A stretch of DNA of 64,000 nucleotides. Origin: Bacillota bacterium. Its GTDB lineage: Bacteria; Bacillota; Sulfobacillia; JAJZYS01; JAJZLH01. The stretch covers positions 2,571 through 66,570 of the forward strand of contig JAJZLH010000065.1 in NCBI GenBank assembly GCA_021803575.1. Direction: 5' to 3'. The notes under the pieces are model-generated. The model saw nothing but the letters and a program-made list of their open reading frames with translations. It was not told the origin of the DNA and did no database searches. Positions 1-64,000 of this stretch are shown piece after piece. Each line of letters opens with the position of its first letter. Position 1 is the first letter of the stretch. Position numbers and translations under genes: made by a program.

Positions 1-67
1 GCGGGCGGATCGAGGGCCAGCCCGGCCTGTCCAGAAGCGGTGAGGGGCGGTAGGCGCACCAGAGTTA

Positions 68-316
68 TTGGCCTTCTTCGACCGGTACGAGCGCTACCAG
101 GTCTCGGAGCCTGGCATGCCCCGTGAGACAGGTCAGGGAGTGGTGCGCCTGGTGGACTCAATCGGCACGGACAGCATGATCGTCCACACTCGGCTCGGTG
201 CCGCCGACGCCAAGCGGCGGATCCTGAGCGAAATGGGCCGCTTCAGCTGGCTGGGTCCAGAGACCGCCTCTGAGATTCCGCCATCGGCCGGGGCTGGCGA
301 GAGCCGGACTCGCTAG
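68..316 (+). CDS. hypothetical small protein (82 aa), no recognisable motif
   Basis: Open frame convergent with the lipoprotein gene; no family signature recognised. Could be spurious in high-GC DNA. Confidence 0.2.
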   Translation: MAFFDRYERYQVSEPGMPRETGQGVVRLVDSIGTDSMIVHTRLGAADAKRRILSEMGRFSWLGPETASEIPPSAGAGESRTR

Positions 317-981
317 TACCCGGGCGGGAACGGCAGGGCGTTCGAGTAGCTGCCGATCGGCATACCGGTGGTGGGTGCCAGCACCACGTGCACGGCGAAC
401 AGGTGGCGGAAGTTGACCGCGCCCTGGGTGGTGGAGGGGATGACCAGGAAGGACACCACCCATACGTCAGTGACACCGTGCAGATCGGACTGGAGGGTCT
501 TGGGCAGCTGAGAGACCGAAACCAGCCCGGCGCTGAAGCCGCAGACGGACTGGACCAGCGACAGGTAGCCCTGGTCCGAGAAGAGCGCTGCCACGGCCCT
601 GCGGGCGGCTGGTGTGGGGATGTAGACGTCGATGGCGGTGGCTGAGATGGCGGCCGCCGTCTGGTAGAAGGGCAGCCGGCTGATGATCTTGGCCCCGGCC
701 GTCTCCAGGAACAGGTAGTCGAAGGCTGGCAGGTTGGCCAGGGTGACCGGCTCGATGAAGGTGGCGCCGGCGCCGACCAGGAGGGCAGCGCTCTTCGGCA
801 GATACGGCCTCAGTGCGGTGCCGGTGGCGAGGTAGGGCTGGTGCGGGACGGCGTTGCCAGGCACCCGGGCCGTGGCGACGTTCTCCAGGTTGGAGATGTT
901 GACCCCCGATGCCCCGCCGCCGCAGCCGGCGAGGACAAGGGTGAGGATGAGCGCGGCGCACCAGGGTACCAGACGTCGCAC
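313..981 (-). CDS. putative lipoprotein
   Basis: N-terminus MRRLVPWCAALILTLVLAGCGGG is a signal peptide with a lipobox (LAGC); the rest is non-repetitive mature sequence. Confidence 0.45.
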   Translation of the reverse strand: MRRLVPWCAALILTLVLAGCGGGASGVNISNLENVATARVPGNAVPHQPYLATGTALRPYLPKSAALLVGAGATFIEPVTLANLPAFDYLFLETAGAKIISRLPFYQTAAAISATAIDVYIPTPAARRAVAALFSDQGYLSLVQSVCGFSAGLVSVSQLPKTLQSDLHGVTDVWVVSFLVIPSTTQGAVNFRHLFAVHVVLAPTTGMPIGSYSNALPFPPGY

Positions 982-1088
982 GGGCGAGCCTCCTTCAGTA
1001 AAACGGGCGAGGGCCCCGATTGCTCTCCAGTTGCTTATTGTACCGTTTTTGCCGCCTCTGCTAGACTGAGCAGCACGGAAGGGACGGG

Positions 1089-2549
1089 ATGGCGATGGTG
1101 CGGGTGCGGTTTGCTCCCAGTCCGACGGGACAGCCGCACATCGGCTGGGCCAGGACCGCCCTCTTCAACTGGCTGTTTGCCCGCCGTCATGGCGGCACCT
1201 TTGTGCTGCGCATCGAGGACACCGACCAGAAGCGGGCGGTGGCCGGCGCCCGGGAAGTCTTTGACGCCGCCTTCCAGTGGCTGGGCTTCACCTACGACGA
1301 GGGCCCTGGCAGGGACGGCGGCTATGGCCCCTACCTGCAGAGCCAGCGCATCGAGAGCCACCGGCGGGTGGCCGGGGAGCTCCTGGACCAGGGGCGGGCC
1401 TACCCCTGCTTCTGCACGCCTGAGGAGATCGAGGCCAGGCGGGCCGAGGACCGCAGGCTGGGCCGCCCGCCCCGATACCCCGGAACCTGCCGCCAGCTCA
1501 GCCAGGAGGAGAGGCGGCGACGCATGGCTGGGGGCGAGCCATACGTCATCCGGCTGCTGGCGCCGGAGGAGGGATCGATCGTCGTGCACGACCTGGTGCG
1601 CGGCGACGTCAGCTTCGATCTCGCGCTGCTCGACGACTTCGTCCTCATGAAGGCGGATGGCACGCCTACCTACAACTTCGCCTCGGTGGTGGACGACGCC
1701 GAGATGGCCATCACGCACGTGCTGAGGGCCGACGAGCACCTGGCCAACACCCCCAAGCAGCTGATCCTCTACCAGGCGATGGGACGCACCGCACCGGCCT
1801 TCGCCCATGTGCCGATGATCCTGGCCCCGGACCGGGCCAAGCTCTCCAAGCGCCACGGTGCCACCCCGCTGGCCGAGTTCATGGCCCAGGGCTACCTGCC
1901 GGAGGCGGTGGTCAACTACCTGATGCTCCTGGGCTGGAATCCGGGCGGCGACCGCGAGTTCCTGACCCTCACCGAGGGTGCCCAGCTATTCAGCCTAGAC
2001 CGCGTGCAGAAGAACCCCGCCGTCTACGACACCCAGAAGATGACCTGGATCAACGCCCACTATCTGCGCCAGCTGGGAGAAGAGGAACTGTGGCAGCGCG
2101 CCCAGCCCTTTCTCACGGCGCGGGACCTCGTCCCGGATCAGCCCAGCGCCGACCAGGCCGCCTACGCCAAAGCGGTGCTCAGCCTGATGCAAAGCCGGGC
2201 CTCGACCCTGGTCGAGCTGGCCGAGGCGGCGGCGGTGCTCCTGACCGAGCCCGAGGAGTTCGATGCCCAGGGCGTCCACCGCCACTTTGAGAGCCCCGGT
2301 GCGGCCGGGCGGCTCACCGCCCTGGCCGATCGGCTGCAGGGCGCCACCTTCGACGCCGCCGGTCTGGAGGCAGCCATCACCGAGCTGGCCGGCGAGATGG
2401 GGGTGGCCCGGGCCGAGCTGATTCACCCGGCGCGGCTGGCGGTGAGCGGGCGCACCGTCGGCCCCGGCCTGTTCGAGATGCTCTCGGTGCTGGGCCGGGA
2501 GCGCACGGTGGCCAGGCTCAGGCAGGCGGCCGCCCGGGCGTCGTCGTAG
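1089..2549 (+). CDS. gltX: glutamyl-tRNA synthetase (GluRS)
   Basis: N-terminus VRFAPSPTGQPHIGWARTALFNWLFARRHGG..LRIEDTDQKR carries the class I HIGH-region signature of GluRS; KLSKRHG (KMSKS-like motif) is present; 486 aa. Confidence 0.95.
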   Translation: MAMVRVRFAPSPTGQPHIGWARTALFNWLFARRHGGTFVLRIEDTDQKRAVAGAREVFDAAFQWLGFTYDEGPGRDGGYGPYLQSQRIESHRRVAGELLDQGRAYPCFCTPEEIEARRAEDRRLGRPPRYPGTCRQLSQEERRRRMAGGEPYVIRLLAPEEGSIVVHDLVRGDVSFDLALLDDFVLMKADGTPTYNFASVVDDAEMAITHVLRADEHLANTPKQLILYQAMGRTAPAFAHVPMILAPDRAKLSKRHGATPLAEFMAQGYLPEAVVNYLMLLGWNPGGDREFLTLTEGAQLFSLDRVQKNPAVYDTQKMTWINAHYLRQLGEEELWQRAQPFLTARDLVPDQPSADQAAYAKAVLSLMQSRASTLVELAEAAAVLLTEPEEFDAQGVHRHFESPGAAGRLTALADRLQGATFDAAGLEAAITELAGEMGVARAELIHPARLAVSGRTVGPGLFEMLSVLGRERTVARLRQAAARASS

Positions 2550-2602
2550 TCCTTACCGCGGTTTTGGCGGGAGGTGAAGGCTGTGCTACAATACGCGGGC
2601 TC

Positions 2603-2676
2603 TGGGGAGTGGTGTAACGGTAGCACAACAGGCTCTGGACCTGCGAGTGAGGGTTCGAATCCTTCCTCCCCAACCA
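2603..2676 (+). tRNA. tRNA-Gln (anticodon CTG)
   Basis: TGGGGAG acceptor stem pairs with CTCCCCA followed by A-CCA; T-loop TTCGAAT; anticodon loop ctCTGga; 74 nt with encoded CCA. Confidence 0.8.
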
Positions 2677-2678
2677 GC

Positions 2679-2754
2679 GGCCCAATCGTCTAGAGGCCTA
2701 GGACGCCGCGCTCTCAATGCGGTAACACGGGTTCGAATCCCGTTTGGGCTACCA
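2679..2754 (+). tRNA. tRNA-Glu (anticodon CTC)
   Basis: GTCTAGAGGCCTAGGAC D-arm typical of tRNA-Glu; anticodon stem ccgcg/tgcgg with loop ctCTCaa; GGTTCGAATCC T-arm; CCA encoded; 2 nt after tRNA-Gln. Confidence 0.85.
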
Positions 2755-2765
2755 ACCGACTTCCA

Positions 2766-2793
2766 GGAGCCGCCTCGCTGCGGCTCCTTTTTT
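2766..2793 (+). terminator. rho-independent terminator after the gltX-tRNA cluster
   Basis: ggagccgc-ctcgct-gcggctcc is an 8-bp GC-rich stem followed by TTTTTT. Confidence 0.7.
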
Positions 2794-2944
2794 GCTGGGA
2801 TAGAGCCAGGATGGAGGGTCGGAGGGGGGAACTCGGGCAGATACGGGAGGTGAGGACACGGCAGGTGACGAGGATCTCCTCTCGGCGCTGAGGAAGAGGG
2901 CCCGCCAGAGCAGCGGCTGGCTGCACGTCCCCTTCCATGGCGGG

Positions 2945-4225
2945 GTGAGCGAGGAGCCGGAACTGGCGCCCTGGTTCGCCCTCGACCAGACCGAGCTGGA
3001 CGGCCTGGACGACTGGGCCAGTCCCCAGGGGCTGATCCGCCAGGCCGAGGCCCGCCTCGCCCGGCACTACGGGCTGGATGAGGCCGCCCTCCTGATCGGC
3101 GGCTCCAGCCAGGGGCTGACCACCGCCCTCCTGGCGGCACTTGATCCGGGGGACGTCCTGATCAGCCACCGCGGCGCGCACCGCGCCCTGCTCCACGGAG
3201 TGCTCCTGACCGGCGCCCGGCTCCGCCTGGTCGAGGACCGCTCCGATACCGCCTGGGGCGTGAGCTGGCCGGACGTCGATGCCCTGGCCGCCGCCGTGCG
3301 CCGGCGGAGGCCAAGGGCCGTGCTGGTGACCTCTCCGACCTATAACGGTCTGGCGCCCGATCTCGGTGCGCTTCGCCGTGCCTGCGACCAGGCGGGGAGC
3401 CTCCTTCTGGTCGACGCCGCGCATGGCGCCCACTTCGGGCTCGGCCCGCTGCCGCCTTTGGCCAGCGCCGTGCGGCCCGACTTCATCGTGTTCGGCCTCC
3501 ATAAGTCCGGCGGTGCACCCACCGCCGGTGCGGTGCTGGGCCGGGTGGGACACGGTGTGAGCGACCAGCGCTGGCTGGGCGCCAGGCGCGCCGTCGGGAC
3601 ATCCTCGCCGAGCTACCCGCTGATGGCAGCCATCGAGCGGGCGGTGATGCGGCTGGAAGAGGACGGGGCCGAGGCGATGACCCGCCTGGCCGCCCTGATG
3701 GCGACGGTGGAAGGGCCGTCTGTGTTCAGACCGCCGGCTGGCCTCAAGGCCGATCCCACCCGGGTGACGGTTTCGGCCAGTGGCGCCCGCTCCCGCCAGG
3801 AGCTCAGGGAGCTCGGGGTGGACGCCGAGTACGTGGCGAGCCGACACCTCCTGCTTTTGGGCACGCTGGCCACCCACAGCCTGCCCAGCGGACTTGGCGA
3901 GTGGGTGGCTGGCCGGGCCGCCCCGGGGCCAGGGCCGGTGCCGCCGCCGCCGCCCGTCCGCCGCATGGAGGTGCGCGCCGCCTTTTTCGCGAGGAGTGAG
4001 CTGGTGGCGCTCCGGCGCGCCCGGGGGCGGGTCCTGGCTGTACCGCTGGTGCCCTCGCCACCAGGGGTTCCCTCGCTCTGGCCGGGCGAGGTGCTGGACA
4101 GCGCCCGGCTGGCCGAGGTGCTGGCGGCGGCGGCGGCCGGCCAGACGGTGCTCGGCCTGGACGGGGGACAGATCCCGGTGGTGGTGGAGCGGGCGGGGGC
4201 AGGGAACGAGGGCCAGCGCGGCTAA
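2945..4225 (+). CDS. Orn/Lys/Arg decarboxylase family PLP enzyme (YaaO/SpeA-like); true start probably upstream of 2945
   Basis: LHKSGG PLP-lysine motif and overall fold-type III decarboxylase similarity. The conserved N-terminal H-x-P-G-H-K block (here LHVPFHGG) is encoded in-frame upstream of the first ATG/GTG/TTG. Confidence 0.7.
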   Translation: MSEEPELAPWFALDQTELDGLDDWASPQGLIRQAEARLARHYGLDEAALLIGGSSQGLTTALLAALDPGDVLISHRGAHRALLHGVLLTGARLRLVEDRSDTAWGVSWPDVDALAAAVRRRRPRAVLVTSPTYNGLAPDLGALRRACDQAGSLLLVDAAHGAHFGLGPLPPLASAVRPDFIVFGLHKSGGAPTAGAVLGRVGHGVSDQRWLGARRAVGTSSPSYPLMAAIERAVMRLEEDGAEAMTRLAALMATVEGPSVFRPPAGLKADPTRVTVSASGARSRQELRELGVDAEYVASRHLLLLGTLATHSLPSGLGEWVAGRAAPGPGPVPPPPPVRRMEVRAAFFARSELVALRRARGRVLAVPLVPSPPGVPSLWPGEVLDSARLAEVLAAAAAGQTVLGLDGGQIPVVVERAGAGNEGQRG

Positions 4226-4230
4226 CTCTC

Positions 4231-4599
4231 TTGGTCCACGAACACGACAGATGGAAGGAGGGGCAGACGGTGCGGCTCATCTTTGCGGTGGTCCAGGACA
4301 AGGACGCCACCCATATCCTCGACGAGCTGGTGCAGCAGGGCTTTCGTGCCACCAGGCTGGCCAGCACGGGCAGCTTTCTGAGGGAGGGGAACACCACGCT
4401 CTTCCTCGGTGTGGACGACGATCAGGTGGAGACGGTGGTCGGGCTGATCGGCCGGTTGGGCCGGAAGCGCGAGAAGGTGGTGACGCCGATGGCGACGGTC
4501 GGGGCGCCGATGGATTCGTACGTGCCCTTCCCGGTGGAGGTGCAGATCGGCGGCGCCACCATCTTCACCCTGCCCGTCGAGCGCTTTGAGCGATTCTGA
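4231..4599 (+). CDS. darA: DarA/YaaQ (DUF970) PII-like cyclic-di-AMP receptor
   Basis: RLIFAVVQDKDATHILDELVQQGF...TTLFLGVDDDQVETVV matches the YaaQ/DarA family; same position as yaaQ in Bacillus. Real start probably near VRLIF. Confidence 0.7.
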   Translation: MVHEHDRWKEGQTVRLIFAVVQDKDATHILDELVQQGFRATRLASTGSFLREGNTTLFLGVDDDQVETVVGLIGRLGRKREKVVTPMATVGAPMDSYVPFPVEVQIGGATIFTLPVERFERF

Positions 4600-5473
4600 C
4601 GGCCAGGTCTGGGATCAGCCGGCGCTGACCGGCCAGGAGCACCTGCGAGCGGTCCTGGACCGCTGTGCCGGACAGAGCTTTCTGGTCACGGCGGAGTACG
4701 CCCAGGACGCCGAGGCGGCGGCCTGGCTTTTGGCCTGCCACTGGTCCGGCCATGGCGGCGACCCCTTGCCGGCCGACGTGGTGCGCTACCGGCAGCCAAA
4801 GATGGAGACCCTGCGCGACGAGGTGATCGGGCTGGCCCACCTCTCGCCGCTGGCTGGGCGGCGAAAGGCGATCGTGCTGGAGCTGGTCGAGGAGCCCCGC
4901 CCGGAGCACTCCAACATCCTGCTCAAACTGACCGAGGAGCCGCCGCCCCACCTGGGGCTGTTTGTGGCGGTGGCGAGGCGGGCCCGCCTGCCCGGTACCC
5001 TGCGTTCCCGGCTCTTCCACCTGCCGCTGCGGCCGATGGCCCAGGACCGCCTGGCCGACTGGCTGGGGGCGCGCCACCAGGTGCCGGCCGAGGCTGCCCG
5101 GCGGGCGGCCCTGGCCTCGCAAGGCTGGCCGCTGCGTGCCCTGGCCCTGGCCGCGGCCGGCGATGCGCCGCGCTGGCCAGCGCTCAGAGAGTCGCTGCAA
5201 AAGGGCGGCCTGGCCGGACTGGCCTCTGCCGGGTCCCTGGTCGACGGCCTCGCTGAGCTCCTGGACGCCCTGGAGCGCGAGTTTGCCGCCGAGGAGGGCG
5301 GGGACCGCCCCTTCTACCGGCGTGCCCGGTGGCATCTGGCCCGGGCCCGCCGTCACCTGGCGAAAAACGCCAACCGGCGGCTGGTGGTGGACAACCTCTT
5401 GAGTCAGCTGGCAGCTGACCTGGCCGCCCAGAGGCAGGGAGAGGCCACTTCGGCCACCTGGCCGACATGGTGA
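4586..5473 (+). CDS. holB: DNA polymerase III delta-prime subunit (HolB-like)
   Basis: Position between yaaQ and rsmI as in Bacillus; weak AAA-lid/clamp-loader-like similarity (LSPLAGRRKAIVLE, NILLKLTEEPP). Sequence conservation is low. Confidence 0.5.
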   Translation: MSDSDGQVWDQPALTGQEHLRAVLDRCAGQSFLVTAEYAQDAEAAAWLLACHWSGHGGDPLPADVVRYRQPKMETLRDEVIGLAHLSPLAGRRKAIVLELVEEPRPEHSNILLKLTEEPPPHLGLFVAVARRARLPGTLRSRLFHLPLRPMAQDRLADWLGARHQVPAEAARRAALASQGWPLRALALAAAGDAPRWPALRESLQKGGLAGLASAGSLVDGLAELLDALEREFAAEEGGDRPFYRRARWHLARARRHLAKNANRRLVVDNLLSQLAADLAAQRQGEATSATWPTW

Positions 5474-6375
5474 GGGCCAGCGGCGCTCAGCGTGGGGCCG
5501 CCGGCCCCCAGACCAGCTGGAGCCTGCCCCGCCCAGAGCAGGTGGTGCCGGCCCTCTACCTCTGCCCGACACCGATCGGCAACCTCGGTGACGTCACGTT
5601 GCGCACGCTGTGGGTGCTGAGTCGGGTCCAGCTGGTGCTGGCCGAGGACACGCGCCGGGCTGGCATCCTCTGTAAGGCCTATGGGCTGGCCCCGCTGCGG
5701 CTGGTGTCCTACCACCGCTTCAACGAGGCGGAGCGGATCGCCATGGTGCTGGCCAGCCTTCGAGCCGGTGAGAGCGTGGCCCTCATCTCGGACGCCGGCA
5801 CGCCGCTTGTGGCAGATCCCGGAGAGCGATTGGTGCGGGCCGTGCTGGCGGAGGGCGAGCGCGTCATCCCGCTGCCGGGTGCGCAGGCGGTGTGGCCAGC
5901 CCTCACCGCCTCGGGCCTGCCCGTCCTGCCCGCCCATGTCGAGGGCTTCCTGCCCCGGACCAGGGCTGCCCGCCGCCGCCGGCTCCAGGCCCTGGCCGGG
6001 CAGGCGGAAACGCTGCTGTTTTACGAGTCCCCGCAGCGGGTCCTGGCCACGCTCCAGGACATGAGGGAGGTGTTCGGGGACCGCCCGGCCTGCCTCGCCC
6101 GCGAGCTCACCAAGCGCCACGAGACATTCTGGCGGGGATCGCTCTCTGAGCTGGAGAAGAGGCTGAAAGGAGAGGCGCCGCGGGGTGAGGTGGTGCTGGT
6201 GGTCGGTGGCGGCGGCGCCGGACGAGGGGCGGCCGAGAGCCTCTCGGCCTGGGTGGACGCCATGCTGGCCCAGGGCCTGAGCAGCCGGGACATCCGGAAG
6301 AAAGCCCGTAGCGCAGGGCATCCGGGCAATCAGGCCTACCTTTTGGCTGAAGCCGGGCGCGATCGGGAGGCCTAG
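5467..6375 (+). CDS. rsmI: 16S rRNA (cytidine1402-2'-O)-methyltransferase RsmI
   Basis: LYLCPTPIGNLGDVTLR...LAEDTR...LISDAGTPLVADPG are RsmI (tetrapyrrole-methylase-fold) signatures. The annotated start is probably too far upstream. Confidence 0.85.
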   Translation: MVRASGAQRGAAGPQTSWSLPRPEQVVPALYLCPTPIGNLGDVTLRTLWVLSRVQLVLAEDTRRAGILCKAYGLAPLRLVSYHRFNEAERIAMVLASLRAGESVALISDAGTPLVADPGERLVRAVLAEGERVIPLPGAQAVWPALTASGLPVLPAHVEGFLPRTRAARRRRLQALAGQAETLLFYESPQRVLATLQDMREVFGDRPACLARELTKRHETFWRGSLSELEKRLKGEAPRGEVVLVVGGGGAGRGAAESLSAWVDAMLAQGLSSRDIRKKARSAGHPGNQAYLLAEAGRDREA

Positions 6376-6506
6376 CTTGTAGGTGCGGCGAACCTGGGAG
6401 GTGCGATCTGGTAAAAGTGCCAACAGGCCGTTTGACAAGATAGTGTGCACTTGGTAAGTACTGTAGCGAGATGACAAAGTCTAGACGATTGGAGTTGGGT
6501 ATGCCC

Positions 6507-6764
6507 ATGAAGGCAACCGGAATCGTGCGTCGGGTGGACGAGCTGGGGCGCGTGGTCCTGCCCGTTGAGCTGCGCCGCACCCTGGACATCAGCGACCGTG
6601 ACGCCTTGGAGATCTTCGTCGACGACGAACGGATCGTGCTCAGGAAGTATCAGCCAGACTGCATCTTCTGTGGCAGCATGGAGGACATCCAGCAGTACAA
6701 GGGCAAACCAATCTGCGCCAGCTGCCTGGGCGAGATGGGTGCCAAGGTTTCCGCCGCCAGCTAA
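6507..6764 (+). CDS. abrB: AbrB-family transition-state regulator with a Cys4 C-terminus
   Basis: MKATGIVRRVDELGRVVLPVELRRTLDISDRDALEIFVDDERIVLRKY is a near-identical AbrB swapped-hairpin N-domain. The C-terminus CIFCGSMEDIQQYKGKPICASC has CxxC-13-CxxC. Start taken at the internal ATG preceded by GGAG. Confidence 0.85.
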   Translation: MKATGIVRRVDELGRVVLPVELRRTLDISDRDALEIFVDDERIVLRKYQPDCIFCGSMEDIQQYKGKPICASCLGEMGAKVSAAS

Positions 6765-6790
6765 GCCAGGAGCGTGCACCTTCGACCTGA

Positions 6791-6814
6791 GAACCCGCCC
6801 TTCGGGGTGGGTTC
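6791..6814. terminator. hairpin between convergent abrB and the minus-strand island operon
   Basis: gaacccgccc-ttcg-gggtgggttc is a 10-bp stem followed by ttcccttgcctt. Confidence 0.45.
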
Positions 6815-6831
6815 TTCCCTTGCCTTAACCG

Positions 6832-7446
6832 TCACGGCGCGGCGTCCACCTGGCGGAGGCTGGGCATCACCTGCAGTGTGCCCTGGACCACCAGCGTGAA
6901 GAACTGTTCGCGCTGCCCATCCGTGACGCCGATCTGCCAGTTGCCATCAGCCGGCTGGGAAGAGGTCCAGGGCACGTACAGGACCCCCAGCTGATCGGCC
7001 CCGGTCACGGCCCAGGGCCGGGCGTTTAGAGAGGCGTAGTCGAGCACCTGGCCCTCGGCCGGCACCGAGATGCGAAACGCCGGCGGCAGGATGAAGGAGA
7101 GCGGCAGGCGGGCGCCCTGGACCAGCACCGACACCGCCTGGCCGCGCATGGCCTGGTGAGAGCCGGGTGCGATCGTCCAGTCGTCCTGAGGGCGAGGTCT
7201 GGCCACCACCGCCACCGCACGGCTGGCAAAGCCCCACTCACCCCGGTCGTCCTCCACCCACAGCGTCACGATATAGACTCCGGGGGAACCGAAGCTGCCG
7301 GCACGACCGAACCAGAGCTGGCGAATCAGGGCGTGCCCGGGGGCGGGATCGTATGAGCGGTCGATGTAGACGACGGGGCCTCCAACCAGCACCGGCGACG
7401 ACACATAGAAAGAAGCGACCGGCGGCGGGTAGTTAACCGGGCCCAT
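6832..7446 (-). CDS. hypothetical protein (205 aa), last gene of the Tad/T4SS-like operon
   Basis: Non-repetitive sequence MGPVNYPPPVASFYVSSPVLVGG...; ATG at 7444-7446 overlaps the stop of the upstream tadE-like gene. The 294-aa ORF in the track is this gene plus an out-of-frame read-through. Confidence 0.45.
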   Translation of the reverse strand: MGPVNYPPPVASFYVSSPVLVGGPVVYIDRSYDPAPGHALIRQLWFGRAGSFGSPGVYIVTLWVEDDRGEWGFASRAVAVVARPRPQDDWTIAPGSHQAMRGQAVSVLVQGARLPLSFILPPAFRISVPAEGQVLDYASLNARPWAVTGADQLGVLYVPWTSSQPADGNWQIGVTDGQREQFFTLVVQGTLQVMPSLRQVDAAP

Positions 7447-7891
7447 ACGCCACCTCCACATCGGCGGAGACCGCCTGCTGGAGGCCCATGCCGAGAAAGG
7501 AACTGGAAAAGGCCAGCTGACCGCCCAGGCCAGGCAGGGCGAAGTGGTAGCCGGTGACGGGATCGGTGGTGCCGGCGGCGTAGAGGGTGAGCGCGGGCGC
7601 TGCCGACTCGGCCAGGGCCGAGGGCAGATCAGCGGCCAGCACGGCGCGAAAGGTCTGCTTGGCCAGGGCCGGGTCGATCTGGGGGCCGAGCGGCCCGACG
7701 GGCAGGACCACCTCACTGCCGGCAGCGCGCAGGGCTGCAGAGAGAGCGGTGTAGGCCTGGAAGCGCGCCCACAGCGCCCGCTCCAGGGTGAGACCTGCTC
7801 CCAGTGCGAACATCAGGAGCAGCTCGACGAAGACGGCCAGAATGTAGATGACATGACCCTCGTCACGGCGTACCAGGTGCCACTTCCTCAC
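7433..7891 (-). CDS. TadE/TadG-like pseudopilin
   Basis: N-terminus EGHVIYILAVFVELLLMFALGAG is a TadE-like hydrophobic segment, then a soluble domain; 152 aa. Confidence 0.5.
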   Translation of the reverse strand: MRKWHLVRRDEGHVIYILAVFVELLLMFALGAGLTLERALWARFQAYTALSAALRAAGSEVVLPVGPLGPQIDPALAKQTFRAVLAADLPSALAESAAPALTLYAAGTTDPVTGYHFALPGLGGQLAFSSSFLGMGLQQAVSADVEVAYGPG

Positions 7892-8303
7892 TGTCCACTA
7901 CCTCCTGTTGGCCAAGGTGCAGGACCGTTCCGGCCAGGCCGAGCAAGGTGAAGGGGAAGCCCTGGAGGGGGATGCCAATAGCCACCGACACGGTCACGGG
8001 CTGGCCCCAGGGCACGACCGGCAGTGAGCCGGAAACCAGCGGCCGAGCAGAAATCCCGGCGTCGGCGAGGGCGCTCACCACAGCCTCAGACACCGCCGGC
8101 GTCACGCCGCCGTCCAGTGCCGCCGTCTCGGCGCCGACCTGAGCGGCGAAGGAGAGGTCGGTGGACCACTCGGCGACGCGCCAGGCGGCGAGGCCGCCGA
8201 ACAGGGTGAGCACCAGCAGTGGCAGCACCAGCGCCGTGGCGATGTAGACGTCGAGACTGCCCTCTTGCCGGGTGTGCCTACTGGCCGGTCGTGATCGGCA
8301 CAT
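7863..8303 (-). CDS. tadE: TadE-like pseudopilin
   Basis: RQEGSLDVYIATALVLPLLVLTLFGGLAAW closely matches the TadE N-terminal motif (a-LVLP-llll-fG); 146 aa. Confidence 0.6.
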   Translation of the reverse strand: MCRSRPASRHTRQEGSLDVYIATALVLPLLVLTLFGGLAAWRVAEWSTDLSFAAQVGAETAALDGGVTPAVSEAVVSALADAGISARPLVSGSLPVVPWGQPVTVSVAIGIPLQGFPFTLLGLAGTVLHLGQQEVVDSEEVAPGTP

Positions 8304-8496
8304 TCAGCCAGGCGGTGATGATGTCCCGGATGTGGGCGCCCACGGCGCTGAAGGCAAACAGAATGACCCCGGTCAGACTGACGGCAGCCAGGGCCATAAT
8401 GCCCTGTGCGATGTAGGTGGAGAGATCTCCGCGCTGGGAGCGGGCGAGGGTGGCGAGCGCCTGGCACCAGAGGCGGCCGTACGCAAACAGTGACAT
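8278..8496 (-). CDS. flp: Flp/Fap-type pilin candidate (73 aa), not present as a separate ORF in the track
   Basis: ATG at 8494-8496 overlaps the tadC stop (ATGA). Product MSLFAYGRLWCQALATLARSQRG|DLSTYIAQGIMALAAVSLTGVILFAF...: charged leader ending in G, then a ~25-aa hydrophobic helix with Tyr at +5 (class III signal-like). Confidence 0.5.
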   Translation of the reverse strand: MSLFAYGRLWCQALATLARSQRGDLSTYIAQGIMALAAVSLTGVILFAFSAVGAHIRDIITAWLNVPITTGQ

Positions 8497-9152
8497 CAGA
8501 GGATCCCCTTCCCGGGCAGAATGCCGAACTGGCGGATCAGAGCGACCAGGTGCGGGTAGCCGAACAAAATGGCGGCGTTGATCATGAACAGCCCGGCCAT
8601 CACGGTCAGGAGGTAGGGGACGAAGCCAGCCTGGCGGCGGATTCTGGAAAGGCGGGCCTGGCGCGAGATCGACTCCTGGGCTGCCATGGTCTGCCGGAGC
8701 GGGACGCCCAGCGTCTCTCCGGCACGTAGCGCCGAGATCAGGTTCTGGCCGGATGGGAAGGCGAGATCGCTGGACAGACGGGCCAGTGCGGCGGACAGAT
8801 CGGATGAGTGCAGCAGGTCGTCCCGGAACGACTTGAGCGGTGCAGCCAGGGGCCCCAGGGCGTCCGAGGGCAGGTGCAGCATGGTGGCCACGGCGCCCAG
8901 CCCGTTCTCCGCCGACATGCGCAGGAGCAGGAGGAGATCGGGGAACCAGGCCTCCATCCGCCCGAGCAGGCGCCGTCGGGCCAGGGCAGCGCTGAGCGGT
9001 GAGACACCGTAGGCAGCCAGAAGCGCCAGTGGTGTGAGGCTGGGGAAGAGCGGGGCAACCGCCATCAGGAGCCAGCCGCCCGGGTGGCGGGGCAGCCGCC
9101 TCCAGGCCAAGGCTGAGAGGGTCAGAGCGAGGGCGGCCAGATGACTCACCAT
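8496..9152 (-). CDS. tadC: TadC (type II secretion system F-domain platform protein)
   Basis: EAWFPDLLLLLRMSAENGLG...ISALRAGETLGVPLRQT...LLTVMAGLFMINAAILFGYP are T2SSF-domain signatures. Start placed at the ATG 9150-9152 with GGAG 7 nt upstream (overlaps the tadB stop); an alternative start is at 9227. Confidence 0.75.
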   Translation of the reverse strand: MVSHLAALALTLSALAWRRLPRHPGGWLLMAVAPLFPSLTPLALLAAYGVSPLSAALARRRLLGRMEAWFPDLLLLLRMSAENGLGAVATMLHLPSDALGPLAAPLKSFRDDLLHSSDLSAALARLSSDLAFPSGQNLISALRAGETLGVPLRQTMAAQESISRQARLSRIRRQAGFVPYLLTVMAGLFMINAAILFGYPHLVALIRQFGILPGKGIL

Positions 9153-9802
9153 AGGAGAGACTCCGGCTGGAAGTAGGGAGTACACAGCATGCTCGCCGTG
9201 GACAGAAGCACCCAACCGGAAAGCCACCGGCCGGCGCCTGACTGAAATAGGGAGCGTTCGGCCGGCGAGAGCAGGACGGCCGCCGCCAAGGCCAGCTCAA
9301 TCAGGAAGAAGAGGGCGGTGGCAGCTGTCAGTGCCGACTGCTCATTGCGCCACTGACCCGCCAGCTGGATGCGCTGCTCCACCTCCTGGAGGAGGATCAA
9401 TAGCGGGCGCTCCAGGCTGAGGCCGACCTGGACAGTGTCCTGGCCGAACAGTTGCCGGAGAGAGGTCTGGAGCCAGTGGGGCGCCCTGGGGTCGGACAGC
9501 AGAAACGAGGCCTCCGCGCCACCGGCGCCCAGCACCTCGTCGGGCTGGAGGGTGAGGGCGCTCATCTCGAACATCGCCTCCAGGCAGCGCTCGGTTGCAA
9601 CCAAGGTGCGACGGAGATCCCGGTTACGGCGCCAGCGGTCGAAGGCGGGCCAGGCGACGGCGCTCAGCGCCAGGGCCGGCACCAAGGTGACGGCGCCTCC
9701 CCACGTCCAGCCCAAGGCGGCGCCCAGCGGCAATAGAGCCAGCCGACGCTGGGTGATGGCCAGGGCGGAGGCGGAGAGAAGAGCGACCCACCAGATGGTC
9801 AC
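9146..9802 (-). CDS. tadB: TadB (T2SSF-domain platform protein)
   Basis: Three-TM T2SSF-like organisation (VTIWWVALLSASALA..., ...ALFFLIELALAAAVLL). GTG at 9800-9802 overlaps the cpaF stop (GTGA). The N-terminal 91 aa of the track ORF are an out-of-frame extension. Confidence 0.65.
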   Translation of the reverse strand: MTIWWVALLSASALAITQRRLALLPLGAALGWTWGGAVTLVPALALSAVAWPAFDRWRRNRDLRRTLVATERCLEAMFEMSALTLQPDEVLGAGGAEASFLLSDPRAPHWLQTSLRQLFGQDTVQVGLSLERPLLILLQEVEQRIQLAGQWRNEQSALTAATALFFLIELALAAAVLLSPAERSLFQSGAGRWLSGWVLLSTASMLCTPYFQPESLLW

Positions 9803-10806
9803 GGCCGGCCCTCCCCGGCCGCCCTCTGGCCATCGCTCCAGGCGAACTCGCCGCAGCGGTCCTCGATGGACAGGACCCGGACGCCCTCCTCGGTGCGGGA
9901 CATCAGTACCACCAGCCCGATCTCGGCGCGGAACGACTCCTCCAGGGCACTGGCGGAACTGGTGGGCAGTGCGGTCTGGGCCAGCCAGGCCAGGCGCTGG
10001 TGCACCCTGTCCGCACTGAGGGCGTGGATGGTGGCGAACGACCCGGCGTGTCCCGAGGAGAGGGCGAGCAACCACTCAAAGGCCTCCGCCCCGCGCAGCT
10101 CACCGATGCCCAGGCGATCGGGCCGCAGGTGCAGGGCGTGCCGAATGGCATCGCGGGCCGATACCGCGAAGCGGCCCTCGCGGTTGGCCGGTCTGGTCTC
10201 CAGTTCGATGACGTGCTGGTGGCATCCGACCAGGAACAGCTCGCGGACCTCTTCGACCACCACGATGCGATCGTCCGGAGGCATCTGGGACACCAGCCAG
10301 CGCAGGAGCGTCGTCTTACCGGACCCGGTCGGGCCGGCCACCAGGAATGAGCGGCGGCTATGGGCGATGGCACGCAGATGCCGCTCGGCCGTCGCATCGA
10401 ACATGCCGCGGCTGAGCAGGGCGTCCGTGGTCCACCGCTCGGGGCGGTGGATGCGGACCGAGATCGAGGGCTCCAGGGAATAGGGGGGAATGGTGAGGCC
10501 AATCCGGCAGTGGCCGAGCGTGATGGACTGGAAGGGCTGGGCCAGGGAGAGGTCGCGCCCTCCGGCTGTGGCCAGGTGAAGGGCCAGGTCGAGCGCAGCG
10601 ACCGGCGATGACAGCGTGCCAGCTGCCAGGAGGGCGTTGTCACGGCAAATCGTGATGGTGTTGCCACAGACGAAGACGTCGGAGACGGCGGGATCATCCA
10701 GAAACGGCCGCAGCGGGCCCCAGGGTGCGTCGTGCGGGCTCTCAGCGGAGGGGGCCGCCTCCCGGTTGAAGACGACTGAGCGGCTGGGGCTGCTGGCTGA
10801 TGCCAA
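9799..10806 (-). CDS. cpaF: CpaF/TadA pilus-assembly ATPase (VirB11/GspE superfamily), short form
   Basis: FLVAGPTGSGKTTLL Walker A; VVVEEVRE.. Walker B/Asp box; RPDRLGIGELRGAEAFEWL His box; 335 aa with no N-terminal accessory domain. Confidence 0.85.
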   Translation of the reverse strand: MASASSPSRSVVFNREAAPSAESPHDAPWGPLRPFLDDPAVSDVFVCGNTITICRDNALLAAGTLSSPVAALDLALHLATAGGRDLSLAQPFQSITLGHCRIGLTIPPYSLEPSISVRIHRPERWTTDALLSRGMFDATAERHLRAIAHSRRSFLVAGPTGSGKTTLLRWLVSQMPPDDRIVVVEEVRELFLVGCHQHVIELETRPANREGRFAVSARDAIRHALHLRPDRLGIGELRGAEAFEWLLALSSGHAGSFATIHALSADRVHQRLAWLAQTALPTSSASALEESFRAEIGLVVLMSRTEEGVRVLSIEDRCGEFAWSDGQRAAGEGRP

Positions 10807-11698
10807 TGGCGATCACCTCCTCGAGGCGCAGGTGGCGGAAGAGGTCACGGAACGGCGCCACGACCTGGGCCGGGAGGGGCCGGCCTGCAGCCAGGAGGTC
10901 GACTGGTGCCTGGCGCAGCCTGGGCAGGGCGAGTGCGGTTCCGGCCCCCAGCCGGCAACGACCCAGCACCTGGTTGAGGACGCACAGTCCCCCTGGGTCG
11001 GCGGGGGAGCGGGGCCGGCCGAGGGCCGGGGCGGAGAGGACGGTAACGGAGCGGCTTTGCGAAGGCTCCCACGGACCGTCGATCACACACACAGCCGGAT
11101 AGGGCGGCAGGGCCTCGCTGGAGCTGAGTAGCCTCGGCCCGCAGGCGGCTGACAGCTGGGGATGGTCGGTGAGGGACCGGGCGAGCAGGCCGTCGGCGGA
11201 CCGGTCCACCAGATAGGCCGCCATGCCCCGGGAGAGGCAGTAGAGAAACAGCCCCAGTGCCACCGTGCTCTGACCGATGCTGCCGGAGCGACGCTGGCAG
11301 GCGATCACGGTGACCGGCGGCAGGGCAGCGGCGATCAGCCGGAGCAGCGTCTCGCCGGTGAAGGCGCCGCTCAAGAGGTGCCTGACGCCAAGTTTGCGCA
11401 GGCCGATCACCGCCGCCGGGTCGCTGCGCGAGTCGGGCAGGATGTAGATGATCTGGCTGGGGGACATGTCGAGAGCCTGAACCAGTGCCAGGGGTCTCGC
11501 CGGCATGTCGGGCAGGGTGTGGCTGAGGATGAGCACATCCGGCCGGTGGGCGGCGACGGCATCAGCGACGAGGGCCGCAGACCGCACCTCGGCCACCACC
11601 TCCACCGCGCTCTGGGCATCGAGGAAGCGGCAGACGGCGTCCTGATCGAGGACACTGTGCGCCGCCACCAGCACTAAGGGACGCCCTACGAATGCCAC
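10742..11698 (-). CDS. cpaE: CpaE/TadZ-like (receiver-like N-domain plus ParA/MinD-like domain, atypical P-loop)
   Basis: N-terminal CheY-like fold (DAVAAHRPDVLILSHTLPDM) and C-terminal MinD-like region (VTVIACQRRSGSIGQSTVALGL) with a non-canonical Walker A; position between cpaB and cpaF. Confidence 0.55.
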   Translation of the reverse strand: MAFVGRPLVLVAAHSVLDQDAVCRFLDAQSAVEVVAEVRSAALVADAVAAHRPDVLILSHTLPDMPARPLALVQALDMSPSQIIYILPDSRSDPAAVIGLRKLGVRHLLSGAFTGETLLRLIAAALPPVTVIACQRRSGSIGQSTVALGLFLYCLSRGMAAYLVDRSADGLLARSLTDHPQLSAACGPRLLSSSEALPPYPAVCVIDGPWEPSQSRSVTVLSAPALGRPRSPADPGGLCVLNQVLGRCRLGAGTALALPRLRQAPVDLLAAGRPLPAQVVAPFRDLFRHLRLEEVIAIGISQQPQPLSRLQPGGGPLR

Positions 11699-12267
11699 GG
11701 CAGCACGACCACCTTTCCCCCCGCCAGGGCGTACTCCACCAATTCCGCCGCTCCCAGCGGCAGGCTGACTGAGACGAACGAGCCCTGGGCCGTGGTGAGA
11801 ACAGCAGCGACCGGTGCCCGTGCGACCAATACCTGGGGAGAGGGCGGGCCGGCCAAGAGCAGCATCACCGCCCCGTGTGCGCCGAGGCCGGGAGGGATGA
11901 TCGGCAGAGGGATCGTCACCAGCAGGGAGGACGGCGGCGGCTGGGGCTTCGGCATGTGCCTGGTCACGGCCCGGGGCGAGATCACCGTGCCCGGTGCAGC
12001 AGCTGCGATCAGGCGCCAGCCGACGGGCGGTGCGGGGAAGGTGCCGCCCGGCACGGCGGCCCCCGCCGCCAGCTCAAGCGGCAGGAGGTCCCGGGCTTCC
12101 AGGAGCGTCCCCGCCGGCAGCGGCCGGGCGGCCATCCAGACGGTGCGCCCGGACGGGGGGCCGGGCGGGAAGAGCGCCACCAGGAGAGCCGCCGCCGAGA
12201 GAATCACCGGCAGAAGGGACAAGGGCGGTCGCCAGGACCAGATCGAAGCCGGGCGAGCGGTGGTCAT
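11686..12267 (-). CDS. cpaB: CpaB/RcpC-like Flp-pilus assembly protein (TM plus SAF domain)
   Basis: ATG at 12265-12267 with GGGAGG 10 nt upstream. N-terminal TM LSLLPVILSAAALLVALF; SAF-like segment VWMAARPLPAGTLLEARDLLPLELAAGAAVPGG. Confidence 0.6.
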   Translation of the reverse strand: MTTARPASIWSWRPPLSLLPVILSAAALLVALFPPGPPSGRTVWMAARPLPAGTLLEARDLLPLELAAGAAVPGGTFPAPPVGWRLIAAAAPGTVISPRAVTRHMPKPQPPPSSLLVTIPLPIIPPGLGAHGAVMLLLAGPPSPQVLVARAPVAAVLTTAQGSFVSVSLPLGAAELVEYALAGGKVVVLPWHS

Positions 12268-12283
12268 TGGAGTGCGTACCTCC

Positions 12284-14161
12284 CTAACGCAGCGAGACAG
12301 GCGTGGTATTGGCGATCGATGACTCCAGGGCACTGAGGCTGATCGTGACCGGCCGCACGCCGCTGTCCACTAAGAGCGCCTCGCCCGGCTCGGCCAGGGA
12401 CAGCCACTGACTGGGGCGAGCCGACAGGCGGTAGCGCTGGCGGAGCATGCGGAGGTCATCAGGGCTCTGGCGGAACAGCACCAGCAGGCCGGCGTTGGCC
12501 AGCAGGAGGCCGCCGTCGTCGGAGAGCAGGAAGTCGCCGACGTTCTGGGTGACACCGGTGAAGCTGACGCCGACCTTTCTGGCCCGCTTCAACAGGGACA
12601 GGAGGCTGGATCGCACCTGGCCGTGGCGCAGGAAGAGATGCACCTCATCGAGCGTGACCGAGAGCGGATATCCCTGCTGGCGATGACTGCGCACCCAGTC
12701 TCCGACCAGTTCGATCAGGAGCGGAACGGCGGCCGAGACCGTTTCCGAGTCTGCCTGGCTCAGGTTGAAGGCGATCAGGCGGTGATCCGGAAAGCGGCGG
12801 AGGGGGGCCGAGAATCCCCTGAGCGGGCCATCCGCATAGGGCCACACCACCGGAAAGAGGGGATCGTCCGCGGGGATCCGCCCCAGCAGGTCGCGAAAGG
12901 TGGGTGCCGTGCTGTGCCGGTAGCACTCCGCCAGGAGGAGCCGGAGGCGGAGGACCTCGGCCGGGCCGAGGTTCCCTGCCAAAAGAGCCGGGATGCGCAA
13001 CAGCTTGCCCTCCACATCCCCTCGGCCGGGAGCGGCCAGGGGATTCAGCTGAGTGCCGCTGGCGCCGATCGGGATCGAGATTCCCTGCAGGTGGCGGACC
13101 AGCAGTTCGTACTCGCCTTCGGGATCAAAGACGATGGCTCTCGCATCGGACGCCTCGAGCCGTCGCAGGAGCTCGACCTTGCTAAACGTAGACTTGCCGC
13201 TTCCAGGAAGGCCCAGCACGAAGGCGGACGGATTGGTCTGCCAGCGCTGGTGCATGACCAGGCACTGGTGGTCCGAGTCAATGCCGAGGAATAGGTGTCG
13301 CTCCTGATCGGCCGCTGGGGCAGCCCACTCGTACAGGCCGAGGTGGGTGAGGGTCTGGGCGTCCAGCATGCGGAGCAGCGGCGGCTCAACCCCGAATCGC
13401 TCGCTGAACAGCCTGTGGACGCCGGCCTGCTGGAAGGGGATCGGTGCGAAGGCGAAGCCCAGGCTATGGGCAAGCTGACGAAACATGCGGAGCTCCCTAG
13501 ACGTGGGCAGACCTGGGAAAGCAGCCGCCACCGCCACCCGGAATAGACGATTGGTGCGCCCGACCAGCTGATCGAGCAGAGCCGCCGCGTCCTCAGCTGG
13601 GCGTTTATAGACGGGATCCCTGTGGACATGGGGGCCAAGCGCGCGCAGCCGGTGGCGGAGCAGCCGTGTGGCGTCGGTCACGGCCATGGGAGAGAAGTCG
13701 AACAGGAGGTCGAACCGGCCGGGGGCCGTGAACAGGGGGGCGAGCAGATCGATGGACAGTTGAGGTGGCCAGGAAGTGGCCACCAGGAAGGTGACATCAC
13801 CCTGGGAGCCGCTGATGTGGCGCAGGTGCTCTACAGCGACCGTTCCACCCGGCGCCCGAAGCAGTGGATCCGGCCGGCCAAACCGGAGGTGACGGGCCAA
13901 GGGAAGAGGCGTGAGGGCCCCCGGGGTGAGCAGGTGGAGGTCGGCGTGCCTGAGAGTGGCCGGCAGCTGGTGCCCCTCGTCGTAGAGATGGGCGAGGTGC
14001 GGCAGCTCGGATAGCTCTGTGTCACTGAGGGGCCGGGAGCGGAACCAGAACCTGAGATCGTGCGGGACGTGGAGGAGAAAGTTCAGGTCCTCTTCCTGGA
14101 AGGCAGACCGCTCATCGTCCCCAAGCCAGCGGAGGTGGACGGGGTGAACCAGCTGGCGCAT
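12284..14161 (-). CDS. VirB4/TrbE/CagE-family ATPase, short (625 aa)
   Basis: Walker A VLGLPGSGKSTF followed by AIVFDPEGEY; Walker B VTLDEVHLFL (DEAW-like); C-terminal KRARKVGVSFTGVTQN matches the VirB4 aRK..G....TQ motif; the N-terminal half resembles the VirB4 N-domain. Confidence 0.7.
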   Translation of the reverse strand: MRQLVHPVHLRWLGDDERSAFQEEDLNFLLHVPHDLRFWFRSRPLSDTELSELPHLAHLYDEGHQLPATLRHADLHLLTPGALTPLPLARHLRFGRPDPLLRAPGGTVAVEHLRHISGSQGDVTFLVATSWPPQLSIDLLAPLFTAPGRFDLLFDFSPMAVTDATRLLRHRLRALGPHVHRDPVYKRPAEDAAALLDQLVGRTNRLFRVAVAAAFPGLPTSRELRMFRQLAHSLGFAFAPIPFQQAGVHRLFSERFGVEPPLLRMLDAQTLTHLGLYEWAAPAADQERHLFLGIDSDHQCLVMHQRWQTNPSAFVLGLPGSGKSTFSKVELLRRLEASDARAIVFDPEGEYELLVRHLQGISIPIGASGTQLNPLAAPGRGDVEGKLLRIPALLAGNLGPAEVLRLRLLLAECYRHSTAPTFRDLLGRIPADDPLFPVVWPYADGPLRGFSAPLRRFPDHRLIAFNLSQADSETVSAAVPLLIELVGDWVRSHRQQGYPLSVTLDEVHLFLRHGQVRSSLLSLLKRARKVGVSFTGVTQNVGDFLLSDDGGLLLANAGLLVLFRQSPDDLRMLRQRYRLSARPSQWLSLAEPGEALLVDSGVRPVTISLSALESSIANTTPVSLR

Positions 14162-14165
14162 GCGC

Positions 14166-14480
14166 CTAGGTGCGTCGGACGAGGCGGGGTGCTACGGACC
14201 TGGCAGCCGGGCGGCGACGGAGCTGGCGGACGAGCCAGGGAGCGGCCCACATCAGCAGCGTGCGCAGGGCGAAGCCATCCACGGCGGCGAAACAGAGCAG
14301 TAGGAACGTCGCCCACAGAGCGGCGGCCAGTGCCATGGCAGCGGTGGAGCCAACGGTCAGTAGCTGGAAGGTGAGCATGGCCAGAGCAATGGCGCAGACG
14401 GCTGTCCATCCGTCCAGACCCCACAGCACAGGTTCACTCGACCGCAGCAGGTCCTGGGGGACCGGGTGGTGGGAGGGCAT
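14166..14480 (-). CDS. VirB3-like small two-TM membrane protein (104 aa)
   Basis: Directly upstream of, and 4 nt from, the VirB4-like gene, which is the canonical virB3-virB4 order. EPVLWGLDGWTAVCAIALAMLTF resembles the VirB3 P-x-x-x-G-L-T-R-P plus TM region; two hydrophobic helices. Confidence 0.4.
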   Translation of the reverse strand: MPSHHPVPQDLLRSSEPVLWGLDGWTAVCAIALAMLTFQLLTVGSTAAMALAAALWATFLLLCFAAVDGFALRTLLMWAAPWLVRQLRRRPAARSVAPRLVRRT

Positions 14481-14504
14481 AGGGGCGGCACCTCTGCTTT
14501 CGTC

Positions 14505-15257
14505 TCAAAAGTTCAGCCATTGAGCCGCCGCCGCCCACAGCGGATAGGATCGCCCGCTGCCGCTGATCAGGCGGCGGAAGAGGGCGGGAGCGCGAATCAT
14601 CAGGTAGAGGGCTGCCAGCCCGACCAGGGCGTTGGCAGGGCCTGGGCCTTCCAGTCCGGAGAGTCCCCTCGATAGCACCAGCACAAAGGCCTGCACCGTC
14701 TGAACCAATGTGACGACCACCAGTTCCTCGAAATAACGGGTGCCCACCCTGCGTGTCTCGGGCCAGGCGATCGCCATCATGCCCAGCGGCGAGATGGTGG
14801 CCAGAAACATGAGTTCGATGGCGCGGATCAGATAGACAACGGTGAGAGCGATGAGCAACAGCAGGTAGGGTAGCCACAGGACCAAGTCGGCCAGGATCTG
14901 TGTGGGCAGCGAAATGGGGCTCAGGTGGATGGCGACCCGGGCGGCGAGAGAGGCGATCAGGGCGTTGTTGAGATGAATCAGGAAGATGCAGATGCGCATG
15001 GAGAGAAGGGCCAGCACCGCCGTTAGAGCCAAAGACACCAGCAGCTTGAGCCAGTTGACGGGCGAACCGGTCATGGTGCGGGCCGCCGTGGCAAGGACCA
15101 GGATGACGGTGCACACCCCGACCAGCGACAGCGAGAAGTGCCATAGGGTGGACACGATCGGCAGCAGCCAGACGGCTGGGGTGATGGAGACCAGGGGAGC
15201 GAGGATGCCGAACACGCTCTGGAGAATGGGCTGGACCGCTGCTGCGATGAGGCTCAA
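14505..15257 (-). CDS. VirB6/TrbL-like polytopic membrane protein (250 aa, about 6 TM)
   Basis: Six predicted hydrophobic helices with no Asp/GGD prepilin-peptidase motifs; size and topology fit a VirB6/TrbL (or archaeal CedA-like) channel protein. Confidence 0.45.
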   Translation of the reverse strand: MSLIAAAVQPILQSVFGILAPLVSITPAVWLLPIVSTLWHFSLSLVGVCTVILVLATAARTMTGSPVNWLKLLVSLALTAVLALLSMRICIFLIHLNNALIASLAARVAIHLSPISLPTQILADLVLWLPYLLLLIALTVVYLIRAIELMFLATISPLGMMAIAWPETRRVGTRYFEELVVVTLVQTVQAFVLVLSRGLSGLEGPGPANALVGLAALYLMIRAPALFRRLISGSGRSYPLWAAAAQWLNF

Positions 15258-15493
15258 AAGGGTGCACCCTGTCCCGCCCAGGAGTAGACGAGGCGGACCA
15301 GGTCCTGGGCGAAGACCACCACCACCAGCCCGCCCACGACGGCCGCCAGATGGCGCCAGGCATGGCTGCGTTGAGCCGGGTTATCGCCGCTGGTCCACAG
15401 CAGGTAGCCTCCCCACAGCAAGAACAGCACGCTCGCTGTCCCCAGCCACGCCTGAACGGTGGAGATGACGTTGAGCAGGAAGTGCTGAACCAT
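15254..15493 (-). CDS. small two-helix membrane protein (79 aa), VirB2/TrbC-pilin-like candidate; first gene of the operon
   Basis: Two hydrophobic segments (TASVLFLLWGGYLLW and LAAVVGGLVVVVFA) separated by a polar loop; AAGGAG RBS 9 nt upstream; stop overlaps the next gene's start. Confidence 0.35.
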   Translation of the reverse strand: MVQHFLLNVISTVQAWLGTASVLFLLWGGYLLWTSGDNPAQRSHAWRHLAAVVGGLVVVVFAQDLVRLVYSWAGQGAPF

Positions 15494-15639
15494 GACGGTG
15501 GCTCCTTTGGCGGGTGCGGTGGACCGACGGCAGGGCCATCTGCAACATCCCTCGCCGCTGGTGCCAAGGGTGCAACGACAGGTGCCAACATCAAACCGCC
15601 CCTTCCCAGTGCTGTCTGTGCACGGGAAGGGTTCGCATG

Positions 15640-15720
15640 GGGCCAGGGCCTACCTCCCCATAAAAAAGTATAGTTTCCAGATACTGGTTATCCGTGGTGG
15701 GGGGACCGGAGTGGGCCGAT
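15640..15720 (-). promoter_or_regulatory. AT-rich patch upstream of the island operon (putative promoter region)
   Basis: ccccataaaaaagtatagtttccagatactggttatccg stands out in 70% GC DNA. On the minus strand it contains TATACT; no convincing -35 was found. Confidence 0.25.
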
Positions 15721-15728
15721 CCTCTCGC

Positions 15729-16043
15729 TCAGGCCAAAGCGGCGAGATGTGCCTCCAGCTCGGCCAGATCGAAGGCCTGCCCCGGGTTGGCCTGGGCCCG
15801 CAGGTAGCGGACCGCACCCGCCCGGTCGATCACAGCGGTGGCGCTCACCTGCAAGGTGCCGAGGAGCAGGCGGCGAAGTCCGAGGGCGTCGTAGATGTGC
15901 CTGCCCGGGTCCGCCAGGACGGGGAGCGTGAGAGCCAGCGCGACCTGAAGATGGCGGGCCGTCTTCTCGCCGGAGGGAACCACCACCACCAGCCCGACCT
16001 CTCTGTTTTGCCACCTCTCGCCATTGGCGGCCAACTGCCGCAC
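15729..16043 (-). CDS. thioredoxin-fold (AhpC/TSA/redoxin-like) C-terminal fragment, possible gene remnant
   Basis: REVGLVVVVPSGEKTARHLQ...LTLPVLADPGRHIYDALGL...TAVIDRAGAVRY matches the C-terminal two-thirds of redoxins. The N-terminal CxxC-bearing part is not in frame upstream. Confidence 0.35.
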   Translation of the reverse strand: MRQLAANGERWQNREVGLVVVVPSGEKTARHLQVALALTLPVLADPGRHIYDALGLRRLLLGTLQVSATAVIDRAGAVRYLRAQANPGQAFDLAELEAHLAALA

Positions 16044-16279
16044 ATGCCGCTGGCAGGCGATTCAGGTGGCCGCCCGCATCAGGTGGAACACGGTGAGGCG
16101 CCGCTCACGCAACAGGGCTCGCAGCGTCTGCTGCGCATAGTGGGCGTCGAGCACCGGGTCCGGAAGAATCTGACCGACGAGCGCCATACTGGTGGCCTCC
16201 TTCCGCTATCCTCCGGGGCGAGTCTGGGAGCCTGGGATTTAAGGAGTGAGCCAAGACGGACGGTGCCAAGATCGCCATC

Positions 16280-16663
16280 GTGTCCATCCCCGTGTCGGAC
16301 CAGAGCAGGGCCAAGGAATTCTACTGTCACGGATTAGGTTTCGTTCCACTGCTCGACACGGCCTTCGAGCAGGACGGCCGGACACAGCGCTGGGTGATGC
16401 TGGGGCTGCCAGACGGCGGGACGGCCGTCACCCTGGTCACCTGGTTCGAGACGATGCCGGCAGGCGCCCTGCGTGGCATGGTGGTGTCGGTGTCCGACAT
16501 CGAACAGGCGGCCAGAGAGCTGACGGACCGCGGTGTGGCGGGAGCCAACGCACCGATCCAGGAATCGCCCTGGGGTCGCTGGCTCACGGTCGAGGACCCG
16601 GACGGAAACGCCTGGGTGATCCAGCAGGACCGCCGGCCGGCCGCCCACACTGCCTCGCTTTGA
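16280..16663 (+). CDS. glyoxalase/bleomycin-resistance (VOC) family protein
   Basis: IPVSDQSRAKEFYCHGLGF...WVMLGLPDGGTAVTLV...WLTVEDPDGNAWVIQQ is a typical VOC beta-alpha-beta-beta-beta pair. Start may be a few codons upstream (GTG). Confidence 0.7.
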   Translation: MSIPVSDQSRAKEFYCHGLGFVPLLDTAFEQDGRTQRWVMLGLPDGGTAVTLVTWFETMPAGALRGMVVSVSDIEQAARELTDRGVAGANAPIQESPWGRWLTVEDPDGNAWVIQQDRRPAAHTASL

Positions 16664-16688
16664 CACTCGGACCGCCGCTCCCTATACT
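16660..16688 (+). promoter_or_regulatory. sigma-A-type promoter for the metG leader
   Basis: TTGACA (16660-16665), 17-nt spacer, TATACT (16683-16688). The -35 overlaps the glyoxalase stop codon. Confidence 0.55.
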
Positions 16689-16694
16689 TACCGC

Positions 16695-16940
16695 TACAAT
16701 CCGAATAGTGGCGATGACTGGGGAAGAGTATCGGCTGCGCAGGGTGCAGAGAGCCAGGTGGTGGTGAGAACCTGGTCCCGGCTGGCGAGAAGATGACCCT
16801 AGGAGCTGCCGTGAGGCCGGCTTGCCACCGATAGAGGGAGACGGGCCCGATGGCCCGCATAAGCCCGTCCCGGAGGGATGGGGGAAAGGGTGGTACCGCG
16901 ACTCACGTCGCCCCTGGCAGGGGCGGCGTTTTTGTTTCCT
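16695..16940 (+). promoter_or_regulatory. T-box riboswitch leader (Met specifier) with intrinsic terminator
   Basis: Stem-I AGAGAG motif (gcagagagcc); candidate specifier gagaagATGAcc; conserved T-box AAAGGGTGGTACCGCG at 16885-16900; terminator cgcccct-ggc-aggggcg followed by TTTTTGTTT at 16909-16937. Confidence 0.7.
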
Positions 16941-16970
16941 GGAGCGTCCGTAAAGCCGGGGGAGGAAGAC

Positions 16971-18872
16971 ATGATGAGCAAGTTTTACATCACGACCCCG
17001 ATCTACTACCCGAACGATCGGCTGCATATCGGCCACGCCTATACCACCGTCGCCGCCGACGCCCTGGCGCGCTACCACCGCCTGCTGGGGGATGAGGTCT
17101 TCTTCCTGACCGGCACCGACGAGCACGGCCAGAAGATCGCCCGCACGGCGGCGGAGGTCGGCCTCAGCCCCCAGGCCTACGTAGACCAGATCGTGGCCAC
17201 GATTCGCGAGCTGTGGCAGACCCTCGCCATCTCCTACGACGACTTCATCCGCACCAGCGAGGGACGGCACCGGACCGTGGTGCAGGAGGTGTTTCGCCGG
17301 CTGGAGGCCCACGGCGATGTGTACAAGGGCACCTATGAAGGCTGGTACTGCACGCCCGACGAGTCGTTCTGGCCAGAGGGCCGCCTGGTGGACGGCAAGT
17401 GCCCGGTCTGTGGCCGGGCGGTGGAGCGGGTGCAGGAGGAGAGCTACTTCCTGAGGCTGGCGCCGTACGCCGACACTCTCCGCCAGCACATCGTGGACCA
17501 TCCGGAGTTCATACAGCCGGACAGCCGCCGGAACGAGATGCTGGCCTTCATCGACCAGGGGCTGGACGACCTGTCCATCTCCCGCACCAGCTTCGACTGG
17601 GGCGTGCCGCTGCCCGGCGACCCTGGCCACGTGGCGTACGTCTGGATCGATGCTCTCACCAACTACATCACGGCAGCTGGCTTCGGCTCCGACCCCGCGC
17701 GCTTCCAGCGGCTGTGGCCGGCCGACGTCCACCTGGTCGGCAAGGAGATCGTCCGCTTTCACGCCATTATCTGGCCGATCATTCTGCTCGCCCTGGGGCT
17801 GCCTTTGCCGAAGACCATCTTCGGTCACGGCTGGCTGCTTCTGGACGACGCCAAGATCGGCAAGTCGACCGGCAATGTGATCGACCCCACCACGCTGGTC
17901 ACGCGCTACGGGGTGGACGCGGTGCGCTACTATCTCCTGCGCGAGGTGGCCTTTGGTGCCGACGGCTCCTACAGCGAGCCAGCGCTGGTGCTGCGCACCA
18001 ACGTCGATCTCGCCAACGACCTCGGAAACCTGCTCTCCCGCACCACGGCGATGCTGGAGCGCTTCGCCGGCGGTGTGATCCCCGAACCTGGCCCAGACAG
18101 CCTGCTCCGGCCGGTGGCCGAGGCCGCCGTCCTGGAGTGTGAGGCGGCCCTGGCCCGGCTGTCCCTGCCCGATGCCCTGGTGGCGGTGTTCCGCTTGGTC
18201 AAGGCGGCGAACAAGGCGATCGAGGACGAGGCGCCGTGGGTGCTCCACCGCCAGGGGGACCCGCGCCTGGCCACGGTCCTCTACGACCTGGCCGAAAGCC
18301 TCCGAGTGACGGCGGTGGCGCTCAGGCCGTTCCTGATCGATGCACCCGGAAAGATCTACACCCAGCTCGGCGCCGGCGACATCACGGCCACCAGCTGGCG
18401 GGACGTGGCCTGGGGCGGCCTGAGGCCAGGCACCGCCATCCGGCGCGGCCAGCCAATCTTTCCCCGCATCGAGGTGACCACCGCCAGCGAGGCGGTCGGG
18501 GGAGCGGCGAAGGAAGAGGCACCTGCCGAGGCAGCAGCCCCCGGCCGGCCGAAGCTGTCCCTGGATGCCTTCAAGCAGCTGGATCTGCGGGTGGCAAGGG
18601 TCGTAGCGGCGGAAGCGGTGGCGGGCAGCCGCAAACTGCTGAAGCTGGAACTGGACCTGGGCGGAGAGCGGCGCACGGTGGTGTCCGGCATCTCAGCGCA
18701 CTATCAGGCGGCGGAGCTCGTGGGCAAGGATGTGGTGGTAGTGGCCAACCTGGAGCCAGCGACCATTTTCGGCATCGCCTCCAGCGGCATGATCCTGGCC
18801 GCCCGTGACCAGGACCAGCTTCGGCTGCTGACCGTGGACGGGCCCCTCGCTCCGGGTGCGCCGGTGTCGTGA
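16971..18872 (+). CDS. metG: methionyl-tRNA synthetase with C-terminal EMAP/Trbp111-like tRNA-binding domain
   Basis: TTPIYYPNDRLHIGHAYT (HIGH); CPVCG zinc knuckle; KIGKSTGN (KMSKS); C-terminal KLSLDAFKQLDLRVARVV tRNA-binding domain. ATG 16971 follows GGGGGAGGAAG; the track ORF begins upstream inside the leader. Confidence 0.95.
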   Translation: MMSKFYITTPIYYPNDRLHIGHAYTTVAADALARYHRLLGDEVFFLTGTDEHGQKIARTAAEVGLSPQAYVDQIVATIRELWQTLAISYDDFIRTSEGRHRTVVQEVFRRLEAHGDVYKGTYEGWYCTPDESFWPEGRLVDGKCPVCGRAVERVQEESYFLRLAPYADTLRQHIVDHPEFIQPDSRRNEMLAFIDQGLDDLSISRTSFDWGVPLPGDPGHVAYVWIDALTNYITAAGFGSDPARFQRLWPADVHLVGKEIVRFHAIIWPIILLALGLPLPKTIFGHGWLLLDDAKIGKSTGNVIDPTTLVTRYGVDAVRYYLLREVAFGADGSYSEPALVLRTNVDLANDLGNLLSRTTAMLERFAGGVIPEPGPDSLLRPVAEAAVLECEAALARLSLPDALVAVFRLVKAANKAIEDEAPWVLHRQGDPRLATVLYDLAESLRVTAVALRPFLIDAPGKIYTQLGAGDITATSWRDVAWGGLRPGTAIRRGQPIFPRIEVTTASEAVGGAAKEEAPAEAAAPGRPKLSLDAFKQLDLRVARVVAAEAVAGSRKLLKLELDLGGERRTVVSGISAHYQAAELVGKDVVVVANLEPATIFGIASSGMILAARDQDQLRLLTVDGPLAPGAPVS

Positions 18873-19660
18873 GCTGGACGGATTCCCACGCCCACCTCTT
18901 CGACCCGGCCTTCGACGCCGACCGCGCCGCCGTCCTGAGGCGGGCCCGAGACGCTCAGGTAGGACGGCTGGTGGTGGTGGGATGTGAGCCGTCATCGTGG
19001 CAAGAGGTTGTGCACTGGTCGAGCCTGGGCGGGGGTCGGGTCGGGATTCTCGGCCTCCACCCCTCTCTGGCCGAGGAGGTGTCTGATCAGTCCTTGGAGG
19101 AGCTGGGGCACCTATTGCCGTCACCAGGGATCCGGGCCCTCGGTGAGGTGGGACTCGACTACCACTGGACTCCCTTCTCGCCAGCCCGACAGAGGCAGCT
19201 ATTGGACGCTCAGCTGGCCATGGCCGAGGCGGTGGGCCTGCCAGTCGTGATCCACGAGCGGGACGCCTTTCCCGACCTTCTGGCGGCACTGTCAGGTGTC
19301 AGGGTCCCGGTGCTGCTGCACTGCTTCTCGCACGGACCAACGGAGGCAGAGGCTGCCCTGGCCAGAGGCTACTTTCTCTCCTTCGCTGGTCCGATCACCT
19401 TTCCCAAGGCCGAGACACTGCGCCAGGCGCTGGTCGCATGCCCAGCGGAGCGTCTATTGCTGGAAACCGACGCGCCCTACCTCTCCCCGCACCCGGGGCG
19501 CGGCAACCGCAACGAGCCAGCCCGGGTGGCCGTGACTGGAGCTATGGCCGCCCGGGTGCGCCAGGTCAGTCCCGACGAACTGATGGCGTCGGTCAGCGCT
19601 GCCAGCCAGGCCTTCTTCGGAGACTTTGAGGAGATGGACGCCAGCTGGCCGGAGGAATAG
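18869..19660 (+). CDS. tatD: TatD-family metal-dependent DNase (YabD)
   Basis: DSHAHL...GEVGLDYHW...VVIHERDA...ETDAPYL are TatD motifs; overlaps the metG stop (GTGA). Confidence 0.9.
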   Translation: MSWTDSHAHLFDPAFDADRAAVLRRARDAQVGRLVVVGCEPSSWQEVVHWSSLGGGRVGILGLHPSLAEEVSDQSLEELGHLLPSPGIRALGEVGLDYHWTPFSPARQRQLLDAQLAMAEAVGLPVVIHERDAFPDLLAALSGVRVPVLLHCFSHGPTEAEAALARGYFLSFAGPITFPKAETLRQALVACPAERLLLETDAPYLSPHPGRGNRNEPARVAVTGAMAARVRQVSPDELMASVSAASQAFFGDFEEMDASWPEE

Positions 19661-19721
19661 CCTGGGTCGGCCAGACGAAGATTGTGAAGGAAGGGTATAA
19701 TCGGCTGGCAGTTGCATCCAT

Positions 19722-20663
19722 ATGGCCGAGAGAGACCTGTCGACGACTGGGAGGGAAAGAATGATTTTTACGCGCATAGGCCAGGCCGCCGAAGCGCTCG
19801 GGCACGAGTGGCGAGCCGGACTGGGAGCGACGCTGCAGGTCTGGGTGTTTGTGCTCTTGCTGATGGGTGCCGGCGCCGTCCTTTTCTCCGGTGGGCCGAT
19901 CGGCTCCAAAGAGGCTGCGGCCCAGGTGCATCAGGCCAAGCCTCTGGCCATCACCGTCCTGTTCAACCGTGGCCCATCGCTGCACGTCAGCACCGAGGCC
20001 CGCACCGTGGGTGGGGCCCTCAGTCAGATCGGGATCCCGCTTGGCGCCAACGTGGTGGTCAGTCCTGGCCTCGGCCAGACTCTGACCGCCGGCGAGACGA
20101 TCCATGTCACCGCCGCCTCGGCACAGCCGATCTCCCTGACCACCGCCTTGTCCTACCCGGTGATTCAGGTGGCTGACAAGACGCTGGCCAGAGGGTTGAG
20201 CGTCCTCGTGCAGGGCGGGCAGAGCGGGCTTGACACCAGCCTGAGCCAGCCGAGCCTGGCCTTCGGTGCTCCGGGCCCCAGTCAGGTGCTCCGCCCCGGC
20301 ACCATCCGGCGGGCAGTGCCGGAACTGGTGCTGGTGGGGACGACGCCCCTTGCCGCCGATACCTATCACGGGGCCTACCTGAGTGCATTCACGGTCAAGG
20401 CCACCGCCTACTGGCGGAATCCGGAATACTCCAACGGGCGGACTGCCACCGGGGCCAAGGTGGCCTTTGGCTCCATCGCCGTTGACCCCGCCGTGATCCC
20501 GCTCGGCAGCCGGCTCTTCGTCCAGGGCTATGGCCTGGGTGTGGCCGATGACACCGGATCCGATGTGATCGGGCTGCACGTCGACCTCTACTTTCCAACC
20601 CTGGCCGAGGCCAGGGCCTGGGGTCTGCGCTATGTGACCGTATACGTCATCTCGCGCGGATGA
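19722..20663 (+). CDS. YabE-like cell-wall-binding protein (DUF348/G5 plus 3D domain)
   Basis: N-terminal TM, then G5-like repeats, then a C-terminal 3D domain (GSRLFVQGYGLGVADDTGSDVIGLHVDLYFP); same position as yabE in Bacillus. Confidence 0.7.
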   Translation: MAERDLSTTGRERMIFTRIGQAAEALGHEWRAGLGATLQVWVFVLLLMGAGAVLFSGGPIGSKEAAAQVHQAKPLAITVLFNRGPSLHVSTEARTVGGALSQIGIPLGANVVVSPGLGQTLTAGETIHVTAASAQPISLTTALSYPVIQVADKTLARGLSVLVQGGQSGLDTSLSQPSLAFGAPGPSQVLRPGTIRRAVPELVLVGTTPLAADTYHGAYLSAFTVKATAYWRNPEYSNGRTATGAKVAFGSIAVDPAVIPLGSRLFVQGYGLGVADDTGSDVIGLHVDLYFPTLAEARAWGLRYVTVYVISRG

Positions 20664-21496
20664 CCGGACGGCCCGCGCCGATACCGGCCAGCCTCCGCCA
20701 GCTGCTGCCAGACCCATCGTTCCGGCCCCAGCCCGGCTGGGGCCAGAACTTCCTGCTCGATCAGCGCATCGCCCAGCGCATGGTGGACGCGTTGGAACCG
20801 GCACCCGGTCAGAGGGTGCTTGAAATCGGACCTGGCACCGGCAGCCTGACCAGGCTCCTGCTGGCAACTCAGGCGGCGGTGGCCGCCATCGAAATCGACC
20901 GGCGGCTCGAGACGGCGCTGGGACCGCTGACCCAGCAGGGACTGCGGCTGACCTGGGGCGACGCCCTGGCCCTGGACTGGCAGGAGGTGCTGGGCGGGGC
21001 GGTCGAGGAGGCCCTGATCGTCTCCAACATCCCCTATGCCATCTCCGGTCCGCTGCTGGTGCGCATCGTGAAGAGCCGCCCCAGGTGCGCCCTGGTGATG
21101 GTGCAGGCGGAGGTGGCAGATCGGTTGCTGGCTCCAGTCGGCGACAGCCGGCGGGGCTCGTTGACCCTGGTCCGCGAAGCCCATGCCCACGCCGAGCTCC
21201 TGTTCCGGGTGAAGGGGGCGGCCTTCTGGCCGGCCCCAGAGGTGACCTCGGCGGTGCTCAGGCTCTGGCCGAGAGCGGCCGCGGTCGAGCAGGGAGCGGA
21301 GTGGATCTGGACGAATCTCTTTCACTACCGGCGCAAGACCGTCCGGCGGAGCCTCCAGGAGGCGTTTTCGCTCAGCCCCAAGGAGGCCCTCGCCATCTTG
21401 GCGGAGGCAGGGCTGGACTCCCGGCTGAGACCGCAAGAGCTGCCCCTCGGTGCGTTTGAGTCTCTGGCCCGATTGCTGCCCCGACGAGAGGACTGA
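20660..21496 (+). CDS. rsmA: 16S rRNA (adenine1518/1519-N6)-dimethyltransferase RsmA/KsgA
   Basis: GQNFLLDQRIAQRMV...VLEIGPGTGSLT...VSNIPYAISGPLL are KsgA motifs. Confidence 0.9.
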   Translation: MTGRPAPIPASLRQLLPDPSFRPQPGWGQNFLLDQRIAQRMVDALEPAPGQRVLEIGPGTGSLTRLLLATQAAVAAIEIDRRLETALGPLTQQGLRLTWGDALALDWQEVLGGAVEEALIVSNIPYAISGPLLVRIVKSRPRCALVMVQAEVADRLLAPVGDSRRGSLTLVREAHAHAELLFRVKGAAFWPAPEVTSAVLRLWPRAAAVEQGAEWIWTNLFHYRRKTVRRSLQEAFSLSPKEALAILAEAGLDSRLRPQELPLGAFESLARLLPRRED

Positions 21497-21501
21497 TCTG
21501 G

Positions 21502-21984
21502 GTGCCCGAGCTGTTCTTCATCAGCCCGACCAAGGGCCGGATCGACTACGGCGCCATGATCGCCGACATCCTCAGCTACATCGCCTCTGACCCGGACTCG
21601 CCGCACAAACTGATCGTCGGCACCGACTCCCAGGTGACGCGCGAGGAGGTCGTGTTCGTCACCGCCGTGGTCTGCCACCGCGTCGGCAAGGGCGCCCGCT
21701 TCTACTACCAGAAGGAGCACCGTCGGCCGATCCGTTCCCTCCGGCAGAGGATCTTCTACGAGGTCTCGCTGTCTCTGCAGCTGGCCGGGCGGGTGGCGGG
21801 AGACATGGCCAAGGCCGGCAGCACGGTCAACAACCTGGAGATCCACCTGGACATTGGGCAGCAGGGAGCTAGCTCCGAGCTGATTCGGGAGATCGTGGGC
21901 ATGGTCAGCGGCAGCGGCTTCGACGCCAAGATCAAGCCGGATTCCTTCGGCGCCTCCAAGGTGGCCGACAAGTTCACCAAGTAG
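21502..21984 (+). CDS. YkuK/DUF458 family (RNase-H-like fold) protein
   Basis: KLIVGTDSQV...HRVGKGARFYY...EIHLDIG...ADKFTK aligns with B. subtilis YkuK (LMIGTDSQV, HRKGKGA, AHIDIG, ANRYTK). Confidence 0.65.
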   Translation: MPELFFISPTKGRIDYGAMIADILSYIASDPDSPHKLIVGTDSQVTREEVVFVTAVVCHRVGKGARFYYQKEHRRPIRSLRQRIFYEVSLSLQLAGRVAGDMAKAGSTVNNLEIHLDIGQQGASSELIREIVGMVSGSGFDAKIKPDSFGASKVADKFTK

Positions 21985-22036
21985 CGACGAGGCAGGCCGG
22001 CGCGGTGCCTTTTCTCCGTCAGGTGCGCCTCCTGCC

Positions 22037-22065
22037 TTGACACCGGGGAAGTGAGTCGCTACAAT
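22037..22065 (+). promoter_or_regulatory. consensus sigma-A promoter upstream of veg
   Basis: TTGACA (22037-42), 17 nt, TACAAT (22060-65). A second TTGACA lies at 22076-81 with a weak -10. Confidence 0.7.
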
Positions 22066-22162
22066 GCTTCGCCCTTGACAGATTAGCCCCGGCACGTTAG
22101 TCTATTCACAAGTTCGGCGCGCCATATGGAAAGGGTGCAGTTCTACGGCAGCTAGGCGCATC

Positions 22163-22423
22163 TTGGCTGACATCAAGCGGGATCTGGACGGATTGATCGG
22201 CGAGCGCATCCGGTTGCGTGCCAATCGGGGGCGGCGGCGGATCGACGAGAAGGAGGGCGTTCTGGAGAAGACCTACCAAAGCATTTTCGTGATTCGGCTG
22301 GACGAGGCCGGTTCGGTGTCGCGGCGTGTCTCCTTCAGCTACGCCGATGTGCTGACCGAGACGGTGGCGCTGGAAGTCGCCTCCGGCGAGGGTGAGTACC
22401 ATCCGGTCGTGGTCGCCGAGTAG
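22163..22423 (+). CDS. veg: Veg (biofilm/sporulation-associated small protein)
   Basis: IKRDLDGLIGERIRLRANRGRRRIDEKEGVLEKTYQSIFVIRLDE...SFSYADVLTE is near-collinear with B. subtilis Veg; 86 aa. Confidence 0.85.
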   Translation: MADIKRDLDGLIGERIRLRANRGRRRIDEKEGVLEKTYQSIFVIRLDEAGSVSRRVSFSYADVLTETVALEVASGEGEYHPVVVAE

Positions 22424-22507
22424 TCTATTTCCCAACGCCACAGGCGGCCGTATGGCCGCCTGCTTCGCGCCTGCCCCGGCTCATCCCGCAGAGGGCCGGC
22501 TTAGCCG

Positions 22508-23380
22508 GTGCTGACGGTTGCGGCTCCGGCCAAGCTGAATCTGTCCCTGGACGTGCTGGGGACGCGCCAGGACGGTTACCACGAGATCCGATCGGTGGTC
22601 CAGACCGTGTCCCTGTGCGACCAGGTGCGGCTCAGGGCGGCGCCAGGACTGGTGGTGGACTCGCCGATCGCGCCGCCGACAGCCGACCTGGCGTGGCGGG
22701 CGGCCACCCTTTTGCAGCAGCGATACCAGGTGCGCTCCGGCGCACACATCGCCCTCGACAAGGCGATCCCCATCGGCGCCGGCCTGGGCGGCGGCAGCGC
22801 TGACGCGGCGGCGGTGCTGGTCGGTCTCAACCAGCTGTGGGAGCTTGGTCTCAGCGCCAGCGAACTGACCCTGGTGGCTGCCGAACTGGGCTCGGACGTG
22901 CCGTTCATGATCCAGGGCGGCACGGCGCTGATCGAGGGCCGCGGCGAGAGGGTCACCCAGCTCAGGGCGCCGGGCCACCCCTGGTTCGTCGTCGCCATGC
23001 CAAAGATGGAGCTGTCCACCGCTGAGGTGTACGCCCGGGCCCGGCCAGGCGATGGCCGGCGCAGCGAGCGCCTGCTGGCCGAGATGGCAAGCGGGACCTG
23101 GCAGCCGGCTGGCAACGATCTGACCGAAGCAGCATGGGAGGTTCTGCCCATGCTCGGCGCCCTGACCGATGGTCTCGCTGCCCGCGCCGGCGTGCGGCCG
23201 GAGCTGACCGGCAGCGGCAGCGCCCTGTTCTGGCTGGTGCCGTCGCGGAAGGCGGGTCAGGAACTGGCGGCCAGGCTGCCCCCGGGCCTGGTCGTGCGGG
23301 TGGTGGAGGCTGTGGAGGAGAAGTCTGTGGAGCGGGCGAAAGCCACGGCGGACCGAGGGAGGGACCGGGGTGCTGACTGA
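22508..23380 (+). CDS. ispE: 4-diphosphocytidyl-2-C-methyl-D-erythritol kinase
   Basis: AKLNLSLDVLG.R.DGYH...PIGAGLGGGSADAAAVL are GHMP-kinase/IspE motifs. Confidence 0.9.
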   Translation: MLTVAAPAKLNLSLDVLGTRQDGYHEIRSVVQTVSLCDQVRLRAAPGLVVDSPIAPPTADLAWRAATLLQQRYQVRSGAHIALDKAIPIGAGLGGGSADAAAVLVGLNQLWELGLSASELTLVAAELGSDVPFMIQGGTALIEGRGERVTQLRAPGHPWFVVAMPKMELSTAEVYARARPGDGRRSERLLAEMASGTWQPAGNDLTEAAWEVLPMLGALTDGLAARAGVRPELTGSGSALFWLVPSRKAGQELAARLPPGLVVRVVEAVEEKSVERAKATADRGRDRGAD

Positions 23381-24143
23381 CGCCGTTCTGCTCGCCGGCC
23401 GCCACAACCGGGGTCCCCTGCTGGGTGTGTCAAACGCTCCCTGGGAGGCACTGGTGCCGATCGGGGGGCGGCCGATGGCCGCCTGGGTGGTGGACGCCGC
23501 CTTGGCGTGCTCCGGCATCGGCAGGCTGGCGGTGGTGGGACCGGCCGAGCTGCGGCTGGCAATTGCCGATCGGGCCTCGGAGCGGCTGGTGATGGTGGCG
23601 CCTGAGGGCTCCATGTTCGACAACCTGAGGCGGGGCGTGGCTGCCCTGGGCGATCCCGAGGAGCTGATCCTGATCCTCACCTCGGACATCCCGCTGGTGC
23701 GCCCTGGCATGCTGGAGGTATTCCTGGACCGGGCGCTGGCCAGGAAGCCGCGGGCGGACTTCTACTACCCGGTGGTGCCCAAGGAAGCGGTGGAGCTGCG
23801 CTTTGGCAAGAGTCACCGCACATACGTCCGCCTGCGCGAGGGCGTCTTCACCGGCGGCAACGTGGCGCTGGTCCGCCCCGGCGTGCTCGACCGCATGGCC
23901 CATGAGGTGGAGACGTTCATGGCGCTGCGCAAGTCGCCGCTCAAATTGGCTAGGCGCCTGGGCTGGCCGTTCCTGCTCCGCTTCCTGATTGGCCGCCCCA
24001 CCATCAGCCAGGTCGAGGCCCACTTCTCGGCCCTGTTCGGCGTCCGCGGCCAGGCCGTGATCGTGACCGACGCCGAAATCGGCGTCGACGTCGACAAGCC
24101 CGAGGATGTGGCGCTCTGTGAGGCGGTGCTGGCCCATGCCTGA
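23370..24143 (+). CDS. MobA-like NTP-transferase-domain protein (nucleotidyltransferase)
   Basis: AVLLAGRHNRGPLLGVS...WEALVPIGGRPM is an N-terminal nucleotide-binding glycine-rich loop typical of NTP_transf_3; the rest is not diagnostic. Confidence 0.45.
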   Translation: MLTDAVLLAGRHNRGPLLGVSNAPWEALVPIGGRPMAAWVVDAALACSGIGRLAVVGPAELRLAIADRASERLVMVAPEGSMFDNLRRGVAALGDPEELILILTSDIPLVRPGMLEVFLDRALARKPRADFYYPVVPKEAVELRFGKSHRTYVRLREGVFTGGNVALVRPGVLDRMAHEVETFMALRKSPLKLARRLGWPFLLRFLIGRPTISQVEAHFSALFGVRGQAVIVTDAEIGVDVDKPEDVALCEAVLAHA

Positions 24144-25005
24144 GCCAGGTGAGCTGGGTGGGGCGAAGACGAGCCGCCCCATCCGGCTGGTGCGTCTGGT
24201 CAACCGGTTGATGGCAGACCCCGGCGTCAGCATCAGGCTGCAGGAGCTGGGGGCTGCCACAGGAGCCGCCAAGTCCACCCTGTCCGAGGACGTGGCGACC
24301 ATCGACCGGGCGCTGGAGGCCGAGGGCCGCGGCTATGTGGAGCGCACCCTCGGCCCGGCCGGCGGTGTGCGCTACCTGCCTTTTCCAGCGCCAGACAAGA
24401 CCGAAGCGGCGCTCGACGAGCTGGCCACCGAGCTGTCCCGCCCGGAGCGGCGACTGCAGGGCGGCTTTTTGTACCTGACCGACATCGTCTTTTCCCCGCA
24501 GTGGGTGTCGCGGCTCGGTGAGATCTTCGCCTCCCTGTTCGCCGCCGGTCAGCCGGACATGGTGCTGACGGTGGAGACCAAGGGCATCCCGCTGGCCCTG
24601 ATGACGGCCCGGGCCCTCGGTATCCCTCTGGCCGTGGCCCGCCGCGAGGCGGGCATGACGGAGGGGCCGGCCCTGGGGCTGAACTACCTGTCCGGCACCG
24701 CCCGCCGCATGGGCACCATGACCCTGGCCCGGCGCGCCGTCCCGGAGGGGTCGCGGGTGCTGATCATCGACGATTTCCTGAAGGGCGGCGGCACCGCCCG
24801 CGGCCTGGTCGACATGATGGCCGAGTTCAACGCCGAGGTGACCGGAATTGGGGTCCTGATCGCCACAAAAGACCCCGAAGAGAAGCTGGTGGACGACTTC
24901 GTGGCACTGCTCGAACTCGCCGCCGACAATGACAGCGCCGGTGCGGCCTTCCAGTTGACCAGACAGCTCAAGCTGGCGCCCAGGCGCTCTGGCGGGAGGG
25001 CCTGA
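24106..25005 (+). CDS. purR: pur-operon repressor PurR (winged helix plus PRTase domain)
   Basis: RLVRLVNRLMADPGVSIRLQELGA...KSTLSEDVATI...GGVRYLP N-domain; PRTase fold with VLIIDDFLKGGGTARGLVDM PRPP motif. Confidence 0.85.
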   Translation: MWRSVRRCWPMPEPGELGGAKTSRPIRLVRLVNRLMADPGVSIRLQELGAATGAAKSTLSEDVATIDRALEAEGRGYVERTLGPAGGVRYLPFPAPDKTEAALDELATELSRPERRLQGGFLYLTDIVFSPQWVSRLGEIFASLFAAGQPDMVLTVETKGIPLALMTARALGIPLAVARREAGMTEGPALGLNYLSGTARRMGTMTLARRAVPEGSRVLIIDDFLKGGGTARGLVDMMAEFNAEVTGIGVLIATKDPEEKLVDDFVALLELAADNDSAGAAFQLTRQLKLAPRRSGGRA

Positions 25006-26366
25006 TGTTGGAAGCGGTGGTGCTGGCAGCCGGCGAGGGCAAGCGCATGCAGTCGGCGCTGCCCAAGGTGCTGCACCCGGTGCTGGAGGAGCCGATGCTG
25101 GCGCACGTGCTGCGCGCCTTGACCGGGGCTGGGCTGGCACGGCCGCTGGTGGTGGTCGGGCCGGGGGCCGAGGCGGTGGAGGAGGCGTTTTCCGGACAAG
25201 CCGTATTCGCTCGCCAGGACCCGCCCAGAGGGACCGGGGACGCCTTGCGGGTGGCGCTTGACCACCTGGGCGGGGACGGCCCGCTGCTCGTGATCCAGGG
25301 TGACACGCCGCTGTGGCGGCCGGAGACGCTCAGGGCGTTCTTGGCCGACATGGCCGGCAAGGGCTCAGGCCTCGCCTCGGCCGAGGTTGAAGACCCCCGT
25401 GGCTACGGCCGTATCCTGCGTCAGGACGGCCGCTTCCTCGGCATCGTCGAGGAGCGGGACGCCAAGCCGGGGCAGCGGCGGATCCGCGAGGTGAACGCCG
25501 GGCTCTACGTGCTGGACCGCGCCCGGGCCAGAAGCCTGGTGACGAGGCTGAGCACCGCCAACGCTCAGGGTGAGTTCTACCTGACTGACCTGTTCGGGCT
25601 CTTGGCGAAAGGCGAGCCGGTGGAGGTGTGGCGGCTGGCCGACCCCGCCGAGATGCACGGCGTCAACGACCGCCGGCAGCTGGCGGCGGCCAGTGCCATC
25701 CTGCGGCAGAGGGTGGTGGAGTACTGGCTGGACCACGCTGTCAGCATCTGTGACCCGGCTACCACCTGGATCGGGGCCGCGGTGGAGATGGAGGCAGATG
25801 TGGTGGTCGACCCCGGCGCCAGAATCCTCGGTCACAGCCGGATCGGCCGGGCCAGCCGGATCGGCCCCATGAGCGAGGTGACCGACGCGGTGATCGGCCA
25901 CTCCTGCCGCATCCACAGCTCGGTGGTGGAGTCCTCCACCGTGGGCGACCGGGTGACGATCGGCCCCCTGGCCCACCTCCGGGCCGGCTGCGTGGTCGGC
26001 GACGATGTGGAGATCGGGAACTACGCCGAGCTGAAGAACACCCGGATCGGGCCCGGCAGCAAGGCGCACCACCACTGTTACCTGGGTGATGCCGAGATCG
26101 GTTCTGGGGTGAACATTGGCGCCGGCGCCATCACGGTGAACTATGATGGTAGGGCGAAGCACCGGACGCTGATCGGAGACGGCGCCTTCATCGGTTGCAA
26201 CGCCAACCTGATTGCGCCGGTGACGATTGGGGCCCACGCCTATGTGGCGGCCGGCTCGACCGTGACCCAGACCGTCCCGGCCAGCGCCCTGGCCGTGGCC
26301 AGAGAGCGCCAGCGCAACATCGAAGGCTGGGCCGACCGCCGATCGGGAAGCCGCAAGGAGGAGTGA
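25005..26366 (+). CDS. glmU: bifunctional UDP-GlcNAc pyrophosphorylase / GlcN-1-P acetyltransferase
   Basis: VVLAAGEGKRMQSALPKVLH N-terminal NTP-transferase loop; C-terminal left-handed beta-helix hexapeptide repeats; 453 aa. Confidence 0.95.
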   Translation: MLEAVVLAAGEGKRMQSALPKVLHPVLEEPMLAHVLRALTGAGLARPLVVVGPGAEAVEEAFSGQAVFARQDPPRGTGDALRVALDHLGGDGPLLVIQGDTPLWRPETLRAFLADMAGKGSGLASAEVEDPRGYGRILRQDGRFLGIVEERDAKPGQRRIREVNAGLYVLDRARARSLVTRLSTANAQGEFYLTDLFGLLAKGEPVEVWRLADPAEMHGVNDRRQLAAASAILRQRVVEYWLDHAVSICDPATTWIGAAVEMEADVVVDPGARILGHSRIGRASRIGPMSEVTDAVIGHSCRIHSSVVESSTVGDRVTIGPLAHLRAGCVVGDDVEIGNYAELKNTRIGPGSKAHHHCYLGDAEIGSGVNIGAGAITVNYDGRAKHRTLIGDGAFIGCNANLIAPVTIGAHAYVAAGSTVTQTVPASALAVARERQRNIEGWADRRSGSRKEE

Positions 26367-26368
26367 GG

Positions 26369-27310
26369 GTGGCCCTGGCCCACGGCGACCTGAAGATTTT
26401 CACAGGTTCGGCCAACACCAAACTGGCTGAGTCCATGGTGCGCCATCTTGGCACCCGGCTCGGCGAATGCCTGGTCGGCCGCTTCACCAACGGCGAAGTC
26501 CGGGTCATGCTGCAGGAGAATATCCGCGGCGCTGACGTGTTTCTGGTACAGCCCTTGTGCCACCCGGTCAACGAGAACCTGATGGAACTCCTGGTGATGC
26601 TCGACGCCTGCCGGCGGGCTTCGGCCAGGCGGCTGACGGCTGTGGTGCCTTACTACGCCTATGCCCGCCAGGACCGCAAGGCCCGCGGCCGGGAGCCGAT
26701 CTCAGCCAAGCTGGTGGCCAATCTGTTGGTCACGGCCGGGGCCGACCGGGTCCTGACCATGGACCTGCACGCCCCCCAGATCCAGGGATTTTTCGACATC
26801 CCGCTCGATCACCTGAAGGCGGCCCCGATCCTGGCCGCCTACCTTAAGCAGCGCGACCTGTCCGACGCCGTGGTGGTGGCCCCGGACGCCGGGTCCGGGA
26901 ACCGGGCCCGGGAGATGGCCGAGATCCTGGACGTGCCGATCGGCTTCATCGACAAGCGCCGCACCGAACCGGGCAAGAGCGAAGTGATGAACATCATCGG
27001 TGAGGTGGAAGGCCGCACCGCCCTCATGATCGAGGATATGATCGACTCAGGCGGTACCATCCTGGAGTCGGCGCACGCGCTCTTGGAGCGGGGCGCCAAG
27101 GCGGTGGTGGTGGCCTGCACCCATCCCGTGCTGTCCGGGCCCGGCCTGGAGCGGGTCATGCAGGGGCCGTTCGCCGAAGTGATCGTCACCGACTCGATCC
27201 CGCTGCCGATCGAGCCGCCGGAGCGGATCAAGGTGCTGTCGGTGGCGCCGCTGCTGGGGGACGCCCTCTGGCGCATCCACCAGGACCTGTCGGTCAGCGA
27301 ACTGTTCTAG
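26369..27310 (+). CDS. prs: ribose-phosphate pyrophosphokinase
   Basis: GTG at 26369 after AAGGAGGAG; LKIFTGSANTKLAE...RFTNGEVRV...VVAPDAGSGNRAREMAE...EDMIDSGGT are Prs signatures. The track ORF start inside glmU is an artefact. Confidence 0.95.
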   Translation: MALAHGDLKIFTGSANTKLAESMVRHLGTRLGECLVGRFTNGEVRVMLQENIRGADVFLVQPLCHPVNENLMELLVMLDACRRASARRLTAVVPYYAYARQDRKARGREPISAKLVANLLVTAGADRVLTMDLHAPQIQGFFDIPLDHLKAAPILAAYLKQRDLSDAVVVAPDAGSGNRAREMAEILDVPIGFIDKRRTEPGKSEVMNIIGEVEGRTALMIEDMIDSGGTILESAHALLERGAKAVVVACTHPVLSGPGLERVMQGPFAEVIVTDSIPLPIEPPERIKVLSVAPLLGDALWRIHQDLSVSELF

Positions 27311-27330
27311 GAGAAATCGGCTTTCCGAGT

Positions 27331-27990
27331 ATGAAGGAGGAGACAGGGATGGCGGAGAGACACACAGGACACACCCAGATCGATTGTGAGGCCAGGGATA
27401 CCGGCAGCGCCGCTGCCAGGCGGCTGCGCCGGGCAGGCCTCATACCGGCGGTCGTGTACGGCGGCAAGGGGGAGTCGGTGGCGGTGGCGGTGGAGTCGGC
27501 CAGCCTGAACAAGGCGCTGGCCGCCCACACCGGTCCGGTGCTGGAGGCCACCCTGCCCGGGGGCGACAAGGCCCGGCTGCTCGTGCGCGAGGTCTTCCGC
27601 TACCCTTTGGACGGCCGCATCTGGCACGTCGACTTTCAGCGCGTGCTGGCCGGGCAGACCATCCGTTCGGACGTCTCGGTGGCACTGGACGACGAGTCTG
27701 TGATCATCAAGAAGGGCCTGATCCCGTCCTGGAGCCTGACCCACGTCCACATCGAGGCCGCGCCGGACGCCTTGCCGGAGGCGCTGCACATCTCGGCGCT
27801 GGAGCTGGAGTTCGGCTCGCACGTCACGGCAGGGGACATCCCGATGCCGGCCGGTGTCAAGCTCTTGACGGCGCCTGACACGCTGGTCCTGAGCGTGGTG
27901 GCGCCGAGGGTTGAGGCTGAGCCGGTGGCCGAGCCGGCGGCCCAGGCGCCTGAGGAGGAAGCGGCCGAGACGCCGGATGAGGGAAACTAG
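27331..27990 (+). CDS. rplY: ribosomal protein L25 / general stress protein Ctc
   Basis: RRLRRAGLIPAVVYG...LLVREVFRYPLDGRIWHVDFQRV is the L25/Ctc N-domain; an acidic C-terminal extension as in Ctc-type proteins. Confidence 0.85.
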   Translation: MKEETGMAERHTGHTQIDCEARDTGSAAARRLRRAGLIPAVVYGGKGESVAVAVESASLNKALAAHTGPVLEATLPGGDKARLLVREVFRYPLDGRIWHVDFQRVLAGQTIRSDVSVALDDESVIIKKGLIPSWSLTHVHIEAAPDALPEALHISALELEFGSHVTAGDIPMPAGVKLLTAPDTLVLSVVAPRVEAEPVAEPAAQAPEEEAAETPDEGN

Positions 27991-28558
27991 GCTCGTCGTC
28001 GGCCTGGGCAACCCAGGCCTGTTCTACCGAGGCACCAGGCACAACCTCGGATTTGTGGTGGTGGAGGCACTGGCTGCCCGCCACCGGGCCGGCTTTCGCC
28101 GCCGTGCCTACAACGGCCGCTTCACCACCATCAGGGTGGGCGGCCGCGAGGTGGCGCTGCTCCTGCCCCAGACCTTCATGAACATGTCAGGCGACGCCGT
28201 GCGTCTGGCGGCGGCGGCGCTGTCAGTGGCCCCGGAAGAGGTGGTGGTGGTGATGGACGACATCGACCTGCCGCCCGGCGCCCTGCGCCTGAGAGCGGCC
28301 GGATCGGCCGGTGGCCACAACGGGCTGGAGTCGATCATCCAGGCACTGGGCAGTGACCGGGTGCCACGCCTGCGCGTCGGCATCGGCAGACCGACCGATC
28401 AGATGGTGGTGGAGTGGGTGCTGGGCTACCCGTCGGCAGCCGACCGCCAGCGGCTCCATCGGGCGGTGCCGAAGGCGGTGGCGGTGCTGGACACCTTGAT
28501 CGCAGGCGGACTTGAGGCCGGTCAGCGCCTGGCTACGGAGAGCAGCCAGGAGGAATGA
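27977..28558 (+). CDS. pth: peptidyl-tRNA hydrolase
   Basis: LVVGLGNPGLFYRGTRHNLGF...GGHNGLESI...RLRVGIGRP are Pth motifs; internal ATG 27977 chosen (the Arg-rich upstream extension is implausible). Confidence 0.9.
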   Translation: MRETRLVVGLGNPGLFYRGTRHNLGFVVVEALAARHRAGFRRRAYNGRFTTIRVGGREVALLLPQTFMNMSGDAVRLAAAALSVAPEEVVVVMDDIDLPPGALRLRAAGSAGGHNGLESIIQALGSDRVPRLRVGIGRPTDQMVVEWVLGYPSAADRQRLHRAVPKAVAVLDTLIAGGLEAGQRLATESSQEE

Positions 28559-31500
28559 AGGGCAACCGGCTGCCTGATCTCTTGGGGGCGGTGGCCAGCT
28601 GGCCGGAGGTGGCTGAACTCGCCGCCTCCCTAGAGCGGCCGGGCCGGCCCCAGACCCTGGTGGGCCTCAGTGGGTCTGCGCTGCGCCTCATCACCGCAGC
28701 CCTGGCCCGCTCCGGCCCGCGCACGGTGCTGGTGGTGGTGCCAGGCGAGGCCCAGGCAGACGAGGTCCGTCAGGACCTGGAAAGCCTTGGTCTGGCCGAT
28801 GCCGTGATCTTCCCGCCGCACCCGGTGCTGCCCTATGAGGTGCTGGCCGAGAGCCGCCACGCCCAGGACCGGCGCATCGCCGTGCTCAGCCGGCTGGCCC
28901 AGGGCGGCCCATCGGTGATCGTGGCGCCCTTGGAAGCGGTGGCCGGGCGCATGATGCCACAGGCTATCTGGCGGGATCACATGCTGTCGCTCAGCCGCCA
29001 CCATGAGGTCGACCTCGGGGCCCTGATCCGGCGGCTGGGGACGCTCGGCTACGAGCGGGTCAGCCGGGCGGAGGCCACGGGCCAGATGGCCGTGCGCGGC
29101 GGCATCATCGACCTCATCGATCCCGCGGCGGGACCGCTCCGGCTGGAGTTCGACGGCGAACGCCTGGAGTCGGTGCACCGCTTCGAGATCAGTTCGCAGC
29201 GCTCGACGGTGTCGCTGTTGGAGGTAGAGATCGTCCCCGCCGATGAGGTGGTGGTGGGCCAGGCCGAGGCGGCGCGTGGCCTCAGCCGCATCCGGCGGGA
29301 TCTGGCAGAGCGCACAGCTGCGCTCCGGGCGACCGGCCGGGCGCAGGCGGCGGCCCACCTCAGCGAACGGATCGGCCACCTGATGGAGAGCTGGCAGGGA
29401 GCCCCTACCGGCCGTTCCGCCGCCCGTTTTCTGCCCTACTGGTACCCGCCCGCCACCCTGATTGACGCCCTGCCGGACGATGCCCTGGTGGTGCTGGAAG
29501 AGGCAGACCGCCTGCCCCAGACCGGCGAGCACCTGGAGCGGGAGGCGGCGCACCGGACGGAGGCGCTCCTGGCCGAGGGCAGCCTCCTGCCAGCCCAGGG
29601 CGAGATCCTGGTCTCCTACCACGCCCTGGAGCAGGCGATGCGGACCAGGGCGCTTCTCGCCTGCCAGCAGCTGTTCCATCGAGCCCATGGCGGGGCGGTG
29701 CGGGCGATCGAGATGCGGTCCGGCGAGCGCTACGGCGGTCGGTGGGAGTTGGTGCTCGAGACGTTGGCCCGGGCACAGCGCGACCAGGAGGCCGTGCTGA
29801 TCATCGCGGCGACGGCGGAGCGGCTGGAGATGACCCGCGCCCGGCTGGAAGACGCCGACATGGCCGTGGCGGTGGCTGAGGGGGCCTTCTTGCCGCCGCC
29901 CGGGAAGGTCGGCGCCTTTCTGGGCACGCTGTCCCAGGGCTTCCTCCTGCCCGGCTTGCACCTGCGCGTCCTCACCGACAGCGAACTGTTCGGCAGCGAG
30001 CGCCGGGCCCGCCGCCGGCTGCCGGCGGCTGCCGGCGAGCAGATCACCTCGCCCTTGCAGCTGCGCCAGGGAGACTACGTGGTGCACGTCCAGCACGGGA
30101 TCGGCCGCTACCTGGGGCTAACCGCCATGGTGGCCGGGGGCGTCAAGCGCGACTACCTGATCGTGGCCTACGCCGACGGCGACCGGCTGTATGTGCCAAC
30201 CGACCAGATCCGCCTGGTCCACCGCTACGTCGGTCAGGAGGGGCGGGAGCCCCGCATCTACCGTCTGGGCGGCGCCGACTGGGAGCGGGTCAAGACCCGG
30301 GTCAAGGCATCGGTGCAGGCGATGGCCGAGGACCTCCTTCGCCAGCAGGCGCTCCGGCAGGCGGCCCAGGGACTGCGGTGCGGCGCCGACACGCCCTGGC
30401 AGCGCGCCCTGGAGGAGAGCTTTGCCTACGAGGAGACCCGCGACCAGGTGCGGGCCATGGCTGAGATCACCGCTGACCTGGAGAGCGGGCGGCCGATGGA
30501 TCGCCTGTTGCTGGCCGACGTCGGCTATGGCAAGACCGAGCTGGCGATCCGGGCCGCCCTGAAAGTGGTGGCGGAAGGCGCCCAGGTGGCAGTGCTGGTG
30601 CCGACCACCATCCTCGCCCAGCAACACTTCCAGACCTTCAGCGAGCGGCTGGGGTCCTTGCCGGTGTCGGTGGACGTGCTGTCCCGATTCCGCGGCGCCG
30701 CCGAGCAGCGGGCCACCCTCAGGCGCCTGGCCAGCGGACAGCTGGATGTGATCATCGGCACGCATCGCCTGCTCAGCCGGGATGTCACCTTTCACCGGCT
30801 GGGTCTGATCGTGGTCGACGAAGAGCAGCGCTTCGGCGTCGGCGACAAGGAACGGCTGAAGGCGCTCAAGGCAGGCGTGCACGTCCTGACCCTGACCGCC
30901 ACGCCTATCCCGCGCACCCTGCAGATGGGGTTTTTCGGGCTGCGGGACATCTCCCGCATCGACACACCGCCGGAGGACCGGCGGCCAGTGGAGACGGTGG
31001 TGGCCGAGTTCGATGCCGATCTGGTGCGCGACGCCATCTACCGTGAGCTTGACCGCGGCGGGCAGGTCTTCTACGTGCACAACCGGGTGGAGAGCATCGG
31101 CGCGGCACTGGGCCGCCTCACGGCCCTCACCCCGGAAGCGAGGGTGATGCTGGCGCACGGGCGGATGGGCGAGGGCGAGCTGGAGGAGACAATGATGGCC
31201 TTTCAGAACGGCGACGCCGACGTGCTCCTGGCCACCACCATCGTCGAGTCCGGACTGGACATCCCGAACGTCAACACCCTGATCGTGGAGGACGCCGACC
31301 GGCTGGGCCTCGGTCAGATGTACCAGCTCAGGGGCCGCATCGGCCGCTCCCACCGCCAGGCCTTCGCCTACTTCACCTACCGCACGCACCGTGCCCTGAG
31401 TGAGGAGTCAGAAAAGCGCCTGCGTGCCATGCGCGAGTTCACGGAGCTGGGCGCCGGCTTCCAGATCGCCCTGCGCGATCTGGAGATCCGCGGCGCCGGC

Positions 31501-32079
31501 AACATCCTGGGGCCAGAACAGCACGGATTCATGCTGGACGTGGGGCTCGACCTGTACAGCGAACTGCTCAAGGAGGCGGTGCGGTCTTTGGCCGGACAGG
31601 AGGCCGAGGAGCGCCCCGTGCCTGTGATCGAGCTGCCGGTCGACGCCTACATTCCCGACCAGCTGGTGCCGGACGGCCGGGAGAAGGTGGCGCTCTACCG
31701 GCGTCTGGCCGGCTGTGACAGTGAGGCGGTGGTGGACGATCTGGAGGCGGAAATTCATGAGCGCTTCGGCGAGCCGCCGCCGCCGGTGCTGGCGCTCCTG
31801 GCGGTGGCCAGGCTCAGGATCCGGGCCAGCCTGCTCGGCCTCAGGGCCATCCGCCTGGTCGGGGCGGGCGTGCGCATCGAGGTCGGGCCCACGCCGCGCC
31901 TGGACCCCCTGCGCGTGGTGGGCCTGGCGGTGGACTTCAAGGGGCGGATCAGCGTGCATGAGGGCAAGGAACCGCACATCTCGCTTCGGCCCCAGGCCCA
32001 AGAGGGCCCGGCGCTCTTGGCCGAGGTGGGGCGGGTGCTGGAGTTCCTGGCCGGGAAGCCTGCCATGGACCACGCCTGA
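28555..32079 (+). CDS. mfd: transcription-repair coupling factor Mfd
   Basis: 1174 aa. UvrB-homology N-terminus; RNAP-interaction domain; superfamily-2 helicase motifs ([53 protein letters not shown]); TRG motif. Confidence 0.95.
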
Positions 32080-32100
32080 GCGCTTTGTGCGCTGGCGGCG

Positions 32101-32517
32101 TTGTGCTACACTCCGGCTGGATCAAGGCCTGCCACGGGCGAGGTGGGAACCCTGTTAGCACTCTACCTTCCCATCGTGATTTACTTCACGATTTCCCTGC
32201 TGGTGTGCATCGGCATCATGGGCGCCTCCCACGTCATCGGCCGGCCGAGGCGCCGGCAGTCGGCCGCCAAGCTGGCTCCCTACGAGTCAGGGATCGTGCC
32301 CAAGGCGCAGCTCGGACCGAGGTTCTCGATCAAGTTCTACCTGGTGGCCATGCTCTTTCTGATCTTCGACGTGGAGGCCGTGTCGTTCTACCCGTGGGCC
32401 GTCCTGATGCGGCAGCTCCGGCTGTACGGACTTTTGGAGATGGGCCTGTTCATCGTGGTGCTGGCCATCGGCTACGCCTATGTCTGGAAGCGGGGGGGAT
32501 TCCAGTGGGATCGCTAG
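32101..32517 (+). CDS. nuoA: NADH-quinone oxidoreductase subunit A
   Basis: Three-TM protein with [25 protein letters not shown], characteristic of NuoA/ND3; start uncertain (possibly the GTG near 32143). Confidence 0.8.
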
Positions 32518-33011
32518 AAGACCGCCCGTTTCTGCTCACGTCGGTGGACCGCATGCTGCGCTGGGCGCAGAAGAATTCGATCTGGCCAGCCCAGTTCGGA
32601 CTCGCCTGCTGCGCCATCGAGATGATGTCGACGGCTGCCGCCCGCTTCGATCTGGCCCGTTTTGGCGCTGAGGTGATGCGGGCCTCGCCCCGGCAGGCCG
32701 ACCTGATGATCGTGGCCGGGCGGGTGGCGCAGAAGATGGCACCGGTCCTGCGCCAGATCTACGACCAGATGCCGGACCCGAAGTGGGTGATCTCGATGGG
32801 CGCCTGCGCCTCCTGCGGCGGCGTGTTCAACAACTACGCCATCCTGCAGGGCGTGGACCGGGTGGTGCCGGTGGACGTGTACGTGCCGGGCTGCCCGCCC
32901 ACGCCGGAGCAGCTTCTGGACGGCATCATCAAGCTGCAGCAGAAGATCACGGCCGGCGGCATCCCAGCCAACCGGGGCCATGCTCTGGCCCAGACGGCAG
33001 GGCGGCCATGA
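32505..33011 (+). CDS. nuoB: NADH-quinone oxidoreductase subunit B (N2 cluster)
   Basis: [22 protein letters not shown]...[17 protein letters not shown]...VPGCPP are NuoB cysteine motifs; start (GTG 32505 or a later ATG) uncertain. Confidence 0.85.
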
Positions 33012-33481
33012 CGGCGACCGGCGTGTCGGCTGCCCTCTTGGAGGCCTTTCCCGATGTGCAGGAGGAAGCCGCATCCGGCCACAGCCTCCTGGTGGCGCCG
33101 GTGGAGCGCCTCGTGCCGCTCTTGGAGGCCCTGAAGGGCGACGGCTACACCCTGCTGGTGGATATCGGCATGATCGATCACTGGTCCCAGGGGCGGGTGC
33201 CCAGGTTTGACCTGGTGTACATCCTGAGGCGGCCGAAGAGCGGCGAGGCGGTGTGGGTCAAGGTCAAGGTGGCGGACGGTGAGACGCCACCCAGCGCCAT
33301 CTCCGTCTTCCGAGGCGCCGACTGGCCGGAGCGGGAGATCTACGACCTGTTCGGGATCTCCTTCCAGGGCCACCCCAACATGGCCCGCATCCTGATGCCG
33401 GAGGACTGGGAGGGCCACCCCCTGCGCCGGGACTACCCCCTGGTCGGCACCAAGCCCTCTCCGCCGCTGGCCCGGGAATAG
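33008..33481 (+). CDS. nuoC: NADH-quinone oxidoreductase subunit C (30 kDa)
   Basis: [46 protein letters not shown] is the NuoC signature; ATG overlaps the nuoB stop. Confidence 0.85.
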
Positions 33482-33485
33482 GAGC

Positions 33486-34670
33486 ATGGACGTGGCTGAG
33501 GAGAAACGATCGCTCACCCTGAACATGGGGCCGCAGCACCCGTCGACGCACGGCGTGCTGAGGCTGGTGCTGGAGCTGGACGGCGAGGTGGTGCGGCGCT
33601 GCGAGCCGGTGATCGGCTACCTGCACACCGGCATTGAGAAAACGGCTGAGAACCTGACCTACAACCAGGCAGTGACCGTGATCGACCGCATGGACTACCT
33701 GTCGCCTTTGACCAACAATCTGGCCTACGTGTTGGCTGTGGAGAAGCTCCTGGGCATCACGGTGCCCCCCCGCACCCGCACCATCCGGGTCATGTTCTCC
33801 GAGCTGTCCCGCATCGCCAGCCACCTGGTGTGGCTGGGCACGGCGGCGATGGACATGGGCGCAATGAGCGTCTTCTTCTACTGCTTCAGGGAGCGCGAGA
33901 AGATCCTCGACCTGATCGAGATGACGGCCGGCACCCGCATGAACCCGAGCTACTTCCGGGTTGGCGGTCTGTTGGCGGACCTGCCGGATGGCTTTTCAGA
34001 CAAGCTTGGGGCCCTCTTGGATGAGTTCCCGACCTGGCTCCAGAACTACCGTGACCTCCTGGGCAGCAACCTGCTCTGGGTGGAGAGATTGCGCGGAGCG
34101 GCGGTGATCTCCAAGGAGGACGCCCTGGCCTACGGGCTGACCGGCCAGACCTTGCGCTCCACCGGGGTCGACCTCGACCTCAGAAAGGCCCAGCCCTACT
34201 CCGGGTATGAGGACTTCACCTTCAACGTGCCGGTGCGCCAGCATGGCGATGCTTACGACCGCTACGAGCTGCGCCTGGAGGAGATGGTGGAGAGCGCCGG
34301 CATCGTGCGCCAGGCCATCGAGCGGCTGCCGGACGGACCATGGCACATCGACGACTGGCGGATCTTCCCGCCGGACAAGCACCAGCACGTGGAGCGGGAC
34401 ATGGAGGCCTTGATCTACCACTTCAAGCTCTTCACCCAGGGGTTCAAGGTGCCGCCCGGGGAGGCCTACCAAGGTGTGGAGGGCCCCCGCGGCGAGATCG
34501 GCTGCTACGTCGTGGCCGACGGCACGGCGCGGCCGATGCGGGTCAGGGTGCGGGCACCGTCCTTCTACAACCTGCAGTCCTTGCCGCTGATGGTGAAGGA
34601 CCGGCTGATCGCCGACCTGATCACCGCCATTGGCTCCATCGACATCGTGTTGGGAGATGTGGATAGATGA
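33486..34670 (+). CDS. nuoD: NADH-quinone oxidoreductase subunit D (49 kDa)
   Basis: LNMGPQHPSTHGVLRLVLELDGE...RIASHLVWLGT...GPRGEIGCYVVADG are NuoD motifs. Confidence 0.95.
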   Translation: MDVAEEKRSLTLNMGPQHPSTHGVLRLVLELDGEVVRRCEPVIGYLHTGIEKTAENLTYNQAVTVIDRMDYLSPLTNNLAYVLAVEKLLGITVPPRTRTIRVMFSELSRIASHLVWLGTAAMDMGAMSVFFYCFREREKILDLIEMTAGTRMNPSYFRVGGLLADLPDGFSDKLGALLDEFPTWLQNYRDLLGSNLLWVERLRGAAVISKEDALAYGLTGQTLRSTGVDLDLRKAQPYSGYEDFTFNVPVRQHGDAYDRYELRLEEMVESAGIVRQAIERLPDGPWHIDDWRIFPPDKHQHVERDMEALIYHFKLFTQGFKVPPGEAYQGVEGPRGEIGCYVVADGTARPMRVRVRAPSFYNLQSLPLMVKDRLIADLITAIGSIDIVLGDVDR

Positions 34671-35158
34671 CAGAGGCCCTCAGGCACCAGTGTGAGGCGA
34701 TCAAGCGGGCATACCCGGACGCCGACTCCGCACTGATCCCCATCCTGCACGCCTTGCAGGACGCCTACGGGTCGATCACCCCCGAGGCGGTGGAGGACGC
34801 TGCCCAGCTGATGAATCTCTCACCGGCCCAGGTGGAGGGTGTCACCTCCTTCTACACCCTGTTCCATCGCCAGCCGCACGGGCGCTTTCACCTCCAGGTC
34901 TGTGACAACCTGTCCTGCCGCCTTCGGGGCAGCGACCAGCTCCTGGCGCACCTGGCCGAGCGGTGGCACCTGGAGCCGGGAGCTCCCAGCCGGGACGGGC
35001 TCTTCTCGCTGGAGCGGGTGGAGTGCCTGGCCGCCTGTGGCTATGCCCCGGCGGCCCAGATCAACCTGCGTTACTATTACCGCCTGACACCGGAGAAGGC
35101 TGACCGGCTGTTGGCGGAGCTTGAGGACGGGAAGGAGGCCAGCGGTGAGCGAGTGTAG
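34667..35158 (+). CDS. nuoE: NADH-quinone oxidoreductase subunit E (24 kDa, 2Fe-2S)
   Basis: Thioredoxin-like fold with cysteine pattern VCDNLSC...ERVECLAACGYAP. Confidence 0.9.
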   Translation: MTEALRHQCEAIKRAYPDADSALIPILHALQDAYGSITPEAVEDAAQLMNLSPAQVEGVTSFYTLFHRQPHGRFHLQVCDNLSCRLRGSDQLLAHLAERWHLEPGAPSRDGLFSLERVECLAACGYAPAAQINLRYYYRLTPEKADRLLAELEDGKEASGERV

Positions 35159-36422
35159 GGTCCTGCTCGCCAACGCCGACGTGGAGGGCATCGAGAGACT
35201 GCCCGTCTATGAGGCGCACGGCGGCTACCGGACGCTCAGAAAGGGCCTGACCGAGATGACGGCGGCCGACGTCGCCAAGGAGGTTCTGGACTCCGGGCTG
35301 CGCGGCCGCGGCGGTGCCGGCTTTCCCACCGGCCGGAAGTGGAGCTTCCTGCCCAACGACGGCCGGCCCCGCATCCTGGTCTGCAACGCCGATGAGGGCG
35401 AGCCGGGCACCTTCAAGGACCACTATCTGATCCACCGCCTGCCCCACCTCCTGCTCGAGGGCATGATCCTCTCCGCCTACGCCATCGGAGCGGGGCGAGC
35501 CTTCATCTACCTGCGCGGCGAGTTTCTGCAGGGCTACGAACTGCTGGAGGCGGCGATGGCGGAGGCCCACGAGGCGGGGTATCTGGGCGAGCACATCCTG
35601 GGCACGGACTACTCGCTGGACCTTTGCCTCTACCGCGGTGCCGGCGCCTACATCTGCGGCGAGGAGACGGCGCTGCTCGACTCCCTGGAAGGCAAGCGCG
35701 GCATCCCCCGCATGAAACCGCCCTTTCCGGCCACAGCCGGCCTCTATGGTCTGCCCACGGTTGTGAACAACGTGGAGACCCTGGCGGCGGTGGTGCCGAT
35801 CGTGGCCGAGGGAGCCCAGTGGTATCGCACCATGGGCACCGAGAAGAGCCCCGGCACCAAGATCTACTCGATGTCAGGATGCCTCGAGCGGCCCGGCAAC
35901 TACGAGTTCCCGATGGGGACGCCGCTCAGCGAACTGATCGAGGCGGCGGGCGGTCTGTTGCCGGGCCGCCGCTTCAAGGCAGTGGTGCCCGGCGGCGCCT
36001 CTGCCGCCTATCTGACCGGCGACCACATCGACATCGCCATGGACTATGATTCACTGGCCGCCGCTGGCACCATGCTCGGCTCCGGCGGTGTGATCGTGCT
36101 CGACGACTCGGTCTGCATCGTCTCCTTCACCGAGCGGGCGATTGAGTTCTTCCGCCACGAGTCCTGCGGCAAGTGCTCGCCGTGCCGGGAGGGCACCTTG
36201 TGGATGAGTCAGGTGCTGGGCCGGCTGGAACGGGGAGAGGGCAGCGAGGCCGACCTGGATCTGCTCCTCGACCTGACCGACAACATCGCCGGCCGCACCT
36301 TCTGCGCCTTCGGCGACGCGGCGGTGGCCATGGTGGCGTCCAGCGTGCGCATGTTCCGCGACGAGTACCTTGAACATTTCGCGCAGCAGGGATGCCCGTT
36401 GGAGAAGGAGCGTGTCGGATGA
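35121..36422 (+). CDS. nuoF: NADH-quinone oxidoreductase subunit F (51 kDa, FMN/NADH, 4Fe-4S)
   Basis: GRGGAGFPTGRKW; NADEGEPGTFKD; CGKCSPCREG cluster motif. True start probably a GTG a few codons downstream, overlapping the nuoE end. Confidence 0.9.
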   Translation: MRTGRRPAVSECRVLLANADVEGIERLPVYEAHGGYRTLRKGLTEMTAADVAKEVLDSGLRGRGGAGFPTGRKWSFLPNDGRPRILVCNADEGEPGTFKDHYLIHRLPHLLLEGMILSAYAIGAGRAFIYLRGEFLQGYELLEAAMAEAHEAGYLGEHILGTDYSLDLCLYRGAGAYICGEETALLDSLEGKRGIPRMKPPFPATAGLYGLPTVVNNVETLAAVVPIVAEGAQWYRTMGTEKSPGTKIYSMSGCLERPGNYEFPMGTPLSELIEAAGGLLPGRRFKAVVPGGASAAYLTGDHIDIAMDYDSLAAAGTMLGSGGVIVLDDSVCIVSFTERAIEFFRHESCGKCSPCREGTLWMSQVLGRLERGEGSEADLDLLLDLTDNIAGRTFCAFGDAAVAMVASSVRMFRDEYLEHFAQQGCPLEKERVG

Positions 36423-38593
36423 TCAACCTGACGGTGGATGGGCGTGAGGTGGAGGTCGAGCCTGGCACCCTGGTGATCGAGGCGGCCAAGAAGCTCGGCA
36501 TCGATATCCCGATCTTCTGCTACCACCCGCGCATGAAGCCGGTGGCTGCCTGCCGCATGTGCCTGGTGGCGATCGAGAAGATGGGCAAGCTGCAGCCGGC
36601 CTGTGCCACCCAGGTGGCGGACGGCATGGTGGTCTACACCCAGCGGGCGGACGTCAAGAAGGCGCAGGCCGGCGTCCTGGAGTTCCTCCTGGCCCAGCAC
36701 CCCTTGGACTGCCCGATCTGCGACAAGGGCGGCGAGTGCCCGCTCCAGGATCAGGCCTTTGCCTATGGGCCGGGGGCCACCCGCTTTTCCGAACCAAAGC
36801 GTCACCTGCACAAGGCCTGGCCGCTTGGCCCCAGGATCCTGCTCGACCAGGAGCGCTGCGTGCAGTGCCAGCGCTGCACCCGCTTCATGGAGGAGATCGT
36901 GGGCGACCCGGCGCTGGTGCTGAAGCAGCGGGGCGCCGAGACGGTGGTGGACGTGGCCGAGGGCCGCGCCCTGAACAGCCCCTTCGCCGGCAACACCATC
37001 GAGATGTGTCCGGTCGGTGCCCTCACCTCCCGGCCCTACCGCTTCCGGGCCCGGCCCTGGGACGTGGTGGCGGTATCGTCTGTCTGCCCGCACTGCCCGG
37101 TCGGGTGCAACCTGACCGTGACCAACCGCGACGGCCATCTGTTGCGGGTGCTGTCCAGGGAGAACGAGGCGGTGGATCAGGGCTGGCTGTGCGACCGCGG
37201 CCGCTTTGGATATGGCTTTCTGACCGACCCCGCCCGCATCACGGCGCCCTTGGTGCGCCGGCACGGGGAGCTCCAAGAGGCCAGCTGGGAGGAGGCGCTG
37301 GCGGCGGCCCGGGCCGGCCTGGCCGGCCGCATCGGCATCCTGGGCGGCGGCCGTCTGTCCCTGGAGGCGCAGCACCTCTTGAGCCGACTGCGCGACCAGC
37401 ATGACGGGGCGGTGGCCGACTGGCGGGTGGGTGGCCAGCACACGGCAGTGGCGCCGGCGGCGCAGGGACACATCGCCGACCTGGATGAGGCCGCCTGGGT
37501 GCTGTTCTTGGAGAGCGATCCCCAGACCGAGACGCCGGTGGCCTGGCTCCGGCTCCGCCAGAATGTGGTGCACGGCCGGGGCGCCCGGGTGGTGGCACTC
37601 GGCCCCCGGATTGCTCCCGGCCTCCCGGCCAGCCAGGTATTGTACCGCCCTGGGGAGGGCGCCCGGGTGCTGGCGGCCGCACTCAATGGCCAGGGAGAAG
37701 AGGCGCTGGTGGCGGCGCTCGCCACCGAGGAGCACCTGGCGGTGCTCTGGAACGGCAAGGACCCAGCGCTGTACGCAGTGCTGGCCGACCTGGCCGGCCG
37801 GCGCTCTGGCAGGACGTCGATCCTGGTGACCGGTGCCGAGGGCAACGGATTCGGAGCTGAGGCGATGGGACTCACGCCCAGGGCTGGTGAGGGCGGCGTC
37901 GACCGGCTGCTCGGGCAGGCTGCGGCCGGCGAGCTGGACGGGCTCTTTCTGGCCGGCGCAGACCCCTTGCGCCAGGCGCCGGATGGGAGGCTGGCCGAGG
38001 CGGCGCTCAGCGGCGAGTGCTTCGTGGTGGTGGCAGACGTGACCATGTCCCCTGCCGCCAGCCTGGCCGACGTGGTGCTGCCGCTCGCCGCCTTCGCCGA
38101 GGCGGACGGGACGCTGGTCAACATGGAGGGCCGGGCGCAGGCCTTCGAACCCTCGGCCACCGCCGCCGGACAGAGCCAGGCCGACTGGCTGGTGATGGCG
38201 GGCCTGCTCGAGGAGACGGTGACGCTCGACGAGGTGCGGGCGGCGGCCCTGGCCAGGCTGGCTGCATTCAAGCCGGCAGCGCCCGGGGCCCAGGACTGGC
38301 AGGAGGCCGCTGTGGTGCGCATTCCCACCCTCTATTACCGGGGCGTCACGCCGGAGCCGCACCTGGTTTCGATGGAGCCGGCGCGTGTGGTGGAGGTGGC
38401 CCCTGCCACGGCCCGGGACTTCCAGGTGAGCGACGGTGAGGAGGTGCTCGTGGCCGACGGCGAGACAGAGCTGGCGGTGCGGGTGACGGTCACGGACAGC
38501 GTGGTGCCAGGATGCCTGGTGCTGGGCGACTGGCCGGGGTCGAACCGGGTGGGTGCCGGTGCCAGGCTGGTGGTACGGGAGAGGAGCGTTTAG
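36419..38593 (+). CDS. nuoG: NADH-quinone oxidoreductase subunit G (75 kDa)
   Basis: N-terminal 2Fe-2S and 4Fe-4S motifs (CYHPRMKPVAACRMC, CPICDKGGECPLQD, CVQCQRCTRF); molybdopterin-oxidoreductase-like C-terminal domain; ATG overlaps the nuoF stop (ATGA). Confidence 0.9.
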   Translation: MINLTVDGREVEVEPGTLVIEAAKKLGIDIPIFCYHPRMKPVAACRMCLVAIEKMGKLQPACATQVADGMVVYTQRADVKKAQAGVLEFLLAQHPLDCPICDKGGECPLQDQAFAYGPGATRFSEPKRHLHKAWPLGPRILLDQERCVQCQRCTRFMEEIVGDPALVLKQRGAETVVDVAEGRALNSPFAGNTIEMCPVGALTSRPYRFRARPWDVVAVSSVCPHCPVGCNLTVTNRDGHLLRVLSRENEAVDQGWLCDRGRFGYGFLTDPARITAPLVRRHGELQEASWEEALAAARAGLAGRIGILGGGRLSLEAQHLLSRLRDQHDGAVADWRVGGQHTAVAPAAQGHIADLDEAAWVLFLESDPQTETPVAWLRLRQNVVHGRGARVVALGPRIAPGLPASQVLYRPGEGARVLAAALNGQGEEALVAALATEEHLAVLWNGKDPALYAVLADLAGRRSGRTSILVTGAEGNGFGAEAMGLTPRAGEGGVDRLLGQAAAGELDGLFLAGADPLRQAPDGRLAEAALSGECFVVVADVTMSPAASLADVVLPLAAFAEADGTLVNMEGRAQAFEPSATAAGQSQADWLVMAGLLEETVTLDEVRAAALARLAAFKPAAPGAQDWQEAAVVRIPTLYYRGVTPEPHLVSMEPARVVEVAPATARDFQVSDGEEVLVADGETELAVRVTVTDSVVPGCLVLGDWPGSNRVGAGARLVVRERSV

Positions 38594-39583
38594 ATGGCGC
38601 TGACCATCGGCATCGATATTGGGAAGGCCCTGGTCGTCATCATCTTTCTGCAGGCCGCCTTCGGCTATCTGACCCTGATCGAGCGCAAGCTCCTGGGACG
38701 CTTTCAGCTCCGGCCCGGGCCCAACCGGGCGGGCCCTTTCGGTGTGCTGCAGCCCCTGGCCGACGGCGTCAAACTATTGTTCAAGGAGGAGATCATCCCA
38801 GCGGGCGTCGACCGCTTCGTGTTCATCATCGCCCCCATGCTGTCCTTGCTCGGGGCCCTGATGGCGTTTGCAGTCATCCCCTTCGGCGCCCCTGTCACCA
38901 TGTTCGGCCGCGTGGTACCGCTGCAGGTGGCGGGGCCTGGGCTGAGCCTGCTGTATGTGTTCGCGGTGGCTTCCTTGGGCGTCTACGGCATCGTGCTCGG
39001 CGGCTGGGCCTCTCAGAACAAGTACGGGCTGTTGGGTGGGCTTCGGGCCTCCGCCCAGATCATCTCCTACGAACTGGCCATGGGCATGTCCGTGATCGGC
39101 GTGCTGATCGCCGCCGGTTCGGCCAACCTCAACCAGATCGTCGGCGCCCAGGCCAAGGAGTGGTTCGTGTTTCCGCAGATCGTGGGCTTCATCGTCTACT
39201 TCATCTGTGCCATCGCCGAAACCAACCGGGCGCCCTTCGACCTGCCGGAGGCGGAGCAGGAACTGGTGGCCGGCTACCACACCGAGTACACCGGCATGAA
39301 GTTCGCCATGTTCTTCATGGCGGAGTACATCAACATGATCACCGTCTCCGCCCTGGCCACCACCCTCTTCCTGGGCGGCTGGCACGGGCCGGCATTCCTG
39401 CCCAGCTACCTCTGGTTCCTGATCAAGGTGGCGGTGTTCTTGTTCGTGTTCGTCTGGCTGAGAGCCACCTTGCCCCGCATCCGCTACGACCGCCTGATGG
39501 CCTTCGGCTGGAAGGTGCTGTTGCCAGTGGCGCTCCTGAACGCCATCGGCACGGCGGCCTGGGTGGCCCTGGTTCACCCCTGA
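38594..39583 (+). CDS. nuoH: NADH-quinone oxidoreductase subunit H
   Basis: GYLTLIERKLLGRFQLRPGPNRAGPFGVLQPLADGVKL and eight TM helices as in NuoH/ND1. Confidence 0.95.
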   Translation: MALTIGIDIGKALVVIIFLQAAFGYLTLIERKLLGRFQLRPGPNRAGPFGVLQPLADGVKLLFKEEIIPAGVDRFVFIIAPMLSLLGALMAFAVIPFGAPVTMFGRVVPLQVAGPGLSLLYVFAVASLGVYGIVLGGWASQNKYGLLGGLRASAQIISYELAMGMSVIGVLIAAGSANLNQIVGAQAKEWFVFPQIVGFIVYFICAIAETNRAPFDLPEAEQELVAGYHTEYTGMKFAMFFMAEYINMITVSALATTLFLGGWHGPAFLPSYLWFLIKVAVFLFVFVWLRATLPRIRYDRLMAFGWKVLLPVALLNAIGTAAWVALVHP

Positions 39584-39605
39584 GATCCGCTCGAGGAGGG
39601 ACGAG

Positions 39606-40112
39606 ATGGCCAATCTGATCGCAATCCTGGCGGCGGCGCTCTGCCTGGTCATGGGCGTGGTGGTGATCAGCGCCAGGAATCCGATGCACGGCGTGATCGC
39701 ACTGGTCGCCAACTTCCTCGGCCTGGGCGTGCTCTTCTTGCTCCTGCACGGCGAGTTTGTCGCCCTGATCGAGGTCATCGTCTATGCCGGCGCCGTGATG
39801 GTGCTGTTCTTGTTCGTGGTCACCCTCCTGATGGCGGGCACCGAGCCGCCGAAGGAGGGTGCCGGCAAGAATCTTCCCGGCCAGCTGCTCTGGGCGATCG
39901 TGGTGATCGGCGCCCTCACCGCGCTGATCGGTTTCGTGCTGGCGGTGCGCACCGTCCTGACCCAGCCGCCGCCGTCCACCCAGGCCTTTGGCAGCATCAC
40001 GGACTTTGGGAGATCGCTGCTCACCACCTACATGCTGCCGTTCGAGCTGACGGCCCTGGTGCTCCTGGCAGCCGTGATCGGTGTGGTGTTCCTGGCCCGG
40101 GAGCGCTCGTGA
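39606..40112 (+). CDS. nuoJ: NADH-quinone oxidoreductase subunit J
   Basis: VIALVANFLGLGVLFLLLHGEFVALIEVIVYAGAVMVLFLFVV is a NuoJ/ND6 signature. It lies only 22 nt after nuoH, so no nuoI lies between them. Confidence 0.85.
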   Translation: MANLIAILAAALCLVMGVVVISARNPMHGVIALVANFLGLGVLFLLLHGEFVALIEVIVYAGAVMVLFLFVVTLLMAGTEPPKEGAGKNLPGQLLWAIVVIGALTALIGFVLAVRTVLTQPPPSTQAFGSITDFGRSLLTTYMLPFELTALVLLAAVIGVVFLARERS

Positions 40113-40125
40113 GGGGGGTGGTGCG

Positions 40126-40431
40126 GTGACCTTGCCAACGGTGGATTTCCTTCTTGTTTCGGCGGTGCTGTTCGCCATCGGCGCCCTGGGCGTGGTGATC
40201 AGGAAGAACCCCCTGGTCATGTTCATGGCCATCGAGTTGATGTGGAACGCGGTCAACCTGACCCTGGTCGCCTTTGCCCGTCAGTTTCTGGCCATCGCCG
40301 GACACATCTTCGTGTTCGTGGTGGTGGTGGTGGCGGCGGCCGAGGTGGCGATCGGGCTGATCGTGATCGTGCTGGTCTTCCGCAACCGGTCCGAGGCTGA
40401 CGTGGATAGCCTGAACACGATGAAGGGGTAG
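40126..40431 (+). CDS. nuoK: NADH-quinone oxidoreductase subunit K
   Basis: LFAIGALGVVIRKNPLVMFMAIELMWNAVNLTLVAF is a NuoK/ND4L signature; GTG start after GGGGGG. Confidence 0.85.
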   Translation: MTLPTVDFLLVSAVLFAIGALGVVIRKNPLVMFMAIELMWNAVNLTLVAFARQFLAIAGHIFVFVVVVVAAAEVAIGLIVIVLVFRNRSEADVDSLNTMKG

Positions 40432-40435
40432 GGGC

Positions 40436-42304
40436 ATGGCCAGCGTGATCGTCCTCGCACTCCTGTTCCCGGCCCTGGGTGCCATGGCCCTGGCCTGGCT
40501 GGGACCGCGCCTGAGCCATCGCCAGATCGCCTGGGTGGGGGTGGGCTCGGTCAGCCTCGCCTTCCTGGTGGCGGTGGCAGCCTTCGTCCGCCTGGCTAGC
40601 CTGCCAGCGGCCCACCGCCTGATCCAGGACACGCTGTTCACCTGGAACCAGGCCGCGGGCGCCCCGATTCACTTCAGCCTCTTGGTCGACCCCATCTCCG
40701 TGCTGTTCATGCTGGTCATCACCGGGGTCGGTGCCCTCATTCACCTCTACTCAGCCGGATACATGGACGACGATGAGGGATTCAGCCGCTTCTTCTGGCA
40801 GATGAACCTGTTCATCGTGGCCATGCTGCTCCTGGTCATGGCCGGCAACTTCTTCTTCCTCCTGGTCGGCTGGGCCGGCGTGGGACTCGCCTCCTACTTC
40901 CTGATCGGCTTCTGGTACACCAGACCGGCAGCGGTGGCGGCGGCCAAGAAGGCCTTCGTCGTAAACGTGGTGGGTGATGTGGCGCTCACCCTGGCCATCT
41001 TCCTGCTGTTCGTGAACCTGGGCCACATCGGCTACCAGACGGTCTTTCGGCAGTTCGCCACCCTGCCCATCGCCACCCGTGACCTGGTGGCGGCCTTGCT
41101 GTTCGTGGCCGCCGCCGCCAAAAGCGCCCAGTTCCCGCTGCATGTCTGGCTGCCGGACGCCATGGAGGGCCCGACGCCCGTCTCCGCCCTGATCCACGCC
41201 GCCACCATGGTCACAGCCGGCGTCTACCTGGTGGCGCGGGCCTTCCCGATATTCGGCCTGGCTCCAGGCGTGGCCACCACGGTGGCCTGGGTAGGCGGCT
41301 TCACGGCTCTGTTCGCCGCCACCATCGCCATCGCCCAGGACGACATCAAGCGGGTGCTGGCCTACTCCACCGTGTCGCAGCTCGGCTACATGTTCATGGC
41401 CGTGGGCACCGCCGCATACGCCGCCGGCGTCTTTCACTTCCTGACCCACGCCTTCTTCAAGGCCCTGCTCTTCCTGGCTGCCGGATCGGTGATCCACGCC
41501 CTGGGCGGCGAGCAGGACATGTGGAAGATGGGCGGCCTGAGACGGACCATCCCCCTGACCGCAGCCTGCTTCCTGGTCGGGACACTGGCCATCTCCGGCA
41601 TCCCGCCCTTCGCCGGATTCTTCTCCAAGGACGAGATCCTGGGCGGGCTCCTGTCCACCGGACAGGTCGGGCTGTGGGCGATCGGCACGCTGGCAGCCGG
41701 CCTCACCGCCTTCTACATGTTCCGCCTCTACTTCGTGGTGTTCGGCGGCAGTGCCCGCGCCCCGGGCCATGCCCATGAGTCGCCGTCGGTGATGACGGCG
41801 CCGCTGGTGGTGCTGGCCGTCCTGTCCACGGTGGGAGGGTTCCTGGTCCTGCCTGGCGGCTACAACCTGATCGAGTCCTGGCTCTTGCCGGCGCTCACCC
41901 GCTTTGGACCGACACCGCCCCTGCCGCCGGCCACCAACTGGGCGGCGATGGGGGTGTCTTTGGCCATGGCGCTGGCTGGAGGGGCCCTGGCCTGGTCGCT
42001 GTACGGACGCCGCCAGGTGGCCAGCGAGCCGTTGGCCGGGGCGCTCTACCGTGCGCTCAAGGGCAAGTGGTACATCGATGAGCTGGGCGAGTTCCTGATC
42101 GTGCGGCCGGCTCTGTGGTTGGGCGCCCAGCTCGGCCGCTTCGACCGCCAGGGACTGGACCAGGCCTTCAATCAGCTCGGTCGGCTGGTGGCTGGCTGGG
42201 GAGAGTCGCTCCGGCCCAGCCAGTCCGGCTACGTCCGCCGCTACGCCCTCACCTTCGCCCTTGGCGTGCTGCTGGTCGTCGCCTTCCTCTCGGTCCACCC
42301 CTAA
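40436..42304 (+). CDS. nuoL: NADH-quinone oxidoreductase subunit L
   Basis: 622-aa antiporter-like subunit with WAGVGLASYFLIGFWY, LHVWLPDAMEGPTPVSALIHAATMVTAG and the long C-terminal horizontal-helix region. Confidence 0.95.
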   Translation: MASVIVLALLFPALGAMALAWLGPRLSHRQIAWVGVGSVSLAFLVAVAAFVRLASLPAAHRLIQDTLFTWNQAAGAPIHFSLLVDPISVLFMLVITGVGALIHLYSAGYMDDDEGFSRFFWQMNLFIVAMLLLVMAGNFFFLLVGWAGVGLASYFLIGFWYTRPAAVAAAKKAFVVNVVGDVALTLAIFLLFVNLGHIGYQTVFRQFATLPIATRDLVAALLFVAAAAKSAQFPLHVWLPDAMEGPTPVSALIHAATMVTAGVYLVARAFPIFGLAPGVATTVAWVGGFTALFAATIAIAQDDIKRVLAYSTVSQLGYMFMAVGTAAYAAGVFHFLTHAFFKALLFLAAGSVIHALGGEQDMWKMGGLRRTIPLTAACFLVGTLAISGIPPFAGFFSKDEILGGLLSTGQVGLWAIGTLAAGLTAFYMFRLYFVVFGGSARAPGHAHESPSVMTAPLVVLAVLSTVGGFLVLPGGYNLIESWLLPALTRFGPTPPLPPATNWAAMGVSLAMALAGGALAWSLYGRRQVASEPLAGALYRALKGKWYIDELGEFLIVRPALWLGAQLGRFDRQGLDQAFNQLGRLVAGWGESLRPSQSGYVRRYALTFALGVLLVVAFLSVHP

Positions 42305-42316
42305 GGAGGGTCGCTC

Positions 42317-43810
42317 GTGCTGGTGTTATTGCCGCTCGTCCTCTTGGTGCTGGGCAGCCTGGCGGCGTTCTTGCTGGGGCAGCGCCCAGGCCTGATCCGA
42401 CGCCTTGCCCTGGCCGCCGCCGGGCTTTCTCTCCTGGCGGCGGTGGCCGGCATCGTGAGCGGCCCGGCCAGCTTCAGCGTGCCCTGGCTGCCCGGTCTGG
42501 GCATGGCGTTCACCATGCGCCTGGACGGCCTGTCCATGTTCCTGGTGGCCCTGACCGCTCTGGCCACCGTAGCCGTGGTCGCCTTCTCCTCGGAGCAGGA
42601 GCGGCCCGGCGGCTACTACGGACTGATCCTCCTGATGGCTGCCACCGCGATCGGCACCTTCCTCAGCACCAACCTGCTCCTCTTCTACGTCTTCTGGGAA
42701 CTGATGATCATCCCCAGCTACGTCCTGATCGGCAGCTACGGCGAGGGAGCGGCCAGCCGGCGGGCGGCGCTGAAGTTTTTGGTCTACTCGCTGGTGCCAT
42801 CGGCCTTCCTGCTGGTGGCGATCATTGCCCTGGCCGTGGCCGCCCAGCCTGCGCTCGGCCACCTCAGCTTCAGCTTGGCGGCGCTGGAGCGGGTGCACCT
42901 GGCTGCCTCCACCCAGAACTGGATCTTCGTCCTGTTCGCCCTCTCCTTCATGGTCAAGGTGCCGATCTGGCCGCTGCACGCCTGGATGCCGGACGCCTAC
43001 GGCGAGAGCCGGCCCCAGGTGGCAGCCATGCTGTCCGGGGTCCTGTCCAAGACCGGCCTCTACGCCCTGATCCGCTTCGCCTTCCCGCTCCTGCCCGAGG
43101 CCGCCCGCCTGTTTGCGCCGGCCCTGGCCGTGATCGCCCTGGCCTCCATCCTGTACGGCGCCTGGGTGGCACTCGGTCACAAGGACGGGCGGATGGTGAT
43201 TGCCTACTCGTCCTTGTCCCACCTGGGGCTGGTGTTTCTGGCCGTGGTGGCGCTGAACGCCCTTGGCCTCGATGCCGCCGTGCTGCAGATGCTGAACCAT
43301 GGCATCTACGCCGTGGCCCTGTTCTTGCTGTTCGGCCTGGTGGAGCGCTCAAGCGGCACCCGTCTCCTGGAGCGCTTGGGCGGGGTGGCGCGGGCGGCGC
43401 CCTTGTTCGCCGGGTTCTTCTGGATCACGGTGCTGGCCGCCCTCGGCCTGCCGGGCCTGAACGGCTTCTCCGGAGAGTTCCTGCTCCTGCTCGCCGTCTT
43501 CCGCACCAACCAGGTGTGGGCCTGGATTGCCATCGCCGCCGCCGTGTTCTCAGCCGCCTACTTCATCCGCCTCTTCCAGTTGACCAGCCAGGGGCCGAGC
43601 GCGCCGCCGCTTAAGTCCAAGCTGGTCTTGAGGCCGGTGCAGCTGGCCGTTCTCCTGCCCATGGTGGCGCTGATGGTCTACCTCGGCTTTCAACCGGGGC
43701 AGGTCACATCCCGGGTGGCGCCGGTCGCCCAAAGCATCAGCCGGCTCGAGGCCAGGGCCCCTGGCACATCTCCAGTCGGCAATCTGAGCTGGGAGGCTAG
43801 CCGGCTGTGA
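42317..43810 (+). CDS. nuoM: NADH-quinone oxidoreductase subunit M
   Basis: Antiporter-like subunit; WPLHAWMPDAYGESRPQVAAMLSGVLSKTGLY motif. The overlapping 499-aa alternative-frame ORF was rejected. Confidence 0.9.
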   Translation: MLVLLPLVLLVLGSLAAFLLGQRPGLIRRLALAAAGLSLLAAVAGIVSGPASFSVPWLPGLGMAFTMRLDGLSMFLVALTALATVAVVAFSSEQERPGGYYGLILLMAATAIGTFLSTNLLLFYVFWELMIIPSYVLIGSYGEGAASRRAALKFLVYSLVPSAFLLVAIIALAVAAQPALGHLSFSLAALERVHLAASTQNWIFVLFALSFMVKVPIWPLHAWMPDAYGESRPQVAAMLSGVLSKTGLYALIRFAFPLLPEAARLFAPALAVIALASILYGAWVALGHKDGRMVIAYSSLSHLGLVFLAVVALNALGLDAAVLQMLNHGIYAVALFLLFGLVERSSGTRLLERLGGVARAAPLFAGFFWITVLAALGLPGLNGFSGEFLLLLAVFRTNQVWAWIAIAAAVFSAAYFIRLFQLTSQGPSAPPLKSKLVLRPVQLAVLLPMVALMVYLGFQPGQVTSRVAPVAQSISRLEARAPGTSPVGNLSWEASRL

Positions 43811-45318
43811 ACTTGCCATTGATTCGGCCGCCCGCCGTGGCGCTCAACCTGATCACGCCGGAACTGGCGCTGCTCGCCACCTCGATCCTGATCCTCTTGG
43901 TGGCTCTGTTTGACCGGCCGGGCCATGGCCACCTCCGGCTCAGCCTGATCGCCATGGCCGGCATCCTGGTGGCCGTGGTGCGCGACGGCATGCTCTTGGC
44001 AGGGGGAAGTCTGCCGGCCACCACCTTCGCTGGCACGTTGATCATGGATCCCCTGTCCGCGGTGCTGGACCTGGTCATCCTGCTTTCGGCCCTGGTGGCG
44101 GTGGTACTGGCCATGAACCGCCCGGAGGGGTCGCCTGACTACCTGGCCCTTTTGCTCTGGTCGGCCATCGGCATGATGGTGCTGGTCTCGGCCCATGACC
44201 TGATCGTGCTCTTTCTGGCGGTCGAGGTGCTGTCCTTGCCGCTCTACATCCTGTGCGCCTTCCGGCCGGACCGCCCGGCCTCCCTGGAGGCGGCGGTCAA
44301 GTACTTCCTGCTCGGCGCCTTCTCCTCCGGTTTTCTCCTCTACGGACTGGCCCTCTTGTTCGGCCTCTCCGGCGGCACCAACCTGAGCCAGGTGGCATCG
44401 GCCCTGGCCGGGGTAGGCTCGGCGCCCCTGTTCGCGCACTCGGCGGCCAGCGCCGGCGTGCTGGCCGAGGTGGCCGTGGGGCTGGTGGTGGTGGGCCTCG
44501 GCTTCAAACTGGGCGCCGTGCCGTTCCACCAGTGGGTGCCGGACGTGTACGAAGGGGCGCCCACCTCGGTCGTGACCTTCATGTCGGTGGGCACCAAGGT
44601 GGCGGCCTTCGGCGTGCTGGCCCGCCTGGTGGTGACCGTGCTTCAGGGCAGCGCCGTCGACTGGCAGAGCCTGCTCGGCGCCCTGGCGGTGGCGACCATC
44701 ATCGGCGGCGCCCTCCTGGCGCTGCCGCAGCGGAACTTCAAGCGCCTCTTGGGCTACTCCGGCATCCTGAACGCCGGCTATCTGGTGGCGGTGCTGGTGG
44801 TTGGCACCGCCGCCGCCCAGGCCGCCGGCGTCTACTTCCTCATCACCTACGCCCTGATGAATCTGGGCGCCTTCGCCGTCATCTCGGCGGTCTCAGCCGG
44901 TCATGAGGACGGCGTCATGCTGGAGCACTACCGGGGCCTCTTCTACCGGCAGCCCTGGATGGCGGTGGCGATGGCCGTGTTCTTGCTGTCCCTGGCGTCG
45001 ATCCCGCCGCTCAGCGGCTTCTTCGGCAAGCTGTTCCTCTTGGAGGCCCTGATCAGCGGCCACCAGCTGTTCCTGGCCCTCACCGTGGTGGCCGGCACCG
45101 CCGTCACCCTGATCGTGTACGGCCGTCCGCTGCTGGCCATGTTCATACCGGCCGACGCGCCCGCGGCGCCGTCCGCCCGTCCGGCGCCTGCGGTGGCGGT
45201 GGCGGTGGGCGTGCTGGCGGTGGCGGTGGTAGCGGTCGGGGTGGCACCGGGACTCCTGGTCCAGCTGGTGCACGGGGTGGCGCACAGCGGGCCCCTGGCC
45301 GGGATCAGCCGGCGCTAG
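43807..45318 (+). CDS. nuoN: NADH-quinone oxidoreductase subunit N
   Basis: Antiporter-like subunit; FLAVEVLSLPLYILCAF, GAVPFHQWVPDVYEGAPTSVV motifs. Confidence 0.9.
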   Translation: MNLPLIRPPAVALNLITPELALLATSILILLVALFDRPGHGHLRLSLIAMAGILVAVVRDGMLLAGGSLPATTFAGTLIMDPLSAVLDLVILLSALVAVVLAMNRPEGSPDYLALLLWSAIGMMVLVSAHDLIVLFLAVEVLSLPLYILCAFRPDRPASLEAAVKYFLLGAFSSGFLLYGLALLFGLSGGTNLSQVASALAGVGSAPLFAHSAASAGVLAEVAVGLVVVGLGFKLGAVPFHQWVPDVYEGAPTSVVTFMSVGTKVAAFGVLARLVVTVLQGSAVDWQSLLGALAVATIIGGALLALPQRNFKRLLGYSGILNAGYLVAVLVVGTAAAQAAGVYFLITYALMNLGAFAVISAVSAGHEDGVMLEHYRGLFYRQPWMAVAMAVFLLSLASIPPLSGFFGKLFLLEALISGHQLFLALTVVAGTAVTLIVYGRPLLAMFIPADAPAAPSARPAPAVAVAVGVLAVAVVAVGVAPGLLVQLVHGVAHSGPLAGISRR

Positions 45319-48265
45319 GAGCGGTCCCGCCGTTCTCAGCGACCGAGCGGATGGAGCCCGGTGCCTCAGCCAGGGCCTCCCGCAGCGCCTGCTCGGCGCC
45401 GCTCACCAGTAAGGCGGCCTTCCGTCCGCTGGTCGGGAAGGTGGCAAGCCCGACGCTCACCGTGAGGTCGAAGTCGGCGGCCAGGGGGCCGTGGCTGATG
45501 GCGTCCTGAAGGCGGAGGGCGAGGGCGCGGGCGGAGCGCTCCCGGGCGCCGCCGGCGATGACCGCCATGGTGTCGTCGTCCCAGCGGGCCGGAAAGTCGC
45601 CGCGCCGGCAGTGGGCGCGCACCGACCGGCCGACCTCCGCCAAAAGGCGGTCGGCGGCGGCGGCACCGAACAGCTCCCTGACTCTCGCCAGGTCTGAGAT
45701 GTGAAAGAGGAGCAGTGAGAAGGAGCGGCGGCCGCGCACGGCTTGCGCAGTGTCGCGGTCCAGCTGGTCCAGAAAGGCCTGTTGGTTGGCGAGACCGGTG
45801 GCGTGGTCGGTGAGGGCCAGCCGCCGGATCTCCTGTTCGCGCTGGTGGCGGTAGATGATCAGGCTGACCAGGCCGGAGAACACCTCCAGCATGGAGCGGA
45901 CCGGCGGCGGGAAGGCGTCCACCTTCCGGCTCTCAATGTTCAAGACCCCCTCGACGCGGCCGTCGACGATGATGGGCAGGGCCAGTTCTGAGCGCACCTC
46001 CGGGTTTCCCATCACATAGATGGGATCGGACAGCACGTTCGGCACGTAGTAGGGGAGGCCGTTTCTGGCCACCCAGGCCACCACGCCGCGGTTGCCCTGC
46101 ACCTCGACCCGGAGGTCACCGATCAGCTGCCGGGTGTAGCCGCGCTGACAGGCCACGTAGAGCTCCCGCCGCTGCTCGTCCAGGAGCAGGATGGACCCCA
46201 GCTCGGTCAGGAACAGCTCCTCCAGCGACTTGAGGATGACGTCCAACAGCCCCTGCAGGCTGCCCTCGCCAGGCGGCACGCTGAACAGCGCCTCGGTCAG
46301 GGCGCCCGGCTCCAGCCGGGACAGGATGTGACGCTGCACCGACTCCGGCTGGGGCAGGGTCGGTGCCTCGGTCTCCAGGGCGGGCGCACCGCTGGTCAGC
46401 TCCGCCTCGCTGAGGCGCAAGAACGCCTCCACCACGCCGGGGTCGAACTGCCGGCCCTGCTCCCGCACCAGCTCTGCCACGGCGTCCTGGTGGGTGAGGG
46501 GATGGCGGTAGGGCCGGATCGAGGTCATGGCGTCGTAGGAGTCGGCGACCGAGAAGATGCGGGCCAAGAGCGGGATGTTCTCGGCGGCGATGCCCTCCGG
46601 ATAGCCGGTCCCGTCGTAGCGCTCATGGTGGCAGCGCACCACGTCCAGGCTCTTGCCCAGGAAGTCGAGGTGGGAGAGCATGCGGTAGCCCAGGGTCGGG
46701 TGCGCCTGCATCACCTGGCGCTCCTCGTGGGTGAGCGGTCCCGGCTTGCTGAGAATGGCGTCTGGCACGCCGATCTTGCCGATGTCGTGCAGGTGGGCGC
46801 CCCACTCCAGATGGAGGAGGTCTTCCCGGCCCAGTCCCAGGCGGCGGCCCAGTGCCAGGGCGATGCGCACGGCCCGGTCCGAGTGGCCCATGGTGCCTGG
46901 GTCGCGCAGCCCGAGGGCGTCACCGAGGGCGGCCAGCGTGGCCGTGTAGCCGTTCCACAGGGCCTCCTGGCGCCGCTCGCTCTCCACCTGCAGGGCGGTG
47001 AGCTGGGTGAGCTGCTGCAGGGTGCGGGCCCGGGCGTAAGCGCCGGCCAGGGCCAGGGCCGTCTGCTCGGCGGCCAGGGTGAGGAGGGTGGCCTCCGAGC
47101 TTCCGTAGGCGACTGGCGGCCTGGCGGCCGCCACCACCACGCCCAAGAGCTGATCGGCCATGCGCATCGGACTGACCAGGAGGCTCTGGGCGCCGGTCTT
47201 GGCCAAGGCCGGCGGCACGGGCCAGGGGGCCGCCGTGACCGACGGCAAAAGGAGCGTCTCCCGGCCCCGGGCGGCTGTGGCGATGGCATCCTGTGCGGTG
47301 GCCAGTCTGATCTCGTTCAGGGCCTGGGGCCACTGGTGGCCCACGCCGACCGAGAGCGAGAGCATCTCCTCGTCCGGGGTGTAGACGGCCACGAAGTCAG
47401 CCGGCAGCACCGGCGCCAGCATCTGGACCAGGGCCTGGGCGATGTCGCCGGGCTGCTCCAGAGCGAGCAAGCGCGCGCTGAAGGCGGAGAGGGCGTCGGT
47501 CCGGTCGGTGCGGCGCGGCGTGACCGGCGCCAGCAGAGCGGTGTCGTCGACGATGGCGCCGAGGAGGGCCGAGACCCGCCGCACCGTCTCCGCCTCGAGC
47601 GGCGTCACCAGGCGCTCTTCGGCGAAGGCCAAGGAAAGCAGGCCCACCGGCCGGCCCAGGCTGAGCAAGGTACCGCTCAGGTGCCAGGACAGGGACGAGG
47701 CGTGCCCGGGACCCTGGTCCAGCCGCTCGCAGGTCTCCACCCGGCGGCCCGAGGCCAAGACGCCCTGGTCCAGCTGGTGCTGGCACCAGCACGGCGACCA
47801 GGTGAGGGCGGCCTGCCCGTGGGCGGCCAGCGCCTTCGGCAGCTGCCAGCTGGCTAGCAGGACAAAACTGGCGTCCGAACGCCGGCCGTGGATCCAGCCG
47901 GCGTCGGCGCCCATGGCGGTCCCCAGTCTGGCCAAAAAGCGCTCCGCCACGGCGGCGGCATCTGTGCCCTGCATCACCTCGTCCGCCAAATCGGCGAGAA
48001 GGCCGCGAGCCTTGGCCGGCGTCAGGTGGGACAGCGTGATGATGATCCCTCCGAACGACCGGGGTAGGAGGAGATGCGCAGCGACGGTATCGGCGAGGTC
48101 GAATGGGTGCGGTGTTCGACGCCGGGCCACCACATCCTTGTGCCGGCAGTAACAGGGAGGGCGGCGGCGGTCGGCGAAGGGGCTGGGCCGAGAGTGAGGG
48201 GGTCGAGCGGTGCCCAGACACTTCCTGAGAGGCGCCTTTTTGCTCGCCCTAGCCGGGTTCCTCAC
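45305..48265 (-). CDS. multidomain c-di-GMP signalling protein: GAF domains, HD-GYP phosphodiesterase, C-terminal degenerate GGDEF
   Basis: HD-GYP core HLHDIGKIGVPDAILSKPGPLT...HHERYDGTGYPEG; GAF-like blocks; C-terminal GGDEF-fold region where the GG(D/E)EF motif reads RWDDDTMAVIAGG. The first ~60 aa of the track ORF are low-complexity, so the true start is probably downstream. Confidence 0.7.
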   Translation of the reverse strand: MRNPARASKKAPLRKCLGTARPPHSRPSPFADRRRPPCYCRHKDVVARRRTPHPFDLADTVAAHLLLPRSFGGIIITLSHLTPAKARGLLADLADEVMQGTDAAAVAERFLARLGTAMGADAGWIHGRRSDASFVLLASWQLPKALAAHGQAALTWSPCWCQHQLDQGVLASGRRVETCERLDQGPGHASSLSWHLSGTLLSLGRPVGLLSLAFAEERLVTPLEAETVRRVSALLGAIVDDTALLAPVTPRRTDRTDALSAFSARLLALEQPGDIAQALVQMLAPVLPADFVAVYTPDEEMLSLSVGVGHQWPQALNEIRLATAQDAIATAARGRETLLLPSVTAAPWPVPPALAKTGAQSLLVSPMRMADQLLGVVVAAARPPVAYGSSEATLLTLAAEQTALALAGAYARARTLQQLTQLTALQVESERRQEALWNGYTATLAALGDALGLRDPGTMGHSDRAVRIALALGRRLGLGREDLLHLEWGAHLHDIGKIGVPDAILSKPGPLTHEERQVMQAHPTLGYRMLSHLDFLGKSLDVVRCHHERYDGTGYPEGIAAENIPLLARIFSVADSYDAMTSIRPYRHPLTHQDAVAELVREQGRQFDPGVVEAFLRLSEAELTSGAPALETEAPTLPQPESVQRHILSRLEPGALTEALFSVPPGEGSLQGLLDVILKSLEELFLTELGSILLLDEQRRELYVACQRGYTRQLIGDLRVEVQGNRGVVAWVARNGLPYYVPNVLSDPIYVMGNPEVRSELALPIIVDGRVEGVLNIESRKVDAFPPPVRSMLEVFSGLVSLIIYRHQREQEIRRLALTDHATGLANQQAFLDQLDRDTAQAVRGRRSFSLLLFHISDLARVRELFGAAAADRLLAEVGRSVRAHCRRGDFPARWDDDTMAVIAGGARERSARALALRLQDAISHGPLAADFDLTVSVGLATFPTSGRKAALLVSGAEQALREALAEAPGSIRSVAENGGTAPSAG

Positions 48266-49757
48266 CAGCGTCTTAGGCCTCTACCGCTTGCTGCTGCCCG
48301 CCCTGATCGGCGCCCAGGGCGTGGGCCTCTACCAGATGGCCTACCCGATCTACGGCATCTTGTTCATCCTCTCCACCGGCGGCCTGCCGGTGGCCATCTC
48401 CAAGATGGTGGCCGAGCGGCTGGCCGGCGGCGACACGGCCGGCACCGGGCGGGTGTTCCGGGTGTCGATGCGCGCTCTCGGCCTGATCGGGCTGCTACTT
48501 GGCCTGGCGATGGCCCTGCTGGCCTCCACCCTGGCTGCCGACGTGGCCCGGGACCCCAGGGCGACGCTCTCCATCCTGGCCATCTCGCCGGCCATCTTGC
48601 TCACCGCCGTGGCGGCGGTGTGGCGCGGCCACTTTCAGGGCCATCAGGACATGGTGCCGACCGCCCTGTCGCAACTGGTCGACCAAGCGGTGCGGGTGGT
48701 GTTCATCGTCGTGCTGGTGGTGGTGCTGAGGCCGGATGGCCTGGCTGTCCAGGCGGCAGGCGCCACCTTCGCCGCCGTGATCGGCATGGCGGCGGACCTG
48801 GCGGTGCTGACCCTCTACCGGCGCCGCTACCCGGTGCCCGCACCCGGCCATAGCGACGGCGGCGACGGCCGGCTGCTCCGGGAGCTGATCCTCCTGGCGG
48901 TCCCCGTGGCGGCCGCCACCCTGGTGGTGCCGCTGATGCAGCTGGGCGACCTCTTTCTGGTGCCGAGCCTCTTGCTGCACACCGGGCTGGCGCTGGCCGT
49001 ACGCACCGGCCTCTATGGCGAGCTCAGCGGTTATGCCTTCCCGGTCATGCTCCTGCCCTCTGTGGCCACCTTCGCGGTGGCGGTGGCGATCGTCCCATCC
49101 TTGGCCGAGGCGGCGGTGCGAGGGGATCGGGGAACGCTGGTGCGGCGGTCTGCCGACGGCATGCGGGCGGCGGCCATGGTCGCCATACCCTCCACCGTCG
49201 GCCTGTGGGTGCTGGGCACCCCGATCATGGTGCTGCTCTTCCACACCCCATCCGCCGGCCCGATGCTGACCATGTTGGCGCCGTCGGTGCTCGGGCTGGG
49301 CGTGTTGCAGGTGGCGACCGGCATCCTGCAGGGGGTGGGCAAAGCCAACCTTCCGCTCTGGGGCATCGGGCTCGGCTTCGTGCTGAAGCTGGTGCTGACG
49401 GTGCTCCTCTTGCCGGCCATGGGCGTGTCAGGCGCCGCCCTCGCCACCTCCATCGGCATGCTGGCCGGCGGTGCCCTGACCCTGGGTATCGCGCTGCGCC
49501 AGCTGGGCACCGCCCGCTGGCTGGTGGAGGGACTCGTGAGGCCCCTGGCCGGCATCCCGCTGATGGCCCTGGTGCTGTGGTGGCTGATGGCGCACGCTGG
49601 CCTTGCCGGCTCGCACCAGAGGCTGTGGGGCCTGGTCGAGGTGGCGGCCGGCGCCGTCGCCTACGCGGTGGGCTCATTGACCATGGGCGGATGGAGCCGA
49701 GAAGAGCGCCGCCTCCTCCTTCGCCACCCCCTCACCATCCTGCGCGGCCGAGGCTAG
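48210..49757 (+). CDS. MurJ/MviN/SpoVB-family (MOP superfamily) polysaccharide/lipid-II flippase, YabM-like
   Basis: About 14 TM helices; LYRLLLPALIGAQGVGLYQMAYPIYGILFILSTGGLPVAISKMVAE is characteristic of SpoVB/MurJ; same position as yabM. Confidence 0.75.
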   Translation: MPRHFLRGAFLLALAGFLTSVLGLYRLLLPALIGAQGVGLYQMAYPIYGILFILSTGGLPVAISKMVAERLAGGDTAGTGRVFRVSMRALGLIGLLLGLAMALLASTLAADVARDPRATLSILAISPAILLTAVAAVWRGHFQGHQDMVPTALSQLVDQAVRVVFIVVLVVVLRPDGLAVQAAGATFAAVIGMAADLAVLTLYRRRYPVPAPGHSDGGDGRLLRELILLAVPVAAATLVVPLMQLGDLFLVPSLLLHTGLALAVRTGLYGELSGYAFPVMLLPSVATFAVAVAIVPSLAEAAVRGDRGTLVRRSADGMRAAAMVAIPSTVGLWVLGTPIMVLLFHTPSAGPMLTMLAPSVLGLGVLQVATGILQGVGKANLPLWGIGLGFVLKLVLTVLLLPAMGVSGAALATSIGMLAGGALTLGIALRQLGTARWLVEGLVRPLAGIPLMALVLWWLMAHAGLAGSHQRLWGLVEVAAGAVAYAVGSLTMGGWSREERRLLLRHPLTILRGRG

Positions 49758-49982
49758 TCACCACGGGCGCCGGCGGGCGAGGAGCGGCATTCCGGCTGTC
49801 CCAGGCCGCGTCCCGGTGGGACGGTGAAGGGAAAGGCTTGTCTGACAAGGGTTTCGACTGTAATCACACCTTGCCGGGCCCTGCCTGGCTAACAGGTGTG
49901 AGCGAGGGGAGGCGGGTGGGAGGCGGCGGCGGAAGCGCCTAATTGCCTGCTCCGAGGCTGGGAAAGAAGGAACGGCGTAGGT

Positions 49983-50309
49983 TTGCGAGAAGTGCTAAGG
50001 CCAAATGCCGAAAGGAAGGAGGGGATAGTTACGAACAAGGCGGAGTTGGTAGGCAAGATCGCCGACCACACGGGGCTCACCAAGAAGAGTGCAGAGAAGG
50101 CGGTCAACGCTTTCGTCAGCACCGTTCAGGGTGCGCTGAAGTCTGGTCACAAGGTGTCTCTGGTCGGCTTCGGCACGTTCGAGGTGCGCCACCGCAGTGC
50201 GCGCAAGGGTCGCAACCCTCAGACCGGGCAGGTCATCTCGATCAAGGCAAGCAAGGTCCCGGCGTTCAAGGCGGGCAAGGCCCTCAAGGAATCTGTGGGC
50301 GGTCGCTAG
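49983..50309 (+). CDS. hup: DNA-binding protein HU
   Basis: [28 protein letters not shown]...[41 protein letters not shown] is a canonical HU. The start codon is unclear: the best SD, GGAGG, sits just before ATA/GTT. Confidence 0.85.
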
Positions 50310-50324
50310 GTCGGAGATCAGCGG

Positions 50325-50348
50325 AAGGCCGGCCTTCGGGCCGGCCTT
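50325..50348 (+). terminator. hairpin after hup
   Basis: aaggccggcc-ttcg-ggccggcctt perfect 10-bp stem followed by cttg; weak U-tract. Confidence 0.4.
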
Positions 50349-50365
50349 CTTGCGTCTGGGGGAGG

Positions 50366-50647
50366 ACGTGGTCCGGCACGAGACTCGACAAGTTTCTGCA
50401 GCTGAGCCGGCTGGTCAAGCGGCGGACCGTGGCCAAGGAGCTGACAGACGCCGGGCGCGTCTCGCTGAACGGGAGGCCCGCCAAGGCCTCTGCCGAGGTG
50501 GGCGTGGGAGACCGGATCAAGGTGCGCCTCGGCCGCTCAGAGCTGGAGGCGGTGGTGCTGGCGGTGCCCCAGTCGGCACGCCCGCCCAGGGGTGCGCCCC
50601 TGGTCGAGGTGCTGGAGCGAAGAAGCAGGGAAGACGGCGAGAGCTGA
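50366..50647 (+). CDS. S4-domain RNA-binding protein YabO/Hsp15-like; start not resolved
   Basis: RLDKFLQLSRLVKRRTVAKELTDAGRVSLNGRPAKASAEVGVGDRIKV is a canonical S4 domain. There is no in-frame ATG/GTG/TTG between the hup terminator and the RLDKFL codons; the nearby GTG (50368) is in the +2 frame. Confidence 0.6.
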   Translation, partial: TWSGTRLDKFLQLSRLVKRRTVAKELTDAGRVSLNGRPAKASAEVGVGDRIKVRLGRSELEAVVLAVPQSARPPRGAPLVEVLERRSREDGES

Positions 50648-50777
50648 GGCGGCGGGTGGGATCTCCCACCCGCCGCCGCCGTGTGAGCAGGAGATGGCAT
50701 GGCCGCGCCGAAGCACAGCGGTCCTGAGTTATGCACAAAATGTTGATGAAATGTGGACAAAGTGAAGGAGAGCAGGC

Positions 50778-51020
50778 GTGAGGATCGAAATCCGGGGAGC
50801 TGAGCGGCTCTCCTTCCGGGAGCGGCAGGTGGTGGTGCTGAAGGAGACCGGCCTCAGCGCCGAGGCGATCGCCGCCCGGCTGGGCATCTCCCAGGCATCG
50901 GTGGCCACCTTGTATCACCGGGCCAAGACCAAGGGGTACCAGGTGGTGATCGTGATCGAGGGCGATCCCCTGGCCATTCAGGGGGACCCAGGTGACGACG
51001 GGGAGGGCGATCTGACGTGA
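50778..51020 (+). CDS. small sigma-70-region-4/LuxR-type HTH protein (80 aa)
   Basis: LSFRERQVVVLKETGLSAEAIAARLGISQASVATLYHRAKTKG is a region-4-like HTH; it occupies the slot of yabP/yabQ in sporeformers. Confidence 0.4.
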   Translation: MRIEIRGAERLSFRERQVVVLKETGLSAEAIAARLGISQASVATLYHRAKTKGYQVVIVIEGDPLAIQGDPGDDGEGDLT

Positions 51021-51364
51021 TCCAGCGCCAGTCGGGGCGGCAGCTGCACGTGCCGATGGATGACAGTTTCGTCCTGCCCCTGCCCCGGCGCTCCCTGCGC
51101 ATCCGCTGGAGCCGGCTGCTCCTGGCCGCCTTCGTGCTCTACCTGGCGGTGATGACCGGCTGGGGTGCCATCGTCACCATGCAGCTGGCCGCCAAGGAGG
51201 CAGCGCTGGCGGCCCAGGTCCGCTCGGAGGAGGCGTCCAACCTCCAACTCGAGCAGCAGATACGCGCCTACAGCGGCAGCCAGGGGCGGGAGGCGGCCAT
51301 CCAGTCCCAGTTCGGCCTGGTGCCCGCCGGTCAGATCCCGGTCAAGGTGCAATCCGCACCCTGA
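51017..51364 (+). CDS. divIC: septum-formation initiator DivIC/FtsB-family protein
   Basis: Single TM (LLLAAFVLYLAVMTGWGAIV) followed by a coiled coil (QLAAKEAALAAQVRSEEASNLQLEQQIRAY); conserved position before the S1 gene. Confidence 0.6.
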   Translation: MIQRQSGRQLHVPMDDSFVLPLPRRSLRIRWSRLLLAAFVLYLAVMTGWGAIVTMQLAAKEAALAAQVRSEEASNLQLEQQIRAYSGSQGREAAIQSQFGLVPAGQIPVKVQSAP

Positions 51365-51402
51365 GCACCGCCGCCCCGGCCGGTTCGCCAGGGGGCCGCG
51401 CG

Positions 51403-51430
51403 TTGACAGCGAGGGGGCCGGTGCTACAAT
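51403..51430 (+). promoter_or_regulatory. consensus sigma-A promoter for yabR
   Basis: TTGACA (51403-08), 16 nt, TACAAT (51425-30), located inside the divIC 3' end and intergenic region. Confidence 0.6.
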
Positions 51431-51455
51431 CAAGGGACACTGGCGCCAGCGGACT

Positions 51456-51923
51456 GTGGAAAGCGGGGAGACCTTGGCGGAATCGGATATCGAAGTCGGG
51501 CAGATCGTCGAAGGCGTGGTCACTGGCATCACCCACTTCGGCGCTTTTGTTTTGCTGCCGGGCGGCAAGACCGGACTCGTCCACATCTCTGAAATCGCGG
51601 ACAGCTATGTGCGGGACGTTCACGAATTCCTGAAAGAGAACGATACGGTCAAGGTCAAGGTGCTGTCCTTCGACGGCGCCAGCAAGATCGCACTCTCCAT
51701 CCGACAGGCGGCACCCAGGCCGCCGGTGGCGGCAACCGGCGGCGAGGCGCCGCGCTCCCTGGGCCGTCCGCTCAGAGGTGCACCGTCCAGGACGGGCGCA
51801 GGCCGCGGCACCTTCGAGGACAAGCTGACCAAGTTTCTGAAGGAGTCGGACGAGAAGCTCACCGCCCTGCGCCGGCATCAGGACAAGCGCGGCCACCACG
51901 GGGGCCGGCCGGCCGGCCACTAG
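51456..51923 (+). CDS. S1 RNA-binding domain protein YabR-like
   Basis: VGQIVEGVVTGITHFGAFVLLPGGKTGLVHISEIADSYVRDVHEFLKENDTVKVKVLSFD is a canonical S1 domain. Start GTG 51456 or TTG 51474; the upstream part of the track ORF is out of frame. Confidence 0.8.
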   Translation: MESGETLAESDIEVGQIVEGVVTGITHFGAFVLLPGGKTGLVHISEIADSYVRDVHEFLKENDTVKVKVLSFDGASKIALSIRQAAPRPPVAATGGEAPRSLGRPLRGAPSRTGAGRGTFEDKLTKFLKESDEKLTALRRHQDKRGHHGGRPAGH

Positions 51924-51937
51924 GCCGGGCGAGAGGC

Positions 51938-53014
51938 GTGGAGCGCTTTGCGTTTCTGTTCCACCCGCTGCAGCACACCGACTTCGCTCGCAAATTCCCG
52001 ATCCTGATGCGGCTGCCGTCCTCCTGGGTGGAGGGCGGCATGAAGTATCTGCCGCCGCTCCACATCTCGCACGTGACCGGCGCCCGCTCGCTGACCGGCG
52101 TCGAGCTGGAGGGCGACTTCGTCGGCCTGGGCATGACGCCCCGGGTGCTGCTCGAGTCCGACTTCGAGCACTTCGTGCTGCCCCGGCTGATCCGGGCCGG
52201 CCAGCTGGCGGAGCGGCTGGGCGCCAGGATCCTGGGGCTGGGCGCCTTCACCAAGATCGTCGGCGACCGCGGCGTATCGGTGGCCAAGGCGCTGAACATC
52301 CCGGTCACGACCGGAAACTCCTACACAGCCGCCTCAGCGGTGGAAGGCGCGCTGAAGGCGGTGGACCGCATGCAGAAAGACCGGGCGAACGTCGAGGCGG
52401 CGGTGATCGGTGCCACCGGGTCGATCGGTCGGGCCGTCTCCCATCTTCTGGCCGAGCAGGTCGGGGCCCTGACCCTGGTGGCCCGGGGCGAGGAGCGCCT
52501 GGAGGCGCTGGCCAGCGCCCTCGGCGGGCACGGCGCCCTGATCCGTACCTCCACCGATCCGCGCTCCGCCGCCCGCAGTGCCGACCTGGTGCTGACCGTG
52601 AGTTCGGCTACCGGCGTGCTGGTGGAACCGGAGGACTTTCGACCGGGCGCCGTGGTCTGCGACGTGGCCCGGCCGCGCAACGTCTCAGCCGCCGTCTACC
52701 AGCACCGCGACGACGTACTGGTGCTGGACGGCGGCGTGATCCGGGTGCCCGGAGCGGTGGACTTCGGCTTCTCCTTCGGCTTTCCGCCGCAGATGGCCGA
52801 GGCCTGCATGGCTGAGACGATGATCCTGGCCATGGAGGGCCGCTACGAGTCGTTCACGCTGGGCGCCGACATCGAGGTGGAGAAGGTGCGCCTGATCCAG
52901 GCTCTGGCCGCCAAGCACGGCTTCACCGTCGAGGGTTTCCGCCGCTTCGAGCGGGCCATCGCCGACCAGGAGGTGGAGGAGATCCGGCAGCGGGCCAGCC
53001 GGGCGGGCCACTGA
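51938..53014 (+). CDS. acyl-ACP reductase (AAR)-family NAD(P)-binding protein
   Basis: Collinear with cyanobacterial AAR: FAFLFHPL vs FGLIGHLTSL; AVIGATGSIGRAV vs AVVGATGDIGSAV; C-terminal MAEACMAETMILAMEGRYESFTLGADIEVEKVRLIQALAAKHGF vs [44 protein letters not shown]. Confidence 0.65.
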   Translation: MERFAFLFHPLQHTDFARKFPILMRLPSSWVEGGMKYLPPLHISHVTGARSLTGVELEGDFVGLGMTPRVLLESDFEHFVLPRLIRAGQLAERLGARILGLGAFTKIVGDRGVSVAKALNIPVTTGNSYTAASAVEGALKAVDRMQKDRANVEAAVIGATGSIGRAVSHLLAEQVGALTLVARGEERLEALASALGGHGALIRTSTDPRSAARSADLVLTVSSATGVLVEPEDFRPGAVVCDVARPRNVSAAVYQHRDDVLVLDGGVIRVPGAVDFGFSFGFPPQMAEACMAETMILAMEGRYESFTLGADIEVEKVRLIQALAAKHGFTVEGFRRFERAIADQEVEEIRQRASRAGH

Positions 53015-53024
53015 GCCGCGGTGC

Positions 53025-55016
53025 CTAGGGCATGGTGGGCAGGAAGAAGGCGGCCAGGAGCTTGACCATGGCCGCCCGCGAGGTGAGGGACAGGGGCTGG
53101 AAGGTGCCGTTGGGGAAGCCCTGGACCACGCCCATGGCGGCTGCTGCTGCCACGTAGCCCACGTCCTGGGCTGGAATCTGGGCCGCATCGGTAAAGGGCG
53201 GCTGGGTGGAGAGGGGGGCGACCCCCTCTCCTTGCATCAGCCAGCGCACCACCTGGTCGCGGGGGGCGGCCTGGGACAGCGAGCCGACGTCGGCCGGCGT
53301 GATCAGGCCGTTGGCGAGTGCCCAGGAGGCGGCCGCCTGGCCCCAGCTGGGCAGGGACGAGGTCTCCGGGCTGAGTGTGGTGGCGGGGGAGCCCGCCTGG
53401 CGGTAGATCAGGGTCAGGGCCTGCAGGCCGGTCACCGGCGCCAGCGGCGCGAAGATGCCATGGCCCATGCCCTCGACCACGCCCCGGTTGTAGGCGGAGA
53501 TGATGGGCTGGGCCGCCCAGGAGGCCTCGGTCAGATCGCTGAAGGGCGGCGATGAGATGGGCACCACCTGGCCGCCCATGCTGACGCCGCTCAGACTGGG
53601 CGGCTGGGTGAAGGTAGCCACGGCCGTGTGCTGGGTGAAGGTCCAGGCCGGAGTCAGGCCAGGGCTGGCACCGACCAGGGTCGGCTGGGGGTTGGAGGCG
53701 AGGTCGAGCTCGTGGCCGGTTACGACCAGCGTGTTGCCGATCAGGTAGGCGGCGGTGAGGGAGGCGAGGGGCCTGGTCGTGAACGACCAGGTGGCACTGA
53801 AGGGCTGGCTGCCGCCTCCCACCAGGTTCTCCGTGCCGCTGAAGCTGACCGTGTACACCGTGTCCGGCAAGAGCGGCGACTGGCCGAACAGGGCGGCGCC
53901 CCGCGCCATCGACTCGCCGCCGTACACCGGGTTGGTGTCGGTGTAGGTGGCGCCGTCGATCAGATAGGTGGGCACCACGCCCTGAGCGTCGGTGAGCTGG
54001 GCCTGGCTGATCTCGACCGACGTGGCGGCCAGGCTGGAGAAGGAGATGGAGACCGGATAGCCGGCTGGGTCCGTGCTGAGCTGGGCATTGGAGCGGATGC
54101 CGGAGAGCGGATTGGGGTCTTCGCCGACGTAGCTGAGCGGCACGTTCTGAGCACCCTGCACCGGAAACAGGAGGTCGGCCGGCGGCGTCACCTGGGCGGC
54201 GGCGTTGCCGGTGATGTCGCTCACCACCACTGACGGTGCCGTGCCGGAGGACGGTTGCCAGCCCACTCCGATCGCGTTCACCTGTGCGGAAAGCAAGCCG
54301 AAGCGGTGGAAGGTGGTGTCCATCAGGGCCCGGTAGGCCTGGACCGCGGTTGGCCGCCCGGTGGCCAGCACCTCGAGGTCCAGCCCTGAGAACACCGCAC
54401 CCACCGCAATGTCCCGCTGGTAGGGGGTCTGGCCGGTGTAGCCGTTCGGGTAGCTGGGGGACTCGTCGTGCAGGCTGAAGCTGCCGGAGGCGTAGAGCGA
54501 GTTGGCGTAGGTCTGGTAGTAGCTGGCGTGAGCCGCCGAGGCGGCGGACAGGATGGGGTCGTAGGTCAGGGTGGGCAGGCCTTGCCGGGTGCGATCGGAG
54601 TTGAGCAGGGCCTGGAACTGCCAGGCGGCCAGGGACTCGGGAAGCGGCTGTACCGGTGCGCTGGCCTCGGTGAAGGAGAGGGGGATCACCTCGGTGACGT
54701 AGCCGGGGTCCGAGATCGACACGTCGCCCGTGACCTGGGTTCCCGGCGGCGGCGGCGTGGGCAGCACCACCGACGCCACGTCCAGAGCCGGGTTGACCGT
54801 CATCGGGAGGCTCTGTCCGGTGGACAGCTCCAGGGTGACGGTCAGGCTGGAGGGCGTACTGCTCTGCACATAAAGCCAAACGGTGGGGTCGGGAGAGAAT
54901 GAGGTCCCGGAGGGATAGACGGTGGTGCCGTAAGAGTAGCCCCCGGCCAGTGCTGGCAGGGCCACAAGCGGCGATGCCGCCAGGATGATGACGAGGAGTA
55001 GAGCGACGCGGCGCAT
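53025..55016 (-). CDS. secreted CAP (SCP/PR-1)-domain protein with three C-terminal SLH domains
   Basis: Signal peptide MRRVALLLVIILAASPLVALPALA at the internal ATG; central CAP-like region (AAWQFQALLNSDR...HRFGLL...IGVGW); C-terminal SLH repeats (FSDLTEASWAAQPIISAYNRGVVEGMG..., ...FTDAAQIPAQDVGYVAAAAAMGVVQGFPNGTFQPLSLTSRAAMVKLL). Coordinates near 55013-55030 may be off by 1 nt. Confidence 0.7.
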   Translation of the reverse strand: MRRVALLLVIILAASPLVALPALAGGYSYGTTVYPSGTSFSPDPTVWLYVQSSTPSSLTVTLELSTGQSLPMTVNPALDVASVVLPTPPPPGTQVTGDVSISDPGYVTEVIPLSFTEASAPVQPLPESLAAWQFQALLNSDRTRQGLPTLTYDPILSAASAAHASYYQTYANSLYASGSFSLHDESPSYPNGYTGQTPYQRDIAVGAVFSGLDLEVLATGRPTAVQAYRALMDTTFHRFGLLSAQVNAIGVGWQPSSGTAPSVVVSDITGNAAAQVTPPADLLFPVQGAQNVPLSYVGEDPNPLSGIRSNAQLSTDPAGYPVSISFSSLAATSVEISQAQLTDAQGVVPTYLIDGATYTDTNPVYGGESMARGAALFGQSPLLPDTVYTVSFSGTENLVGGGSQPFSATWSFTTRPLASLTAAYLIGNTLVVTGHELDLASNPQPTLVGASPGLTPAWTFTQHTAVATFTQPPSLSGVSMGGQVVPISSPPFSDLTEASWAAQPIISAYNRGVVEGMGHGIFAPLAPVTGLQALTLIYRQAGSPATTLSPETSSLPSWGQAAASWALANGLITPADVGSLSQAAPRDQVVRWLMQGEGVAPLSTQPPFTDAAQIPAQDVGYVAAAAAMGVVQGFPNGTFQPLSLTSRAAMVKLLAAFFLPTMP

Positions 55017-55038
55017 CGGTTGTTCGCCTCCTGGGGAT

Positions 55039-55890
55039 TCAGGCAGGGTGGCTCCGGCTTGGGCCGAGGAAGCGGTCCAGGTGGTGAGCCACTTCCTCCG
55101 CCATCTCCCAGTGGAAGAGGTGGCTGGACCTGGGGCCCCGGAGCAGATGGTGCTGGGCGCCGGGGATGAGGGCGGCCACCTCCTCACCATACACCGAGCG
55201 AATCATCAGGTCATGCTCGCCGGATAGCACCAGCGCCGGTAGCTCAAGGGCGCTGAGGCGGGAGGCGGTGTCGTGGTCCTGGCCGATCGTGAGCTGGCGG
55301 CCAAGCTCACCCGAGGGAAGCGCCCGCCGGCCGGTGAACATGCCGCGCAAGAGCCCTCGCCGGTTCTGGTCATCGTTCAAGAAGGGGCGCGAGGCGATCA
55401 GGTAGAGCAGGGCCGGGCCGTACAGCTCCGGATCCCCACTGGCGACGATACCCTGGGTGAGGCGGAACTGCAGGGCCAGGTAGGGATCAGTCCGGGCCCA
55501 GGTGGCGAGCAGCACCAGGTGCGAGAAGCGCCCGGGCCGGCTGAGCGCCATCTCCTGCGCCACGGCCGAACCCAGGGACTGACCCAGCAGCACGGCCGGA
55601 CCTTCCCCCAGCTGGTCCAAGACGGCCAGGGCATCCTGGGCCAGATCAAGGACACCGGAGGCGGGAGGGCCTGGATCGGAGCCGCCCACACCGCGGGCGT
55701 TCAGCACCCAGACGGCGAAGCCCCGGCCGGCCAGGTGCCTGGCCTGCAGGGACAGGCTCAGATGGTCGGCGCCGGCCCCCGGCAAGAGGACGGCCAGAGG
55801 CCGGCCCGACGCGCCCCAGCGGGCCGCCATCAGGCGACGGCCCTCTACCTGAAAGGGGATGAGCTCGTAGCTCTCAGCCGAGGAACTCAA
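55039..55890 (-). CDS. alpha/beta-hydrolase fold protein
   Basis: LAVLLPGAGADHLS...LLGQSLGSAVAQE (GxSxG nucleophile elbow)...GEHDLMIR; TTG 55888-55890 overlaps the stop of the upstream ocd-like gene. The track ORF N-terminal extension is out of frame. Confidence 0.6.
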   Translation of the reverse strand: MSSSAESYELIPFQVEGRRLMAARWGASGRPLAVLLPGAGADHLSLSLQARHLAGRGFAVWVLNARGVGGSDPGPPASGVLDLAQDALAVLDQLGEGPAVLLGQSLGSAVAQEMALSRPGRFSHLVLLATWARTDPYLALQFRLTQGIVASGDPELYGPALLYLIASRPFLNDDQNRRGLLRGMFTGRRALPSGELGRQLTIGQDHDTASRLSALELPALVLSGEHDLMIRSVYGEEVAALIPGAQHHLLRGPRSSHLFHWEMAEEVAHHLDRFLGPSRSHPA

Positions 55891-56833
55891 GGTCCTCCCC
55901 GACACCCTGAGCGCGGGCCAGGGCGAGGCAGCGGCAGGCCACTGACACATCTTCGGCCGCCATGCCGTGCGACTCGAAGGCCGTGATCTGATCCGCTGCG
56001 GTGCGCCCCGGTCGGGTGCCGACCACGATCTCACCCAGCTCGTGCACATCCTCCCAAGAGAGCACGCCGGCGGCGATGGCCGGCAGGAGGTCGCCGGATT
56101 CCACCTGGGCGGTGGCCAGATGGTCGACCGTGACGAGGTCGGTCCGCGACCACACGGTGGTATCCGCCTCCTGGCGGCTGGGGTGGTTGGAGCCGATCAG
56201 GTTGAGATGTGTACCCGGCCTCAGCCACTCGCCCTTCAGGACAGGCGTTCTGGCGGTGGTGGCGGTGATCACGATATCGGCCTCCGCCACCGCCCGCCCG
56301 GGGTCGTCGGCCGCCTCCACCCGGATGCCGAGTGCCTGGGCCATGCTGGCGACGAAGGCATCGCGGCGGCCCTGGTCGCGGCCGATCACCTGTACCAGAT
56401 CGATCGGCCTGACCAGGGTCATGGCCTTCAGCTGTGAGGCTGCCTGCCAGCCGGCCCCGAAGATGGCGACCTGGTGGGCGTCCTCCCTGGCCAGGTGCTT
56501 CGTCGCCACGCCGGAGGCGGCGCCGGTGCGGATCTGGCCGAGGGTGTCCGCCTCCAGGAGTGCCTTCAGGCTCCCATCCTGGCTGTCGAACAGCGTGACC
56601 AGGAAGTGGGCGCCCTCGCCGGTCACGGTGTAGAGCTTGGCACCGGCCAGGTGCTCGCCGTCGTTGGCCGAGAACATGACGTTGAAGGTGCTGTCGCGGC
56701 TGACCAGGCGGTGGCGCTCCACATTCTGCAGCTCGCCCCGGCCCTGCTGGCGAAAGGTGCCCTCAATCGCTCCCAGCGCCTCCTCCATGGTGAGGAGGGC
56801 TCGCACGTCGGATTCCCGGATCACTCTGGCCAC
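55874..56833 (-). CDS. ornithine cyclodeaminase / mu-crystallin family protein
   Basis: IRESDVRALLTMEEALGAIEGTF...QIRTGAASGVATKHLAREDAHQVAIFGAGWQA...IVITATTAR are OCD-family motifs. Confidence 0.8.
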   Translation of the reverse strand: MARVIRESDVRALLTMEEALGAIEGTFRQQGRGELQNVERHRLVSRDSTFNVMFSANDGEHLAGAKLYTVTGEGAHFLVTLFDSQDGSLKALLEADTLGQIRTGAASGVATKHLAREDAHQVAIFGAGWQAASQLKAMTLVRPIDLVQVIGRDQGRRDAFVASMAQALGIRVEAADDPGRAVAEADIVITATTARTPVLKGEWLRPGTHLNLIGSNHPSRQEADTTVWSRTDLVTVDHLATAQVESGDLLPAIAAGVLSWEDVHELGEIVVGTRPGRTAADQITAFESHGMAAEDVSVACRCLALARAQGVGEDLEFLG

Positions 56834-56867
56834 ACTGTCACCTCACGCTGCCTTGCCAAGGGCCCGA

Positions 56868-57296
56868 TTAGTGAGACGGCGCCCCGGCCGGCGCCCCCAG
56901 GGCTTCCAGCAGGCGGCGGCGGACGGAGCTCTGGTTTCGGAAGCGGCCGACCAGGCGGCAGAGGAAGTCGACGAACAGGGAGTCGTCGGCACTGGCCGGG
57001 CCGAAGGCGTCGGCGGTCAGCTCGGCCATGATATCGGCGATCGCCAGCTTGCCTTCGGGTGTGCGCATCCAACGCTCCAGCGCACCCTGAATCTCCGGCT
57101 CCATCCGCTCGATCACCCAGGAGGTGACCAGGGACTTCAGTCCGTTCAGCACCGGCGCATCCCTCCTCGGTCCCTGGGAAGTTCCACCCGCCGCCGGCCT
57201 CGACCTTCCCAAGCCGCCGCCAGGGGGAGTGTCCCCTGAGAGGGAAGCACCGGGGGATAGGGAGGAGGTGGCGGCACGGAGGCTGACCTGGTGCAC
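56868..57296 (-). CDS. hypothetical protein; true start probably internal
   Basis: Only the C-terminal ~95 aa (from VLNGLKSLVTSWVIERMEPEIQG...) look protein-like; the N-terminal third is a Gly/Pro/Ser-rich low-complexity read. Confidence 0.25.
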   Translation of the reverse strand: MHQVSLRAATSSLSPGASLSGDTPPGGGLGRSRPAAGGTSQGPRRDAPVLNGLKSLVTSWVIERMEPEIQGALERWMRTPEGKLAIADIMAELTADAFGPASADDSLFVDFLCRLVGRFRNQSSVRRRLLEALGAPAGAPSH

Positions 57297-58013
57297 CGGC
57301 TCCGCGCCGCCGGCATCTACGCCGTCGGCTTCGATCTGGACGGCACCCTGCTCGACAGTGAGCCAGCCGAGGCCGCCGCCTTCGAGGAGATGTGGCGCTT
57401 TATCACGGGCGAGCCGTGCCCGAGCGCGCGCCTCGAGGTGTATCTGGGAGAGCTGGAGGCGATCAGCCTAGCCTGGGACGAGGGCCGGATCAGCGCCGAG
57501 GAACTGGGCGGCGCGGCGATCCGTCAGGCCGCCCTGAAGGCTGGTCTCAAGGCCGCCCCCTCACAGCTGCCTGCCCTGGAAGAGATCTATCTGGAGATGG
57601 CGGCGGCCCACGGGCATCTCTTCCCCGAAGTCCCGGGGTGCCTGGAGCAGTTGTCCGGCCGCCTGCCGCTGGCCATCCTGACCAACGGCCCAGGTCCGTT
57701 GCAGCGGCGCAAGATCGAGCGTCACGGCCTCGAGCTCCGCATCCAGACGGTGCTGATCTCAGGCGAGACCGGGTCTGCCAAGCCGGAACGAGATGCCTTC
57801 AGGAGGCTAGCCGAAGCCGTTGGAGAGGTGCCGGAGCGCATCGCCTTCATCGGGGACAGCCCCGGCAGCGACATGCTGGGAGCCGTCCTGGCTGGGATGC
57901 GGGCGGTCTGGCTGAACCGCTACGGCGAGACCTACCCCGGCCGCCTTCCTGCGCCGTGGGCCACCGTCACCGACCTCAGGCGGGCGCTCGCCGTCCTCAG
58001 CGCACCTGGGTGA
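57291..58013 (+). CDS. HAD-superfamily hydrolase (subfamily IA-like)
   Basis: VGFDLDGTLLDS (motif I, DxD)...ILTNG (motif II)...KPERDAF...FIGDSPGSDMLGA (motifs III/IV). Confidence 0.7.
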   Translation: MHRLRAAGIYAVGFDLDGTLLDSEPAEAAAFEEMWRFITGEPCPSARLEVYLGELEAISLAWDEGRISAEELGGAAIRQAALKAGLKAAPSQLPALEEIYLEMAAAHGHLFPEVPGCLEQLSGRLPLAILTNGPGPLQRRKIERHGLELRIQTVLISGETGSAKPERDAFRRLAEAVGEVPERIAFIGDSPGSDMLGAVLAGMRAVWLNRYGETYPGRLPAPWATVTDLRRALAVLSAPG

Positions 58014-58052
58014 GGGCAGGGAAGCGGGGGCCGGGAAAGAAGATGTGCCCCA

Positions 58053-58138
58053 GCCGAGGTGGCGGAACGGCAGACGCGGGGGACTTAAAATCCCCTATCG
58101 GAAACGGTATGTGGGTTCGAATCCCACCCTCGGCACCA
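58053..58138 (+). tRNA. tRNA-Leu (anticodon TAA), long variable arm
   Basis: GCCGAGG acceptor pairs with CCTCGGC plus A-CCA; anticodon stem gggga/tcccc with loop cTTAAaa; long variable arm; GGTTCGAATCC T-arm; 86 nt. Confidence 0.85.
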
Positions 58139-58192
58139 AGCGCCTTGCCCTGAGCGGTCCCGAGGCGGGGTCCACATCGCCCGGTCCGGCTG

Positions 58193-58750
58193 GTGGAGAC
58201 GCGGTGCCATCGCCCGGCTGGACGTGGGGGCGTGAGATTGCCCAGGTATCTGGCCCTCTTGCGCGGCGTCAACGTGGGCGGGCACAACCTGGTGGCGATG
58301 CGCGACCTGAGGCGCCTGTTCAGCAGCTTGGGCCTCGCCGACGTCACGACCTATCTGCAGTCCGGAAACGTGCTGTTCAGCACCAGCGGGTCAGCCCCCG
58401 CAGAGGAGGCCCTCGAGCAGGCGATCCTGCAGGAGCTGGGAGTGCGCACACGGGTGCTGCTCCGCCGGGGCGCGGAACTGGCCCAGATCTGCACAGCCAA
58501 TCCGTTCGCCGGGTCGGTAGACGTGGACCCCGCCCAGCTCTATCTCGCCTTCCTGAGAGCAGAGCCAGGGGCCGGAGGCCTGGCCGCCTTCTCGGTGCCA
58601 GGCACTGGTGGGGAGCGGTTCACTGTCCGTGGCCGCGAGATCTACCTCTACTATCCGGGTGGGTACGGCGGCACCAAACTGACCAACGGCTACATTGAGC
58701 GGCGCCTCGGGGTGATCGCCACCACCCGCAACTGGCGGGTGGTCCAGTAG
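58193..58750 (+). CDS. DUF1697-family protein
   Basis: YLALLRGVNVGGHNLVAMRDLRRLFSSLGLADVTTYLQSGNVLF matches the DUF1697 N-terminal signature; real start probably near 58238. Confidence 0.55.
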   Translation: METRCHRPAGRGGVRLPRYLALLRGVNVGGHNLVAMRDLRRLFSSLGLADVTTYLQSGNVLFSTSGSAPAEEALEQAILQELGVRTRVLLRRGAELAQICTANPFAGSVDVDPAQLYLAFLRAEPGAGGLAAFSVPGTGGERFTVRGREIYLYYPGGYGGTKLTNGYIERRLGVIATTRNWRVVQ

Positions 58751-58864
58751 CTGGCCCTCCAGTTCGAGGGGTAATCAAGCCGCATCGGGCCAGCGACGAA
58801 GGGGCCGGGGGCAGCGTCTGCTGCCCCCGGCGGGTCGTTCCTGCATATGTGTTGGTGTGAGTGG

Positions 58865-60178
58865 CTACTCTCCGGACGCCGTCTGAATGCTGAGGCCAAG
58901 TCCGGTCTCACGGCCCTTGACCAACCAGGCGGTGGCGGCCACGAGGCCCACGAACCACACCGCGGCGTTGAAGAGGATGTACGTCGAGGCCGGCATTGAG
59001 GAAGTCAAGATGTACGCAGGGATGAGCAAGCCGATGGACACGAAGCGGGCGATGGCGGTCAGTGTGCCGCGCTGCAGGGTGGGCCAGACCTCGGCTTTGA
59101 TCGTGTCCTCGGTCAGATACTGCAGCGAGTTGATGCCGGCCAGGATGACCAACAGGATCCAGAACAAGGTCATGTTGTGCTGCCAGGTGCCGGTGGTGAG
59201 GCCGATGATCACGGTGACCACAAAGGTGCCGAGCATGGTCCAGAACAACATCTTCTTGCGCGACACGCGGTCCGCGATCAGACCGACGAAGCCGACCACG
59301 AAGCCGACGCCCTCGAAGATGGCCAGAATGGTCGGCTGCAGGTGCGGGAAGAAGGCGAAGGCGAGAGAATAGGCCATCAGGCCGAAGCCGATGGTGTTGG
59401 CGGCAGCGATCAGGATCATGATCAGCATGGTGAAGCCCATCGATACGTTGGATACAGCGCTGACCGGCTTCGGAGCGGGCGGCTGCAGGTCAAGCTCTGC
59501 CTCCCAGTTGGCGCCGTAGTAGGACTGGATCACCTTCTGAGCCTCGGTGGTGCGTCCCTTTTTGTAAAGCCAGAGCACCGACTCCGGCATGCTGACCCTC
59601 GTCAGGAACAAGATGACCACCACGATCAGGACCGCCGCAGCGACTACATCGCGCTGGAAGGAGACTGCCGAGGCGGCGCTGGAGAGCGCCAGCACAGCCA
59701 GCACCAGACCCCCGAAGTTGATGCCGTTGATGATCATCATGGTGGCCTTGCCGCGGTGCTTGCGCGGCATCAGCTCATGGCTGGCGATCATGATCGAGTT
59801 CATCTCGCCGCCGCCGGCCATCAGCATGATCGCCAGCGAGAACAGGATCATGCCGTACGTGGAGCTGAAGAACAGAAGCAAGCCGCCTATGGCGTAGAGG
59901 AGCAGCGTCAGGTAGAGGGTGATCTTCCGACCAAATTTGTCGGAAAACGGCCCTGCGACAATGATGCCGACGATCAGCCAGATCGGCGCCCAGACCAAGA
60001 GCAACGTGCCAAGGGCCTTGGGGATCGCCACCCAGTAGATGGCGATCGAGGCTAACGAGAAGACGTATGATTCCAGAGCGAGGCCGAGCGCGAAGGAAAT
60101 GAACATCGAGGTGGTTTTCCCGCTCCAGCGGGTTTCCCCCAGGCGTTCGACGTTGACCACAGTCAGATGCCTCCCCAC
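58865..60178 (-). CDS. MFS transporter
   Basis: 12 TM helices; GPFSDKFGRKITL (MFS motif A, G-x-x-x-D-R/K-x-G-R-R/K). The region appears lower in GC (~58-60% by eye) than its surroundings. Confidence 0.8.
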   Translation of the reverse strand: MGRHLTVVNVERLGETRWSGKTTSMFISFALGLALESYVFSLASIAIYWVAIPKALGTLLLVWAPIWLIVGIIVAGPFSDKFGRKITLYLTLLLYAIGGLLLFFSSTYGMILFSLAIMLMAGGGEMNSIMIASHELMPRKHRGKATMMIINGINFGGLVLAVLALSSAASAVSFQRDVVAAAVLIVVVILFLTRVSMPESVLWLYKKGRTTEAQKVIQSYYGANWEAELDLQPPAPKPVSAVSNVSMGFTMLIMILIAAANTIGFGLMAYSLAFAFFPHLQPTILAIFEGVGFVVGFVGLIADRVSRKKMLFWTMLGTFVVTVIIGLTTGTWQHNMTLFWILLVILAGINSLQYLTEDTIKAEVWPTLQRGTLTAIARFVSIGLLIPAYILTSSMPASTYILFNAAVWFVGLVAATAWLVKGRETGLGLSIQTASGE

Positions 60179-60358
60179 ACATGATCAGTCCAACGGAGGC
60201 CGCGTATGCGAAATGGGGCGCGACACCCTCCCTTCCCGGCGACTCAACTGACCTGCACTTCGCCCTGACCACCGTTGCTCCTGCCCTTTGCGCGGTGGCA
60301 AAAAGAACACGCCAGATGGGCGGGACGGAAGGCCTAGAGCGGCGCTGGCCCCCGCTAC

Positions 60359-60388
60359 TTGTCAAGGGCGAACCCGGAGCGGTACAAT
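60359..60388 (+). promoter_or_regulatory. sigma-A-type promoter upstream of the RRM gene
   Basis: TTGTCA (60359-64), 18 nt, TACAAT (60383-88). Confidence 0.5.
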
Positions 60389-60454
60389 CCCGAACGTGCA
60401 TGCGGGGACTCGGTTTAGGTGTTCCGGTGCAACATCTGTGTGGGAGTGTGAGGC

Positions 60455-60724
60455 GTGACCAAGACCCTGTTTGTTGGCAATCTGCCGTGGACGGTGGAAA
60501 GTTCCGAGTTGCTCCAGGTGTTCAGCGAGCATGGCGGTGCAGAGGTCATCTCCGCCCGCGTCATCTCCGACCGTGAGACCGGCCGCTCTCGTGGCTTCGG
60601 CTTCGTGGAGGTGCCGGCGGACAAGGCCGAGGCGGTGATCGAGGCGATGAACAACGCCCAGTGGGGCGGACGCACGATCGTGGTCAACGAGGCCAAGCCC
60701 AGGGAGGGCGGGCCCCGCAACTAG
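60455..60724 (+). CDS. RRM-type RNA-binding protein
   Basis: KTLFVGNLPW (RNP-2) and SRGFGFVEV (RNP-1), followed by a short Gly/Arg-rich tail; GTG start. Confidence 0.8.
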   Translation: MTKTLFVGNLPWTVESSELLQVFSEHGGAEVISARVISDRETGRSRGFGFVEVPADKAEAVIEAMNNAQWGGRTIVVNEAKPREGGPRN

Positions 60725-60799
60725 AGAGCCCGACCGCGTACGGAGCCAGGGGCCCGGGTGCTGCCCGGGCCCCTGGCGTGGGTCCGGGAATGGCACACC

Positions 60800-61873
60800 C
60801 TATGGCGAGCGGCTAAGCCGGGCCAGTGGCAGCCACCAGTGGGCGCGGCCGCCGGCCAGCCGCACCACCTGGCGGAACAGGGGGCGCGGCAGGCGCCCGG
60901 CCTTGTGGTCAGCCAGATAGAAGGTGGGCAGGCCGCTCAGGATCCAGCGGTGATCGCCAGGGTCAGGCAGCCGATCCAGTGCCGCCGCCGCTGATGTGAA
61001 GAGACGGCCAAGCCCTGCGACCGTCGCCTGGTCGTCGCGGTAGCAGCGGACGAAGTTGAAGTCGTGGCCGGCCAGATCCTCCTCCTGGTCGACCAGATAG
61101 TCGAGTAGGATGTGGAGGCCGCCGATCCATGGGAAGTAACAGGCGGACAGGACTTGGATTTGCGCGGGATCCGGACGCCGGCTGGCCGCCTCCCGGAGCA
61201 GGGCGAAGAGGCCGAGCGTCGAGCCGGCCGCCGCCGCCAACTCCCACCAGGCAACCGGCCAGCGGCCCTGGTTGTGGCGATCGGCCCAGGCCTCGAGCCG
61301 CTCGGCCCGACGGGCCCGCTCCGGGCTGTGCTTCAGGCTCTGCAGTTCGCCGTAGCGCTCCACCAGCCACCGCACCGGCCGGCCGACGGTGAGAAGACCG
61401 GGCAGGGCCCGGGCCTCCGCTCGGCAGGCACTGACCAGCCAGTCCAGGTAGCCGTCGTCCGTCACCAGGCCAAACACGTGCCTGTCCGCGCCGCGAGTCT
61501 CTTGGTCCAGCGCCAGCAGCAATGTGCCATGCAGGGCCGTGATGGCCTCAGAGTTGAGGCGCGGCCCGCGGTCGGTCACAGTGTCCAGATAGTCGCAGAG
61601 GGTCTGGTAGAGGACGATCAGGCGGGTCAGGCCCGGCTCGCCGCTGGCCAGCACGGCGGCGCCCTCGCAGTGAAAGCGCTTGGTGGTGAGGGCCTCTTCT
61701 GCCAGGTGGCGGACGGCGGGGTCGCTGATCAACTCCGCCCGGGCGACAACCGGCTGGAGAGCGTGTCGGACCGCCGGCCGGACCCGGGTCAGGTAGGTCC
61801 AGGAGCGGCGGAGGGTGTCCCCGGATTGAACGGACACGGCTACGTCTCCTCCCAGAGGGCCCTTACTCGCCAC
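60800..61873 (-). CDS. YtpB-like tetraprenyl-beta-curcumene synthase (DUF2600)
   Basis: Collinear with B. subtilis YtpB: TKRFHCEGAAV vs TKTFHCEGGGI; IVLYQTLCDYLDTVTDR vs IVAYQTISDYLDNLCDR; YFPWIGGLHILLDYLVDQEEDLAGHDFNFVRCY vs YFPYVQGLHILLDYLIDQEEDREEGDLNFVSYY. Confidence 0.8.
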   Translation of the reverse strand: MASKGPLGGDVAVSVQSGDTLRRSWTYLTRVRPAVRHALQPVVARAELISDPAVRHLAEEALTTKRFHCEGAAVLASGEPGLTRLIVLYQTLCDYLDTVTDRGPRLNSEAITALHGTLLLALDQETRGADRHVFGLVTDDGYLDWLVSACRAEARALPGLLTVGRPVRWLVERYGELQSLKHSPERARRAERLEAWADRHNQGRWPVAWWELAAAAGSTLGLFALLREAASRRPDPAQIQVLSACYFPWIGGLHILLDYLVDQEEDLAGHDFNFVRCYRDDQATVAGLGRLFTSAAAALDRLPDPGDHRWILSGLPTFYLADHKAGRLPRPLFRQVVRLAGGRAHWWLPLARLSRSP

Positions 61874-61886
61874 GAATGGGTCGGCC

Positions 61887-62681
61887 TCAGAGGCGGTCGA
61901 CCCGGCGGGCGATGGAGGCGGTGGCCCGGTCGGCGAGTGCGGGGAAGATGCGGGCCATGGTGGAGAGCATGGCGTCCGAGGCCGTGACGAAGACCTCCTG
62001 CCTCCCGCTGTCCAGCGCTCGCATCAGCGCCTGGGCCACACGCTCAGGCGGCACGGAGGGAATCCGCGGCAGCCGTTCCAGGTCGGGGCCGGTGCTGGAC
62101 AGGCGGTTTTGGATAAAGGAGGTGGCGGTGGACCCCGGGTAGAGGGTGATCACCCGCACCCCGTCCGGCCGCGCCTCGGCGCGCAGCGTGCGCGAGAAGG
62201 CTGTGAGGGCGAACTTAGTGGCGCTGTACGCGCCGGAGAAGGGCAGCGGTACCGTGCCCACCACTGAGCTGACGTTGACGACGGTGCCATGTCCCTCCTT
62301 CAGGAGCGGGTAGAGGGCGCGGGTCAGGGCCACCGGCACCAGCACGTTCAGCCTGAACAGGGTCTCGATCAGGGCGTCAGGCAACTCCACGAGGCGCCCC
62401 GACATGCCCAGGCCGGCGTTGTTGACCAGGAGATCGAGCCGTCCCCCCAGATTACAGGCGGCCACCAGTTCCGCCACCGCCCCAGGCTTGGTCAGGTCGT
62501 GGGTGAGCGCCACCACCTGGTTGCCAGCCTCCTTGCAGGCCGATGCCGTCTGGGTGAGACGCTCCCCATCGCGGCCATCCAGCACCAGGTCGTAGCCGCG
62601 GCGGGAGAGGGCGATGGCAACCTGGCGGCCGATGCCGCTGGAGGCTCCCGTGACGAGGGCCCGGGGCGTGGATGCGGACAA
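61887..62681 (-). CDS. short-chain dehydrogenase/reductase (SDR)
   Basis: ALVTGASSGIGRQVA (TGxxxGxG) ... NNAG ... catalytic YSATK (YxxxK). Confidence 0.85.
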   Translation of the reverse strand: MSASTPRALVTGASSGIGRQVAIALSRRGYDLVLDGRDGERLTQTASACKEAGNQVVALTHDLTKPGAVAELVAACNLGGRLDLLVNNAGLGMSGRLVELPDALIETLFRLNVLVPVALTRALYPLLKEGHGTVVNVSSVVGTVPLPFSGAYSATKFALTAFSRTLRAEARPDGVRVITLYPGSTATSFIQNRLSSTGPDLERLPRIPSVPPERVAQALMRALDSGRQEVFVTASDAMLSTMARIFPALADRATASIARRVDRL

Positions 62682-62794
62682 GCAGATCCTCCTTCGTGCC
62701 GGTGGTGCGTGGGCATCGATGCGCTACCTGCTATTCTAGTCGAGGTCGGGCAGATGGGGAGGGATATGCACTGGCAACCTACTTTCAGGACACC

Positions 62795-63718
62795 ATGCCG
62801 ATCTTCCTGGACTGCGATCCCGGCATCGATGACGCCTTTGCGATCATGGTCCTGCTCGGCATCAAGCGTCTCACGCTGCTTGGCATCTCGACAGTCGGGG
62901 GGAACGTGCCCCTGGAACTGACCTCCCTGAACGCCAGGCGAGTGCTGGAGCTGTGCGGCCGAGGAGAGATCCCGGTGGCCGGCGGACGCCCCGGGCCCCT
63001 CCAGAAGACGCTCGTCTCCGCCGAAGAGGTGCACGGCCGGGACGGGCTCGGCAACATCAGCCTGCCCGAGCCGGCGGCGCCGGAAGCGAAGGGCGGCGGC
63101 ATCAGCCTGCTGGTCGACAAGATCTTATCCGTGCCCCGGGCCATTCTGCTGGCTACGGCGCCCTTGACCAACGTGGCAGTCGCCTTGGCCGAGCACCCGG
63201 AGATCCGCAGCCACATCCAGCGCATCGTCTGGATGGGTGGGTCGACCAGCTTCGGAAACGTCACGCCGGCGGCAGAGTACAATGCGTGGGCGGATCCGGA
63301 GGCGGCCAGGCAGGTGATCCGCTCCGGCGTGCCGTTCGTGATGGTGGGGCTGAACGTCACCCACCAGGTGGCGCTAGACCGCGCAACGCTGGCCCACTAT
63401 CGGGCGCTCGGAAACCGGGTGGCGGCAACCGCAGCCCAGATGCTGGACTTCTACGTCACCTTCCACGAGCAGGTGGCCGGCACCGACCGCTCGCCGATCC
63501 ATGACGCGGTGGCGGCGGTGGCGGCGGTCTACCCGGCGTCACTTCGCACCGCCGCCTGTGCGGTGGACGTGGAGACCACGGGTGAGCTGACCGAGGGTGC
63601 CACGGTGGTCGACCTGCGCGGGCTCGTTGCTCCTGAGAGGCCCATCGAGGTGGGCATGGACGTAGACGCGGAGTTCCACCTCGAGGTGATGAGAGACGCC
63701 CTGGCCTCGTTCGCCTGA
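62795..63718 (+). CDS. nucleoside hydrolase (IU-NH family)
   Basis: MPIFLDCDPGIDDAFAI carries the N-terminal DxDxxxDD calcium/ribose-binding signature; start taken at the internal ATG 62795. Confidence 0.85.
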   Translation: MPIFLDCDPGIDDAFAIMVLLGIKRLTLLGISTVGGNVPLELTSLNARRVLELCGRGEIPVAGGRPGPLQKTLVSAEEVHGRDGLGNISLPEPAAPEAKGGGISLLVDKILSVPRAILLATAPLTNVAVALAEHPEIRSHIQRIVWMGGSTSFGNVTPAAEYNAWADPEAARQVIRSGVPFVMVGLNVTHQVALDRATLAHYRALGNRVAATAAQMLDFYVTFHEQVAGTDRSPIHDAVAAVAAVYPASLRTAACAVDVETTGELTEGATVVDLRGLVAPERPIEVGMDVDAEFHLEVMRDALASFA

Positions 63719-63791
63719 GCTGGCCGCCCTGTCTGGACCAGTGCCGGTAGCAGTCGTGTTGGTATGACTTCGGATGATGGACCCCGATGCC

Positions 63792-63821
63792 TTGACCTTT
63801 AGGAAAGGCGGACCCTATAAT
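63792..63821 (+). promoter_or_regulatory. sigma-A-type promoter for the tRNA-fMet / tRNA-Met pair
   Basis: TTGACC (63792-97), 18 nt, TATAAT (63816-21), about 15 nt upstream of the tRNA 5' end. Confidence 0.55.
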
Positions 63822-63836
63822 GGCCCCTGCCTACAT

Positions 63837-63913
<77 letters not shown>

Positions 63914-63919
63914 GTTTTA

Positions 63920-63996
63920 GGCGGCGTAGCTCAGTTGGTCAGAGCATACGGTTCATACCCGTAGTGTCGCTGGTTCGAATCCAGCCGCCGCTACCA
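63920..63996 (+). tRNA. tRNA with CAT anticodon (elongator Met or lysidine-modified Ile2)
   Basis: GGCGGCGTAGCTCAGTTGGTCAGAGCA...acggttCATacccgt...GGTTCGAATCCAGC...CCA; cloverleaf intact. Met versus Ile2 identity cannot be decided by eye. Confidence 0.75.
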
Positions 63997-64000
63997 TTGC

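Follow-up and report, generated by a model that had tools for sequence, protein, structure and literature searches.

The window analysed here, a stretch of 64,000 nucleotides, carries a set of 13 genes on the minus strand between positions 15493 and 6832 (Table 1). Four T4SS-type genes come first, followed by nine Tad-type genes (genes 5-13) for a CpaB-like and a TadZ-like protein, a TadA/CpaF ATPase, two T2SSF platform proteins, a Flp-like pilin, two TadE-like proteins and an Ig-like protein. An initial annotation had proposed that the first four ORFs form a minimal VirB2/VirB6/VirB3/VirB4-like set, lacking coupling protein and relaxase, linked with the ATPase and platform of a Tad secretion system and resembling the archaeal Ced DNA-import core; an ORF check of positions 12284-15493 confirmed the four ORFs on the minus strand. 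All 13 genes overlap or lie within 24 nt of each other, and terminator-like sites among them are no more frequent than expected by chance; on this basis the 13 genes are a single operon. The proposed tie of the T4SS set to the Tad ATPase and platform is upheld, physically by this tight packing and by the junction of 16 nt between the VirB4 stop and the CpaB-like start, and evolutionarily as well. The motifs of a putative promoter and 5' leader ahead of the operon are kept in three relatives. The promoter was not called by a promoter scan, the leader matched no Rfam family, and the structure of the leader hairpin is putative because RNAalifold detected few compensatory changes among four close sequences. 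The operon genes have GC3 values of 0.76-0.86, a little under the 0.87-0.92 of the neighbouring housekeeping genes.

Table 1. Genes and upstream elements of the operon, with positions in the 64-kb window
Feature	Position	Strand	Basis
Putative promoter and 5' leader	15600..15690	-	read from sequence
Palindrome CCAGTATCTGG	15687-15677	-	in putative promoter region
-10-like TATACT	15672-15667	-	in putative promoter region
Hairpin CCCTTCCCGTGC...GCACTGGGAAGGG	15631-15600	-	in putative 5' leader
VirB2/TrbC-type T4SS pilin, 79 aa	15254..15493	-	Pfam T4SS_pilin, TrbC
TrbL/VirB6-type polytopic membrane protein, 250 aa	14505..15257	-	Pfam TrbL_4
PrgI/VirB3-like protein, two transmembrane segments, 104 aa	14166..14480	-	sub-cut-off PrgI, hhalign, position
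VirB4-family ATPase, 625 aa	12284..14161	-	NCBIfam CD1110 VirB4, PDB 4AG5, hhalign, Foldseek
CpaB/RcpC-like, 193 aa, N-terminal membrane anchor and SAF-like domain	11686..12267 (ORF open to 12333)	-	sub-cut-off matches
TadZ/CpaE-like, 310 aa, receiver-like N-terminal and degenerate ParA/MinD-like domain	10742..11674	-	position, domain layout
TadA/CpaF-family secretion ATPase, 335 aa	9799..10806	-	Pfam T2SSE, NCBIfam TIGR03819
TadB-like platform protein, 218 aa	9146..9802	-	position, membrane segments, conservation
TadC-like platform protein, T2SSF domain, 218 aa	8496..9152	-	sub-cut-off Pfam T2SSF; conserved
Flp-like candidate pilin, 72 aa	8278..8496	-	sequence features, position
TadE-like pseudopilin, 146 aa	7863..8303	-	N-terminal hydrophobic helix; conserved
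Second TadE/TadF-like protein, 152 aa	7433..7891	-	N-terminal hydrophobic helix; conserved
Two tandem Ig-like beta-sandwich domains, 204 aa, last gene of the operon	6832..7446	-	

The motifs GLPGSGKST, IVFDPEGEY, VTLDEVHLF and ARKVGV...TQN, on which the VirB4 assignment had been based, are present in the 625-aa translation and are invariant or nearly so among eight homologues. In NCBIfam this protein is matched by the VirB4 model of the CD1110 family (9e-40, 137 bits), and among solved structures it matches 4AG5, a C-terminal domain of VirB4 (7.6e-20). The VirB4 N-terminal domain is not absent: hhalign alignments with ICE VirB4s (99.7-99.8% probability) extend from residue 124/140 to ~599, and the best Foldseek matches of its structural model, a weak one (pLDDT 54.7), are full-length TrwK/VirB4 over ~645 columns. 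The family comprises three 50% clusters among 1.84 billion representatives, beyond which scores fall from 873 bits to 261, and it is a small, sharply bounded clade.

The other three T4SS-type products were recognized with differing security. The 79-aa pilin exceeds the Pfam cut-offs for both T4SS_pilin (33.0 bits against 26.6) and TrbC/VirB2 (31.2 against 27.9); it has a basic loop between two hydrophobic helices and no N-terminal leader, while aligned ICE pilins have ~18 more N-terminal residues. The 250-aa protein, with about six hydrophobic segments in a hydropathy scan, clears the Pfam cut-off of 27 for TrbL_4 with 38.3 bits, also matches Pfam TrbL (E 1.8e-3) and shares 25% identity with the TrbL of the ICE in locus L018. 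The PrgI/VirB3-like protein is the least secure of the four assignments: Pfam PrgI is matched by five of six family members below cut-off (best E 0.0054), hhalign aligns the protein with the ICE PrgI of L005 (92.5% probability, E 5e-7, 92 columns), a further match (2.2e-5) is to the N-terminal part of SCO6880 family proteins in NCBIfam, and the gene lies directly upstream of virB4, as in ICEs. With E values up to 10 allowed, profiles of the pilin and of TrbL retrieved no solved structure whatever, neither of a conjugative pilin nor of a VirB6. Overall, the Pfam, NCBIfam, hhalign and PDB-profile matches support the original reading of the four products as VirB2-, VirB6-, VirB3/PrgI- and VirB4-like.

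Within the Tad half, TadA has 113 bits to Pfam T2SSE and a higher NCBIfam score for the TIGR03819 TadA family (219 bits) than for VirB11 (135 bits). Annotated CpaF proteins share 33-38% identity with it, and its family, another small, sharply bounded clade, is set apart from ordinary CpaF by a step in scores from 296 to 167 bits. The VirB4 and TadA families are linked exclusively to each other; the nearest TadA outside belongs to an ordinary Tad locus without VirB4. The TadC-like protein falls just below the Pfam T2SSF cut-off (24.6 against 25.2 bits), and the window copy of the TadB-like protein has no Pfam match. The Flp, TadE, TadZ and CpaB assignments are based on sub-threshold matches or position. 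Both the CpaB-like protein, which has one hydrophobic segment and whose matches to SAF in Pfam (E 2.6e-3) and to CpaB in NCBIfam (E 0.022) fall short of the cut-offs, and the TadZ-like protein, with weak Response_reg matches and nothing else, are conserved in all family loci; TadZ was tentatively assigned from its place between CpaB and TadA and its domain layout. Pfam does not recognize the 72-aa protein, even with the Flp and DUF4244 models, and the Flp-like call is therefore based on position and sequence features: six aligned orthologues have a leader that is short and basic, the conserved motif (R/K)G|DLS(T/A)Y and one hydrophobic helix. The 146-aa TadE-like protein has a sub-cut-off TadE match (Pfam, E 0.0046), the 152-aa protein has no family match, and the 204-aa Ig-like protein is specific to this operon. 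No prepilin peptidase gene occurs in the operon.

As had been proposed, coupling protein and relaxase are absent nearby: tblastn with ICE queries and Pfam searches of large ORFs located neither of these in the 64-kb window, nor an FtsK-type translocase, integrase or NlpC/P60 hydrolase. The rest of the window consists of housekeeping genes without mobile-element genes, and no repeat boundary was seen around the operon. The nearest outgroups are bacterial ICE modules of identical order, T4SS_pilin-TrbL-PrgI-VirB4. Mating-pair-formation modules of this kind in Gram-positive ICEs and plasmids, whose ATPase bears the NCBIfam name 'VirB4-like conjugal transfer ATPase, CD1110 family', are among the closest known systems, and their four proteins are homologous to those of the window. 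These mobile modules add SSB, FtsK and integrase, or coupling protein and a Replic_Relax relaxase, and often NlpC/P60; a more distant Firmicute ICE combines TrbL_2-PrgI-VirB4 with coupling protein, relaxase and NlpC/P60. Because ICE modules carry these extra genes, the minimal state of the window operon is a secondary loss from a conjugative ancestor, and its T4SS half derives from an ICE mating-pair-formation module that lost coupling protein, relaxase, integrase and wall hydrolase. The window operon differs further from the ICE modules in its fixed site, its leaderless pilin and the nine Tad-type genes downstream.

The hybrid operon is whole in all nine independent loci, as far as contigs extend, at VirB4 identities down to 41%; one of the loci (L001) is the window's own sequence, and all family members are metagenome-assembled. 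The sequenced flanks are always abrB or metG (both in five loci, one in four), and the gene order around the operon, rsmI-abrB on one side and metG-tatD-ksgA on the other, is one conserved in Bacillota. Purifying selection acts on all 13 genes, whose dN/dS is 0.02-0.36 at saturated synonymous sites. The pilin is extreme: its dN/dS of 0.017-0.031 is below that of abrB (0.09) and metG (0.12), and its identity remains 77-96% where that of VirB4 is 41-67%. In three deep-branching relatives (L003, L004 and L020) an SSB gene upstream of the pilin gene heads the operon, with a spacing of 4 nt in the two of these loci that have called genes. SSB occurs in one of the ICE modules as well, and the operon SSB is 28% identical to that of the module in L018/L019. 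Within a small and rare lineage of Gram-positive Bacillota the operon has passed down vertically at the abrB-metG site, and this co-inheritance of its two halves from one ancestral fusion counts as one evolutionary event only. What is unusual is the domestication, by which a conjugation-type core was fixed on the chromosome and fused with a Tad operon.

We are highly confident in the structural and evolutionary part of this account, that is, one chromosomal operon in which a conjugation inner-membrane core of ICE origin is joined to Tad, inherited vertically and maintained by selection. The same statement extended to a DNA-transport function is held tentatively, at a little short of even confidence. 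By inference only, the most likely function is DNA uptake or cell-to-cell DNA exchange, and the DNA uptake or transfer role suggested by the initial annotation is a reasonable hypothesis. TadA, TadB/C, TadZ and the CpaB-like protein would assemble a Flp-type filament through the cell wall that may hold a partner cell or capture DNA, and VirB4, docked on PrgI and TrbL, would build and energise a membrane channel with the VirB2-type pilin. Single-stranded DNA could then pass the cytoplasmic membrane via this channel and, in lineages retaining the SSB gene, be coated by the operon-encoded SSB. The apparatus looks host-owned because it lacks relaxase and coupling protein; with neither of these to pick out an element's own DNA for export, we favour import, or exchange under host control, of chromosomal DNA, which would make the system akin to Ced and Ups of Sulfolobales or ComB of Helicobacter and unlike plasmid conjugation. 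Ced with Ups (PMC9905601, PMC11868833) and the T4SS-T4P hybrids R64 and PAPI-1 (PMC12857230) are precedents. No SSB gene was found in the window, and no DNA-binding, nuclease, ComEA/ComEC-like or relaxase gene in the operon; these observations point against the DNA-transport account, as do the sub-threshold or positional Tad assignments, the missing prepilin peptidase gene and the example of Patescibacteria, whose chromosomal T4SS without relaxase may serve a function that does not involve DNA (PMC12102498).

Adhesion is the classic role of Tad pili, and the Ig-like fold is typical of surface proteins. An organelle for adhesion or aggregation only, with Flp-type and/or VirB2-type filaments used in mineral attachment or biofilm and with VirB4, VirB3 and VirB6 as a pilus-assembly motor that moves no nucleic acid, would fit the adhesive nature of Tad pili and the CpaF-family TadA, the two Ig-like domains encoded by the last gene, the extreme constraint on the VirB2-type pilin, as expected of a packed filament subunit, and the lack of a DNA-handling gene in the window's operon. 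We nevertheless consider it unlikely, as the SSB gene of three relatives and the derivation of the T4SS half from DNA-transferring ICE modules speak against it, and adhesion alone gives a cell no evident reason to keep another filament system in translational coupling with Tad. Still less probable is contact-dependent delivery or acquisition of proteins or other macromolecules, with the Tad pilus supplying contact, in the manner of the essential chromosomal T4SS of Patescibacteria or of bacteria-killing T4SSs. The Patescibacteria systems, relaxase-less and of monoderm type, are thought co-opted beyond conjugation, perhaps for a function without DNA, and require type IV pili too (PMC12102498, PMC12857230); relaxase and coupling protein are likewise absent here. 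However, no effector, immunity or toxin-like gene occurs within or beside the operon, most effector-translocating T4SSs need a coupling protein (PMC12102498), the pilin is invariant where Patescibacteria have diversified arrays (PMC12102498), and some relatives encode SSB.

Explanations that dispute the origin or integrity of the operon fare worse than the DNA-transport reading. Relaxase and coupling-protein genes may sit far from virB4 in some elements (PMC12102498), but membership in a currently mobile ICE or plasmid with those genes outside the window is scarcely credible given the core housekeeping flanks, the invariant site among sequenced flanks and the lack of an integrase or repeat boundary. 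A decaying ICE remnant placed by chance beside an unrelated Tad locus might account for the missing coupling protein, relaxase, integrase and hydrolase and for the slightly lower GC3; it is very improbable and already contradicted by the 13 genes kept intact down to 41% VirB4 identity, by their dN/dS, by the tight junction between the two halves and by the same chromosomal site in every lineage. Horizontal transfer of a true Ced/Ted orthologue from Crenarchaeota is comparably improbable and largely refuted. It would explain the inventory of pilin, polytopic protein, small two-helix protein and ~600-aa VirB4-like ATPase, as well as the leaderless pilin, a trait reported for CedA1 (PMC9905601). 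The 625-aa protein, however, scores 17 bits (E 1.8e-3) with the NCBIfam CedB model versus 137 bits with the Firmicute VirB4 model, the nearest relatives are bacterial ICE modules of identical gene order, the VirB3-like protein is of PrgI type, and neither the pilin nor the TrbL profile matches a solved structure. The short VirB4, offered initially as a Ced-like trait, is not a Ced signature because ICE VirB4s are equally short (548-602 aa in the outgroups). Thus the initial annotation stands for the four T4SS-like products, the missing coupling protein and relaxase, and the Tad connection, and fails for a specific relationship to Ced.

The resemblance to Ced, and more so to Ced with Ups, is one of architecture and lifestyle rather than descent. 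Ced and Ups together form a chromosomal T4SS without relaxase that acts with type IV pili in DNA import (PMC9905601, PMC11868833). What Ced/Ted systems share with the window is a set of genes on the chromosome, free of relaxase, for a VirB2-like pilin, a VirB6-like channel, a small membrane protein of two helices and a VirB4-like ATPase (PMC9905601, PMC11868833), and the ATPase and platform of their partner filament belong to the same Tad/archaeal-T4P branch (PMC6668835). They differ in that the window system has an independent bacterial ICE origin, with no specific sequence relationship found; its VirB4 is one protein with a contiguous N-terminal region, whereas the Ced domain is split between CedB and CedD, and its pilus genes share the operon, whereas those of Ced/Ups occupy a separate locus. 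The ComB system of Helicobacter pylori is also a DNA-import T4SS without relaxase or coupling protein, using a VirB4 homologue as ATPase (PMC13395361), but it is a diderm system with the outer-membrane core ComB7-10 and lacks a Tad partner, and the window family is not closely related to it in sequence.

The Patescibacteria T4SSs, mostly without relaxase, resemble the window system in being chromosomal and of monoderm type, with VirB2-like pilins, PrgI/VirB3, VirB6 and VirB4, and type IV pili are important there too (PMC12102498; PMC12857230). Their loci often include VirB8-, VirB1- and coupling-protein-like parts and arrays of highly variable pilins (PMC12102498; PMC12857230), whereas the window operon has a single nearly invariant pilin, none of those extras and a direct operon fusion with Tad. 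In R64 (IncI), with its thin pilus, and Pseudomonas PAPI-1, a type IV filament and a T4SS are encoded together and the pilus gives contact for DNA transfer, but the pili there are of type IVb, encoded by mobile elements of diderms that come with relaxase and coupling protein (PMC12857230), unlike the Tad (type IVc) system on a Bacillota chromosome with neither. Tad/Flp pili share with the operon the CpaF/TadA ATPase, a pair of T2SSF proteins, proteins resembling TadZ and CpaB, and small pilin or pseudopilin candidates; its Tad half lacks a secretin, in keeping with a monoderm. VirB4 is absent from the ordinary Tad loci nearest to it, and compared with them the window TadA is short (335 aa) and in a clade of its own, the pilin is unmatched by Flp/DUF4244, and a prepilin peptidase is missing from the operon. 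The Tad-dependent transformation pili of Micrococcus luteus show that a Gram-positive bacterium can use Tad pili for DNA uptake (PMC8467076).

The four T4SS-like genes do not form a separate unit; they open a run of 13 minus-strand genes extending from 15493 to 6832, in which adjacent genes overlap or lie at most 24 nt apart and nine Tad-type genes follow the T4SS set. The VirB4 stop is separated from the following start by 16 nt, which confirms the link to a Tad ATPase and platform that the initial annotation had proposed. Within the run, terminator-like sites were no commoner than in shuffled sequence, and scans for consensus promoters and terminators gave chance-level matches only. The four open reading frames originally described as a VirB2/VirB6/VirB3/VirB4-like set were all recovered at the coordinates listed in the table, together with the other features discussed here.

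Coordinates of the operon genes and associated features. Positions without a locus handle refer to the window; L003, L004 and L020 are deep-branching relatives, and L013-L016 and L041 are low-GC Bacillota loci.
Feature	Position	Strand	Basis or remark
VirB2/TrbC-type pilin, 79 aa	15254-15493	minus	Pfam above cut-offs
TrbL/VirB6-type membrane protein, 250 aa	14505-15257	minus	Pfam above cut-off
Probable PrgI/VirB3-like protein, 104 aa	14166-14480	minus	sub-threshold Pfam, hhalign, position
VirB4-family ATPase, 625 aa	12284-14161	minus	motifs, NCBIfam, PDB profile, hhalign
CpaB-like protein, membrane anchor and SAF-like domain	11686-12267	minus	weak matches
Putative TadZ-like protein, receiver-like and degenerate ParA-like domains	10742-11674	minus	layout, position
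TadA/CpaF ATPase	9799-10806	minus	T2SSE 113 bits, TIGR03819 219 bits
First platform protein	9146-9802	minus	
Second platform protein	8496-9152	minus	T2SSF 24.6 bits
Flp-like protein, 72 aa	8278-8496	minus	conserved motif, one helix; Pfam silent
Two TadE-like proteins	7863-8303 and 7433-7891	minus	one sub-threshold TadE match
Last operon gene, two Ig-like domains	6832-7446	minus	
Conserved palindrome, -10-like TATACT and leader hairpin upstream of the pilin gene	15600-15690	minus	putative operator and regulatory leader
T-box leader before metG	16705-16900	plus	Rfam 48 bits, match clipped at end of searched stretch
GAF-HD(HD-GYP-like)-GAF-GGDEF protein	45305-48280	minus	
Protein with C-terminal SLH domain, 725 aa	53025-55202	minus	also matches a CAP domain weakly, at 27.9 bits and with no stretch significant by itself
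SSB gene upstream of the pilin gene	L003:8324-8671; L004:8316-8660; L020:7071-7442		
Low-GC clusters	L013:7738-14309; L014:867-7281; L015:8863-15082; L016:8781-15173; L041 about 9300-13500		

The ATPase carries the VirB4 signatures first reported for it (GLPGSGKST, IVFDPEGEY, VTLDEVHLF and ARKVGV...TQN), all of which are present in the translation and invariant or nearly so across eight homologues, with the Walker A and Walker B motifs of the C-terminal ATPase domain being invariant. It matches the NCBIfam model 'VirB4-like conjugal transfer ATPase, CD1110 family' at 9e-40, and its score of 137 bits against a 325-bit equivalog cut-off makes it a divergent member. A match to the solved Thermoanaerobacter VirB4 C-terminal domain (PDB 4AG5) at 7.6e-20 and hhalign probabilities of 99.7-99.8% against ICE VirB4 proteins agree with the original assignment. 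The hhalign alignments begin at residue 124-140, well upstream of Walker A (~317), and therefore take in part of the VirB4 N-terminal domain; profile matches among 1.84 billion proteins usually start at about 100-130 of the VirB4 query, and no counterpart was detectable for its first ~100 residues. An AlphaFold2 model from the eight-sequence alignment was weak (pLDDT 54.7) and served for Foldseek ranking only, in which full-length TrwK/VirB4 of R388 came first (~645 columns aligned, E 2e-13), ahead of HerA; the top matches were VirB4 proteins, but their TM-scores were only ~0.3 and no structural detail is claimed. Both the hhalign start and the length of the Foldseek alignment indicate that the N-terminal domain, on which the initial annotation had hinged its assignment, is present. 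Directly upstream of virB4 are the PrgI-like and TrbL_4 genes for VirB3- and VirB6-like membrane partners.

Two of the three membrane proteins pass the Pfam cut-offs of their proposed families. The 79-aa pilin exceeds the Pfam gathering scores of both T4SS_pilin (33.0 bits, cut-off 26.6) and TrbC/VirB2 (31.2 bits, cut-off 27.9), with hydrophobic helices read from the sequence at ~14-33 and ~48-68 on either side of a basic loop, TSGDNPAQRSHAWRH. The 250-aa protein, with about six hydrophobic segments, matches Pfam TrbL_4 at 38.3 bits (cut-off 27). The 104-aa product is the least certain of the four and is probably a PrgI/VirB3-like protein that does not reach curated thresholds: Pfam PrgI was matched by five of six orthologues, all below the cut-off (best E 0.0054), hhalign related it to ICE PrgI with 92.5% probability (E 5e-7), and the protein also fits this family in its length, its pair of hydrophobic segments and its place immediately ahead of virB4.

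The remaining genes include the TadA/CpaF ATPase and TadB/TadC platform proteins that characterise a Tad/Flp (type IVc) system. TIGR03819 is the best family for the ATPase, yet its score there lies below the 373-bit cut-off, and the protein is 33-38% identical to annotated CpaF proteins. The second platform protein falls just short of the Pfam T2SSF cut-off of 25.2 bits. Flp-family pilins have a G/XXXXEY processing motif; the Flp-like product carries a conserved (R/K)G|DLS(T/A)Y motif and one helix and matches no Flp model, and the TadE match of one TadE-like protein (E 0.0046) is below cut-off. In the terminal Ig-like protein neither a signal peptide nor a membrane anchor was seen. The operon contains no prepilin peptidase gene and no secretin, the latter as expected of a monoderm. 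The reading of TadA as a VirB11 stand-in was rejected as the main one for the window, as the TadA-family score of 219 bits compares with 135 bits for VirB11, and the accompanying platform, TadZ, CpaB and pilin-like genes also oppose it.

Among 5.8 billion clustered proteins, only eight close VirB4 homologues were found. An exhaustive HMMER search of 1.84 billion representatives resolved the VirB4 family into three 50%-identity clusters (873-1051 bits), below which came a match at 261 bits and then a continuum of ordinary VirB4 proteins. Of 185,579 species-representative genomes, only two, each bearing the label 'MAG: Bacillota bacterium', have a close VirB4 relative (66-67% identity); one relative carries the source label 'Sulfobacillus sp.'. 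The TadA family comprises ten clusters at 49-94% identity, followed by a fall from 296 to 167 bits, and the closest TadA outside it belongs to an ordinary actinobacterial Tad locus beside topA, without VirB4. The whole T4SS-plus-Tad operon is present, as far as contigs extend, in all nine independent loci (the window's own sequence, L001, and the retrieved relatives L002, L003, L004, L007, L008 and L020-L022), and neither half was found without the other within the visible loci. Its chromosomal location is fixed: every sequenced flank is abrB or metG (both flanks in five loci, one in four), and operon and site are conserved down to 41% VirB4 identity. In a plasmid collection, the only VirB4 proteins were distant ones, 24-30% identical and encoded on conjugative plasmids of the usual Gram-positive kind, and CpaF genes were ordinary; no T4SS-Tad hybrid was seen there, the Tad check covering plasmids other than the 31-kb Cutibacterium ones.

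The T4SS half has its ancestry in ICE modules. The nearest VirB4 outgroups are mobile-element modules with the identical order T4SS_pilin - TrbL - PrgI - VirB4 and a VirB4 that is also short; in L018/L019 a 602-aa VirB4 precedes SSB and an FtsK/SpoIIIE-type translocase, with an integrase farther along, and in L017 the genes after a 548-aa VirB4 encode a coupling protein and a Replic_Relax relaxase. In a Firmicute ICE that is less closely related (L005), the order is Maff2 - TrbL_2 - PrgI - VirB4, with a coupling protein, NlpC/P60 and relaxase. As the same four-gene order occurs in these outgroups, the set is what one class of Gram-positive conjugation modules has as its standard core, and as their VirB4 proteins are equally short, the short ATPase does not serve as the Ced-like sign for which it was first taken. 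The 'minimal' state is a loss of DNA-processing, coupling, integration and wall-hydrolase genes. The family pilin is without the ~18-residue N-terminal leader that ICE pilins carry, and this loss, together with an SSB gene in the deep branches, records the transition from an ICE module.

Three deep-branching relatives have the SSB gene ahead of the pilin gene, at a distance of 4 nt in L003 and L004, the two loci with called genes. Its 114-115-aa product has no obvious acidic C-terminal tail and shares 28% identity with the SSB encoded in the L018/L019 module. The gene is missing from the window and its closest relatives, where the stretch from metG to the operon contains redoxin-like and glyoxalase genes; it was lost in the window's subclade.

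The operon is flanked by rsmI-abrB and metG-tatD in a window of ~69% G+C, the rest of which encodes core metabolism and information processing (gltX, glmU, prs, mfd and nuo genes) together with a GGDEF/HD-GYP protein, an SLH protein and an MFS transporter. A tblastn search of the 64-kb window with ICE coupling-protein, FtsK, relaxase, integrase, NlpC/P60 and SSB queries returned P-loop noise only; this result and the housekeeping content of the large ORFs uphold the claimed absence of a coupling protein and relaxase nearby. Among the hallmarks of an ICE or conjugative plasmid, relaxase, coupling protein and integrase or replication genes were not found within the window, and a variable location was not seen at any sequenced flank of the nine loci. 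An active mobile element was accordingly rejected, on the fixed housekeeping flanks and the lack of mobile-element genes in the window.

All parts of the operon are under strong purifying selection. Nei-Gojobori dN/dS between the window and three relatives was 0.02-0.36 across all 13 genes, with synonymous sites near saturation (pS 0.44-0.71). The VirB2-type pilin is the most constrained protein of the region (dN/dS 0.017-0.031, against 0.12 for metG and 0.09-0.11 for abrB), being 95-96% identical where VirB4 is 66-67% identical and 77-82% identical where VirB4 is 41-44% identical; such extreme conservation is unusual for a pilin. This constraint and the low dN/dS of every gene rule out a decaying remnant, which is further contradicted by the intactness of all genes, and imply that the pilin is in use. 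A recent review states that VirB2 is absent from Gram-positive T4SSs outside Patescibacteria (PMC12857230), with which the near-invariant pilin of this Bacillota operon contrasts.

The likeness to the archaeal Ced DNA-import core stands as an architectural analogy. The CedB equivalog model NF041017 (cut-off 700 bits) scored 17 bits on the 625-aa ATPase (E 1.8e-3), over the shared P-loop region only, against the 137 bits of the Firmicute VirB4 model; the pilin and TrbL profiles matched no solved structure at E up to 10, and Pfam assigns the two proteins to bacterial families, T4SS_pilin/TrbC and TrbL_4 respectively. These results give no support to orthology with Ced. The analogy is apt, and closer than was initially seen, when Ups is included: in Sulfolobales a chromosomal, relaxase-less Ced imports DNA and relies on separate Ups type IV pili for cell contact (PMC9905601, PMC11868833), and Tad systems share a type IV filament superfamily branch with archaeal pili (PMC6668835). 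Contact pilus and DNA import, which lie at separate loci in that case, would here be combined in a single operon. Further precedents are ComB of Helicobacter (PMC13395361), a chromosomal relaxase-less T4SS with VirB2-like pilins in Patescibacteria (PMC12102498) and the T4SS-type IV pilus hybrids R64 and PAPI-1 (PMC12857230). We found no publication describing a T4SS core fused to a Tad operon, and Tad is unmentioned in both the Patescibacteria T4SS paper (PMC12102498) and the T4SS review (PMC12857230). Domesticated relaxase-less T4SSs and T4SS-pilus hybrids are thus known, and fusion with Tad in a Bacillota chromosome is first seen here.

A mechanism can be proposed in which the Tad half would build a wall-crossing filament for contact or DNA capture, while VirB4, PrgI, TrbL and the pilin would form and energise a cytoplasmic-membrane channel. 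DNA may be the cargo of this VirB4/TrbL channel, as suggested by the ICE ancestry and the SSB gene in part of the family, and on these grounds the DNA uptake or transfer put forward in the initial annotation is still a reasonable hypothesis. With no relaxase or coupling protein to select and push an element's DNA, import or host-controlled exchange would be more likely. As a whole, a Tad filament and T4SS channel moving DNA is a tentative reading that falls a little short of an even chance. A purely adhesive double-pilus organelle would leave the T4SS-type pilin in use, as its constraint implies, and would give no part to the ancestry and SSB gene that point to DNA; we regard it as unlikely. 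Transfer of proteins or other cargo, against which the SSB gene of some relatives speaks, is more improbable still. Ced orthology, a remnant and an active mobile element, each opposed by the profile scores, selection or genomic context described for it, are very improbable even when taken jointly.

A more specific form of the DNA-moving reading is that the operon is a bacterial counterpart of archaeal Ced plus Ups, conjugation-derived and host-owned, whose VirB2/VirB3/VirB4/VirB6 channel would import or exchange chromosomal DNA after a Tad pilus has brought cells or DNA into contact. It would need no relaxase, coupling protein or ComEC-type channel and would have originated independently in Bacillota; we consider this counterpart possible but, taken as a whole, doubtful. 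If true, it would be a case, bacterial and within one operon, in which conjugation machinery was convergently domesticated for DNA exchange by the host. Such machinery is commonly seen as belonging to mobile elements. To our knowledge host-owned derivatives are few, namely Ced/Ted in Crenarchaeota, ComB in Helicobacter and an enigmatic system in Patescibacteria. The present locus is a clean Bacillota case, chromosomally fixed, devoid of all self-transfer genes and under strong purifying selection, and the unique feature of this domesticated T4SS is its union with a Tad pilus system in one operon. Immediate testing is limited by the rarity of the lineage and its lack of cultivated members. Should DNA be moved, the operon would provide a new natural route by which Gram-positive bacteria exchange genes, and would serve as a minimal model of a VirB4/VirB6 channel working across a single membrane; should it not, a T4SS core would have been re-used within a pilus organelle.

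Five loci from Bacillota MAGs of 23-26% G+C, including Clostridium sp. CAG:1219, also match the VirB4 and TadA queries, L041 being known from these matches alone. In L013-L016, VirB4 precedes genes for a ParA-like protein, a VirB11/TadA-like ATPase that matches VirB11 better, and a membrane protein resembling T2SSF; near these clusters neither a pilin gene nor one for TrbL or PrgI was visible. The VirB4 of L013 is in two parts (187 aa and 599 aa), each matching the Mbov_0397 VirB4 model, and the L014 cluster lies a few genes away from rpsB. Combinations of VirB4 and a Tad/VirB11-type motor may have originated repeatedly in monoderm chromosomes.

Several features of the window may bear on regulation and the cell envelope. 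Upstream of the pilin gene, the conserved palindrome CCAGTATCTGG and its neighbouring -10-like hexamer are followed by a ~175-nt leader with a conserved hairpin, and these could be an operator and regulatory leader. A tentative consensus fold of the leader was built on four close sequences, which hold too little diversity for covariation, and Rfam searches of the operon and leader found no family other than the expected T-box before metG. The large GAF-HD-GAF-GGDEF protein indicates c-di-GMP signalling in this organism, and such signalling commonly regulates Tad and type IV pili. The SLH protein, from its domain content, points to an S-layer-type envelope, a barrier that any pilus from the operon would have to cross. 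Third-position G+C is 0.76-0.86 in the operon genes and 0.87-0.92 in the neighbouring housekeeping genes, a difference that fits foreign origin or low expression.
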